Source: Mobula hypostoma (taxonomy: Eukaryota). Taken from it: DNA of 64,000 bases. Both the position numbers and the translations under genes were made by a program. Below the pieces are notes generated by a model that was not told the DNA's origin, made no database searches, and worked only from the letters and a program-made list of their open reading frames with translations. This document shows positions 1 to 64,000 of the stretch, piece after piece. The DNA lies in assembly GCF_963921235.1 (NCBI RefSeq), contig NC_086097.1, positions 99,760,001-99,824,000 of the forward strand. Reading direction: 5' to 3'. Within the stretch, counting starts at the first letter, position 1. Each line of letters starts with the position of its first letter.

Positions 1-83
1 CGGCATTTAATTGTCCTTTGGAAACGCCACGAAGGATGTACGGACGGTATTGTAGCACCGGAGTTGATCAGGACCGGGGTTGT

Positions 84-541
84 GATGAAGCCACACTCAG
101 GTCGGATCTTATATTCCGTCCGGGTAGCCACCAATCTGATAGCACGAACATCGACTTCTCAAACTTCCCGTAATGGTACACGCACCCCCGTCCCTCACCA
201 TTCCCCTTTCCCTCCCTCACCTTATCTCCTTGTCAGCCCATCGCCTTCCCCTTTTTCCTTCTTCCACGGCCTTCTGTCCTTTGTATCAGATTCCCGCTTC
301 TCCAGCCCCGTATCTCTCTCACCAATCAACTTCCCAGCTATTTAATTCATATCACCTGGTGTTTTCTCATCTCCTTCCCACCTTTTAAATCTACTTCTCA
401 TCTTTTTTCTCCAGTCCTGTGAAGGGTCTCGGCCCGAAACAGCGACTGTTTACTCTTTTCCATAGATGCTGCCTGGCCTGCTGAGTTCCTCCAGAACTGA
501 GTTTGTTGCTCGGATTTCCAGCTTCTGCAGATTTTCCCTCG
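84..541 (+). mobile_element. Penelope-like element, 3' fragment, inserted in the ERV B protease
   Basis: Matches the GIY-YIG C-terminus (DEATLR...NIDFSNF) and the tail of the longer copy at 18052-19227. Confidence 0.85.
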
Positions 542-2452
542 TCTGGGATTCTCTCGTCACCTGTCTCTATCTCTAACAGGGGGTCCTCGGGGCGGGGGGG
601 TGTTCTGAAAGCCTGATCATTGCTGCCCATATCGCCCATCCTTCGTGACCCCGCTACTGGGTCCCAAAAGGATTTCGCATAGAATCAGGGGCTGAGCCTC
701 TGAAGATCTCCCTGTCCTTCATTCCAGGGCCTCCTTCCTTTACTACAGCATGCCCCAGCTCAGTATCCTTTCCTACCACATTTCCTTAGGGAATTCCTGA
801 CTGTTGTCCCGGCGCGTCGGTCGCGCACCGGTGTCCCATTCTCCTCCCTTCCGCACGTACTGTCCTCCCTTTCCCTGGTGCGTGTGTACTGTAATCCGTT
901 TCTATCCATATTAATCAAGGAGGTACTGCAGCAATATCATTCCTTTGCTGTGTTTACCGATTCAGATTAGTTAATTTAAAAGAGTGAGCCATCTCCGGTC
1001 GAAGGCAGTTCAGAAACGTTTGCACAGCTAGCGGGCTATTTTGCTGATTGGGGGCAGGTACCGTGGAAACGGGCAATGAAATCGGTAATGGTTTCGCCCT
1101 TTTTCTGCTTCCCCAAAATCCCTGCGTTGTCTTGCTGCAGCGAGAATGGCGCATTTAATCCCTTCTAACCAATTGTTCATTCCATCTATGAGGGTACCAT
1201 TTGCAGGAGAACCCAGTCGCCCCTCGGTCCTCAATTGACGGGGGGCATCATGTTCCATAAACTACTTTAAGCATTGCCCGCACGTCTCCAGGTAGCGCGT
1301 TCAACATTGGACGGGCCTGGACCAACCAACTGTGAGAAGCCAGAGGCTTGCGGAGAAGTTTGGGAGCGTCACTAATCACAGTCCGTAGTTCAGCCGGGGT
1401 CCATGGTTTTAGTATGGGCATATCTCCTACCATAAAGCGCCGCTCCCTCAGGTATTCCCGGGCTGTCAGCGGACCCTGGTGCCCCGGCCTCTGCTGTTAC
1501 CCGAGGAACCCGTACAGGTGGCCAGAGCACCCGTCCTATCCGGGTCTCCCTTTATCAGGTCCCGCTCACCTTGGCTTACCCCCCTTGTTGCGCGGGGGCA
1601 GCAGCTTGCTCGGATGCCGAGACCCGCCACAGCCGCTAAACCTCTATTATTCCCATGCCCCCGGGGAGCTCCGGGTAAGTTATCTGAGGGCCCAGACCGG
1701 TGCCCGAGGCAGACGGAGCCGATGGTTCTGATGGGGGGTTCCTCCGCCTCCTGACGGGTCGAGTTTTCTTCTTTCTTAGGTTTAATCGTTGGTGCCGATG
1801 CCGTCCTGCCTCCTCCTCCCACTTACTAAAACACCGCATCGTATATTCTGAGTCCCAGTGTGGCTCCTGAAGCGCATCTTCAATAACTCCAAAAGACTGA
1901 AGCTGGGTAACATACTGAAAGGCTTTTACTCGCTGCTCCATGCTGAGCGTCTGCCCCCGGACTGAGGGGGAGGGGGCAAGGCGGAGACCTTTATACAGAA
2001 TTCTGTGGGAGGAGCCACAGGGGCAGTCAGCAGAGGGGCGTGTCCAGTTACAACATATATATGGTTTACTACAGCTCCCCATTTCCATCTTCTGTTTCTT
2101 GTTGCCATTACTGAATTCTCTTTAGATCGAAAGGCCCACAATAGGCCAATTACCACAACCCCACCCATACAAATCACTCGAGAATATTACAGAGTACTTG
2201 CTGCCCGTTTCCAACCGAACCTTGTCGGCGGGTGAACACAGGCGAACCAACGGGTCACCATTTTCGTCTTCCTATAATTTTCGACCTTTCTTCGCACACT
2301 TTCATTGGCGCCTTGGTTGTACCTGGGTGGATCAGCAGGCTGTACCTGGGTGGGTCCACCTCCGGAAGTGCCTCGTGGTTCTGCAGCCTGTGACTTACTC
2401 TTTGATTCCCCATCCTGTTACTTCAGGACTTAACTGTTAAAGTAAATTCTTA

Positions 2453-2453
<1 letters not shown>

Positions 2454-2491
<38 letters not shown>
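2454..2491. repeat. (CA)n microsatellite
   Basis: About 19 perfect CA units. Confidence 0.97.
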
Positions 2492-2495
<4 letters not shown>

Positions 2496-2760
2496 TGAAC
2501 TGTTTGTACTTTTATCTTATTATCTGAAACTTCCCCTTGGTTGGCCAACCAAATACTGAGGTCCGGTTTTAGTCTTATCGAGTCTTGTCCCCTCTTCCAA
2601 ATCCTTTCTTGTTCGCTACTCGAACTCAGGAACTAGTCACCAGCCAGTCCGGGACGACTCTCTCCCCAAATCCCGAGCTTGATTCCTGTCTTTCAAGGAA
2701 GCCTCACGGGTCGGTTTCCCCTGTCCGAGGTTCCAGTTTCCCGGGCCGAGTTCGCTTGGA

Positions 2761-3158
2761 TGTTGTTGCGTGAACGAAGTCACCCGAGAAAATTACTGGT
2801 AGATACAAAGCAGCTTCGTTATTCGACAAAACGAGGTGTGGCAGACATCATATGGAGAAGCTTTCGGTCGGAAGATCTCGCTGGCCCAACGTGGCTCGAT
2901 ATTTTATGTGCCAAACATCGAAGGACAACTTCCATATTTACAATGAATGGACAATGCTTTCTTTGAAACCACATACAACCTTCACATCTCCTGTTTCACA
3001 TCTACACCATAGACATCCAAATGAATTTCAATCAGCATTGCCTGGACTGGGAGTAACAGCTTTTAAGAGATGCACTCCAAATTAAATCCACAATAAATAT
3101 TCACATGCGAAGACTGGTAGCCAAACTCATTTTGCTAAACCCAAAAATCGCTCTAACA
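2761..3158 (-). mobile_element. Retroviral LTR, about 400 bp
   Basis: Minus strand starts TGTT and ends AACA. TATA-like CATAAAAT near 2901-2908, degenerate polyA signal AATAAC near 2818-2823. Polypurine tract AAGAAGAGGG plus AC immediately upstream (3159-3170). Confidence 0.75.
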
Positions 3159-5385
3159 GTCCCTCTTCTTGGCCCTCCTGGACAAAAATAAATTTGTACC
3201 AGGGAATGCCACCCTAAATGAGGACCTACTCAAATAGGGCAGCAAACAAATGCCCTGCCTTAGAATTGCTCACTCCCCCCCCCCACCATTAATGTATGCA
3301 CATCTGCACCTACACTATCATCCCTGGTCGCTACCTACAAAAGGGAGATTGTTCCAGAAATGTGAACAACAGTCTTTAGGCCCTGCTGGATGATTGCAGC
3401 TTAATCTCATTCCCTGTCTTCACCCCTTCATTCTCCGGTTGTTAAAACTCTCTCTTCCCAGAGGCAACAGAAAGGTAGGTACATCAGATTCACAGGCCCT
3501 CTCATCGATGTACAGGAAGTGGTTGGGGTGATCTCTATTTGAGTGACAGCAAGGACTTCTCCCTGGTGGCACCCCCTTCCGAACTGTCCAATCGATCACT
3601 GGCCTGACTGCTGAAAGGGGCCGGGTTACTTGTATTCACTCCCTGTTCAGGCTGGGGGTGATCGCCTTCAGATGCTATGTGCAATCTTTCTCAGTCTGGC
3701 ATGTCATCAAAGTTGTGGAACCTGTTGTCTGTGCTTTAACTTAAATCTCTCTCCATCTATTTTCCCCAGTATCTTTTTTATTCTATGCTATTCAACGAAT
3801 CATCTACCTTCTAAACCAGCCTTCATTACAGAGTACTACTGCCATCACACTTAAGCGTGCTATTCACGGGTTTCTGTCATGCTCTGGGTGTCTTCTGTCT
3901 GTTCCATCAACTGTGATCAGCTCTGGTGTGACCGGCTGGTGTTCATTTCTTAGATTCTCTGTAATTACACCCTTACTGGGTGCACTTGAGCACCTGCACT
4001 GTCTGTGAGAGCAACAAGAAGGTGAATCATACAGTCTAACCTGGGTCTAGTGTTTCTACTGGCTGCCTCGCTGAGTCTGCACACAGACTCAAGAGTTACT
4101 TGTTAAAAGTATTGTCTCTGGTCCTATCCATCTGGGAGCAACCCTTGCCCCTTCAGGCAGCACCCTCACCATGACCTGGTCACCCGGCTGAGGGAGGACT
4201 ATCTCCTTTCCCTCTGGCTCTCTCTGATCAGCAATGTGCTGCTGTAGCTTTGCTCGGTCTTTCAACACCTTAAGTTGGTTACACAGGTCTTTCACACACT
4301 GTCATTCTATCCCTGTAAGCCCCAGGCTCACCGTACCCTGTAATTACCCCATCAGAGGAATTGCATTACCCGCACCATCAATAATTCATAGGGGCTGAAA
4401 CCCAGCGTGCAATTTGGGGTTGCTCGTAATCTCATCAGGATTCCTGGAAATACATCAACCCATGTCTTTCCCGTCTCAGCTATAGCTTTGGTTGTCGCTG
4501 ATTCCTGATTGTTTGGCTCATCCTTTCTACCATCCCTGAACACTAAGGGTGGTAAGGTTGGCGGAACCGTTGTCGAATCCCTAATGGTCGGCACATCACT
4601 CCCCCTATGAAACGTGCTTCCTGATCAGAATCCACTTGGACTGGGGTTCCCGGCCTTGGCAGGATTTCCTGAACTAGAATCTCTGCAGTGGTGCAGTCCC
4701 TTGTTGGGAAAGCCTCTACCCACCGGGTGAAGTGATCCATAATTACTAGACAGTAGCTTTTCCCCCTGCTTTTGGGTAGGAGCCCCGTGAAGTCTATCTG
4801 AATGTTGCCAGCTGTAGCTTTCTGCCCTTACCAGGGTTATGCTGGGCATAAATGATACAACACGGCAGAATTTCTCAACATCCCTGCCCATCACTGGCCG
4901 CCAGCAGCCCTGCTGGAGAATTGTGATTATACTCTGCCTTCCCTGATGCATCACCCTATGATATAACTTCAGTAGTATCTGCCTAATACGTGGTGGGGCC
5001 ACCGTGACTCCTTCCTCCCTGTGTATCCAGCTCCCATCTAGTCCCTCCTTTGCCCCTTTTCTCCTCTTCTGCATCCACCTCTTCATATCATTTTACTAAA
5101 CTGGCTTCAGTAGTTTCTTCGTGGACACTCGCGGTTTCAATTGCCTCTTGTTCCTCTGCTGCCTCCATCACACCGATGTCTACCCACTCATTTCCTTTCT
5201 GCTCCGTACTCTCCCCTTTCTGATGAGTTTTTACTTTAATTACTGCTGCCCTGGCTGGCAGACTCACTGCTTCCAGCCGTTGTTATATTGGGTGCCCGTG
5301 TTGAATACCCGACCCTGTTGAAGTTACAAATCCTCGTCGAGCCCACGCCATCAGATAATCGTGCACCATATCGAAGGCGTACCAG

Positions 5386-5386
<1 letters not shown>

Positions 5387-5425
<39 letters not shown>
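5387..5425. repeat. (TG)n microsatellite at the Hero/ERV junction
   Basis: About 19 perfect TG units. Confidence 0.97.
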
Positions 5426-5429
<4 letters not shown>

Positions 5430-6660
5430 ATGTGAATGTATACAAGTGGCGGTCATCATCTACAGGTAAGGAGCGCCATGAGCTTGTAACACAGGAAATA
5501 CGAGAGCTAGAAGAGGAGAAGAGGTTAACTAAAACAGCTGGCCTGGCCAAACAAGGGGCTTGGACCTGGTGGGAAAGTGTTGAACAACAACATCTATCTT
5601 GGAATGTTCTGTGGCAGATGGAACCACTCCGCATTTCTTTTCTACGCAGAGCAGTGTACGATCTGCTCCCAACTCCTGCCAAAATCAGCACCTGGTATGA
5701 AGATAAGACAGACAGGTGTGCTGCTTGTGGCGAGAAGGGAACACTTCAACATATTTTGAGTGCATGCAGAGTCAATCTTTCCAGCAGCATGTACACTTGG
5801 AGACATTACAACGTTCTCAAAGTTGTAACAGAAGCGGTTGAGCAGAGAGTACTGCAGCACAACTTATCTCATGCCCCTTGCTGCCCAGAACATCGCATAT
5901 TGATTGTGAAAGAAGGCTCCAAGTAAAGGGTGTACAGCGCAGGCTCACGATCAAGCTTACTTTCTTCGGCCAATGATTGGTGTGTCAAGGCCGACCTGGA
6001 CGGGAAAGGCAGTGTCCCGGGGCAAATAGCTTTCACCACATTGCGTCCAGATATATTCGTATGGTCTGACACCAGTAGAGAAGTGGTTATTGGTGAACTC
6101 ACAGTCCCCTGGGAAGACAACATTGATGAAGCCCATGAGCGCAAGTTAACCAAATATGCAGAATTAAGATCAGAGTGCAGAGACAGAGGGTGGAAGGTCT
6201 CATGCTATCCATTCGAATTAGGCTGCCGTGGGTTTATTGCGTTCACTTTCCAGAAGTAGCTGCGTGACCTTGGCTTCACTAGAAGAGAGATCAAGTCAAC
6301 TAGCAGGGCTGTAGCTGAGGTAGCAGAGAGAGGATCAGCATGGGTGTGGACCAAGTATGTCCAGAGGGGCAGATAGTCAGACAGTGTATACATATCTCGC
6401 AAATCCTTCAGTGGTTGCATAGATACCTGAAGAGCAGACTATCTGTTGGATGGAAGTGACCAACAACTCTGATAGAGGCAGATGCCAAGTTTTTAAGCTC
6501 ACCAGTGGGAGGTGGTGCTTTAGTACTGCTGGCCCACCACCTCGAGGGAGTCTTGATCATAAGCGGGCCGAAACTCCTGAAGACAGGTGGCAGATCAACT
6601 GATGATCCCACTGGTGATAGCACAGGACAGTTAACATCTTAGTCCACCTGTATTTTTTAA
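5426..6660 (+). mobile_element. 5'-truncated R2-group non-LTR retrotransposon (Hero-like) with restriction-like endonuclease
   Basis: CCHC finger CAACGEKGTLQHILSAC and RLE motif RPDIFVWS...IGELTVPWE...ERKLTKY. One reading frame interrupted by only two stops (5924, 6257), ending about 6375, then a 3' UTR. Confidence 0.88.
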
Positions 6661-7035
6661 CTCTATATTTACTTGCCTGCCCTCACTGCAGCATAGAGCT
6701 TCTGTCAGGGCCACCAGTTCCCCCACCTGAGCTGAGCAGCCCCTGGCAGTGCTCCTGAAGCTAATTCTTCATCCGTTTCCTTCACCACAGCCCTCCAGTC
6801 GCGGCTTCCGAGACTCATCTATAAAATTTTCCCCTGCTTCCCCTTCCGCAGCCGTTTCCTTCACACCGATATATCCTTCCCACTCTACTTCCATCTGGCT
6901 CTCGTGTGCCTCCCTCTCTGTTAGGATGGTGCTCCTGTGATTCATCCCAGTGCCCCTAACTGTTGTTACTACTGATTTGTATCGGGGTTGAGAACCACCT
7001 CCCAATCTGCCCCTCTGCTGCCAGTGACTGCTCTC

Positions 7036-7570
7036 GCTCGCTCGCTTTAGGTCGCATTTGGAAATTCCAGTTGGCGGACAATTTCCCTCCACGCCGCTCT
7101 GACATATTGGGAAATGATGTACTGGGCAGGTTACAGCTGTGGTTTGTCTTTGCCTACTGCCGAGTGAGTTTAAAGAGATCACCACCTCTTGCAGTGGATG
7201 TCCAGGACGTTTAAGTGTCTTGTCGTGCTGTTAGTGCTCCACCAGCTCCTGCTGGCCTGCCTTCTTGACCATTGGACCATTAATCAGTCTCCTCCGCTCA
7301 ATCTGCCGGGGCCGGACTTCACACGCTGGGACAGGCAGATCCCCTCCCTCTCCGGGGGTTGAAGACCCATCGGCTACTCTCACCTGGTTTGGCCCTTCTG
7401 CCGAGATGGTTTACCGGGGTGTAGCCGCTGCGCGTGTTACAGCTACTTGGAGCCACAGGTGAGAGCTGAGCGCCAGGTGGGGACCAAAGGTAGACGAGCT
7501 GCCCTGAGAAAGGGTACGGCAGCCCCCCCCCACCAGAGGTGCTACCCCTCCCTAGACACCCCATACACCC
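7036..7570 (-). mobile_element. 535-bp non-coding retroposon (probably RTE-mobilised) inserted in ERV A pol
   Basis: Perfect 11-bp target site duplication TGACTGCTCTC at 7025-7035 and 7571-7581. Short (GCGA)n tail. Pol-like sequence resumes on both sides. Confidence 0.8.
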
Positions 7571-10429
7571 TGACTGCTCTCAGCCTTCCTGTATTGATGA
7601 ATTCTACAATGGAATGGGCTGTGTGTGTGGTACGTGTTGTGCCACCATGGCAACGTGTTCGCTTACTCACACTGCCCACTCGGCGCAGTCTAAAGCTGCT
7701 ACACAGCGGGGATGTCCTGCAGCAACGGGTGTCCGTTTCGTTGAATAATAGGCCGCTGGCCTCCTCGCTGCGCCATGGACCTGCATCACTACTACGTTGT
7801 GGTGCCCTCCCTCATTGCTGCAATATCGGTGAAAGGGGCGAGCCGCATCCGGTAATCCTCGGGTGGGTGTAGAGCCCAGGGCTTTCTTGATCGCTGTAAA
7901 AGCCTTTTCCTCATCTGGCCCCCATCTCACTTCCTCCAGCGGAGGCTTCCCTCCTTTAACCCTTTAATCGGGGCCACTAGTGCTGAGAACCCTGGTATGA
8001 AGGTACGGCAGGAATTAAATAGACCCTTACCTTCCTCACTCCCCTTGTGTTGGTGGGCAGGGCATGAAGCTGATTGCCGATCGTCCGTCATCTGACAGGT
8101 CCTTCCTTCCCCGGGAAATGGCACAGCCTAGGTACTGTAGTTTGCTTTCCTCTCCGAGCCTTGTGTGGGCTGATTTTAAACCCCTCATCTCGCAGTATCT
8201 CCATAACACTGGCCATCGCCCCTAAATGACCTGCTTCATCTTCCGAAGCAATCAGTAAATCAAATTACATATAGTAAGATGGTTGACCGGTACGGTGTCA
8301 AATCGAGCTTTTCCGAAGTCTGCGCCACCCTTATGAAAAATAGCCGGGCTATTGTGGAACCCCTGGGGGAGTCTTGTCCACGTATACTGCTGCCCACCCG
8401 GGTGAAGGCAACTCGGTCTTGGGATTCAGGTGCTAAGGGGAGCCCCCAGAACCGATTAGCGATGTCCAGGACTGAAAATAAGCGTTATGTTCTGGAGATT
8501 CAAGATTGTTGCAGGGCTCGCCACGATGGGATACAATCTCGGCTTGGTCTTATTAAGGGCGGTATAGCCTATTGTTAATGGATGTGATCCACTGGGCTTC
8601 TTTACTGGCCGTATAGGCGAGTTAGTAGTTGCCGCAGTTTCTCTGAGTATTCCCGGGTGTTTTTATAGGGTACTGCTTATAGGGCGAATACAGACCCTCC
8701 TCTGTTGTAACTGGGGTTATCTTTACTCGGTCACAATCTTGCTTGTGTGTAGCCCACACCGCTGGGAACTGCTGACAAAGTAACCCATAGACACCATCCT
8801 GGCTCCAGTCTCTGGTGAAACCCAATTTCCCTCGGGATCAATAAAGTATATCTATCTATCGGGGCAGTTGCGATCTAGGTTGTGTATTCTGTTGGTTGTA
8901 CACATTCCCGACTTGTCCATATTATTTCTCCCTTTCCCGAATCTATAACAGCTCCTGCTTCCCTTAGGATGTCTATTCCGGGGATAGTGCCCTCATTATT
9001 TGGACATACCCAGAAATACACTGGAAGCTGCACTCCCCCGATTTCTAGTATTTGCGACTCGCTTCTTTCTGCTTTTACCGTTTTCCCTCCTATACCCCTG
9101 AAATAACTGGCCTGTCCGGTTGTTGGCAAGGGTAAGTCTGTTATTGATACCCATGCCCTTGTGTCCACTCACATATTGCATTGCCGGCCCCCTAACAATG
9201 TAGTTGTGTATATCCGCGGGTCACCAGCGCTGGCAGTGGGGGCCACCACCAGATCTTTTTCTGCCCAAGAAGCCGTCTTCATTAGCTCGTCTGCCGTGAC
9301 TTTCGCCTGCTTTTTTTCTCTCTCCTTTTTGGACAATGCCTCCAACCATGTCCCGATAGGCTGAGGCATATCAACTCCTTTACTATTTTATACCTGGTCC
9401 GGCAGTCCTTTGCCCTGGTCGTTGGCAAACCAAGCAAACCCTCTGCCAAGTCACAGCAGCTGCATCCACCATCGCCACTTTACAATTTCTCTTGCACTTC
9501 CTTCGGTCTAGCTCACTGGCCCAGCAAACTATCGCGGTCAACCCCACCGCAATCCCTAAATCCAAAACTTCCCGCTGGGCTGAGCTCAGGCTCTTCCTCA
9601 GCATTTTCAGGAAGACTTGATCGTCCCTCTCTGGATTATCCAACCCGGAACACTCGGCATTTAAATTCTGCATGATCCATGGCTTTTTGAATCATTGCCA
9701 TTATCGTTCCCCAGTCACTGCCTCACCTCCCCTTTAAAAGAGCGATACCTTTCTTCATTGTTGGCGTTCCCGGTCCCCCGGGCTATACTGTCCCCCATAT
9801 TCCTCGGGCACTTCACCAACATCTGTAAACATCTGGTGAATTTCAGCCATTTCCTCAAGCTTACGACAGAATTCTGAATTCCCACGTTCGACTTTAAGTG
9901 AGGGCAACTCTGACAAAGTGCCCTGTTTCTCCCTGGGGGGTGAAGGGCTTATGAATGGTCTTAATCAGAGTCACGGGCTGTTTCAGATCATCAGGGTTCT
10001 TGACCTGATGTTGCCTGACCTCAATAGGTGCCATCGCGACAGGAATATCTGGGTAAAACCTCTCTCTGAAATACCTCCACATCAATGTCCACACTACGCA
10101 AAATATAAATGATGGGTATCAGATAAACAGTACATACTTAAAACAACGAAGTATGGGCTCCGCAATCTGCCACTTCTGAGCACCTGAACTGATGATGCCT
10201 GCTGTATTCCTTTGCATCACACTCGCAAAACGGTTAATTAGTATGAATGGACAGGCCCCGTCTACTTCCTACCCTGCTATTCTCAAGCTTTTGTCAACCT
10301 TTAATTCCCAGATTCATTTTTCTTCTACAGGCACCACCTGAGTAATAACAGACGCAACAAAAAAAAATAAAAATAAAAAATAAGATCTTCCCCCGTATCT
10401 TTTGGCTTCTGCATAGAAGACTACGCTGA

Positions 10430-10700
10430 TTTTCAAGAGGGCCAATTTTATTCCCTGCTATCCTTTTGCTATTAATATACTGTAGAAGTCCTGGGAATTC
10501 CCCTTCAGTTTATCTGCTCCAGCAACCTCATGCCTTCTTTTAGCCTTCCTGATTTCCAGCTTGCAATTCTCATACTCCTTAAGTACATCATCTGTTCCTT
10601 GCTGCCTGCACCTCCTTCTTAACCAGGGCTCAATAACCCCTGAAAATCAAGGTTCCCCAAATCATTAAGCTTGCCTTTTGTTCTGACAGGAACATACAAC
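10430..10700 (-). mobile_element. CR1 LINE internal fragment
   Basis: Resembles CR1 ORF2 between the endonuclease and RT domains; decayed. Confidence 0.5.
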
Positions 10701-10937
10701 TCTTTTTGCACACTTCCAACGATGTGTAACCAAAGTTTGAGGAACAGCATCTTTAGAAACCTTAGGGACTCAATGTTGGTTTTCTAAAATTATTGAATCC
10801 AATCCTTTCAGTTTATTCAAGAAATGCGTAATTTGTATGTAACTGCATGAATTAGTGATGTTAACTTAGGTTTTTTCCACTCTCTAGATGCTACCTGAAT
10901 GCTGAGTGTTTCCAGAACTTCTATTTCAGAAAGACAG

Positions 10938-12116
10938 TGTTTGTATGTTAAATTTAAAATGGCTTCTTTGTTATGTTAATCTTTTAAATTGCTGCGTATG
11001 TGGATTAAAGTGGCTTCTATGTTATGTTAAGTGCTGAGAAAGTCTCTCCCTAGACAGTTGCTTGGGTTAATACAGATAGCAGGGTGCTATTAGCCAATGG
11101 GTGGTCATGTATCATTTTGTTTTCGGATATAATGCTGTATCATATGACTGGGGACGAGGTTTTGGCGGGGAGTCGGAGGAGAGACGGGGAGGACGGTGGA
11201 TGGGGCTTTTTACGGGGTCAGAGGAGAGACGAGGAGGACGGTGGACAGGGAGTCAGAGGAGAGACGAGGAGGACGGTGGACGGGGAGTCAGAGGAGAGAC
11301 GAGGAGGACGGTGGACGGGGAGTCAGAGGAGAGACGGGGAGGACGGTGGACGGGGTTTTTGGCAGGGAGTCGGAGGAGAAACGAGGAGGACGGGGAGTCA
11401 GAGGAGAGACAGGGAGGGCGGTGGACGGGGCGTCAGAGGAGAGACGGGGAGGACGGTAGACGGGGAGTCAGAGGAGAGACAGGGAGGGCGGTGGACGGGG
11501 AGTCAGAGGAGAGACGGGGAGGACGGCGGACGGGGAGTCAGAGGAGAGACGGGGAGGGCGGTGGACGGGGAGTCAGAGGAGAGACGGGGAGGACGGTGGA
11601 CAGGGAGTCAGAGGAGAGACGGGGAGGATGGTGGACAGGGTTTTTGGCAGGGAGTCGGAGGAGAAACGAGGAGGACGGGGAGTAAGAGGAGAGACGGGGA
11701 GGACGGCGGACGGGGAGTCAGAGGAGAGACGGGGAGGACGGCGGACGGGCGGAAAGGCTCCGGTCAATCATTTGGGGTGGGGGGAGTCCCAAGCCGTGAG
11801 TCGACAGGGTCCGGGTGGTCGTCAGGAATCGACTGAGCTCCAACTCGTGCACGAAGAACTTGGACTTTGATAAGTCCGGCACCTTTTTTTTTTCCATTAC
11901 TTCCTTTTCTGTATCAAACTGATGTTAATTTCACAGACTTAGTAATATCTATAAAGTGTAGTGGGTAAAACATACTGTGTGTGCTGGCTGATGATTGATG
12001 TTCGGGACTGATTTGGGAGGCAGTGGTCCAGCAACTGACCCAGCAGGAGGTGTCCAGGCCAGTGCCGGGCGGGATTTCCCCTAGACATATACCAGCCAAT
12101 ATAGCTGAGCGTTACA
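10938..12116 (+). mobile_element. Solo LTR containing a minisatellite
   Basis: TGT...TTACA termini and imperfect 4-bp TSD (ACAG/AGAG). CCAAT at 11094 and TATAAT at 11128. No adjacent internal coding sequence. Confidence 0.7.
11167..11748 (+). repeat. 35-bp G-rich minisatellite, about 16 units with variants
   Basis: Unit GGGGAGTCAGAGGAGAGACGGGGAGGACGGTGGAC; consecutive starts at 11282 and 11317. Confidence 0.95.
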
Positions 12117-12953
12117 AGAGCATCAGCTGTTACCTGATGAGTATTTCTGGCATTTTTCATTTATTATTTTAAGATACAGCTCATTAAGTTTTCATTATCA
12201 CAATTTTTCTAAACTTGCCTTTGTCAGTTTTGATTTGTTCCCATTAAATATTGTACTTCTGTTCTGATAACCAAATTAAAAAGAAAAAAAATTAGTAGTA
12301 ATATAGATTGATAAAAATTTTATCACTTAATTATGGGTATTGCTGCATATTTTAAAAAGCGCTTTGTATTCCTTATGCGGGCATCAGCTGACTGGACCTC
12401 CCATGATTTAGGCAGACTCAGAGGGCAGACTCAGACTCTTGACAGCTCCTGGCTCCAAAGCAAAAAGACAAACTAAGGCCCCTGTGAACCAATTCACATT
12501 CTGAAAGGACCATTGCATAAGGGACAAGAATCAATATTGTGCTTTGATATTTTACATTCTGTACTGCTCAGTGCTGAATAAACTCCACAGCCACATTAAG
12601 GATTTACCTCCCTCTCCCAGTTTCCCCCCAGTGCATCAATCTCTTTTGTCGCTCTTCCCTTAGTAATCTAGTCTGTCCACCACTACCCTTAACTTTTCCC
12701 TGTATTCTTCTGAATTTGTTGCATGGTATGATGTGACAGGTTAATTGGAAAGCATCAGAAGTGTCACTGGGTGTACAGTCCTCCTTTACAGTCAACAATT
12801 ATCAGGTGGATGCAATTTATTTTGTCAACTGCACTCCGGAAGGATCTAAAAATACAAAACCATGATCAAATACTAATCTACTTCAATTCACTTAGGATTA
12901 TGCTTTCTTTTAAACAAGGTTCTTTTGTAGAACAATGCTTAGAAAAAATAAAC

Positions 12954-12959
12954 TTTATT
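12954..12959 (-). terminator. NDUFAF1: Likely NDUFAF1 polyadenylation signal AATAAA
   Basis: TTTATT on the plus strand, 160 nt downstream of the stop codon. Confidence 0.7.
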
Positions 12960-13118
12960 ACAAGTTCTTTGTACACATTTGCTCCTGCAAGGCCGGATGA
13001 GTTTTGTTGCTCTCTGTGGATGCAGAGCTAAACACTGCTCTCAAAGAGGCTCAGCAAACAGCAGTTAGTCTGTCAAACAGAACCATGTGGAGGCACTCCT
13101 CTCCACACTCCACCCCAG

Positions 13119-13259
13119 TTACACCTCGGGATTCCTCTTGTACTTCTCATAGGCAAACTCCTCGGTGTGAGCTCGGTCATTGAACACCGCAATGAAATCA
13201 ATTTCAAGCTGAAACGGCCCATCCACTTGATCGCCCAACGTGAAGCCAATGGTACTTAT
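13119..13259 (-). CDS. NDUFAF1: NDUFAF1 (complex I assembly factor CIA30), coding exon 4 (last)
   Basis: CAG acceptor; [46 protein letters not shown] then TAA. Confidence 0.95.
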
Positions 13260-13784
13260 CTGGAAGAAACCAAAGCAATACAGCTATTGCCATCTATACA
13301 GTACGTTCTACTGTAAGGATGTGCAAACCCTCTGGCTTCCCTATCATGACTTTGTGATCAGCTACTATTATTTCAATCACCTTCAAGTCTGGATCCCCAG
13401 TCAAATACGGTTTGTATCAACAGTTAACCTTAATCACTTTACCAGGCAAACACAGGAATGTGATGATTCCCACCCTTTATTCATACTCACAAAATACCAA
13501 AAGCTGTTATTCTTGACAACCTCAACCTTCTCCATGCAATTACAACACTGCAGATGATTACTGCCAGAGGCTTCCTAATAATCCTGGTGACATCGCAATA
13601 CGCTAAAGGAGAAATGTGGCAGAAATTTTAACTGTAAAATTACAGACTACTGCCGAAGAGGGATGGCAAAAAGGATGATGTGCTGCAAATGGGACACCGC
13701 AGCCATTTTCCATTACACACCTCAAAGCCCATTCTCTCCTGTCTATAACCCACAGTAGCTCTGGCAATGATTCAACGGTTCATC

Positions 13785-14035
13785 ACAGAATGCAGCTAAT
13801 GGAGCCCCTCCTTCACAGCTCCAGTGACTCAGGTTCGATCCCAACCTTGGAGTTTGCACATTCTCCCTCTGACACTGTGGCTTTCCCCAGGTGCTCCAGA
13901 TTCCTTCTACATCCCAGATTAGTCACTAATATTCAGTCCAATGGTATAAATTGGGAAGAGCTGACGAGAATGTGGGGAGAATGATTTAATGTAGGATTAG
14001 AGTAACTGGGTTAAAGAGGCCTTTCCATCCTGTAT
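13785..14035 (+). mobile_element. Decayed tRNA-derived V-domain SINE
   Basis: Box B GGTTCGATCCC followed by V-domain-like GGAGTTTGCACATTCTCC...GGTGCTCC. Confidence 0.6.
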
Positions 14036-14389
14036 ATTGCACTGAAGACCCAAACTCTGGTCGGTTACGTTTCACAGGCAGACCTCCACTTTGCCACTTA
14101 TAAAATATTTTTATGCAATTCACTATGTCTGACTGGTGGAATTGTTTTTATGAGTTAAAAATAAAGGTTCACCAATGCTTTGTGTGTCCAGAGGGCTGCT
14201 CTAAATGCCATTCCACAATGTTCAGAACTTGGATCCTTATTCAAGTACAATTTATTTTGTATCTACAGCAGGGTTTGAGGCACAACAGAGACATTTGCAG
14301 ACTTTACAAATGTTGGGTAAATAGTTGAGAAAGACTCCAAGTAGCCTAGTAAACTGAAAAAATAAACACACATGGTAAATGGAACATAC

Positions 14390-14575
14390 AGAGACACTAG
14401 AATGCAGATGCTGGATCTGGAGCAACACACAAGATGCTGGATGAACTTAATGGTCAAGCAGTATCCGGTGGACAGTCAACATTTCAGGTTGAGGTCCTTC
14501 ATCTGAACCAATATGTTGACTCAATTTCCCTCCATAGATGCTGCTCGACTCCTCCAACATCTTGTGTGTTGCAAC
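14390..14575. mobile_element. Short Penelope-tail-derived repeat
   Basis: GCAGATGCTGG...GATGCTG motifs and a degenerate hammerhead remnant shared with the Penelope tails. Confidence 0.5.
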
Positions 14576-14599
14576 TGGAACTTAACCAAGATAAGAACG

Positions 14600-15550
14600 A
14601 CATGAGGAAGAGGAATTTTTTCAGGCAGAGGGTGGTGAATCTGGAATTCATTGACACAAATCGCTGTGGAGGCCAAGTCATTGGGTATATTCAAAGCGGA
14701 GGTTGGTAGGCTCTTGACTGGTAAAAGTGGACAAGATTATGGGGAGAAGGATAATATATCAGCCATGATGGAACGGCGGAGCAGACTTGATGGGCTGAAT
14801 GGCCTAATTCTGCTCCTATATCTTATGGCCTTGTGAAATGTGCTGCTGAGGATGCAAGGCATATAGAAAACTAGCTTTACAGCAGGATTTAAGTGGGGAG
14901 AATTATTCTCCTTGGAACAGAGGTGATTAATGGGAGATAAATAAGTTTCATAAAATTATGAGGGGGTGGTTAGAGATATGAAAATGATCCGTTTCTCTTA
15001 ACATGGGGTCATAAATCTGCAGGCATTCATTTGAAGTCTTTGGTAGAAGGATTGGAGGAGGAGAACTTCACCCAGAGGGTTGTAGAGATCTGGAACACAT
15101 TGGAGGCAGTCCAATGGAGTTTCGCTAAGCTAATTCCTGGAATGATAAGGTTATCCTATCATCAGAGGCTCAACAGTTTGAGCATATATTCCTTGGTGTT
15201 GAGAAGAACAAGAGTGATCTTACTGAAACATACAATATCTTAAGTGGATGTGACAGTGTAGACTTTGCGTTGTTTTCATTGGTGGAAGGATTTAGAGTCG
15301 GGAGGGTGGAGCTGGCCATTTAAAAATGAGGTACACAGATATTTTTTCTCTCGGATGGTAGAATGTTTCTGGAATTCTCTACCCCAAAAGACTGTGGAGG
15401 GTGGATCACTGGAAGTGAAGGTAGATCATTATTTGAAAGGCTATCGGGATGAGACACGGAGGAGTGGAGGCCAGGGGTAGCTCAGCCATGATCATACTGA
15501 ACGACAGGGCAGGTTTGTGTGGTTGACTCCTGGTGCTATTGTCTTGTGTA
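14600..15550 (+). mobile_element. Cluster of CR1 LINE 3' fragments
   Basis: FFRQRVVNL-type ORF2 C-terminus and GGCCTAATTCTGCTCCT tail, similar to 27830-28040. Confidence 0.7.
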
Positions 15551-15746
15551 CTTCTGCCTGAAAGGGTGCTGGAAGTGGAAAGCCTCATCACATTTCAACT
15601 GGAATGCATAATGGAAGGACCCTAATCTGTGCGGCTACACTCCTAGCGCTGGGGAAATGGTACAGACATGACAGGCTCCTTTGTTATAAATCTACGGTTT
15701 AGAGAAACATTCCGGCTACTAATACAATCGGATGCTGATTCCCTAC

Positions 15747-15821
15747 CTTATCCAGCCATAATGGGTGCTGATGGTCCTGGATCCGCCCTTGACTGGACAA
15801 AAAGAACTTGGAGAATGGAAT
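15747..15821 (-). CDS. NDUFAF1: NDUFAF1 coding exon 3
   Basis: 75 nt, CAG/GT boundaries, IPFSKFFLSSQGRIQDHQHPLWLDK. Confidence 0.95.
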
Positions 15822-16179
15822 CTGAAAACCAGCAAACAGATGGGAGACTTTAAAGTTTCCTTTGGGTTTCAGGAAAAGCAAGAGACTGAGATTTCTCCAT
15901 TTGCCCTTAGCAGCAACTCTATCCAAATTGGGATTCCCCCCTCCTGTCCTGAGTAGGGAATGAAGCTCTCTAGGAAAGCTCCTGACAGACTGCTATTGCA
16001 GTCAAAATTGAGATATCTGCTTTATTAAAGGGGAGAACTGTGCCTTCCTCAGCACTGGGTGTCCCCTTACCTAGGGTGACAGCTCAAGCTGCTGGTTGAG
16101 CTTATGATGACCTGTGTCTTTTGAAGACTGAGGTGGTTCTAGGTGTCACTGAACATACTGAAGGTGTACTGTTATAAAT

Positions 16180-16715
16180 ATATCCTGTCTGGCTGCATCA
16201 TGGCCTGGAATGGTCATTTGAATGTACATGCTGCAGAAAGTAGTGGAGTCAGCCCAATACATCATTGACATCTCTCCGCACCGTTGAACACTGCCTCAGG
16301 AAAGCAGCACCGATCAGAGACTCCCAACATCCAGGCCATGCTCTCTTCTCGCTACTACCATCGGGCAGAAGGTACAGGAGCCTCAGGTCTCAAACCACCA
16401 GGTTCAGGAACATTTATTACCCTACAACCATCAGGCTCTTGAACAGGCGTGGATAACTTCACTTAGCTCGATTCTGAACTGATCCCACAACCTAATGACA
16501 CACTTTCAAGGTCTCTGCAACTCTGTGTTATTGTTTTGTTTTTATTTGCACCTTTTATCTTCTTTTGCACACTGATGTTTATCAGTCCTTGTGTGTGGTT
16601 TTTCATCAATTCTATTACATGTATTTTATTTTCCTGTAAATGCCTGCAAGAAAATGCATCAAGGTAGTATATGATGATATATGTACCCTGATAATAACTT
16701 TACTTAGATTTTGAA
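16180..16715 (+). mobile_element. Rex1/Babar-type LINE 3' fragment
   Basis: HPGHALFSLLPSGRRYRSL...PTTIRLLN C-terminus plus a T-rich 3' UTR. Confidence 0.75.
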
Positions 16716-17156
16716 GGCACAAGGTGCCATTTCAAGAAGGTAACATCTATCCGTATTAATAAATAAATCAAAGATCCCCACCATCCAGACCGTGGATCGG
16801 ACAGGAGGCATAGAAACCCAAAACCCCACACCACCAGGTTCAAGAACAGCTACTTCCCCGCCACCTTCTGGCCCTTGAATCTACCTGCTCTACCCTAATT
16901 ACTACCCCAACAAACCAGCTCACTCTGAGACCGACTTTGTTTATCTTAGAACCACTCGTGCTCTCTGGAATAATTGACGTTTCAGTGCATGTCTTTGCTG
17001 TGAATGCGGCAATGGTGTCTGTGATGCTGTGCATACATGTAGTTGCTCATGTGACAATAAACTTGGCTTTGACATCCAGAAACATCCACTGGGCTCCTGC
17101 GCCCTGGATAAATTCATGGTTTTCCTGCGAGGACGCCACCTGGCAGAGTATCTCAC

Positions 17157-17342
17157 CTTCACGTCCTGCCAGTAGGGACCTCCTCGAGTGAACATGAAAT
17201 AGTTGTAGAGGTCATTCTTGTGATGGGTGTAGTACATGCCGCTGCTAATGTTCACCATCCAGGGCCTCCCGTCTCCTCTCACACGGAGGTGCAGCGTGTT
17301 AAAGTTCGACAGGTCATAGTACTTCTTCGTGTCAAAGGGCCC
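17157..17342 (-). CDS. NDUFAF1: NDUFAF1 coding exon 2
   Basis: 186 nt, CAG/GT boundaries, GPFDTKKYYDLSNFNTLHLRVRGDGRPWMVN...TRGGPYWQDVK (CIA30 domain). Confidence 0.96.
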
Positions 17343-18040
17343 CTGCAAGACGGACCAGGTGAGCAGAGAATGGCGAGATGGTGGGAAGGGCGGCGAGAGG
17401 CGGGAGTAGGGTCACAAGGGGGAAGGAGAACTGACCTTGAGCGGCCTGGACCTCAGGGTGCAGTAGCCGCTGTAGCGGGTCTCGCCATCCCGGGGCGGCT
17501 CGGTGCTCAGGTGTCCGGACACCAAGGCCGAGCACCCGTTGCTGCCGACACCGAGCCGCACGCTGCTGCGGCCGCCGATCTCCTGGTCGCTGGACACAAC
17601 CCAGTGCCGCAGGCTGTCGACGCCGCGGAACTGCCAGACGACGCGATTCTGCTCCAGCAGCTCCTGGCGGAGGGAGCGGCCGTCGGGGCCCCGCACTCTC
17701 GCCGCCATCTCCTCCCACGTCAGGCTCCATTGCCGCCGCACCGACTCCACGCCCTCCCGCCAGTCCCAGCGCAGCCACTTCCAGGGCGGCGGCTTGTCCA
17801 CTGGAGCACCCGGCCTCCGGTAGCCGCGACTCAGCCCGGTCGCCGCCGCCGCCCGACCGCGAACCCCGAGCCGGAGGCAGGCCGCCATGCGCGGGCCGGG
17901 AAAGCAGAGCGGAAGGGCGGGGTTTAGCGGCGTGGGCGGGACTTGCCGGGTGACGGACACATGAGAAACCAATGGGAAGGGAGAGGTTTAGAGTCAGGTG
18001 CGCTATCCGCCGTGTATCGGTCTGTCATGTGACTACGAGT
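17330..18040 (-). promoter_or_regulatory. NDUFAF1: CpG island and compact NDUFAF1 promoter
   Basis: CpG-rich. GC boxes GGGCGG near 17916 and 17933, CCGGAA ETS-like site near 17897, CCAAT at 17969. Confidence 0.75.
17436..17888 (-). CDS. NDUFAF1: NDUFAF1 coding exon 1
   Basis: ATG at 17888. Arg-rich presequence-like MAACLRLGVRGRAAAATGLSRGYRRPG, then VWQFRG...WVVSSDQEIGGRS...PRDGETRYSGYC. Donor AAG/GTCAG. All four exons splice in frame (855 nt). Confidence 0.93.
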
Positions 18041-18051
18041 CCAGCTGATCA

Positions 18052-19227
18052 GCGCAAACACGAGGAATTCTGCAGATGCTGGAAATTCAAGCAGCACACA
18101 TCAAAGTTGCTGGTGAACGCAGCAGGCCAGGCAGTATCTCTAGGAAGAGGTACAGTCGATGTTTCAGGCCGATACCCTTCGTCAGGACTAACTGAAGGAA
18201 GAGTGAGTAAGGGATTTGAAAGTTGGAGGGGGAGGGGGAGATCCAAAATGATAGGAGAAGACAGGAGGGGGAGGGATAGAGCCGAGAGCTGGACAGGTGA
18301 TAGGCAAAAGGGGATATGAGAGAATCATGGGACAGGAGGTCCGGGAAGAAAGATGGGGAGGGGGGACCCAGAGGATGGGCAAGGGGTATATTCAGAGGGA
18401 CAGAGGGAGAAAAAGGAGAGAGAGAGAGAAAGAATGTGTGTATATAAATAAATAACGGATGGGGTACGAGGGGGAGGTGGGGCATTAGCGGAAGTTAGAG
18501 AAGTCGATGTTCATGCCATCAGGTTGGAGGCTACCCAGACGGAATATAAGGTGTTGTTCCTCCAACCTGAGTGTGGCTTCATCTTTACAGTAGAGGAGGC
18601 CGTGGATGCACATATCAGAACGGGAATGGGATGTGGAATTAAAATGTGTGGCCACTGGGAGATCCTGCTTTCTCTGGCGGACAGAGCGTAGGTGTTCAGC
18701 AAAACGGTCTCCCAGTTTGCGTCGGGTCTCGCCAATGTATAGAAGGCCACATCGGGAGCACTGGACGCAGTATATCACCCCAGTCGACTCACAGGTGAAG
18801 TGTTGCCTCACCTGGAAGGACTGTCTGGGGTCCTGAATGGTGGTAAGGGAGGAAGTGTAAGGGCATGTGTAGCACTTGTTCCGCTTACAAGGATAAGTGC
18901 CAGGAGGGAGATCAGTGGGGAGGGATGGGGGGGATGAATGGACAAGGGAGTCACGTAGGGAGTGATCCCTGCGGAAAGCGGCGGGGGGGGGGAGGGAAAG
19001 ATGTGCTTAGTGATGGGATCCCGTTGGAGGTGGCGGAAGTTATGGAGAATAATATGTTGGACCCGGAGGGTGGTGGGGTGGTAGGTGAGGACCAGGGGAA
19101 CCCTATTCCTAGTGGGGTGGCGGGAGGATGGAGTGAGAGCAGATGTGCGTGAAATGGGGGAGATGCGTTTGAGAGCAGAGTTGATGGTGGAGGAAGGGAA
19201 GCCCCTTTCTTTAAAAAAGGAGGACAT
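18052..19227 (-). mobile_element. 5'-truncated Penelope-like element with GIY-YIG endonuclease region and tail
   Basis: GVIYCVQCSRCGLLYIGETRRKLGDRFAEHLRS...LRLEEQHLIFRLGSLQPDGMN (18485-18811). Confidence 0.92.
18153..18189 (-). ncRNA. Minimal type I hammerhead ribozyme in the Penelope tail
   Basis: Minus strand AGTC-CTGACGA-AGGGTATCGGCCT-GAAA-C-ATC-GACT: stem I, CUGANGA core, stem II, GAAA and an NUC cleavage triplet. Confidence 0.75.
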
Positions 19228-19870
19228 GTCCCTCCACCTGGAATGAGCACCATTGGAAAAGTTGAGGAGTACGGTGATTCACAATACCCCCAGAACGTAC
19301 GTTTGAACGGTTCTATCGCAGCAACCGACATCACTGAGCCAAATAAAAAAGCCAGCGTCTCACTCAGTGTATGCAGTCCAAAAACATACAAAATTTGGTG
19401 AGTCCCGATTTGCCTTCTTCGAAATCTTATGGGGAACTTGTAAGATTAATTGGGTCTCACTACAATCCATCAGCTGTATGCAACGCTTTACATTCAACAT
19501 TCGTATTCTGTTAGAAAATGAACCGGTAGCAGTAGTTGCTGAATTAAGAAAATGGACTGAATTTTTGTTGTGATTGGCACTTTTCCAGAAGATGTGATAC
19601 GGGATCGCTTGGTTGTCGGTGAGCGTGATGTTCGCATTCAACTTCGCCTGTTGGCAGTCAGAGATCACACTTAAATCAGTCTTCGATATTGAAAATTAGC
19701 AGATAAAGCATGCAAGTTTGTTGCAACAGTGCAAAGTGCAAGGAGAGGTGTCGTCCCCATCACCTACAACTGCAGCAGATTATACTGAGGTTAACAAGAC
19801 ATCCCTAGCTAAGAAAATAGGGAATTATACTCCAGGGTTCCGATGCTACCATTGCGGTGAGTTTCCCCCT

Positions 19871-21315
19871 ATCATCGTCATCATCAGGTGCCATGCCCAG
19901 TTTGGGTTTTGACTGTCATGGCTCACACACTCCTGTTCCGGATCAAGTGGTTCAATTCATTGGTATTCATTTCCAGTTCTCTGGCTGCTGTCTCCATCAT
20001 CATTTGTCTTTGCCTTCCTCTTGCTTTTTTCCCTTCAATCTTTCCCATAATTACAGTGCACTCTAACTCCTCTTTCCTAATCACATGTCCAATGAAGTTA
20101 CATTACCTTTTCATGATCTCATACATTATTTCTCTTTTTGTGCTTGCCCTGTTCATGACATCCTTGTTAGATATTTGTTTCGTCCATGATATTCTTTGCA
20201 TCCTCTTCAAAAACCACATCTCTGCTGCTTCAGTTCATTTCCTCATGTTACTAGATATTGTCCAACATTCTGATCCATATAACATAACTGGATAAACATA
20301 ACATTTCAGTACTCTGAGATGGGTTGTCATGCCTAGTTTAGTGTTGGTCAGTATACTCTTCATTCTCGTAAAGGTGTCTTTTGCCATCCCGATTCTTTTG
20401 ATGCCCATGTCGCACCTGCCATCTGATGTCACCCAGCTTCCTAAGTAACAAAAATTCTGTACTTGTTTTATGTCTTCCCTGTTTATTCTCTGCCTCCAGA
20501 TAGGATTCTCGTTTTTGGATATCAGCATACATTGTCTTTTTGTGATTGACAGATAGACCCATTTTTTCACTTTCTTCAACAACTATATCAATTAAGTTTT
20601 GCAGTTCTTCCTCCGTACTTGCAATTAACACAGTGTCATCCGCATATCTGAAATTATTGATGTTTTCACCGCCAACTTTGATTCCCAAGATGTCTATTAT
20701 TTTTTGTAATATTGTTTTTTTGTAGTATTGTACACATTAGATAAATCAGGGGAGAAAACACACCCCTGTCTAATGCCTCTCTTGATTTTCGTAAACTGAC
20801 TCACTTCTCCACCTATTCTTACAGCGGCAGTTTGTTCCCAGTACAGATTTCTGATTAGGCGGAGGTCTTTCAAATCTAGATCTAGAGTTTCCTGTAATAT
20901 TTCAAATAACTTATTGTGCTTCACTTTATCAAATGCTTTTGTGTAGTCGTTAAAACAAACAAATCTTTTTGCACTTGAATAGCTCGTTCTGATAGTACCC
21001 TTAACATCAATATCGTGTTTCTTGTACCTTTGTCTTTCACAAAACGACATTGTTCTTTACCTATTTCAGCTTGTATCTTACTTTTAGCTCTTGTCATCAA
21101 AATTGTTAGAAGTATCTTAGTGATATGACTCATTAAACTTATGGTCTTATGTAATTCATATTCTATTTCTCCAGGTTTCTTAGGAAGAGTGATAAATACT
21201 GATTTTTTTTAATCTCTTCTGGTATTATTCCAGTCTCACAAATGTCATTGATTAAATCAGTAAGTTTTTCAATTCCATAACCTTCAAGGGCGATATTACT
21301 AATTCATCAGGACCT
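19871..21315 (-). mobile_element. 5'-truncated RTE-clade LINE
   Basis: RT motifs GIRQGCVFSP, NNFRYADDTVLIA, FCYLGS, LYGSECWT; (TGA)n-type tail at 19871-19885. Confidence 0.9.
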
Positions 21316-21679
21316 ATACGGATGGTTTTAAAGATTAATGACAGACCCATTCCCTTTGAACTTGACTCTGGTTGTTCTATACTCCATGCAGTGACAACAT
21401 GTGGGTGGGCTCATGCTTGGCCCTGACACTTACGCCACCGCATTACAGACCGAAGGCTGACACGGGGGAGCAGTTACAGCTGCTTGGCTCTTCTTCAGCT
21501 TGAAAATCAATCGCACCAATTACCAGTGCAGATCACAGAGGAAGAAGGAGTAAATTTACTCGGGTGGGATTGGCTGCAGCAACCACCTGTCCTGAGTGTG
21601 TATCAGATGAAAACGGACATGTTAGTCAAAAGCTTACTCAAGCGGTATAAATTTTTCACAACCCTGGGTACCAAAGCAC

Positions 21680-22223
21680 GTATTCCAGAGTCAGGCACAG
21701 TTCTGGTCACCTCACTACAGGAAGGATGTGGATACTGTAGAGAGAGTGCAGAGGAGATTTACAAAGCATGTTGCCTGGATTGGGGGGGCGTACCTTATGA
21801 GTACAAGTTGAGTGTGCTTGGCCTTTGCTCCTTCGAGCAACTGAGGATGAGAGGTGACCTGATAGAGGTGTATAAGATGATGAGAGGCATTGATTGTGTG
21901 GATAGTCAGAGGCTTGTTCCCAGGGCTGAAATGGCTAATATGAGGGGACACAGTTTTAAGGTGCTTGGAAGTAGGTACAGAATGGATGTCAGGGGTAAGT
22001 TTTCACACAGAAAACTTGGGTGCGTGGAATGCACCGCCAGTGACAATGATGGAGGCGGAAACAACAGGGTCTTTTAGGAGTCTCTTAGATAGGTACATGG
22101 AGCTTAGAAAACTAGAGGGCTATGTGGTAGGGAAATTCTCGGCAGTTTCTAGAGCAGGTTACATGGTCGGCACAACATTGTGGGCCGAAGGGCCTGTAAT
22201 GTGCTGCAGATTTCTATGTTCTA
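21680..22223 (+). mobile_element. CR1 LINE 3' fragment nested in Gypsy pol
   Basis: RMRGDLIEVYKMMRG motif; TTCTATGTTCTA tail. Confidence 0.88.
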
Positions 22224-25200
22224 AACCAAAGTTCTTCACGGTATGTTCCTTGCCATGCATGCTTTGCCTGAAAGCTGAGATGGAACTTAGGTGATTACAA
22301 GAAAATGGGAGCATTCAACCTGTGATTTTCACACTGGGTAACCCTTACTGTGCCCGTAGTCCAGAGTGATGGGAGCATAAGAATATGTGGAGATGACAAG
22401 GTCACAGTGAGTTCATGACTACCCACTGAGACATACCTGATTCCAAAGATAAGAAGACATCCATGCAACATTAGGAGGTGGAACGTTCTTCACTAAACTT
22501 GATCTCGCACATGCAAACCAACAGCTCAAGCAAGAAGAAGACCAGGAGCCTCACTACTATTGTAACTCACAAAGGTTTGTTCCAGTATACAAGGCTCCCG
22601 TTGGGCATAAATTCATCTCCAGCAATAGTCCAACATACCATCGAATCCCGCATTAAAGACCTTCCCAGTACAATAGCTTACTGAGATGATTTTCTGAATA
22701 CTTGGTTGACTCTAGAAGAGCACCTGAATAATCTCGATAACACCTCCCAAACGATGCAATTTGGTTTACGACTAAAGCGCAAGAAATGCACCCTCCTGGC
22801 AGACCATGTAGAATGCCTGGTTTTTGCTTGGATTCCAAAGGTATGCATCCGGTCAAAGAAAAGCTTCACCACTCTTGAAGACCCTGAACCAGAGAATATC
22901 CATTAACTTTGCTCCATTTTTGGCATGATCAATCATCACGCCAGTTTTTGCCTCCCAGAGCCACGCTTCTTGCTCCGCTTAACGATCTATTGAAGAAAGG
23001 TGTGAGGCGGCATTGGGAACGGGCAGAGGAACCTGCTGTTCAGAAAACCAAACAAGTGCTAGCTCAATCCCAAGCGTTAGTGTACTTCAGACCTGGGGCA
23101 CCAACAGTTTTGTACTGTGATGTCTCCACGTATGGTGTTGCTGCGCTGCTAACCCAGAATACGAGCGGTGATGCACTTTACGCAGCCTTAACCCAGCCAA
23201 ACCAAACTATGCACAGTGGATAAAGAAGCATGCATAGTTGTTCTTTGGGGTTGTGCGTTTTCACCATTACCTGTACGGCTAACATTTCGAGATTCATACA
23301 GACCACAAGCCATTGCTGGGATTGCATAGTGAGAGCAAGGCCATGCCGCAGATGATGTCACCAAGGACGGGCCGCTCAACAGTACCCGCTAAGTTCCCGG
23401 TAGAAACAGCTACACCGCAGGTGCCTCAAAACCTCTTTCTTTACATCAATATCCTTGTGTATCAGAACTTCCAGGCGAACTAGTACTACTGATAGACTGG
23501 GTCAACGCATCTCCGATCACCACTTCTCAGGTAAAAGAGGAAACTGAGTGAGATGCAATATTGGCACAGGTAAAAAGGCACATGGAAGGTGGCTGTCCAA
23601 CTAATGTGCCTGAAACTGTGCTACCCTATGGCAGAGGTCAAAGTGAGCTTAGCATGTACAATGGTGGTCTACTGTGGGGAAGTTGTATTGTAATTCTTAC
23701 ACAATTACGGTTCCCTATCCTGGAGAGTTACATTGCCCGCATCCAGGAATATGACCTATGAAGGTGCTAGCCTGGAATTACATTCGGTGGTTGACAATTG
23801 ATGAAGGCATTGAGCACATTGTTCGTACATGCGACCCACACCAGCAGTCTCAATCTTTAAACACTCCCGTGCCCATGGTTCCCTGGCATTGCCCAACTCA
23901 TCCCTGGAGAAGTTTACATGTAGACCACGCAGGTCCATTAGATGGTCATATGCTGTTGGTAGTCGTCGATGTGCATTCTATATAGATCGAGGCCAAAGCG
24001 GTGGAGACTTCAACCACCCAGACTACGACCATAAAAATCACGTATACTATTTTGTACGCACGGAATCCCCGATACTGTGGTCTGTGATAATGGTCCCACA
24101 TTTACAAGTAAGGAATTCAAATTATTTTTACAAGACAATGGAGATTGCTTGTAACATACACTCCCAGCACACCCACCTGACCATCAAACTGTATGGCTGA
24201 GAGTTTGTCAAGCAGGGGATACAAACGTCAAATGGTGACATTCACACCAGGATGAACGAGTTTTTGTTTGGGTACTGAATAATCCTACAAATTACCACAG
24301 GTTTCTCTCCATCTCAGCTATTGATGCGCCGCTGGTTGCGTTCCCGATTGGATTTATTGAACCCAGAGCTGGAAGACCGAGTTAACAGACAAAGAACAGG
24401 CAATGAAAATGCGGTACGATTCAAATACAGAACATTGGAAATTTGAGGTGGGAGATCCAGTTTATGTTCGCCTGAACCCTGGGAGTTGAAGGTGGATGAA
24501 AGGAGAAGTTGTGGTGAAAGAGGCTCAGCAAGTTACTTCAGAAATTGAGGCTGTTAGTATACATCGCCGACATCTACCACATCAAGAGACGGTCAAATGA
24601 ATCCCTCATTCCAGAGTGAGCTCACCATAACCTAAAATCCCCGGTTGAAAGCACTGAATCAGGACCAACACTTGATCCTGGGGCTTCCGGATTGCACTGA
24701 TCAGAACAGACCAGAAAAACAGCTAAGTATTATCAAGTTGGTTTTGTATAAAATCTTACAGGTGGAGAGGTGGCTTACCCACCGTGTGACTGTTTGTTGG
24801 TCTGTCATGTGACATATGATTGGTCGAATTTGAGGGCTCGTCTATCTGTCAATTAACGCTTGACATACTAATCCTGTGTGTGCGTGAACATGTTTCCGGG
24901 TGACTACAAGTCAAGCAGACACATTCAGCTACACGGATAAATGTTCTGTTCCAACCTCCGGGTATTTCCTTAGTTCTAACAGTAGAGCACTTGGATGACA
25001 TGGTGTGGCACTAGTTTGTGTTTAACATATCTGGGCAATTTCCCACATTAACTACACTGTGTTGTAACTGTACCACCAGCTTTGCTGGATATGCAGTTAA
25101 TTGTTCCATTAAGTTATCTACTGCTAGCCACTTAAGGGATTGATAACCAGTGACTTCAATTGATTTATTGCCATCTCGGTGGTTCCACCTAGAATTAGTA

Positions 25201-25540
25201 GCTTCCTTGATAACAACGTGTTTGTGTACCTCCATCAATGAACTGTGCCCTCTATAATGTTGATCTGTCTTCCAACATTTCTCAGTATTATTCTATCTGC
25301 TTTCCACCTGCCCATTCTACCAGCCAACAGTTTGAATATTGAGCCCATCACCTTGAATTTAAACAGAGACCAATGTCAGCTGCATTTACATCATAGACCA
25401 TTTTATTTATATATATATATATAAATAAACTATTTTGTAACTTGTCCAAGTGTCTCATTACTGGAACCATTGACAACCATACAAAGTGTGCTGTAACAAC
25501 AAAAACTTAGTCACCCCACCTCTCATTATGGACTCCATCA

Positions 25541-25780
25541 TAGAACCATAGAAACTACAGCACAGAAACAGGCCTTTTGGCCCTTCTTGGCTGTGCCGAA
25601 CCATTTTCTGCCTAGTCCCACTGACCTGCACACGGACTATATCCCTCCATACACCTCCCATCCATATATCTGTCCAATTTATTCTTAAATGTTAAAAAAG
25701 AACCCGCATTTACCACCTCGTCTGGCAGCTCATTCCATACTCCCACTACTCTCTGTGTGAAGAAGCCCCCCCCCCCTAAT
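25541..25780 (-). mobile_element. CR1 LINE 3' end
   Basis: FFTQRVVGVWNELP; reverse complement of 55445-55688. Confidence 0.85.
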
Positions 25781-26139
25781 TGTACCTTATTGCATCCTTG
25801 GTTTAAACATGGACCAGACTTCAAGATAATGAACAGCATTTTACCAAGTGTGATCAGGAGCCCTGAGAAAACTTCAGCCAATGGGTAACAATGGCTTCTT
25901 AATCAAATTCCTCATACAGAGAGATTGTTGTTAGAGGTCAATAATCGCAACATTAAAAAGAACATCACTTCAAGAGGTGCAAGGTAAAATCCTTACCAAA
26001 CTGCCTTGTCTGCTTCTACCCAAGAGAAAGGCTTGATGCAAGAATGTTTACAAGCAATTTGCATTTCCCAGCTATACATATAGTAAAAACTATACAACAC
26101 TTAGGTGAATGGCAAAGTAGTACAACAATGGCTGACAAG

Positions 26140-28040
26140 GGAATCACAAAGTTATTGTAAAAGCAAAAGAAAGGGCATACAACAAAGCAAAAATTTGTGG
26201 GAAGATAGAGGATTAGGAAGTTTTTAAAAACCTACGGAAAGTAACTAGCATTTATTAGAAGGGAAAAGATGAAATATGAAAGCAAGCTAGCAAATATAGT
26301 GGATAGTAAAAAGTTTTTTCCAAGTATGTTGAAAATAAAAGAGAAATGAAAGTGGATATAGGACTGCTAGAAAATGAGGCAGGAGAAATAATAATGGGGG
26401 AACAAGGAGATGGCTGAACTAAATGAGTATTTTGCGTCAGTCTTCACTGTGGCAGACACTAGCAGTATGCCTGATGTAGTGTGTGAAGGAAGAGAAGTGG
26501 GTGCAGTTACTATTACAAGAGAAGTGCTCGAAAATCTGAAAGACCTGAAGGGACATAAGTCACCCAGACCAGAGGAACTGCACCCTAGGTTTCAGAAAGG
26601 GGTAGCATTAGAGATTGTGGTAGCATTAGAAATGATCTTTCAAATATCATTGGACTCTGGCATGGTGTCAGAGGACTGGAAAACTGCAAATGTTACTCCA
26701 CTATTTAAGAAAGGAAATTATAGACCAGTTAGCCTGACCTCAGTGCTTGGGAAGAGGTTAGAGTCAATTGTTAAGGATGAGGTGATGGAGTGCTTGGTGA
26801 CACAGGACAAGATAGTACAGTCAGCATGGTTTCCTTCAGAGAAAATCCTGCCCCACAAACCTGTTGGAATTCTTTGAGATTACAAAGCGGATAGATAAAG
26901 GGGATGCAGTGGATGTTGCATATTTGGACTTTCAGAAGGCCTTTGACAAGGTGCCACACGAGGCTGCTTACCAAGTAAAGCACCCATGGTATTACAAGAA
27001 ATTTACTAACATGGTTAGAGCATTGGCTGACTGGTAGGAGGGAGTGAGTGGGAATAAAAGGATCCTTTCTAGTTGACAGCCAGTGACTAGTGGTGTTCCA
27101 CAGGGGTCAGTTTTGAGACCACTTTTTATGCTGTATATCAATGATTTGGAATAGATGGCTTTGTTGCCAAGTTTGCAGATGACACGAAGATTGGTGGAGG
27201 GACAGGTAGCATTGAGCAAACAGGTAGGATTCAGGACTTAGACGGATTGGGAGAATGGGCAAATGAAATACAATGTTGGAAAATGCATGGTTATGCACTT
27301 TGATAGTAGAAATAAATGTGCAGACTATTTTCTAAACAGGGAGAAAATCCAGGAATCTGAAATGCAGAGGGACTTGGGAGTCCTTGTGCAGAACATCCTG
27401 AAGGTTAACTTGCAGGTTGAGTCGGTGGTGAGGAAGGCAAATGCCATATTAGCATTCATTTCAAGAGGTCTAGAATACAAGAGCAAGGATGATGATGCTG
27501 AGGCTTTAGAAGGCACTGGTGAGGCCTCACTTATGAACAGTTTTCGGCCCCTAATCTTAGGAAAGATGTGCTGGCATTGGAGAGTGTCCAGAGGAGGTTC
27601 ACAAGGATGATTCCAGGAATGAATATCATGAGGAATATTTGATGTCTCTGGGTCTGTACTCGCTGGAATTCAGAAGGATGAGAGGTGGGAATCTTATTGA
27701 AACCTTTTGAATGTTGAAAGGCCCAGGCAGAGTAGATGTGGAAAGGATGTTTCCCACGGTGTGAGAGTCTAGGACAAGAGGGCACAGCCTCAGGATAGTG
27801 GGGAAATAAATGCAGAGCAATTTCTTCAGCAAAAGGGTGGTGAATTTGTTGCCATATGCAGCTGTGGAGGCCAGGTCATTGGGTGTATTTTAAGGCAGAG
27901 ATTGATAGGTTCTTGATTGGACATGACATCAAACGTTATGGGGAGAAGGCGGGAACTGGAGTTGAGAAGGACATAGAAAAAAATGGCGGAGCAGACTTGA
28001 TGGGCCAGAAGGCCTAATTCTGCTCCTATGTCTTATGGAA
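26140..28040 (+). mobile_element. Decayed CR1 LINE ORF2
   Basis: LNEYFASVFT, GNYRPVSLTS, LDFQKAFDKVPH, FADDTK, RDLGVLV motifs and a 3' tail. Confidence 0.92.
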
Positions 28041-28333
28041 TGGTAAGTAGATGGTAACATTCCCACATGTGGATCAAGCAATGACCACCTTCAATGTGAA
28101 TCCAAACCAATGTTCAATATCATTACTGTCACTCAGTCTCACATTCACTATTAATATCTATCAAAATTAGATGATTCTTCCAATGACTTGTTGGAAAAAG
28201 CAGGAAGCCAAACCCCCACCCCCATAAAAAAATCACTGCAGTACTGAGCTGCACTCCCATATTCTGATTCACTCTTAGCAATCCTTCACCCACCATCTCC
28301 CAAGTAATGGCCCGTAGGAAAATTGGAAACAGA

Positions 28334-28339
28334 TTTATT
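28334..28339 (-). terminator. RBM25: Candidate distal RBM25 polyadenylation signal
   Basis: TTTATT at the end of an AT-rich, UTR-like unique block. Proximal alternatives near 30405 and 30592. Confidence 0.5.
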
Positions 28340-28627
28340 TGAGAAGTTAAATGGCATTGTATACAATATTTACAGTTTAAATTGTAATATTTAGCATTAG
28401 TGTAAAATAAAAAAATCCTTTATAGAAAATGTTAGCAATCATCATGTATGCAAATAATTGTTTAAAATCTAGCAATCAAAATTGATCTTTACATCTAAAC
28501 ATGACATGCAAGAATGGAGCTTGAAATAGTATTTTGAAGTTCTGAAGTGAAACCAAATATTTACAGCATATAAAAGGATTCAGTTATACACTAGTGGTTT
28601 GGTATTAAGTAAATTTAGGGTCCAGAG

Positions 28628-30362
28628 CAGTGGTTCCCAAAGTGGGCAATATCGCTGCTCCCCGCTCCCTCCACTTCCAGGGTAATGGGAGTTTCTAAGG
28701 AGGCATGGGGCGGGGGGAGAACTGAGGGATTATATGTATAATTTGCGAAATGAATTATTATAAGCTCAGTACATCATAATTGATTACAATAATCATGTGA
28801 TCACTTCACTTGCTTTCTCTTATACTTTGCTCAAAGCACATTTATAGTTGTTGAAAAGTAGTAACACTTTTTTTGATATACAGTGCCTATAAAAAATATT
28901 TCCCCCTCCCGGTGTAAGTTTTCAGTTTTATTGTTTCATGTGACCTCTAAAACCATTGGCTGCACCAATGATAATTTGGTACGTCATATTAAAGGGGTGA
29001 ATACTTAGGCAATTATTTTGTTTTATATTTGTAATTTAGATCACTTTGTAGAGATCTGTTTTTACTGACATGAAAGTCTTTTTCTGTTTCATCACAGCAA
29101 TTAATAAAATTAAGGACCATGCTCTCAGTTCTCAACTGTTTCAAAAGATTTGTATTGAGAATGTTTCAATGCTCGTTGTTGCACAGAGAAGTCAGATGGC
29201 TCTCAAAAGGAAATTCCCTGAGATGCTTTTAAGCATTTTTTGAATCTGATGTTATTTTAAAAGAAGCATTCACCTCTTCAAAATCAACTCAAGAATATTA
29301 GGCATGGCATTGCTTATTTGTCAGAATTATTCACAAAGTTTAATTAAATTGATCTTCAATTTCACGGAAATGATGTGAATCTTATCAAAGTCAAATCAGT
29401 TGTCTCCATATTTCACTCCAACTTACTGCCTATTATGCTGCTGGTATTTAGGGCTGTAATGAAAGTACTCCATCTGTGGCAGTGTTCAGGGCTTCCTTTA
29501 TCGTGTCAGTAGCTTCCTCTCAGATTTCTGTCCAAGATAACCGCAAGTAAGTGCAACATTGGTCACCGTGACCTTTTCAAATTTCTGAGTGAGTTGTAGC
29601 AGAATGGAAGAATACTAGATGATCTTCAAGTAAACTGTGCCCAACTGGGCAAGCTGCACAAAGACATGTCAGAGAGATTTCAGGATCTTCTCTCAATCCA
29701 AATTCCAGACTGGGTAATAAATCCATTCCTGAAACCATATGAGGAATTAATAGGAAGGACGGTGAAAGAACTGATCTTGCTACAAAATGATTTTGAACAG
29801 AAGCAGAGGTACAAAAAAAAATACTTGTAGACTTTGGGCTGCAGAAAGAAATCTCTGAACGCTCTCCTGCACTGTGGAAAAGGTGAAGATGTTCTTTATT
29901 GCCGTTCCAACATCGTCTTTAGTGGAGCACAGTTTCAGTGTAGTCGCCCAACTTCTTTCAAAGCAATGAAATAGGATGCAAATTACTGAACATGGGGATT
30001 TGAGACTCTTTCTTTGTGAGATTTAACCAGATGTTGAACTGATTTCCTAGAATCATCCATCCCACTGAATGGTGAAAACATAACAAGTAATGAATAGATG
30101 AACTACTAATATATACTCTAAAATTGCTGATGAAAATTGTCTTTACTGTTAAGTGACTTTATTTGTTTTAAACAGATTTGAATTTAGTTTTTGCAATTAT
30201 TTGACACCATTTTGAATTTGCAGTTCCCATTTTCTTTCTCTGTGTATCATAAATCAAAATTCTTTATAGGTTTTATAAAATGGCTGGAAAGGGAGAGGGG
30301 AGCGCTGGGGATGTGGTCAGGGAACCAAGAGGGCAGTAACCCAAAGCTGTTTAGGAACACTG
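28628..30362 (+). mobile_element. hAT (Charlie/Buster-type) DNA transposon, internally deleted
   Basis: TIRs CAGTGGTTCCCAAA / TTTAGGAACACTG; 8-bp TSD GTCCAGAG / ATCTAGAG. Transposase remnants EVRWLSKG and FIAVPTSSLVE. Confidence 0.85.
28881..29100. mobile_element. Tc1-derived short element nested in the hAT
   Basis: TA-CAGTGCCTATAAAAA terminus shared with the Tc1 at 53292. Confidence 0.65.
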
Positions 30363-31414
30363 ATCTAGAGTCTCACTTTCCATAAAAAAAACTGGCCTCA
30401 ATTATTTATTTGTAGAATGTCGTCAATACCTCCTTTTCTAGAATTATGCATCTCTGGATACAGTGAACCAAGACAAGAACGACCCAAACAAACAGCATTC
30501 CTTTAATGGGCCAAAGGTTGCATTTCCAAGCTAACCATCAAGCCTCCATAATACAGCTTAAACACACACCCTTGAAAAAGCTCATTGTAGTTTATTAAAA
30601 CTTCACCCCAAAGAAACTATGAGACTGACAAATGAAAAACAGAGCTTGCCCCTTGTACTTGCAATATCTGACAGCAGCTTGCTTGTTGAACCTGCATCAA
30701 AAATAATTTTGACTATATAAAAAATGATAAATGTAAAATTACAAAGATTTGATTTCAAAACATTAAATTAAACCGATGTTGGCAACTAAAGGGGATACAG
30801 ATCTCTTTAAAAAGTCAACTAAGACATTCTCAAACTTTATTTATTTATTTCAAAAACATTTAAACCCTATTCTGTCACCTGCTGGAAATGCAAACATTTT
30901 AAATGCAACATTTAAATATTTTCATAATGTTGATGAGAAAACAACTCTGTATCTTTCAAAGTTCTTTCCCCCTCAAAATTACTAATTTCGAAACAATAAA
31001 TGTATAAACATCTTATTTCTAAACCTGCTCCTCCATATCACAGGGACAACCCGGATATTAAGTGCAAATATTTTGCATCGGTGCAACATAACCTTCTATA
31101 AATGTAACACCGAGAGGTTATGAACAAGTCAGTGTGTCGATAATGAAAATACACAGCAGAAGAAATCAGTTTATAAAAAATAACCCAGTCATTTATCTCA
31201 GTTGGTGAAATGAAGAACCAATGTTGGCAGATTGTATTAACTGTACATCTTTTAAGGACATAGCAACCAAATGATGGGGTGAAGGAGAGAAGAAAAAATG
31301 GACTTCACATTATCTCTACAATAAAAAATACAAGCTTCACAAGTGCCTCTGAGGACAGATGAAAGTTACAGTTTTAAACATTTTCCCAAAGACGTTTCCT
31401 ATGGATATGACAAT

Positions 31415-31507
31415 CTATTTAACAAGTCCTATCTTTTTAGCTTCTGTTTCATATATCAATAACCGCCACATCTTCACTATGAAGACTTCTGCTTCTTCAT
31501 CCAGTAC
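31415..31507 (-). CDS. RBM25: RBM25 last coding exon (PWI C-terminus)
   Basis: CAG acceptor; VLDEEAEVFIVKMWRLLIYETEAKKIGLVK then TAG. Confidence 0.96.
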   Translation of the reverse strand, partial: VLDEEAEVFIVKMWRLLIYETEAKKIGLVK

Positions 31508-33579
31508 CTGGAGAGACAAATAACATTTAGTTTAATATAATCAAAGTTGATTTTACAATTGTTCCCTGTAATTCTCTGGTTTCCTCTCAAACTTGGGCAA
31601 GAAGACAGTTACCGTCTTTCCACTGCATTCTGGAGAACTCTCATCATGCAGCAAGAGCACAGAATGAGACAAGGATGACCTCTTAAAAACTAGTAACTTA
31701 TTATAACAAGCTGAGAGACCATGCAGCTCCCAAACAGAGGAATCTCACCTATTCCAAAACCCATCTCCTATAGCTCAATTCCCCCTTTGATTTGAATGCC
31801 ACATACCCACAAAGGCGATTTGAAGTGGCCAACTTACCTACCAGCATGCCTTTGAGAGAAGAGAGGATATCGGGAGTACCAGAGGGAACATACAAATTCT
31901 GTACCCAGAGAGTACCCCAAGTCCAAGTCACACCAGGAGCTGAGTTAACAACATTAATTATTGTTAAACTATGCGCTCTTGTACATAAAAGGCTGTAACT
32001 AAGCACCACCGATTCTTTTATATAACTACATCAGGGGTAATCTCCGACCTTCCACATAAGCAGCCACACTGATGCCTATTTAGATAAACACCAGATGTAA
32101 AATTTGCTTCAAGTATTCCTTTAAAACATATGACACATTGGACAGGATAACATTTACAAGTATAATATTTTGAGTAGGCTTAAAATAAAACAAATTTACA
32201 GTTGATACCACTTGAACCTCCAAAGAAGCAAAGGTAATTTCAATTTTGGCCAAGAGATAGTGGAATCTGCAATAATATCCCAGTAGCATTTCACTACAGC
32301 TTTTACTGTGAGCCACTGGCTGCTCAAATTGCTTTGATCAGTTTTGTGCAGTGTAAATTCATCATTGTCTTCAAAACAATCATTAAATTGAAGCCATTAT
32401 TATCCAAACAGGTTTTTGAAATAAATAATAAAAATCTCCCACCTTTCAATGTTACATACAGGCCTGATGTACATTACCATTAGTGTCTTTAATAAAGACT
32501 AATTCAGTGCCACGTGGTATACTAGCCCCTGCTCATGCTGCTCTATTACCAGACTGAAAAGATAAGAGTGACAATCCTTTTTAAGTGACTTATTCATACC
32601 AATAACCAACTCAATAAAACTTAATAAGATAAGCAGTATTTTGTGATGGTTGAAAAAAATTGCACATCTGCTAAAAATAACACCATCATGCACAAAAATA
32701 TGCTTAAAAGCTAGCTGTTAGCACTAACCCTCAAATTAGTGGAATAAATGTTTATTAAGATCATGTAGCATGAAATATGATGAATTAGTGTCTGAGAGGC
32801 AGAGTTCTCCACGGTTTTCCCTACTCTGTCTCTGCTGTGATGTTGTGTTGATTTTATTGCAGATACAATCCAAGTGGTATACGATACTACCTATGTACCA
32901 TGAACCATTGCCCTCCCTTACATTCTTTTACCCTCCTGACATTATCCCACCTCTCCATCATTCAACCCAACTACACTACCATACAGGTAGTTTTACACCT
33001 GGTGGACCTCTGACTGAATGACAGTTGTAGACACAATATATTGTTTAGAGGAAAGGTTTCTGGTCCTTATAGATGTATATGAAGACCTCAGTCTCGGAAA
33101 GTGCAGTTCTCTGTGGTATGAGCAAACCTACATGATGATGGGACACAGGGCAAGGTCCTTTGTCCCTCTGATTGTAGTGTTAACTGTGGTAAGAATAACA
33201 GTAACTCCCTCTGCCAAAGCCGTGCCTTCTCTGCCTCACCTCACCTACCCCAGCCATTCTTGGAAGTCAGCTGCCCGGTGGTAAGAAACAGTGTGCAGCT
33301 GTGAACTGAGACAACAAACATTTGGTTTTCTGGGACTGTAAATACAGATCCACTTTACAGAGGAATTGCCTTTATCTGCATTGAGGGAAAACCTCGGCTC
33401 AATGCTATCATATCCAGTGACCACTAACTCACCTACCTTAAATATTCCAATGTGTTCTGAAGCGGCAATACTTTTAATGATGGGGACAGTATTTATTTAC
33501 ATCAACTCTATTTAATTGCAATGCAATTTTTGTGATTTTCACGTCATTTAGTTACTGCCTTGCTCAAAGAATTTTGTCA

Positions 33580-34010
33580 CGAGTATTAGAGCGTTAGCAA
33601 TAAGGAGGTTAGACAAATTTGGAATGTCTTCTCTGGAGTGTTGAAGGCTCAAGGACGATTGAAAGTAGTATATAATATAAGCAGTATAGCCAGGATATAT
33701 GGTCAGAATCTTATCCCCCAGTATAGAATTGTCAAATACCAAAGGGCATATATTTAAGGGGAAAAGGGGGAAGTTTAAAGATGATGTACGGGTTGCTTAT
33801 TTTAAGAATTATAGGTGTCTGGAATGGGCTGCCAGGTGCAGCGGTGGAAGCAACAATATAGTGGTGTTTACGGGCATATAGAGGCATATAAACCTGCAGT
33901 GAATGGAGAGATGGGGATCATCTGCAGACAGATGGGCTTCATTTAAATTTGGCATCAATGCTGGAAATGACATCGTAGACTGAAGGGTCTGTTCATTTGC
34001 TGTACTATTG
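33580..34010 (+). mobile_element. Old CR1 LINE 3' fragment
   Basis: Decayed ORF2 C-terminus and tail, similar to other CR1 copies here. Confidence 0.6.
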
Positions 34011-37000
34011 CACTTTGATCCTGAATTTTACAATTCATACACAACCAATTTTGAAAGTGTATTTTTATTCCTGCATGTTTACCATAACAAGCAGCATGAA
34101 AGAAAACTCCAAGGAAAAAGGCATAATATTTGGCGTAATACCTGATCCCAAATACAAGTTAAGCTGAAAGGGATGGCGAGGAGACATTTACTGAAGTGAT
34201 TCCAAGTATAGAACCAAGGCTGCTGAAGTAGCTGGTGAGGTCAGTCACAAGAAATGGCCAAGACACTAGGCAATAACCTAGAACTTCTTAACATCTAGAA
34301 CAACCTATTCCATCCAGACAACTGGAATAATAAAAAAAGTATGCTGGCAATGCCAAATATCATGGTCTTTAGCTTGGATTATCTTTTGTTAATGCTGATT
34401 GTACCATTAATTTTAAGGAAAGGTGGCACTGGGAGACCAATATTTTGATAGTGATCGTACAGCACATAGCAATGGAAGGGAACACAGAAGGGAAGGTTCT
34501 AAACTGGTTAAGAACAGGAAAAATATGTGAAAAGGTTAATCAGAAAGATGGGAGCCATTCAAGGGGCTCAAACTAAATGAGCTCCTTTGAAGGAGTGCCT
34601 AATCCAGAACCCCAGAGTGACAAAATCCACAGAGTACAAGACAAAGCTAAGGAGCTTATAGGAGACACAGCGAATAACAAAGCAGAAAACCTGGGAGTGC
34701 AGGTGTAGATGATATTAAAAGGAAAATTAAGGAAGTAAAGAGAAGGGTGGAAAATACTGGTATGTCAAAGAAAACAGAAAGATGTTAAGCAAGTAAAGAT
34801 AAAGATGAACAAAATAAAAGCCTAATATGGATGACGAAGGTAACCTGCGTGGAGGTACTGGATGTGTGGGTAAAGTTTCTTCTGAACATTTTGTAGCCGG
34901 CTTCACAAGAGGTGGATAAATAACATAAGACATAATCACAGTAGATTTTCAATGCAGAAGGCCATTAGCCTCATGGCACCGATACTAGTCAAAATCTACC
35001 CAACCAATCCCACCTCCCAGCACCGTAGCACTGCAGGGAACTTCTTTTCACATCTGTTTACATGAATTAAAGCCTTCCAGCTCTACCACCCTTTCAGGCA
35101 CTGAGTTCTAAACCACTCTGAGATAAAACTAATTTCCTCATCTGTGATCCTTCTAAATCAACACCACCTGGGTTCCCATTTATTTTACCCAATCCCAGCT
35201 TATGTGTTCCCCCACCACCCCAGCTTTCTCCATTCCAATGAAAAGAATCCCAGCTAGTAGAAAAATTAAAGCAGAATTTGCCGAAAACACTCAAGAGGGT
35301 GAGGCAACATTTGCAGGGACAGAAACAGTTAATATCCCAGGTCGCCAACCGTTTCAATGGAACAGGAAAAATCAGGAAGCAAACATATTATGTTACAAAG
35401 AAGGGGTAGGGAGTGCAGAGAACATGGGGATACCCGTGATGGGATAGAGACAGAAGGTGAATGCTTAAAAATCGTGCATATCTGGACGTATTTATAGAAC
35501 ATAATTAAAGAGGACAGAGAAAAGTATAATATTGGAACAGTGATACAAAACATAGCAGTTGCAGGAACTCTGAAATGAAACAATGCGACAATCATCAGGT
35601 CATGCATCTACAAAGAGAAACAAACTGATTAATGTTACACATGCTGTCATCAACCTCATGTTGTCCACATTATTTATTGTAAAGATTGTCACAGAATATT
35701 AACAATCAAGTTCACTTACGGCTTTCTTGGCTCCCACTGGGCCCTGATCACTGCTTGCTCATTACAACTTAAAACATTTTTAGATTTTCTTGATTTTATT
35801 TTCTTATGTTGCTTTCCCAATTATGCTCCTTCACTTTCCATACACTTCTAGGATTCCATTCCATTAAGCTATTTGTGTGAGATACAAGCTTTCTTATTGT
35901 ACTCACCATTGACCATGACATCCAGCAGGCTCTAGATTTGGGAATCTTACCCTTATTCTGACCAGCAGCATTCTTACTACATAGAGGTCTGAATTTCCTT
36001 CTAACCCCCGAGTCACCTTCATGTCCAGTTTATATGGATAATCTAAAATTGGCCTTTTCCAATTTTGAAACATTACCCCTATTTTCACTTTCACTTTTTC
36101 CAAGAGCTAAACCTAACATTTTAATCATTCCCATCAAAAATCCTCTCCGACTGATACACCTTTCAGCTGCCAACTTCATCTCCAGGAACTAAATCCAAGA
36201 TTGTCCCACTATTCTTATTGGAGCTTTTACATATTGGCTATAAAATACAGTACTATTTAGGACCTTTGCATCTTTCACACTGACCATACTGGGGTTAATA
36301 TTTGGGTTACCGAAATCCTTCACTACTTCCATCCTCGTACTGTTCAGCACTTTCCAGGTTTTATGATGCCAATGCATTTGTTGAAATCTGGCAAGTATTG
36401 GATTGGGTAAACATAGAAGATAAAAAGTCTAGTATCTTAAAAAGCTGATATATTGTTAGGCCAAGGTAACCATCTCCCAAGCTGTTAAAAGAATCAATAG
36501 TGAGTTCAATTTCTTTAACCCTACCCCCAACTACAGCACTTCCAGATAGTCAATAAATAGTTAAAAATGGGATAATTTATTTTATTAGCCAAAGTAAAAG
36601 AGCAGAGAGATTGAGAAATGAACACACTTCTGCTCACTGCATTAGAAGAAAAATGCATGGCACTGATGAGGGCACACATGAGGATGCTGCCAGTAGTGAC
36701 AAATTGCTGTAGAAAAGAATCAAGTACGATTTTCTCTTTTTAAAACAAAGAGCATAGAAAGCTGAGAGACTTAATTTGGTATAAAAATATAAAGTGTCCT
36801 AACAGGAAGTACTTATTGGCCTTAGCAGAGTGGTCAAAATCCAAGAGGAAGAGATTAGAGGTAATGGGTAGCAGAATAAGGAGATAAGGAAAATGTTTTC
36901 AACCAGAAGATGGAAGGAATTTGCTGCCTAATAGTGTGAAAGAGACAGGAACCCGCAGCACATTTAAACTGTACTTCCATTGTATTTAAGGGCATGTTAC

Positions 37001-37389
37001 ATACCTGCTGCTAACGGTGAGTTTAGGTGTTTGCGAGGAGAGATATGTTGAAGAGGACGGCCAGTTTAAAATGTTAAAATTAGACAGGTTGATGTGAAAT
37101 AATTCACTATATTGTGCTGTCCTGTGACTTTGAATAGCAAATGGGAGGAAACCCCATTTGAAATCAAATAGATGTCTGTGCAGATATTTGGCAGACAAAA
37201 GGAAAAACTCCCACACGCAACTTTCACATTGATCAGATCAAGTGGCTTCAGTCTACAAGTAGTATGAAGTAAAGTTTTCTTCAAAATCATAATGAATTTT
37301 AACTACCAAATAACAAGGGCACAAATAAGCAGACCTGAGAACATGTAGCATCTCAAAACAATCTCGGCGGGGGGGGAAGAGCAACTTAC

Positions 37390-37437
37390 CATAGCTACAT
37401 CATCTAAAATGCTCTGTGGTGAACTGTGTGCCATTAC
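37390..37437 (-). CDS. RBM25: RBM25 exon (PWI)
   Basis: 48 nt, VMAHSSPQSILDDVAM, TAG acceptor and GTAAGT donor. Confidence 0.95.
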
Positions 37438-38126
37438 CTATAGAAGAAAAATAATTCAATTACAAAATATATATTGCAACCACAGTCAGTTGTCTTTACA
37501 ACTTACTTGTAGATAAGCTATTCAGTTACACCTGTTTTAAAAACTTTGAATTCTGTAGCCTAATACTGTACACAAAAGAAATCATGTCACAAAGAAATGG
37601 TGCCAGCTTTGAGTATGATTCCCAACTTGTAGTTTGCCCCTGCTTGAATTTTGAATACAAACACCAAATGAAAAATGCTCAGGCATTGAGCAGTACCACT
37701 GCTTTTCAAATTAACAGGCATTATAAAATACTTCAAGTACCCTGATGGTTTAAGCACATATAAAGCACAGAGAAAGGGAACAGTAGTTTAAAAATTCTTC
37801 TATTAAAGAAGAGTCACAGTTTAAGTATGATAAACAAAACTCACACCATTAATATATTCTGGTTATAAATGAACACAGCTTCATACTTAAGATCATACCC
37901 AGGGGGTTCACAACCTGATACCTTCACCCAAAATGTAAATTAAACCAGGTATACAGAATACACAATCAACCCACTTTCCTTGCACAGGATGCTTACATGG
38001 TCAAAATTTCCATCAGATTCCACCTGTTTAGTGCCCTCAATACATGCTTAGTTGTGGCAGAGTTAAATATGTTTAACAGTGGTTTAATACATTCTTTTAA
38101 AAAGATCTTTTGAAGAGATCAATTAC

Positions 38127-38225
38127 CTTTGAACAAACAAAGTCTACTAGTGTAGCCTCTTCTTCACCAATATATTCTATTATTTTTTTATTGATCCACG
38201 GTCGAATGCGTCGGTCCATCAAGTT
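38127..38225 (-). CDS. RBM25: RBM25 exon (PWI)
   Basis: 99 nt, NLMDRRIRPWINKKIIEYIGEEEATLVDFVCSK. Confidence 0.96.
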
Positions 38226-38489
38226 CTATTGGCAAAGTACACAAATATTTATTCAACTTTAGCTGTAAAGCATGCTAATTAGATTGTAATGTCATCAATA
38301 TAAATACAATTAACTTATGCAAGGTGATACAGAAGAGAATGGGTTTAATCTGACAGGGCTCTCTGCAATAAAAGGGAAGTTGGGTCAAGTCAACTTCGAG
38401 TCAACATCTTGGATTAAGTGGAAGCACTTTGCAAAGAACAGATGCATCAGACCATTGTTACTAACCCACCTTCCAGTCAAATAAATCCA

Positions 38490-39810
38490 TTTCAAAATTA
38501 CAGTGTGGTTAATAAATAATACTAGGTATGGCTTGCAGCTAATTAAAACTTTAGTTAGGGCACACTTGAGCATCGTACGCAATTCTGGCCTCCCCCTTAC
38601 AGATGTAGAAGCTTTGGAACGGGTATGGAAGTGGCTTAGCAGAATGTCATCTGTATTACAGGGCGGGAGCAGTAAACAAACTTCTCTGAATCATCAAAGA
38701 CCAAAGGAGACTGGATAGAAGCTTGTAAAAATTACTGGAGACATATGTAGGGTAGACAGACAGAATCTTTATCCCCAGGATACAATTCATCAAATACTAG
38801 AAGACATACATTTGAGGTGATAGAAGCAAACTTTAAGAGCGAGGTCCAGGGAAACTGATTTTTCTTTGTACACAGAATATGTTGGGTGACTTAACACATT
38901 ACCAGGGGTGGTGCTGGAATCAGATATGATCATGGTATTTCAAAGGCTTTTACAGAGACACATGATCATGCAGGGGATAGAGGGACATGAATCATATGCA
39001 GGCAGAAGAGATTGCTATTGTTTTCAGCACAGACATAGCAACCTAAAGAGCCTGTTCCTGTGTTGCAGTGCTTTATGTTCTATGATTGTTTTAAAGCCAG
39101 AAACAAAGGATCAGATTTTCAAACTGTATGTTTTCCACCAGTCACTTCATATCTTGGCATGAAGCAATTCACTCAAGTAATATAGTTTTCATTTTCTACT
39201 TTTGCGCGAGCACAAGTAGGAGATGTGCAAATTATGTACATCTGTGAGAGTTCTTCTGGAATACCATGTACAGATCTGATCTCCTTAAGGATAACACTAG
39301 GTATGGCTTGCAGCAAATTAAAACCTTAGTTAGGCCACACTTGAGTACTGTATGCAATTCTGGATACCAAAGGACATGGAAACCAATTACAAGGTGCCCA
39401 ACAAATGATCACCAGGTTTGTTCATGGGATGGAAGTGGAAAGAACGTGCCAAGGAGAATTAAATCAGTCTTGGGAGCGTAGATGAGAACTGATCTGATTG
39501 AAACAAATTCTTTCAGAGCTTGGAACATTATATGCAGGGATGAAATTGCCCTTGGTGGAGGTGCCTGGAGTCAGGGATCACATTCCCGAAAGAAGGGTCA
39601 ATCCTTCAAGGTGAGTAGAGAAGTGATTTCTCACCCAGAGGGACATCAAATCCTTGGGATACTCCACTTAAGAGAGCATGCAGACTCAAATTATCAAAGT
39701 CAAGAGCAACTTTAAGTGATTAGATGGTGCAGTTAAGAGGCGCTGAGGTAAAAAAAAAATTGCCCATCTGCTAACTGAATGACCTACTCCTGCTATTATG
39801 TTCTTAGTCA
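38490..39810 (+). mobile_element. Two old CR1 3' fragments
   Basis: KTLVRPHL-type motifs at about 38545 and 39320, with CR1-like tails. Confidence 0.6.
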
Positions 39811-40041
39811 TAGAGTAAGAGCATGGAAACAGGCTCAAGTTGTCCATGCCAACCTCAATGTCCATCAAGCTAGTACCATTTTCCAAGCATTTAGCTCATA
39901 TCCCTCCTATCTACGTACTTATTCAAATATCGTTCTTGTAAATGCCTCAACCACTTCCATGAACACACCACCCCCCTGATAAAAGCTGCCTGAAGTTCCT
40001 TTTAAATCTTTTACCTTTCAGCTTATACCTTTGCCCTATAC

Positions 40042-41036
40042 CAGGGATGGCCAACCTATGGCGCATGGGATGATTAGAAGTGGCACATTGCACCCCAGTG
40101 ATAATAATAAAAAAGTCAGCCTCCTCATGCAACAAGTATTAACTAAAATCGGATTTGTAGAAAAAAATCTATAACAGGAATTCAAGTAGCTTAGAGCTAG
40201 AAATGGGTTTTACTGAGAATAAATCTAAAACTTAGCAATTATTTTTAGCAATGTTATTTCGTGCACATCTTTTGGTGAATGTTATCTTCTTTCACATTAA
40301 TCTGTTTTCAATTTTAAAAAAATGTTCAATGAGTCAAACTAGGAAAGAAGGACTTTTGTTCTGCAGTCGTTCCATAACTGTTCAATACACGTTCGATACT
40401 TGTTTGATCTTGAGGCGCCAGGCGTCTGCACCAGTGGTGCGTCGCTGGTTTTTGCCAGTCAGTTTACAATCGACACTCGTGCACTACGGAGTTGTGCTTT
40501 GTTCATCCTTTGTGAACATTTGCAGTTTTGTACTTTTTCGAAAATTAAGCCTTGTTTTTACATTCAGTTACCCATCACAGTGCAAAAGAAAAGCAGGAAG
40601 TGATAGTAAGCGTGAATTCAATGAACGGGGGAAACGAGTTCTATTTATAGCCGGTCTGTCAGGAAAACCGTTGTGCATTGTTTGTGAAAACACTTTCTCA
40701 CATAATAGAAGACAGGATCTTAATAGACACTATAAAACACAACATCAGACTGAAATAGAAGGAAAACTGAAGCTAGTGCTTGGGTCTGAGTTACAGAAAG
40801 AATATGTGATTAAGAAAAAGGAAGAAATCAAAAGAAGACAAAATATATTTGTTAAATTAAGGTAAGTAATGTTTATCTTGTTTTTATATTAAATCAATTT
40901 ATCATGTAAAATGCTAAATATGTCTATATTAACATATTTTTACAAGAATTGAATGGGGGTACAGGAGTTGTATGGCGCATCTGAACTCGGGCATGAAAAA
41001 ATTGACGCATGGAATGTAAAAGGTTGGCCACCCCTG
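40042..41036 (+). mobile_element. Non-autonomous hAT transposon, inserted in a minus-strand CR1 fragment
   Basis: TIRs CAGGGATGGCCAACCT / AGGTTGGCCACCCCTG; 8-bp TSD CCCTATAC / CCCTATAT. N-terminal zinc finger KPLCIVCE...LNRHYKTQH. Confidence 0.9.
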
Positions 41037-42312
41037 CCCTATATGTTTTAGTTCTCCTCTGGACAAGTCTTTTCTTTCATTACTGAAACTGCTAAAGAAA
41101 CTTTGAATATAAAAAAAGTTTAATGACAGATCTAATTTTTCTTTGAAGTGCCATAATTGGTGTCACTTGCATGTGAGCATATAATTCAAAGGAGCACTTA
41201 CTGCAATGTACAGGCGGAAGCACGTATTTTCTATTCATACCCAAGCTGTTGATGTAACTGACAAGAGAAGCCCTAGTGCACGTCTAGTTACCAAGATGGT
41301 CATCAGTAATATTCTTCACAGCAATTTGCTCAGTGCTAGAGCCAAAGTCTTTTAGTCTTGTACAAACTGCTGCACCACCACACTGCCCCTCCCTTTGATA
41401 CCCAGGCAACACCTATTCTGTACAGTGGCAGCCAACACTACTAGCTGACTAGATGTCTGCTCTATTGCATAGCACACATGTGGAGGCAGACTTACAATCC
41501 AAACTACATCCAAAGGCAGCTCACAGCAAATAAGAGTTGCACCTACTTCCTCCATACCTGCCCAAAATAAGCAGTGTGCTTCAATTTCACACACATCTAT
41601 CTCAGAGCGAAATGTGGGTGGAAAACCATGGCTAGAACAATAATTTTTTTAAAAGTTCAATGTGGAATCTTTTTAAAAGAACTCTGTGAAATTGCATTGT
41701 CATGAGAATTCCAGCAGTACTGCACCCCTCATCTCCTAAAACAACTGCATCTCTAAGATTTGGGCAATTCTGGGGATTCCTCCCAATGGTTGGGCAGATT
41801 AAGGCAGCTGGGGGAAGAGTGGCCAAATAGGATTGAAGTGGTCCTGTTGCAAATGCTGGTAGACTGGGATGTCAGCACCAGTTTGCTCACATTCAAGATC
41901 ATTGTAGCATGATTTAACAATGAACAGTTACGGCAGGATTCTGTTCCCATGAACCGTCTGTAACCCAATCAGTTTACAAGTCAGAAATATGGTTATGAAC
42001 TGAGTTTTCATATGGCAGAAGGTGACCACAGCAGCCAGCAAATCCATTTCACTAGTTTTCCAAGCACTTGTCTACAGGCTACTTACGTACATGCAGGAAA
42101 AAAGGCATTCATAAGCTGGGGAAGACTTGTACATTAAGACTTGAAACACTCTTGTGTTAAAACAGAAAACAAATTATGAATTGAATACTCCCCGGTCCCA
42201 TAATAAAGCAAGGAGGACAAAACAATATACCCTTCACTTCTGTTCAAAACTTCCTTGTTACAGTTATTCTTACCGGTAAGAAACACTCACAGATACAAGT
42301 GCAGATACGTAC

Positions 42313-42587
42313 CGTATCCACAATAGACCAGTCAAGAGGATAGGCAAAAAGTTCTGGTTTAGCTGTAGGGATTTTCTCAATCAGATTTTTTATGTGTTTT
42401 CGTTTTTCTTCTGTATTGACATTTCCCTTGGAGGCACTCTTCTCATCTTCTGAATAATCCAATGGGACAAGTTTCCGCTTCCTAGGAACTTCATCACTAT
42501 CTTCATCTTCAAACTTATTGAAAACACTATCAACAGGCAGTTTCTTTCGTTTGACTGAAATTGGCTGACTTGGGCTATTGGAACCAC
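42313..42587 (-). CDS. RBM25: RBM25 exon
   Basis: 275 nt, KRKKLPVDSVFNKFEDEDSDEVPRKRKLVPLDY...IPTAKPELFAYPLDWSIVDT. Confidence 0.96.
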
Positions 42588-43251
42588 CTAAACAGAGAAA
42601 AAACAAATCAGGTTCAGTAATGGTTGGGACCAAAGCACGATTAGACTAGAGTAGCTTAGCTTAGCTTATTGTCATACATGGAAAGGCACTGAAATTCCTT
42701 GTTCTGCGGAAGTTCATAGAATGCACAGTAATAACAAATATTGGAAAGTGGAAAGTAGCAGAATGGTGCAAAGACTACAGAGTACTCACAGATTAGCACA
42801 AATTTCAAATAATATATAAACTGCACATGGCACAAGGACAACTTTATTCTGTCATTATTAAGAATCATGGTGTGAAATGGAAGTCTAGACTGAAGAGTTA
42901 GTACCCGATGAAGTCAAAATCCAGGGTACCTTTTCCACTCTTGACCATCAGCTCTAAGCTTTGTATATTTTAATTTGCTATCACATCCATTCCTGTTTTT
43001 TTTCACCCTATAAGTAAGGATGCAATTTTTAGTGCCAGCTCCACCAGATTAGATTGCTGGTAATCATTTTACAGAATAACCTTTAGCTTACAGGCTAAGA
43101 TTTCCGTATTATTAGCCTGCATTATATTTAATCCAGAGAAGAAACCTGCTGTTTAGTACACTGAACAAGAAAAGGCAATTTCAACACAAACACACACAGA
43201 ACAGGAGTAGATACGCACAATGCAATTTCACCGTTTTTATTACTGCCTCAC

Positions 43252-43570
43252 CTAGTTTCAGGCTCAGTCCAATTTTAGGCCGCTGCTCTTCTTGCTGTTG
43301 ATCAGGAGAGTTCTCATGTGGAATGATAATGCCACATGGGGATTCATCGGCAGGTGTGTTTGGTGTGGCATTTCCACTTGCTGATGAAACAGATGGGACG
43401 GAACTGATAGGGCGCAAGGTGGGTTTAAGGCAGGGTTTCTGCTCAGGTTCTTCATCCTCTTCCACTCGGCGTTCCTCTTTCTCTGGCTTTTCTTCCTCCT
43501 CCTCCTCCTCTTCTGATTCTGGCTCTTGTTTAATTGGCTGCTGCCGCCGCCTTTCTGCCTCCTGTTCCAT
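43252..43570 (-). CDS. RBM25: RBM25 exon
   Basis: 319 nt, MEQEAERRRQ...SSASGNATPNTPADESPCGIIIPHENSPD...KIGLSLKL. Confidence 0.96.
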
Positions 43571-44523
43571 CTGTTGGTGATAATAAACAACTGGCATTAG
43601 TTCCACTACAAACAGAGTTCAAAGCCCAGGATAAAAAATTTCTGATGACAGATCATCAGCCTAAATAATTTTGTTTTCCTTTTCACAGATGCTGCCTGAC
43701 CTGCAAAGTCTTTTGTTTGAAGAATTTTATTAGACAACTCAACAGCCTCGGTGGCTGTTACTTACTGATACTTATAATCATAATGCTATGACAACATAGA
43801 TTCTGTCAAATATCCAGCAATCTATTTACCAATGATGGTACAAAACAAAGCTTCCCCTATAGCAGCCTGATACATCAATTTATATCATATTCTGTCCAGA
43901 AAAGCTATAACAAAAGAGGAAATAATGGTTGGTGGATTGAATTACTTGCTTCTAAGTATTAACGTACTTTTAGATTTTTTAATCTTTGTTTCAATGAGGA
44001 GCCAAACATTTTGTTCTAATTTTACTCTGTTCATAATTTCAATGTACGAAAAACATTTTCCCTCGAAGTTAATAATGCCTTCCTTCCATTTCAGTATAAT
44101 AAATTATGCCTCGTCATGAAATATAATGCTATAATGGTGACTCAGATTTAAATAAAATACAATGTATGTTAACAAATTCACATATCAAGTATAAAGATAG
44201 TGTGCTTGTTGGTTATGAAGTGGTACCAGAGCAGTGTCATGCACAGGCATCTTCCTTGAGATGGAACTTCAGTAATAGACAGTAAATCTAAAAAAGATTA
44301 CTTTGCTGCATTTGTAAACTGATTCTGTTGTCCAGTACAAGTTAACAGACAAATGTAGCATCGTGATATTTTTATATGACTAATGGGGTACATAACTAGA
44401 CTATTGCTACACTATCACCTGTAATATAAAACTCCTTCCAGTAACTATCTAATAACATGCATTTAAATGCAACTACAACGTTGTTTTTAAATCATTGAAA
44501 AAAATCTTCAAGTCACGATTTAC

Positions 44524-44674
44524 CCTCTGAAGCTCTGCATCAGGATCTGGGTGTCCTTCTGCCAACAAACGTTGCCGAATTTCCTCATGTTCCTCCTTCT
44601 CTCGCTTGCGATCTCTTTCATCTGCTTCCATTTCTTTCTCTCGATCTCTTAAGCGTTTCTGCAAAGCACTTCCT
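44524..44674 (-). CDS. RBM25: RBM25 exon
   Basis: 151 nt, GSALQKRLRDREKEMEADERDR...LLAEGHPDPDAELQR. Confidence 0.96.
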
Positions 44675-44767
44675 CTGAAATTAAGACAAGAGTTTTGTTC
44701 AAGTACATAAACTGAAGATGAGAAAATATACTGTGGATATTTCAGAAGATCTAAACACAAGAATCAC

Positions 44768-44841
44768 CTGTAATATTTTGGATCATCTCGATCATCATCA
44801 TAGTCTTCTAAAAACTCCTTCAGTCTTTTTGCCTCTTTTGT
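44768..44841 (-). CDS. RBM25: RBM25 exon
   Basis: 74 nt, TKEAKRLKEFLEDYDDDRDDPKYYR. Confidence 0.95.
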
Positions 44842-46006
44842 CTGTGGATAAAGGTACATTTAAATTACTATTTATAGCTGAAGACTTACCATTAAATAAA
44901 CTCCACCAGTAGAATAACCTGCAGCATAGCTTTTTTCCTTACTCAAAGGATGTGGGCTTTGCAGGCTGAGCCAGCATTCCCCAGATGCCCTCGCTAAGAT
45001 GATGGTGAACCACCGCAGTTCTATAGTAGGGACATACCTACAATGCAATTATGGAGGCAGTACCAGGATTTAGCCTCGGTGATGGTTTAGGTTGGTCGCC
45101 TGGATGTCAGTTATGTGCTCTATCTTGTCATGAATGTGGCTGTGACTTTTATTTTTTTTTTGAGTTTGGTTGGCCATGCACTCGCCCACACAGGTGGAGG
45201 ATTGTCCATCACACCAGTTTGTGGCTCGTGAATGATGCGAAGATTTTGAGATATGACTGAATGAGCACTTTTCACAGCCTAGATGAGTTCTGGTCAATGG
45301 TGACACCCCAAAATGTTGATGGAACAGGTACTCAGTGACAGTATTGACACTTGAGTATCAAGACTAGATGTTTGAATTCTCTTGTGTTGGAAGTAATTGC
45401 AGAGGTAACAAAAAAAGCCATCGAACAGTTTAATTTCCTAACTTAGAGACTTTGTGTAGTGTGTACAATTCCTTAATCACATTGATAACCACAAACCACA
45501 GCTATTGTTTATACTGTGCTTTGAATATTGCCGCAGTATATAGAGTCATTCATAAATCTATCCAAAATTCCCATTTTGCTATTTCATCTCCTGAAGAGAT
45601 TATTCTCAAACTTTCCTACACAAATCCATAATGATTATATTCCCAAGTACTAGTCAGTCAAGCCTTCAATCTACTCACTATATGAGGAACAAGATTGCTG
45701 GAATATACGACACCTGAACTAGCAAATTTCTAGCCTCAGTGTAAAGATGTCATAGCAGCACAGCAGGTACAGCTGCTATTTCACAGTACCAAAGACCCAC
45801 TTCAATCTTCCACTTCAGGTTTCCTGCCATGCCTCAAAGGTGCATCGGGTGGTAGGTGAATTGGCTACTCTACGTTGCCGTTAGAAGGCAGTAGTGGTAG
45901 AGTTCTTCCCATTCAATCTCTCCTCCTGAGGTAACTCCTGATTGCAGGAATTAATGTATGAAATCATGCTACTGTATTCACTCTGAAAGAAAAGCACCCT
46001 TTAAAG

Positions 46007-47122
46007 CAGCGGTCCCCAACCACCGGGCCGCGAGGGAACGATATGATTTGGCGATATGAGTCAGCTGCACCTTTCCTCATTCCCTGTCACGCCCACTGTT
46101 GAGCTTGAACACACGTGAGGTCATTACCCGCGCGTCATCCGTGTCAGAGCGGGAAGGAGATCAACTCCTCGAGCTTGCAAATGACGGCGGGCTGAAAAGT
46201 ATGTTTGACATAACATCTCTGCCGGCATTCTGGATCAAAGTCAAGGGCGAATATCCTGAGATAGCCACGGAAGCACTGAAAACATTGCTTCCATTTCCAA
46301 CTTATCTCTGCGATGAATGTAACAAAAACTAAATTGCGGAATAGACTGGACATAAGGAAGCCCCTTCGAGTATCGCTGTCTCCCATCACCCCTCGATGGG
46401 ACTGTCTTGTTGCAGGGAAACGAGCCCAGGGCTCCCACTGATACAGCGATATTGGTGCGTCGCAATGGTTTTATATGTTCATACGGGGAAAATATGTGCT
46501 GTGTGTTTAATATCCAAATGTTACTTAAAATGTGATGATGCTATTGACTTATATAACCATATAACAATTACAGCACGGAAACAGGCCATCTCGGCACTTC
46601 TAGGCCGTACCGAACGCTACTCTCACCTAGTCCCACCGACCTGCACTCAGCCCATAACCCTCCATTCCTTTCCTGTCCATATACCTATCCAATTTTACTT
46701 TAAATGATAATATCGAACCTGCTTCTGCCACTTCTACTGGAAGTTCGTTCAACACTTAACTTCAAGCTCCCCTGATAATTAACTTATCACTATATTCATG
46801 CGAGGAAAATATGCGCTGTGTGTTTAATATTAAATTCGTTAGATAAACCCTTTTAGAAATGAAATTGAGTGTATTAGCCACTTATCACCTATATTCCGGT
46901 CATGATTAACACCCCCCCGCCCCCCCCCACCACCGTACAGAATCGCCAAAAAGTATTTGCAGGGGAAAAAAAAAATCGGCAGGTCACAATGCGCATGCGC
47001 ACTGGTGCCCGCGCAAGGCTTCATCGTCATTGTGGGTAAACTCAACGTATTTGACTACTGGTCCGCAAGAATATTGTCAATATTAAACCGGTCCGCAGTG
47101 CAAAGAAGGTTGGGGACCCCTG
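46007..47122 (+). mobile_element. Non-autonomous hAT (Charlie-type) transposon containing a CR1 tail
   Basis: TIRs CAGCGGTCCCCAAC / GTTGGGGACCCCTG; TSD CTTTAAAG / ATTTAAAG. Dimerisation-domain remnant FWIKVKGEYPEIATEALKTLLPFPTYLC. Confidence 0.9.
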
Positions 47123-48070
47123 ATTTAAAGGGAAAAACTGCAAATAATACTCTTGGAAAAGGCCCCAAAAATCTCTTGACATCTACAGGCAAGAATTTCT
47201 TATTCTGCCATTTCAACACACTTGCAATAAAAGTAAATATCTAACAAATATTTACATGTTAACTTTGTCATATATAAATGACACCCAAGTCTCTCTAAAA
47301 ATATTTAATATTTTGTCACAAATGTGCAAGATTTAATATTTTAAATTTCTCAGCCAAAATAAATAACTTTGCATTTCCACTTTCTTTCCTCCTCAATCGG
47401 ACCTCATTCTTTTGTACTTTGTCTTCCTAAAAGCTTCATTAGCAGGTAACTAGAAAATTATAATCAATCTCTTCCTCCAGTTCTCAATATAGGTTGTAAA
47501 TTCCCTTCCCTTCAAAGAAACCTTATAATCTATTTTCAATAAAGGTCCTTCAGTTAACAATTTGAATAGCTTTATATTAATTTTCATTGACAATATTTTT
47601 TAAATGGTTCCCATTATTATCTATTATGACAACCTGAGACCAAGTTTCACAAATCGTTCTAGCCACCTCATCATACATATTTAATTGACTTTGTTTAAAT
47701 ACAAGTGCAAGATTGAATTCCATTTTACCCAGGAATGACTGCAAAACTGGTCTGCACATTAGCTGATTTTATGACATACTGTTCAGGCAGTCTCAAATGC
47801 ATTCAGCAATCTCATTTTCTGAACTACCTTTGCTGGTTTGATTTATTCAGTCTTGCATTGTGAATTTCCCATTGAATGTACAATTTGACAAGGGCAACTA
47901 TGGATTTGACATTTCACTTGGAGTACCTCAACCCAAAGGTCAAGTCTTAAAATTCATCAGGAGAGAAGCAAGGAACAGCTGAAGTGAAATTAGGTACAAA
48001 TCTACATCATCTAAATCCAGGATTTTTGAAAGGAGGCCTTTGTGTAAGTTAGGCATCAACAGGCAATAGT

Positions 48071-48330
48071 AACACAAACACAAGGAAACCTGCAGATGCT
48101 GGAAACTCAACACACAAAAAATGCTGATGAATGCAACAGGTCAGGCAGCATCTCTAGGAAGAGGTACAGTCGACATTTCGGGCCGGGACCCTTTGTCAGG
48201 ACTAACTAAAAGGAGAGAGAGTAAGAGGTCTGAAAGTGGGAGGGGGGGGGATCCGAAATGATAGGAGAAGACAGGAGGGGAGGGGTGGATCTAAGAGCTG
48301 GAGAAGGGAGAGGATCACGGGACGGGAAGC
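48071..48330 (-). mobile_element. Penelope tail fragment
   Basis: Aligns with 18052-18340; hammerhead core mutated (CTGACAA). Confidence 0.8.
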
Positions 48331-48673
48331 CAGGGAAGAATAGTAACACAAACTGTTTTCGATTTACCATGGTCTGTAAATTTAAAAAAAATAGAATTAT
48401 GACTTGTCTTTTTCAGTTATCAAAATATCTTATAACTTTTAAATGGATATATATGTTTCAGCCTAGGTTAACAATAATTTGGATCCAAATCCTAGCGAGT
48501 CAATGCGGTTTTATAGACTTACCTTTAAATTTAAATATAGAAATGGGATATAGTAACGTGTTTAAATTGTGACCAAGAAACGAGAACAGAAATTATGAAA
48601 CTTTAAAACAATCATATGCAGACGCAGAATCTTTAATAAGATTTTGGTTTGTGTTTCAGTACATTACACTTAC

Positions 48674-48763
48674 CATTTCTCTTCTTCTTTCTTCCTCCCT
48701 TTCAGCTTCTTTTTCATAGTCTCTGGCCTTCTTCCGTTCTCTTATTTCCCAATTTTTAAGACG
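48674..48763 (-). CDS. RBM25: RBM25 exon
   Basis: 90 nt, RLKNWEIRERKKARDYEKEAEREEERRREM. Confidence 0.95.
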
Positions 48764-49142
48764 CTATATAAAAAGGCCAAATATTAATTAAACAAATCCA
48801 AATTTAATATAACACAGCAGCTTCAAATCCAATGGCAAAATTCAGTACTAACTCGAGTGGTTCAGCAAACAGTACAAACCATCAATGTTATTATGCATTT
48901 AGAATTTTGAAATCAACTTAAATTACACAAATCCTTTAAAATAACTTCTAGTATCCTTTCTAGATGGAGATTAAGAAATCAAATTCTGAGAGCACAAGAT
49001 GCCCCAACTTTGAGCACCAGTCAGAACATCAAACAATGCCAAGATCAAATACACCCAGACAAATTAAACCTGTATATGTTCCTCTAGTTTATCTCCAACC
49101 TGACTAAGTTAGCAATACTTTTCATCTAGTTCAGCTTCCCAC

Positions 49143-49257
49143 CTCTTGGTATGCATTTTCTTTCTCACGGAGCTTCCTTTCAAGTTTCCGACGTTCATAC
49201 ATTTCTTCTTCATCTTCTTCCCTATCCCTTTTCTTCTCCTTTTCTCGGCTTTTCTCT
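49143..49257 (-). CDS. RBM25: RBM25 exon
   Basis: 115 nt, EKSREKEKKRDREEDEEEMYERRKLERKLREKENAYQE. Confidence 0.95.
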
Positions 49258-49344
49258 CTGCAAATTTCCATTAAATGTAAGAATCTGATCAGAAGTAATG
49301 TTAGCATGGTCTTATGGCTGAAAACTACAACATTATATAAACAG

Positions 49345-49843
49345 CCTAGCACAAAAAGGGTGCAGAGGAGATTTATAAGGATGTTGCCTGGATTGGGAAG
49401 CATGCCTTATGAGAATAGGTTGAGTGCACTCGGCCTTTTTTCCTTGGAGCGACAGAGGATGGGAGGTGACCTGATAGAGGTGTATACGATGACAAGAGGC
49501 ATTGATCGTGTGGATAGTCAGAGGCTTTTTCCCAGGGCTGAAATAGCTAATACGAGAGGGCACAGTTTTAAGGTGCTTAGAAGTAGGTACAGAGATATCA
49601 GGGGTAAGTTATTTATTTATTTATTTTTAAACGCCGAGTGGTGAGTGTGTGGAATGGGCTGCCGGCGATGGTGGTGGAGGAGGATATGATAGGGTCTTTT
49701 AAGAGACTCCTGGAATGGTACACAGAGCTCAGAAAGGTAGAGGGCTATGGGTAACCCTAAGTAATTTCTAAGGTAAGGACATGTTCAGCACAGCTTTGTG
49801 GGCCGAAGGGCCTGTATTGTGCTGTAGGTTTTCTATGTTTCTA
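49345..49843 (+). mobile_element. CR1 LINE 3' fragment
   Basis: RVQRRFIRMLPGL...GDLIEVY; TTCTATGTTTCTA tail. Confidence 0.88.
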
Positions 49844-50350
49844 AATAACCAACTCTGGCAGCAAGGTACAATTATAACAGATGCCCAAGAAACTTGGGAG
49901 AAATTATCTCCATATTCTGGCAGCAGAAAAAGCGAGAGTGAAGAGGAAATGCGTAGTGTGTATGCAGAGCATGAAAATAAACGGGCCAAGCAGTAAAAGT
50001 AGTAAGATACAAAGATCAGGATGGAAAAGTCGATAGTACCCACAGTTTATTTTCTTATCCACACCCCCCCCCCCCCGGGTGAAGCAATGTCTTTTATGTC
50101 AATGCTTTTATGCCATAGTAAACTTGTACTTTGCTTTGGTAGAAGCTGATTTTCCATTATCTTATTTCAAGATCATGCAACTGACACCAAATCTTCAAAA
50201 AGTCACTACTCTTTCTAGCAACTATTTGAAAAAATAAATATTAGAATATAACCAGGGACGGTGAAAATGTATCATGAAAGATTATTTTCAGGCAAGTGAA
50301 TGATTAAGATATAACTTAGTGAAACAGGAACCATTTCCTAAAATAATCAC

Positions 50351-50685
50351 CTGGATCTACTTCGATCCTTGCTTCTCTCCCGGTCCCGGCTCCTTTCTCT
50401 CTCTTTATCCCGCTCTCGATCCCTTTCTCGGTCGCGTTCTCTTTCCTTATCCTTCGTTCTCTCACGATCTCTATCCCGGTCTCGCTCACGATCCCGATCC
50501 CGCTCACGCTCTCGTTCCCGCTCCCGTTCCCGCTCACGCTCCCGTTCCCTCTCCTTTTCTTTCTCGCGTTCCTTCTCTCTTTCACGCCTTTCTCTTTCTC
50601 GCTCACGTTCTTTCTCTCTATCTCTTCTCTCCTTTTCAACTTCTTGTCTTTCTTTTTCTCGTCGCCCCTTTTCTTCTTCTAGTTT
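50351..50685 (-). CDS. RBM25: RBM25 exon (RE/RD-rich region)
   Basis: 335 nt, KLEEEKGRREKERQEVEK then RE/RD dipeptide repeats; TAG/GT boundaries; frame consistent with neighbours. Confidence 0.94.
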
Positions 50686-53116
50686 CTAAAAATTAAAAAA
50701 ATTCTTACTCATTAGAGATATTTACAATATTGCAATGCTACAAAAATGTATTAATCTCAAGATCATAAAAAAGGATGTTGACATAAAGTTTGTCAACTGT
50801 ATCAGTAACACACAACTTTATATAATTATTTAAATACAGATAAAACAATCAAAATTTTATTTAAAAAAACATTATGCCAGATTTCCTACTAGAAAATGAA
50901 CAGACTACAATCCATCCTTTGAAGTGATTTGACTTACAGTGGTCTGCTAGGACTTGGATCGTCAAGACTGGATTAACATTGCCTAAAAGCTAAATGTCTG
51001 GGAAGAGCAAGTAAATTGTTCACAAGTAATAGAATAACCATGTTGTCAGCACCAGCAGATGCCAACACATTAGAAAAAGCAACTTTTACAATATACAAGA
51101 TGTTACATACAATAAATCATCCCTAGTTTACAATTAAACAGTAAATTATTAAACAAACATTATGCAACAATTGAAAAAGTATTAAACAACTGTAAACACA
51201 GGTTCTTACCTCAAAACTCTTGTTGGCGATCGGCAATCAATGACTATCAAATCAGCAAACAATAATGAAAAGGAAGCTTTTACAACACATCAATTTATCC
51301 AATCAGTATGAGGCAATAAGAAAATATAACTATCACCACCACCTACTGCTGGATATACTGATGTAACTGCCATAACTGATGGTAGAAGAGGTGCAAAATA
51401 GATTTCAAATATGCCAAGTGTATTAAGCGCAGATGCACATATCTAGCTTGAGAAATGTTTTAATGTATTAAGATGTATTGAAATAGGGCAAATATGCATG
51501 CCATCAAATTCCCAGGCTATTCTATATTGTTAAAACTGTTGTTACTACAAGACCACCCCACCTATATACAATACTTAAATATCACATAAAGGGCTATTTC
51601 TTCAACAGAAAGGAATTCAATTAATGAGTTACAGGATTTGTACAAACTTACCTCTTCTAAAGGCTACTAGCTTTACTATTACCTCTTCAAGTAGTAAAAC
51701 ACTCTTTTACATACTTACAAAATTCTGAAATCCCTTATAGCTGAATACATTTTCTTGGGACAAGCTTGACATAACTAGGGAGAAATATTAAAAGGTAGGT
51801 CTAAAAGCTTTATATCACCATACCTTTAATATTTTAATTCAGTTTTCAATGCAATTAACACTCCTATCATTATTTAAACTTAAAAAATTAACTGACTTAC
51901 AAATGATTCCAACTACTTTGATGTTAATGGATATTTTTCAATGCAAGCTGCCTTAGATTTAAAAAGAAAGGGAATGAATGAAAATAATAAATTTAAATAG
52001 TTTAATTTAAATGTCAAATATAAACTAAAAGCAAAGGAGAAAGGAGGGAAAAGATAAGCTTATTGGGTCTTACCTCATATTCTTCAGACTCATCAGTACT
52101 CTAAATGGACACCCCCTGTTAAACTGAACTTTTGACAGCAACAGTCTGAAAGACTGTAGCAAATACATTACAATACAAGAGTCAAAACATGCAAAGGTTG
52201 ACTGTACACATATTAAAAGTTCCCAATATTGAAAATAATTGCATTAAACCAGAAGTAGGGAGATAAACAGATTATTCAAGATTGTGAAAGCAAACGACTT
52301 TAAAGAATGACCAGCTGCACCTTTGCATATTTCTCTAAGGGGGCATCCATGAATTTTATAAAAAAGAAACGGAAGCTCATACTTACGTCCTATCCATGCA
52401 TTTTCACAAGTTCTGAGTTCATCTTGCTTTAGTCACCATATGATCTCTATCATAATGGTGGGGGTCAATGAATAGATTAGCTTTAAGGGCATGTACATTA
52501 TTCCATGCATGTTATATGGTATCTGTTTTGGATTTCCCTACCCCATTTTCTTCTTCTACGCCTAACGATTCAATAGTACCACTTACAGTCCACTAGGCAA
52601 TTGCTCGAAGGCAAGGTTCTAACTTTGTTCTTCCTTCTCAAATTTGCATTCTTAAGTTGCTAGATTTAATTCCTGTACTATTAAGTTTGGTTATTAAATG
52701 CACCACAAGCAATAACCTGACAATGCATTAAAACTTATCAACATCCACTGATCAACTGATAACTCAAAATGGTTTTAGTACTAATACTGAATTCCAATAA
52801 CTAAATAAAAACAAAAAAATGTATCCCCCTTACAATTCATTTCTAAGTACACCTGAGAAAATCAGATTATACGTGCAAATATACAGTATGGATGAATTTA
52901 TTTTGTCCTTCTTTGTAATTCTAACTTAAAATGGGCCCAAAGTAATATTCATCCATATATTAATGACTGAAAGGGATAGTCACTGACTACCTCAATTTAA
53001 CAATGATAATCTTACTGATAGCAAATGTTTTAAAGACCTATCAGCTTTCTAAAAAAAGCAAGTGTGTGTAGATCTTGTGCTCATATTTATAGAAATAAAA
53101 TAAATTTTGGTACTAC

Positions 53117-53200
53117 CTTGTGAGTATCTCTGAATTTGCTAATTTCTCTAGAAATTAGGTCTCGTTTATCCTCTTCCATTTCCATAGCACTTATATCATC
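53117..53200 (-). CDS. RBM25: RBM25 exon
   Basis: 84 nt, DDISAMEMEEDKRDLISREISKFRDTHK. Confidence 0.95.
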
Positions 53201-54259
53201 CTGTAGAACAAAGCAATAGTTGCTAACTAAGTCATTTTAAAATTTCCTTTAATATAAAAACAATATGATTGGATTAAGCTGGAAGTACACACAGTGCCTA
53301 TAAAAAGTATCTATCCCCCATTGGAAGTTCTTTTATGTTTTATTGTTTTACAATACTGAATCTCAGTGGATGTAATTTGGCTTTTTTTTGGACACTGATC
53401 AAATACTCTTTCGTGTCAAAGTGAAAACAGACCCCTACAAAGTGATCTAAATTAATTACAAATATAAAACACAAAATAATTGATTGCATATGTATTCACC
53501 TCCTTTAATATCTAATACCAAATCACTGGTGCAGCCAATTGGTTTTAGAAGTCATATAATTAGTTAAATGGAGATCACCTGTGTAGTATTAAATAATCCA
53601 GCTGCAGGTGAGTCAGTATCCTGGCAAAAACTACACCATGAAGACAAAAGAATACTCCAAGCAACACCGTGAAGAGGTTAGTGAAAAGCACAAGTCAGGA
53701 GATGGATACAATAAAATTTTCAAGTCACCGAATATCCCTTGGAGTACAGTTAAGCCAATCATCAAGAAATGGAAAGAACATGACACAGCTGTAAATCTGC
53801 CTAGAGCTCAAAAACTGAATTACTGTGCAAAAAGAGGACTAGTGAGGGAGGCCACCAAGAGACCTATAATAACTCTAGAGGAATTACAAGCTTCAGTAGC
53901 TGAGATGGGAGAAACTGCACATACAACTGCTGACCAGCTGCCTCACCAGTTACAGCTTTATGGGAGAGTGGCAAAGAGAAAGCCACTGTTGAAAAAAAAA
54001 CTCACATGAAATCTCAGCTAGAGTTTGCCAGAAAGCACATGAGAGACTCTGAAGTCTAGAAGGTTCTATGGTTTGATGGAACCAAAGTTGAGCTTTTTGA
54101 CCATCAGGCTAAACACTACGTTTGGCGTAAGCCAAACACCACACATTATAAAAAACACACCACTCCCAATTTGAAGCATGGTGGTGGCTGCATCATGCTG
54201 CAGGGATGCTTCACTGCAGAAGGCCCTGGAAGGCTTGTGAAGGTAGAGGGTAAAATGAT

Positions 54260-55688
54260 TGCTGTGTTGTTTAAAAAAGGCTCTAAAAGTAATTCGGGAA
54301 ATTATAGACAGTTAAGTTTGATGTTGGTATTAGGTAAATTATTGGAAGGAGTACTGAGAGATAGGATCTACAAGTATTTGGATAGACAGGGACTTATTAG
54401 GGAGAGTCAACATGGCTTTGTGCATGGTAGGTCATGTTTAACCAATCTATGAAGAGTTTTTCGAGGTGGTTACCAGGAAAGTGAATGAAGGGAAGGCAGT
54501 GGATGTTGTCTACATGGACTTCAGTAAGGCCTTTGACAATGTCCCACATGGGAGGTTAGTTAGGAAAATTCAGTCGCTAGGTAACATGGAGAAGTAGTAA
54601 ATTGGATTAGACATTGGCTCATTGGAAGAAGCCAGAGAGTGGTAGTAGAGAATTGCTTCTCCGAGTGGAGGCCTGTGACTAGCGGTGTGCCACAGGGATC
54701 AGTGCTGGGTCCATTGTTATTTGTCATCTATATCAAAGATCTGGATGATAATGTGGTAAATTGGATCAGCAAATTTGCTGATGATACATAAACTGGAGGT
54801 GTAGTGGACAGTGAGAAAGGTTTTCAAAGCTTGCAGAGGGATTTGGACCAGCTGGAAAAATGGTCTGATGGAGTTTAATATAGACAAGTGTGAAGTATTG
54901 CACATTGGAAGGACAAACCAAGGTAGAACATACAAGGTAAATGGTAGGGCACTGAGGAGTGCAGTGGAACAGAGGGATCCGGGAATACAGATACAAAATT
55001 CCCTAAAAGTGGCGTCACAGGTAGATAGGGTCATAAAGACAGCTTTTGGTACATTGGCCTTTATAAATCAAAGTATTGAGTACAAGAGTTGGAATGTTAT
55101 GGTGAGGTTGTATAAGGCATTGGTGAGGCCAAATTTGGAGTACTGTGTGCAGTTTTGGTCACCAAATTACAGGAAGGATATTAATAAGGTTGAAAGAGTG
55201 CAGAGAAGGATTACAAGGATGTCGCCGGGATTGAGAAACTGAGTTACAGAGAAAGGTTGAATAGGTTAGGACTTTATTCCCTGGAGCGTAGAAGAATGAG
55301 GGGAAATTTGATAGAGGTGTATAAAATTATGATGGGTATAGATAGAGTGAATGCAAGCAGGCTTTTTCCACTGAGGCTAGGGAGAAAAAAAAACAGAGGA
55401 CATGGGTTAAGGGTGAGGGGGGAAAAGTTTAAAGGGAATATTGGGGTGGGGGGGGGCTTCTTCACACAGAGAGTGGTGGGAGTGTGAAATGAGCTGCCAG
55501 ATGAAGTGGTAAATACGGGCTCACTTACAACATTTAAGAAAAACTTGGGACAGGTACATGGATAAGAGGTGTATGGAGGGATATGATCCAGGTGCAGGTC
55601 AGTGGGACTAGGCAGAAAAATGGTTCCGCACAGCCAAGAAGGGCCAAAAGACCTGTTTCTGTGCTGTAATGTTCTATGGTTCTATGGA
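54260..55688 (+). mobile_element. CR1 LINE, 5' truncated, nested in Tc1
   Basis: GNYRQLSL, SQHGF, DFSKAFD, FADD, LVRPNLEYCVQFWSP; (TTCTATGG)n tail. Confidence 0.92.
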
Positions 55689-56042
55689 CTGCAGCAAAAT
55701 CCTGGAGGAAAACCTGATGCAGTCTGCAAGAGAACTATGACTTGGAAGAAGATTTGTTTCCAGCAAGACAATAACCCCAAGCATAAAGCCAAGATACACA
55801 GGAATGGCTTAAGAACAACAAAGTTATTTTCCTGGAGTGGCTAGGTCAGAATCCAGAACTCAATCCAACTGAGAATTTCTGGCTGGACTTGAAATGGCTG
55901 TTCACTCATGATCCCCGTGCAATCTGACAGAGCTTGAGCAGTTTTGTAAAGAATGGGGAAAAACTGCAGTGTCCAGATGTGCAAAGCTGATAGAGGCCTA
56001 TGCACACAGACTCAAGGGTGTAATTGCTGCCAAAGATGCATT

Positions 56043-57155
56043 ATTCCAAAACGAAGGAGCTGCCCTCTTCCTTCAAAGGGGCTTCCCTTCTTCTGCCATC
56101 AACGCTGTTCTCAACTGCATCTCTTCCATTTCGCAAACATCTACCCTTACCCCATCCTCCCACCGCAGATAGGGTTCCTCTTGTCCTCACTTACCACCCT
56201 AACAGCCTCCGCATCTAGCACAGTATTCTCCGAAACTTCCACTATCTCCAACGGGATCCCACCACCAAGCACATCTCTCCCTCCCCACCCCCCTGCCACT
56301 TTCTGCTTTCCGCAGGGATTGCTCCCTACACAACTCCCTTTGTCCATTCGTCCTTCACCACTGATCTCCATCCTGGCACTTATCTTTGCAAGTGGAATAT
56401 GTGTAACACCTGCCCCTACACCACCTCCCTCACTAACATTCAGGGCTCCAAACAGTCCTTCCAAGTGAGGCAACACTTCACCTGTGAGTCTTTTGGGGTC
56501 ATATACTGTGTCTGGCACAGCCTCTTGTATAATCGGTGATACTCGACAGAGATTGGGAGACTGCTTCGCCAAGCCTGCCAGAAAAAGCTGGATCTCCCAA
56601 TGGCCACCCATTTTAATTCCACTGTCTCATTCCCATTCCGACATGTCAATCTATGGCCTCCTCTACTGTTGCGATGAGGCTACAGGAAGGCTGCAGGAGC
56701 AACTCCTTTTATTCCACCTGGGAAGCCTCCGACCTGAAGGTATGAACATTGATTTCTCCAACTTCTGGTAATGCCCCCCCCTTCACCATTCCCCATCCCC
56801 TTTTCCCTCCCTCACCTTATATCTTTGCCTGCCGATCTCCTCCCCCTGGTGCTTCTCCCCCTTTTCTTCCTTCCATGGCCTTCTATCCTCTCCTATGGGA
56901 CTCCCCCTTCTCCAGCCTGTATCTCTCCCAAATATCAACTTCCCAGCTATTAGCTTCACCCCTCCCCCCTCCAGGTTTCACTCATCACTTTGTGCTTCCA
57001 CAGGCCCTCCCCCCCCCCCCCACCAACCTTCCAACTCTAACTCATCTTTTTTTTCTCCAGTCCTGCTGAAGGGTCTTGGCCCAAAACATGACTATACTCT
57101 TTTCCAAAGATGCTGTTTGGCCTACTGAGTTCCTCCAGCATTTTGTGCGTGTTGT
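56043..57155 (+). mobile_element. Penelope-like element, 5' truncated, nested in Tc1
   Basis: RVPLVLTYHP and IGDTRQRLGDCFA...GMNIDFSNF; aligns with 18052-19227. Confidence 0.88.
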
Positions 57156-59253
57156 CCACTAAATACTGACTTGAAGTGGGTGAATAATTATGCAATCAAT
57201 TATTTTGTTTTTAATAATCGTAATAATTTTAGACCAATTTGTAGAAATTTGTTTTCACTTTGAACCTGTGTCAAATAAAGCCAAATTAAATCCATTGTGA
57301 CCCAGTGCTGTAAAACAATAAAACATGGAAACTTCTGGTGGGGTGGGGTGGGGTGGGGGGGCTGGCGGAATATAGGTACTGTAGTATCCAATGATTAAGA
57401 AAAAGGTTTGAGGTGTTACTGGATGTTCACAGAACACTGGCAAATGCAGTAATGTGCATTTGAGGTATAGAAATTTGGTAATGGTAAGCATCCACTAATG
57501 CAAGGAAACCTGATATGACAATACATCTTTCTTTAAAAGTTAGGACAAAACTTGGCTGTAATTCCCCATGATCATCTTCAAATAGTGCCCTGAGAACTTT
57601 TAAATGCAACAAGAGTTTCAAAGACTCTGCTCAAGAGTCCTGGCAATGCATTTAAGTGCTAGCCTACATTAACTACTAACATGTCAGATTAAAATTAACA
57701 TGAAGAGGTACTGATGGACACGAGTTTTGTTAAAACATTAATGGATGGATATGTATGGATAAGCATTAATTGATGTATTTCCAGATTCCATTCCATTCAT
57801 GCCAGTAATGAGCATACATTCTCTCTAGTCTAATACTGTATTACATATTTTTATAATGCAGACTTAACAATTTGAATAATTACTTGCATTAACATCTGAA
57901 TTATGTCCACAACAGGATCTAATCTAAACTTTCCTGAAGTCTTAGCAAAGTTGAAAGTTAACTCTCATAGCTGAAAGTTAACTCTCATAGCTTCCTAATG
58001 CAATACCACTTATACTAGGATTATTTTCCTAACATTTTGCACAACCCAACCAAATGAAGTTAGTTATTGCACCATTCAATTCTTTAACCTCTTCTAATGT
58101 CCAAGAATAATTTACAGACCTTATTCTACTTAGATATTAACTTTTATAGTGTATTCATTTCTGATCTAATAACACTCCCAAACTCTCAGAAAAATAATAG
58201 ATGTAAACACATGACTGTTGGAGTTAACCACAGCTGTCACATTTAATCAAGCAGCTCTAGTACAAAAGTAGCTTGACAATGTTCAGTTCCTTAACCCTAT
58301 AATTTGCAGTTTTCAATACACAGACAAGTCTACACATGGCTATTACTTGCAGCTCCTTTCAAATGCACACTGTCACAAGATAAACTACATTTTTGATTTC
58401 CTTCTTCCATCTTTTAGCTTGCTTATCATCTCTCTTAAAGCTTTCATATCCATGTCATTATCATTTGAAATTTAACTAGTTGAAAGTTCAAATTAGTTTC
58501 ATGTAGAACAATAGTGGGACCTCAGCTTCCAAAATAACCAACTTCCAAATAGCCCTGGTCTACCCACCCCAGCCAATAGAAGCATCATTCTGTTAAATCT
58601 CAAAAACAAGTTCCAATAAAATTACCTTGCTTCAAAGCATGACAGGAATTATGTATCTAACCTTTAAGTCCCCCCTCATTGAGCAACTGCCCTAGTTCCA
58701 GAGGAATCAATCCAGTGAACCCATCTAGCATTCCTGTCACAAGCATATCTTTCCTTCGGTATGGAGATTAGCTCTGCATACATTGTTTCAGATGCAGGTC
58801 CCATGCAACTATAATATGAGAAATTTATGATTTTCCCCAATTCTCCAATTCCAGTGAAGGCCAATATACCATTTACCTTGCTAAACCTACCACTGAGTAC
58901 AAGGACGTACAGGTTCTTCTGAACACCACTTTTCAATTTTTGGTCATTTAACACAAAATGCACTGCTATTCTTCTATAAGAATTATTATTTGGGAAAAAA
59001 TTGCAACACTTATATTCAATGCCAATTCTCAGAGAGAGCTTTTTATTTAAACTATAAATCAACATTTCATCTATTGATTGAAACTATTAAAATTTCCATG
59101 ATATAATTGCCCTTACTTCAAAAAAGAAAAATATATCCTTATACCACTGTAACAAGCAGTCATCAATATTTTTGAACTTAGAACTTAATTTTATGTTAAT
59201 CATCAATTGAGAATTTAAAATAAAGGATATACAATATATCTACATTGAAATAC

Positions 59254-59430
59254 CTCCTCTTTCTTTTCTTTTTTCTTCTTTCTAGGATGTGAATCTTGAT
59301 CTTGGGAAGGTGCATTTAATTCACTGGAGTATTCTCTTATTAATCCTTCTATTGCTCCTTTTACAATCTGATCTCTCCTCTTAGTTTCCTCATCCACAAC
59401 ATCATCAGACGAATCCTCTGTTTTTGTATC
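59254..59430 (-). CDS. RBM25: RBM25 exon, most 5' coding exon in the window
   Basis: 177 nt, DEETKRRDQIVKGAIEGLIREYSSELNAPSQDQDSHPRKKKKEKKEE. The AAG acceptor is less certain. The 12 exons splice in frame (1860 nt). Confidence 0.9.
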
Positions 59431-60461
59431 CTTCAGAATGCAGCAACAATTAAAATAATACTTATTATTATGTTGAAAATCTGCCAAGTACGTAGTTAAG
59501 CATTTCCTAGCTGAAAAAAATGCCTCTTAGGTATTCTTGTAGAGTGCATTAATATGAATTCAAGAGACCAGATTTTGCTTTTACTTTTGAAATTATTTAT
59601 GAACTCGCTACGTAACTGTCTGCCCGGATTTGAAAAACTGTAAGACTAACTTGAGAATATAACTTCTTTTGCTCAAAAGGCTTCACAATACAAATGTGAA
59701 ATTCCTGTATGACATGGCATGGCCTATTTATTTCTTTAAATACATTTTCTGGCAAATCATTTTAACCACTATCTTCATATCATAAACTTATTTTCAACAA
59801 TGCGCTTCTTTACCCACTGGGGCTAAATAACAAATCTGGTTTCTTAGATATAGCAAAAAGCTGAACCAGTAATAGCTCGAAGTCCACATGCCAAATCCAA
59901 TGGGACAAAATGGGATCAATTACTCCTGCTGAACTGCCATCCTAAGTAAATAAATAATGGGCTCCCTCACAGGCCAACCTATTCCATCCTGAAACACTCC
60001 TTCCCAGAATCTCATCAAATAAGCGTTCATTTTTTAAATGTAAATAAACTCAACTACTATTAATTTCAAACTTTCATCTCCACTTGGACATAATCATTTA
60101 CTTTTCAATGAAACATTTTATTGCTTCCATTTTACATATGATAAATGTTTTCTAGCTTTTGAAACTCATTTATTACTTTATTCATTTATTGGATGAGGTA
60201 GTACTTGGTAGGAATTACTATTTATTGCCAATTCCTAACTGAATAATGGTGGGGCATTATTTAGATGGTGCACACAGCTACCAAGTTATGTAAGTAAATG
60301 TTTATTGTGAAAAGGGTACTTATTTTGGCCTGGATTTTAGGATTCACTTCATACTTTCCAGCCTCTGACCCATTCCTGGGTGTGACAAGTACAGCTAAGG
60401 TTCTGGTCAATAAGGAAGTTGCTAGCAATGGTAATGATGTTAATGTTAAGGTTGGGATTTG

Positions 60462-60930
60462 GTCAAGTCAAGTCACTTTTTATTGTCATTTCGACCATAA
60501 CTGCTGGTACAGTACACAGAAAAAACGAGACAATGTTTTTCAGGACCATGGTGCTACATGAACAATACAAAAACTACACTTAACTACGTAAAACAACACA
60601 AAACTACACTAGACTACAGACCTACCCAGGACCGCATAAAGTGCACAAAACAGTACAGGCATTACAATAAATAATAAACAAGACAATATGCACAGTAGCG
60701 GGCAGTAGGCTGGTGTCAGACCAGGCTCTGGGTATTGAGGAACCTGATGGCTTGGGGGAAGAAACTGTTACATAGTCTGGTCGTGAAAGCCCAAATACTT
60801 CGGTGCCTTTTGCCAGATGGCAGGAGGGAGATGAGTTTGTATGAGAGGTGCGTGGGGTCCTTCATAATGCTGTTTGCTTTACAGATGCAGCGTGTGGTGT
60901 AAATGTCTGTAATGGCGGAAAGAGAGACCT
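60462..60930 (-). mobile_element. Rex1/Babar-type LINE 3' end
   Basis: Reverse strand encodes LLPSGKRHRSI...SFFPQAIRFLN; (TTGAC)n tail. Confidence 0.75.
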
Positions 60931-61774
60931 AGGCCTGAACCATGCTATTGCCTGACCTATGGCACAGACGTAATATGTCATATCAGCCCAAGTTGAAAGC
61001 ATTCAGAAGCAGAATGCTCGCTCAATTTTCACGAGTTATGACTGTAAAAAGTTCACTTCTGTTCAACAAACACCTGTTTCTAACCTTACGTTGTAGCAAG
61101 CGAAGATAACAGTAAACTCTACACTCAGCAATCTCCTTTTGTGAGAGTCATAATTCTCTTTCCTTTGATGCCCATTGACTTGGGATTTAGTGGTGTTTCT
61201 TGATGCAATAGGTAAAAGCTGTCTTAATCTAAAGGAAATAATCCTCCCCTCACCTGGGTTTCAAGTTTGAACTAAAGCTAAAAGGAGACTAGAAAGTAAC
61301 ACAAATTGTGAATCAGTGAGCACATTTTTACTGACCAAATACTACTTGGTAGCAGTGCTGTTGGCTATGGAAAGGCTGATTGGTCAGTTAAGATGATTGG
61401 ATTTTCTAGATTTTTGTGTGGTTAAGAGATACTTAGGCCATTTTACAAAATGTCAGGTAGATGCTATGCTATACCTGTACTAGAAAAGTTTGTCTAGGGA
61501 TGCCACTATTTCTACAGCTCAAATCTTCAGGACTGCAGCAAGGAAGTACCTAGACCTAGTGTCTTGGCCATTTCTTGGTAATAGGAGGAAATGAATTCCC
61601 CTCCTAAGGCCAGATCATGGCAACCTCAGATCAAAGAGATGATCTGCAGTACCACTGATTGAATTTCATTGCAAATATTTGATATGATTTTTGCATTTTA
61701 ACAAGGGGCTCTGCCAATGAAAAGAATGAGGCTGTTAATTGTCCATGCTAAGTGCTTCCTAAAGGTTGTTATAG

Positions 61775-62300
61775 CCAGGGGTGTTGGTGGGGAAAGGCTC
61801 CCTCTACCTATTGGTTCCTAATGGTGTACCTCAAACAATCTCTGACTACAAAGTTCAGCTCCTGGCCTTCACATGTGGCTAGGCTAAGCCCAGCAAAACT
61901 GTTTCTATCGACCATGAGGGGCTAGTGGTGCCTTAAAACCAGTCACCAGACAGATGGGGCTTACCAGCTGCGGTTGGTAGCTCATCTAGAAGAAAAAGTC
62001 TGATTTCAGACCTCTGCCGCTTTGCGGCTGTACCCACTCATGGGGAAAGCTTTGGGAGTAAAGGCCGAGGAAAAATTCAAGGCTGGAGTCCTACGTTCAG
62101 TTCAACGCTGACTGGCAACTCCTGCAATGATAGTGGTGTCAAACTGTATTGGTCTCTGCCACTACTTTGGAGTCATCAGCTGTGTGGAGAGGGGGAGCCT
62201 GCTACATGGGCAACACCTGCTCTCCATATCATCTTGCCCAGGCTTGTCTATCACGTAGACAGCTGGGATGCAACATCCACGGTCAACCCCAACCAATGGA
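61775..62300 (+). mobile_element. Probable RTE-related non-autonomous retroposon
   Basis: GC-richer non-coding block with loose motif similarity (CAGCTC...TGTGGCT) to the insert at 7036-7570; family not confirmed. Confidence 0.35.
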
Positions 62301-62449
62301 GGGCCCCAATTCAAGAAAGGCCAGACTTAAGGCTGTATTCTCCTCTCACAGCTGAGATCGCTCTCCAGTACTCCCATTGTTCCAAGTTGAACCAGTTCCG
62401 TACATTTTCCATGGATCCTACCACACTCCTCAGGAAAAGACCACAAGTC

Positions 62450-63625
62450 CATAAGATACAGGAATAGAATTAGGCCATTTGGCCCATCGAGTCTGTTCTA
62501 CCATTTCACCATGGCTGATCCAATTTTCCTCTCAGCCCCAATCTGCCTTCTCCTCGTATCCCTTCATGCCCTGACAATCAACAATCAACTTCTGCCTTAG
62601 ATATAAAGACTTGGATCCACAGCTGCCTGTGGCAAAGAATTCCACAGATTCACCCACTCTCTGGCTAAAGGAATTCCTCCTTCTCCGTTTTAAAAAGATG
62701 TTCTATTTTTCTGAGGCTCCTCTGCTCTTAGATTCTTCCACCAGAGGAAACATCCTCTCCACATCCACACTATCAAGGCTTTCCACCATTTGATGGGTTT
62801 CAATGAGGTCACCCCTTATTTTTCTGAATTCTAGTGAATACAGGCCGAGCCATCAAATGCAACAAGCCATCAATTCCGTCATCCAAATCATTGACATATA
62901 ATGTAAAAAGAATCAGTCCCAACACAGACCCCTGTGGAGCACCACTATTCATCGGCGGCCAACCAAAAAGGAAGGGAACGTCCAGGGAGGGAGCGAGGGA
63001 ACGTCGACTCAGACCATGAGAGGCCTGCGTTGGGCATTTTCACGCCTTACAAGGCGCAGATTGGAAGTCTATGTGGGGCGCCACTCCTCGCACAGACTAG
63101 AGCAATGTGTGATTAAGTGCCTTGCTCAAGGGCACAAACACTCTGCCACAGCGGAGGCTCGAACTAGCGACCTTCAGATCACTAGACGAAAGCTTTAACC
63201 ACTTGGCCACGTGCCCAACACAAAAAAGGCTCCCTTTATTCCCATGCTTTGCCTCCTCCCATTCACTGACTGCTTTATGCATGCTAGAATCATTTTTGTC
63301 ATAGCATAGGCTCATAGCTTAAGCAGCCTCACGTGTGGCATCTTGTCAAAGGCCTTCTGAAAATCTAAGTACACAACATCAACCGATTCTCCGTTGCCTA
63401 TCCTGCTTGTTATTTCTTCAAGGAATTCCTATTTTACCACATACTTCCAAGTACCCAGAGTCCTCATCCTTAATAATTAACTCCAACATCTTCCCTACCA
63501 CTGAGATTAGACTAATTAGCCTATAGCCTCCTTTCTTTTACCCCTCTCCCTTCTTGAGAGTGGACTGACATTTGCAATTTCCAGTCTTTTGGAATCATTC
63601 CAGAATCTAGTGATTCTTGAAAGGT
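62450..63625 (-). mobile_element. CR1 LINE fragments
   Basis: Reverse strand NYRLISLI, LDFQKAFDKMPH and a CR1 tail at about 62450. Confidence 0.8.
62970..63216 (-). mobile_element. tRNA-derived SINE nested in CR1
   Basis: Head GGGCACGTGGCCAAGTGG (box A) and GTTCGAGCC (box B), followed by a non-tRNA body CCCTTGAGCAAGGCACTT. Confidence 0.8.
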
Positions 63626-64000
63626 CCAGTGCCAAGGTTGATTTTGGCCTCTGTTATTGTGACTGAATGCAGCTGTTTTGAACTGAGTGGATTTTCACAC
63701 CATTACAGCGGACAGGCAAGAGCTGATCAACTGGTATGCACCTGGAATTACAATTAAGCCAAACTGATTAGAGCAGATTTCTTTTTCCTCTGGGAACATG
63801 AGTGAGTAAAAATGGCTTTTAATAAGCCGTTATATAGTGCACATACACTAGCAGTTATAAACAAATCCACACTTTTAACCTAAATTTAATTTCCACATCT
63901 GCCACATTGGGATTTATAATTGTCTCGCAAGTTAATTCAAGCCTCTGGATTCTTTACCCAGTAATCTAACCACAGTGTAAAATTTGGTATTATACATAAT

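Follow-up and report, generated by a model that had tools for sequence, protein, structure and literature searches.

Intron 4 of SF3B1 is a long retained intron of a splicing-factor gene that carries several short non-coding cassettes, the decoys E4a-E4f, some of which are conserved in fish and which were proven as decoys in minigenes (PMC6097662). Cassettes that lie inside retained introns and supply competing splice sites are likewise described for OGT intron 4, ARGLU1 and SNRNP70, each with a known or proposed stimulus, O-GlcNAc in the case of OGT (PMC6097662, PMC12017769). Not every cassette of a retained intron takes part in retention, some being ordinary NMD exons (Parra et al. 2018, PMC6097662). 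A related system is formed by the LUC7 proteins: LUC7L2 and LUC7L promote right-handed and repress left-handed donors, LUC7L3 does the opposite, and LUC7L and LUC7L2 limit themselves through right-handed (poison) exons (PMC11842720). These exons, the PTC exon of LUC7L and AE2 of LUC7L2, are negative-regulatory exons of U1-auxiliary factor genes, with right-handed donors of balance +3, and donor swaps were used to test them (Kenny et al. 2025, PMC11842720). RBM25, a splicing factor associated with U1, has been reported as a tumour suppressor in AML (PMC6329799), and it co-purifies with all three LUC7 proteins (PMC8078730).

The window analysed here is a 64,000-nt stretch of the Mobula hypostoma genome (NC_086097.1, positions 99,760,001 to 99,824,000). 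RBM25 proteins match a minus-strand exon in it with up to 89% identity, and tblastn with gar and Xenopus RBM25 queries placed the coding exons of the gene from extended position 80627 down to 31418. Exons and introns carry what we take to be the human RBM25 numbers. Donors were scored by U1 pairing and by the published LUC7 balance score (PMC11842720). Intron 9 and its surroundings comprise:

53117 to 53200, minus strand: RBM25 exon 9, 84 nt, the upstream flank, found by tblastn with gar and Xenopus RBM25 and joined to exon 10 in retrocopies L044 and L046
53111 to 53119, minus strand: authentic exon 9 donor, AAG/GTAGTA, weak on its intron side; LUC7 balance -3, the lowest of the 15 donors scored
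50686 to 53116, minus strand: RBM25 intron 9, 2431 nt, with 11 sense GTAAG
50704, 50933, 51205, 51647, 51714, 51896, 52069, 52382, 52582, 52829 and 53011, minus strand: the GTAAG motifs (CTTAC on the plus strand)
50351 to 50685, minus strand: RBM25 exon 10 (RE repeat), the downstream flank, found by tblastn; contigs of four sequencing runs start at 50687

The intron runs from GT to AG in phase 0, has a GC content of 31.5% and, at 2431 nt, is longer than the 1 kb that marks the decoy class. Its boundaries were confirmed independently by spliced retrocopies in the same genome, which join exons 7 to 9 and 9 to 10. The 54-nt exon 8 of tetrapods, present at 2522-2575 in the bird-type locus L008, had no counterpart in window positions 53201-59253, and the retrocopies splice exon 7 straight to exon 9. 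Such dispersed spliced copies of RBM25 exons (L040, L041 and L043-L047) reach identities of 88-96%; exon 9 has 357 first-look copy candidates and exon 7 has 2387, of which 40 each were scored, and six of the seven retrocopies examined continue past exon 7 into exon 9, five of them clearly into exon 10. All seven lack intron and cassette sequence, which rules them out as the source of the cassette signal.

The first-pass annotation had described intron 9 as free of recognisable transposons. Compared with about 310 kb of other genome DNA the intron indeed gave no match and seven of ten other introns above 1 kb did, but the other three of the ten matched nothing either; freedom from repeats is a plausible reading of the sequence. 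A genome search with the whole intron, which skips common words, matched only the intron itself. Elsewhere in the window, a Tc1/Sleeping-Beauty-type transposase fragment adjoins a reverse-transcriptase fragment in intron 7 (53593-54449, plus strand), and a decayed LTR element with an integrase core and RNase H-like fragments lies at 4546-7963 on the minus strand. A CIA30 (NDUFAF1-type) domain at 16944-17987, minus strand, is divided between two ORFs in different frames that match the abutting profile halves 1-57 and 58-116, a split that reflects either a frameshift or a very short intron in the region of 17411-17445.

The annotation had further listed ten sense GTAAG motifs in intron 9. All ten are present, one of them at 52829 where the annotation had given 52830, and an eleventh, at 53011, had been overlooked; its counts of six GTAAGT, two GTAAGTAT and one GAG/GTAAGT were exact. 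The motif at 50704 falls in the 3' splice-site region. Against the 11 sense motifs there are none in antisense. Dinucleotide shuffles contained 2.83 ± 1.63 GTAAG, with 1 of 3000 reaching 11, and 1.09 GTAAGT, with 0 of 3000 reaching six; trinucleotide shuffles reached the GTAAG count in 1 of 1500 cases and the GTAAGT count in 6 of 1500. No 5-mer of the intron ranks above GTAAG (z 5.4), the two leading 6-mers resemble donors, and GTAAG density is higher here than in any other of the 16 introns scored. Not one of 290 control strand-windows of 2431 nt, all slightly GC-richer than intron 9, contained eight GTAAG or six GTAAGT. By shuffles and control windows alike, the excess of both motifs is real. 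As a side observation, intron 2 (L003, extended positions 78490-80519) has few repeat matches and holds four sense and three antisense GTAAG in 2030 nt, a count that is probably due to chance.

Whole U1-complementary sites gave a different picture. When 11-nt sites were scored against the 5' end of this genome's own U1, four had at least eight matches, against 2.3 expected; 183 of 1000 shuffles did as well, and these sites are therefore not enriched. This scoring rules out an abundance of strong U1 sites as the conserved trait. The U1 snRNA genes themselves include a near-identical cluster (G000 C12, 12.4-12.6 Mb; 42 matches were scored genome-wide).

A metagenome scan reduced 308 candidate stretches to three loci for comparison: L008, a bird-type RBM25 with the whole intron (3602 nt); L009, of teleost type, which ends before exon 10 and covers 3212 nt or more of the intron; and L010, which stops at the exon 9 donor and was left out of the intron comparison. 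Four blocks of intron 9 align to L008 in collinear order, whereas RBM25 introns 7, 10 and 11 each gave no aligned block. Conservation across species, on which the annotation's proposal depended, thus extends to both the bird-type and the teleost-type locus. Individual donors were assessed by their flanks, with GTAAG itself excluded and the best partner compared, uncorrected for its selection, with 300 random positions. The flanks of four of the 11 GTAAG match those of a bird GTAAG, with only 0 or 1 of 300 random positions as good, and the other seven have no alignable bird partner; in teleost L009 two GTAAG donors show a clear flank match and one a weak match. An acceptor lies upstream of each of the four bird-matched donors, and these pairs define the cassettes CE1, CE3, CE4 and CE2. 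Motif density itself is poorly kept: the bird intron has eight GTAAG against 4.3 expected (69/1000 shuffles) and the teleost five against 3.1 (203/1000), neither of them significant, and GTAAGT is mildly enriched (bird five against 1.6, 27/1000 shuffles; teleost four against 0.9, 20/1000). The annotation had pictured an intron packed with U1 sites; a decoy or poison module is supported, but the conserved unit is about four exons with acceptors and not motif density. In order of transcription, the features inside the intron are:

52897 to 52902, minus strand: AATAAA, a possible intronic polyadenylation signal, at intron +215 (bird +243, teleost +227)
52311 to 52510, minus strand: conserved block CE1, with branch-point-like motif, acceptor, cassette and donor, from alignment to L008 and L009
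52387 to 52446, minus strand: cassette CE1, 60 nt, donor GTAAGTAT at 52386
52184 to 52205, minus strand: conserved 22-mer upstream of CE3
52074 to 52145, minus strand: cassette CE3, 72 nt, in-frame stop at codon 9, donor GAG/GTAAGA at 52073
51652 to 51774, minus strand: candidate cassette with tandem donors, GTAAGTAT at 51718 and GAG/GTAAGT at 51651
51210 to 51243, minus strand: candidate cassette CE4, 34 nt, donor GAG/GTAAGA at 51209; flanks z 4.2, 1/300
50938 to 50997, minus strand: cassette CE2, 60 nt, donor ACT/GTAAGT at 50937; flanks 0/300; pyrimidine-rich acceptor

CE1, CE2 and CE3 are conserved to bird, and CE1 and CE3 also to teleost. The CE1 block is 86% identical to L008 over 204 nt (E 7e-60) and 77% identical to L009 over 164 nt (E 2e-28); identical in all three are 33 of 41 positions in the branch and acceptor region, 42 of the 60 in the cassette, 13 of the 15 at the donor and 13 of 65 downstream. 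The cassette is 60 nt long here, 62 nt in bird and 70 nt in teleost, and in all three it reads five codons and then a stop at codon 6; drift in length around a fixed stop fits a non-coding role. CE2 lies in a conserved block (50909-51028) that is 76% identical to L008 over 133 nt (E 2e-22), is 61 nt long in bird and has its stop at codon 5 in both species. In the region of CE3 two blocks align to L008, one of 38 nt (87%) and one of 22 nt (95%), and the flanks of the CE3 donor align to bird, where none of 300 random positions did as well, and to teleost, where 1 of 300 did; the bird counterpart is 68 nt long and frame-shifting. CE4 is weakly conserved, and its acceptor is not common to bird. 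Inclusion of CE1, CE2 or CE3 would lead to a premature stop, with nine junctions downstream of the start of exon 10. The tandem donors at 51718 and 51651 resemble a similarly spaced pair in bird, but the flanks, no better than chance (32/300), do not support orthology of the two pairs.

It is very improbable, and by these data largely refuted, that the blocks belong to some other element, such as a structured RNA or a DNA enhancer, or that chance produced the GTAAG excess and splicing noise the cassette joins. Seven of 11 motifs unconserved and a weak density in bird and teleost are what such an origin would give. However, conservation peaks on the splice signals and the motifs are split 11 to 0 between the strands; Rfam has no match in intron 9, and folding z lay between -0.35 and +0.89 in all seven blocks folded. 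The missing Rfam match and the folding scores near 0 also rule out a non-coding or structured RNA (snoRNA, miRNA or Rfam family).

The donor with which the cassettes would compete is itself conserved in its weakness. Its nine bases are identical in the bird-type L008. In two sets of read-through proteins from other vertebrates, no more than 2 of 34 and 0 of 24 allow +5G, so that the exon 9 donor is weak across vertebrates. On the balance score it reaches -3 here, -3 in bird and -2 in teleost. The CE1 donor scores +2 in all three species and the CE2 donor +2 here and +3 in bird; CE3 and CE4 score 0 here and -1 in bird. With right-handedness set at a balance of at least +2, CE1 and CE2 are right-handed, and CE3 and CE4 are not. 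The latter two are balanced or left-handed, and +5G is missing from 6 of the gene's 15 donors, which leaves two cassettes to carry the handedness contrast.

Records from other vertebrates speak to the use of these sites. Supplementary file 7 of PMC12017769 gives 2398 unannotated erythroblast cassettes within retained introns, from Parra et al.; two of its rows belong to the retained human RBM25 intron chr14:73099751-73103191 and give its candidate decoys, chr14:73100301-73100362 (62 nt) and chr14:73102362-73102467 (106 nt). The first lies at intron +551..+612 and bird CE1 at +554..+615, both being 62 nt long, and from this match in size and offset, in a comparison of coordinates, the human 62-nt cassette is very likely CE1. 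The second disagrees in length with CE2 (106 nt against 60/61 nt) and could not be matched to another block either. Elsewhere in the human gene, chr14:73111156-73111527 is presumably intron 15, with its counterpart at window positions 43252-42587. The same file lists it as a second retained RBM25 intron, with a 74-nt cassette (PMC12017769 Suppl. 7).

In a set of short RBM25 proteins, selected by a length filter with full-length proteins excluded, the exon 9-CE1 peptide ends 13 of the best 120 of 130 matches, and 34 continue past exon 9 with intron sequence; the CE1 ending recurs in 11 of the 55 cluster members listed. Annotations of the exon 9-CE1 join exist for mammals, a bird and teleosts, with named entries from chimpanzee, macaque, Boreoeutheria and a bird, and CE3 is used in one predicted yak protein (P0006). 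Among 32 Logan/ENA-only proteins with exons 4-7 spliced (source labels were assigned by hand), 22 continue into intron 9, five pass to CE1, two are canonical, three end or differ, and none stops after exon 7. As for the retention and cryptic junction reads that the annotation had asked for, intron read-through and cryptic-exon joins are on record in other vertebrates; none of the three refuting outcomes it had named came about.

These records can be read in more than one way. Classical poison exons might suffice, CE1 (and CE2 and CE3) being included under regulation and destroyed by NMD as in SR-protein genes or LUC7L, with retention as a by-product of the weak donor. The stop at an identical codon in three lineages, the annotated joins in mammals, a bird and teleosts, and an exon 9 donor without +5G across vertebrates, which alone would be enough for slow splicing, all suit that account. 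We consider it rather unlikely, given that read-through outnumbers CE1 by 22 to five among the spliced transcript-derived proteins, a ratio that NMD would also produce, and that several cassettes in one long retained intron reproduce the layout of SF3B1 intron 4, where cassettes promote retention (PMC6097662). Alternatively, the read-through proteins could stem from intronic polyadenylation or nascent RNA. If a short RBM25 that consists of the RRM only, without the RE/RD region and PWI, were the product, made by intronic polyadenylation or with CE1 as terminal exon, the U1-like sites would serve to suppress premature cleavage. The AATAAA at +215/+243/+227 in three species (p about 0.002 for this positional coincidence, found post hoc) and truncated isoforms of 260-330 aa annotated in many vertebrates point that way. 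The flanks of the AATAAA are, however, unconserved, the read-through tails vary freely among lineages, the sequencing run X2 contains nearly the whole intron and not merely its first 250 nt, and the CE1, CE2 and CE3 donors are conserved although terminal exons have no need of them, all of which makes such a short form improbable.

For this lineage we turned to sequencing runs, which are not recorded as RNA and whose RNA origin is presumed; the four that were aligned contain spliced contigs. Twenty-two runs contain 0.36-0.98 of the words of 50340-53210, a query that is 12.6% exonic, and X2, with 0.98 of the sampled query words, is the fullest of them. All four aligned runs, from four studies, have one contig that spans five junctions downstream and has its start at 50687, on the AG common to the end of exon 9 and the end of intron 9. 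As a weak hint, this break is the expected meeting point of spliced and retained paths and, equally weakly, a start at 50687 and not at 50685 argues against abundant CE1- or CE2-to-exon-10 joins in the four runs. Cassette junctions of this species were not seen in the same runs, aligned on 43100-52400. They have no depth over 50875-52118 and a last bin of 1.4 in one run, but hold 0.37-0.98 of the query words; the alignment may omit records, and we counted the gap neither way. In three related organisms with exon identity of 97-98% the word shares were 0.37-0.42, which implies, indirectly, a mean identity of about 96-97% for intron 9, about equal to the exons. Evidence for retention of intron 9 in this species is indirect but consistent.

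That intron 9 acts in some form as a decoy or poison brake on RBM25 is, in our judgement, highly probable. We lean towards decoy-driven retention with a minor poison output, a putative function, and on balance expect retention to be the main output of the brake. The proposed mechanism builds on parts that are established: the anatomy, its conservation, the stop codon in three species, the exon 9-CE1 joins elsewhere and the human retained-intron listing. The weak exon 9 donor and up to four conserved non-coding mini-exons would hold back removal of intron 9 and so limit full-length RBM25 mRNA. The cassettes would recruit U1 and U2 in competition with the exon 9 and exon 10 sites; most such engagements would lead to retention, with detention in the nucleus or decay, and the smaller part to inclusion of a cassette, through whose stop codon the transcript would be sent to NMD.

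What might set the balance is a U1 auxiliary module that includes RBM25. A rise in RBM25 or in LUC7L2/LUC7L would shift use from the left-handed exon 9 donor towards the right-handed donors of CE1 and CE2, and LUC7L3 would act in the opposite direction, closing a homeostatic loop. From a left-handed exon 9 donor facing right-handed cassette donors, LUC7L2 is predicted to lower RBM25 output. LUC7L2 is a gene lost in myeloid neoplasms. On LUC7L2 knockdown RBM25 mRNA rose 1.9-fold at gene level (logFC +0.93, FDR 7.7e-5; PMC8078730 suppl. file 5), and on LUC7L knockdown it was unchanged (logFC -0.11, FDR 0.76; PMC8078730). The rise is one gene-level value among many changed genes and may be an indirect effect. 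No splicing rows for RBM25 were found in the supplements of PMC8078730, and the RBM25-knockdown supplement of PMC6329799, the only one of its kind searched, showed no row for splicing of RBM25 itself. We offer LUC7/RBM25 as a tentative candidate for the sensor of intron 9. The narrower idea, that intron 9 is a candidate sensor of the LUC7L2/LUC7L-to-LUC7L3 ratio as old as the jawed vertebrates, is more doubtful still, and direct feedback by RBM25 on intron 9 is as plausible as LUC7-ratio sensing. RBM25 is reportedly an inclusion-promoting factor, as Carlson is said to have found in 2017.

The relevant bases at this locus are narrowed down to one weak donor and four cassettes that jawed vertebrates have kept; the locus also offers a sharp and inexpensive way to test whether the handedness of the 5' splice site is read in decoy-driven retention. 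If the model is true, the sensor converts the composition of U1 auxiliary factors into RBM25 supply, LUC7 cross-regulation would extend from paralogues to a binding partner and would explain the rise of RBM25 mRNA on LUC7L2 depletion, and antisense oligonucleotides that block CE1 or CE2 would be a way to raise RBM25.

In the literature searched, which left out subscription journals, we found no paper that describes this RBM25 intron or self-regulation of RBM25. Intron 9 goes unmentioned in the accessible portions of PMC7733475, PMC10999515, PMC9808567, PMC12952242, PMC7534427, PMC9250932, PMC12868714, PMC12307810 and PMC6203201, and is absent from the searched supplements of PMC6097662 (four of five files), PMC11842720 (two files), PMC6329799 and PMC8078730. 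The splicing tables of Carlson 2017, Jourdain 2021 and further supplements may already list the event, and very likely the human element already exists as a candidate-list row and an annotated isoform.

Set beside the known systems, intron 9 shares with SF3B1 intron 4 the long retained intron of a splicing-factor gene and the several short non-coding cassettes and, having the sequence-level features of that class, may work in the same way. The SF3B1 decoys have their proof in minigenes (PMC6097662) and the RBM25 cassettes are known here from sequence; unlike SF3B1, as far as the accessible parts of that source go, the RBM25 cassettes are conserved as far as a cartilaginous fish, at 76-86% identity to the bird-type locus. 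The human candidate decoys concern the same gene, where they are rows among 2398 candidates in a source whose accessible parts leave RBM25 undiscussed (PMC12017769). With the LUC7L and LUC7L2 exons CE1 and CE2 have in common a right-handed donor in a putative negative-regulatory exon of a U1-auxiliary factor gene; those exons regulate LUC7 paralogues (PMC11842720), whereas CE1 and CE2 score +2 here and would have a LUC7 partner, RBM25, as their target. OGT, ARGLU1 and SNRNP70 show the same arrangement of a cassette with competing splice sites inside a retained intron, and differ in that no stimulus is known for RBM25 (PMC6097662, PMC12017769). Intron 9 of RBM25 adds a new and clearly delimited case to a known class, that of decoy/poison exons; the principle itself is not new.
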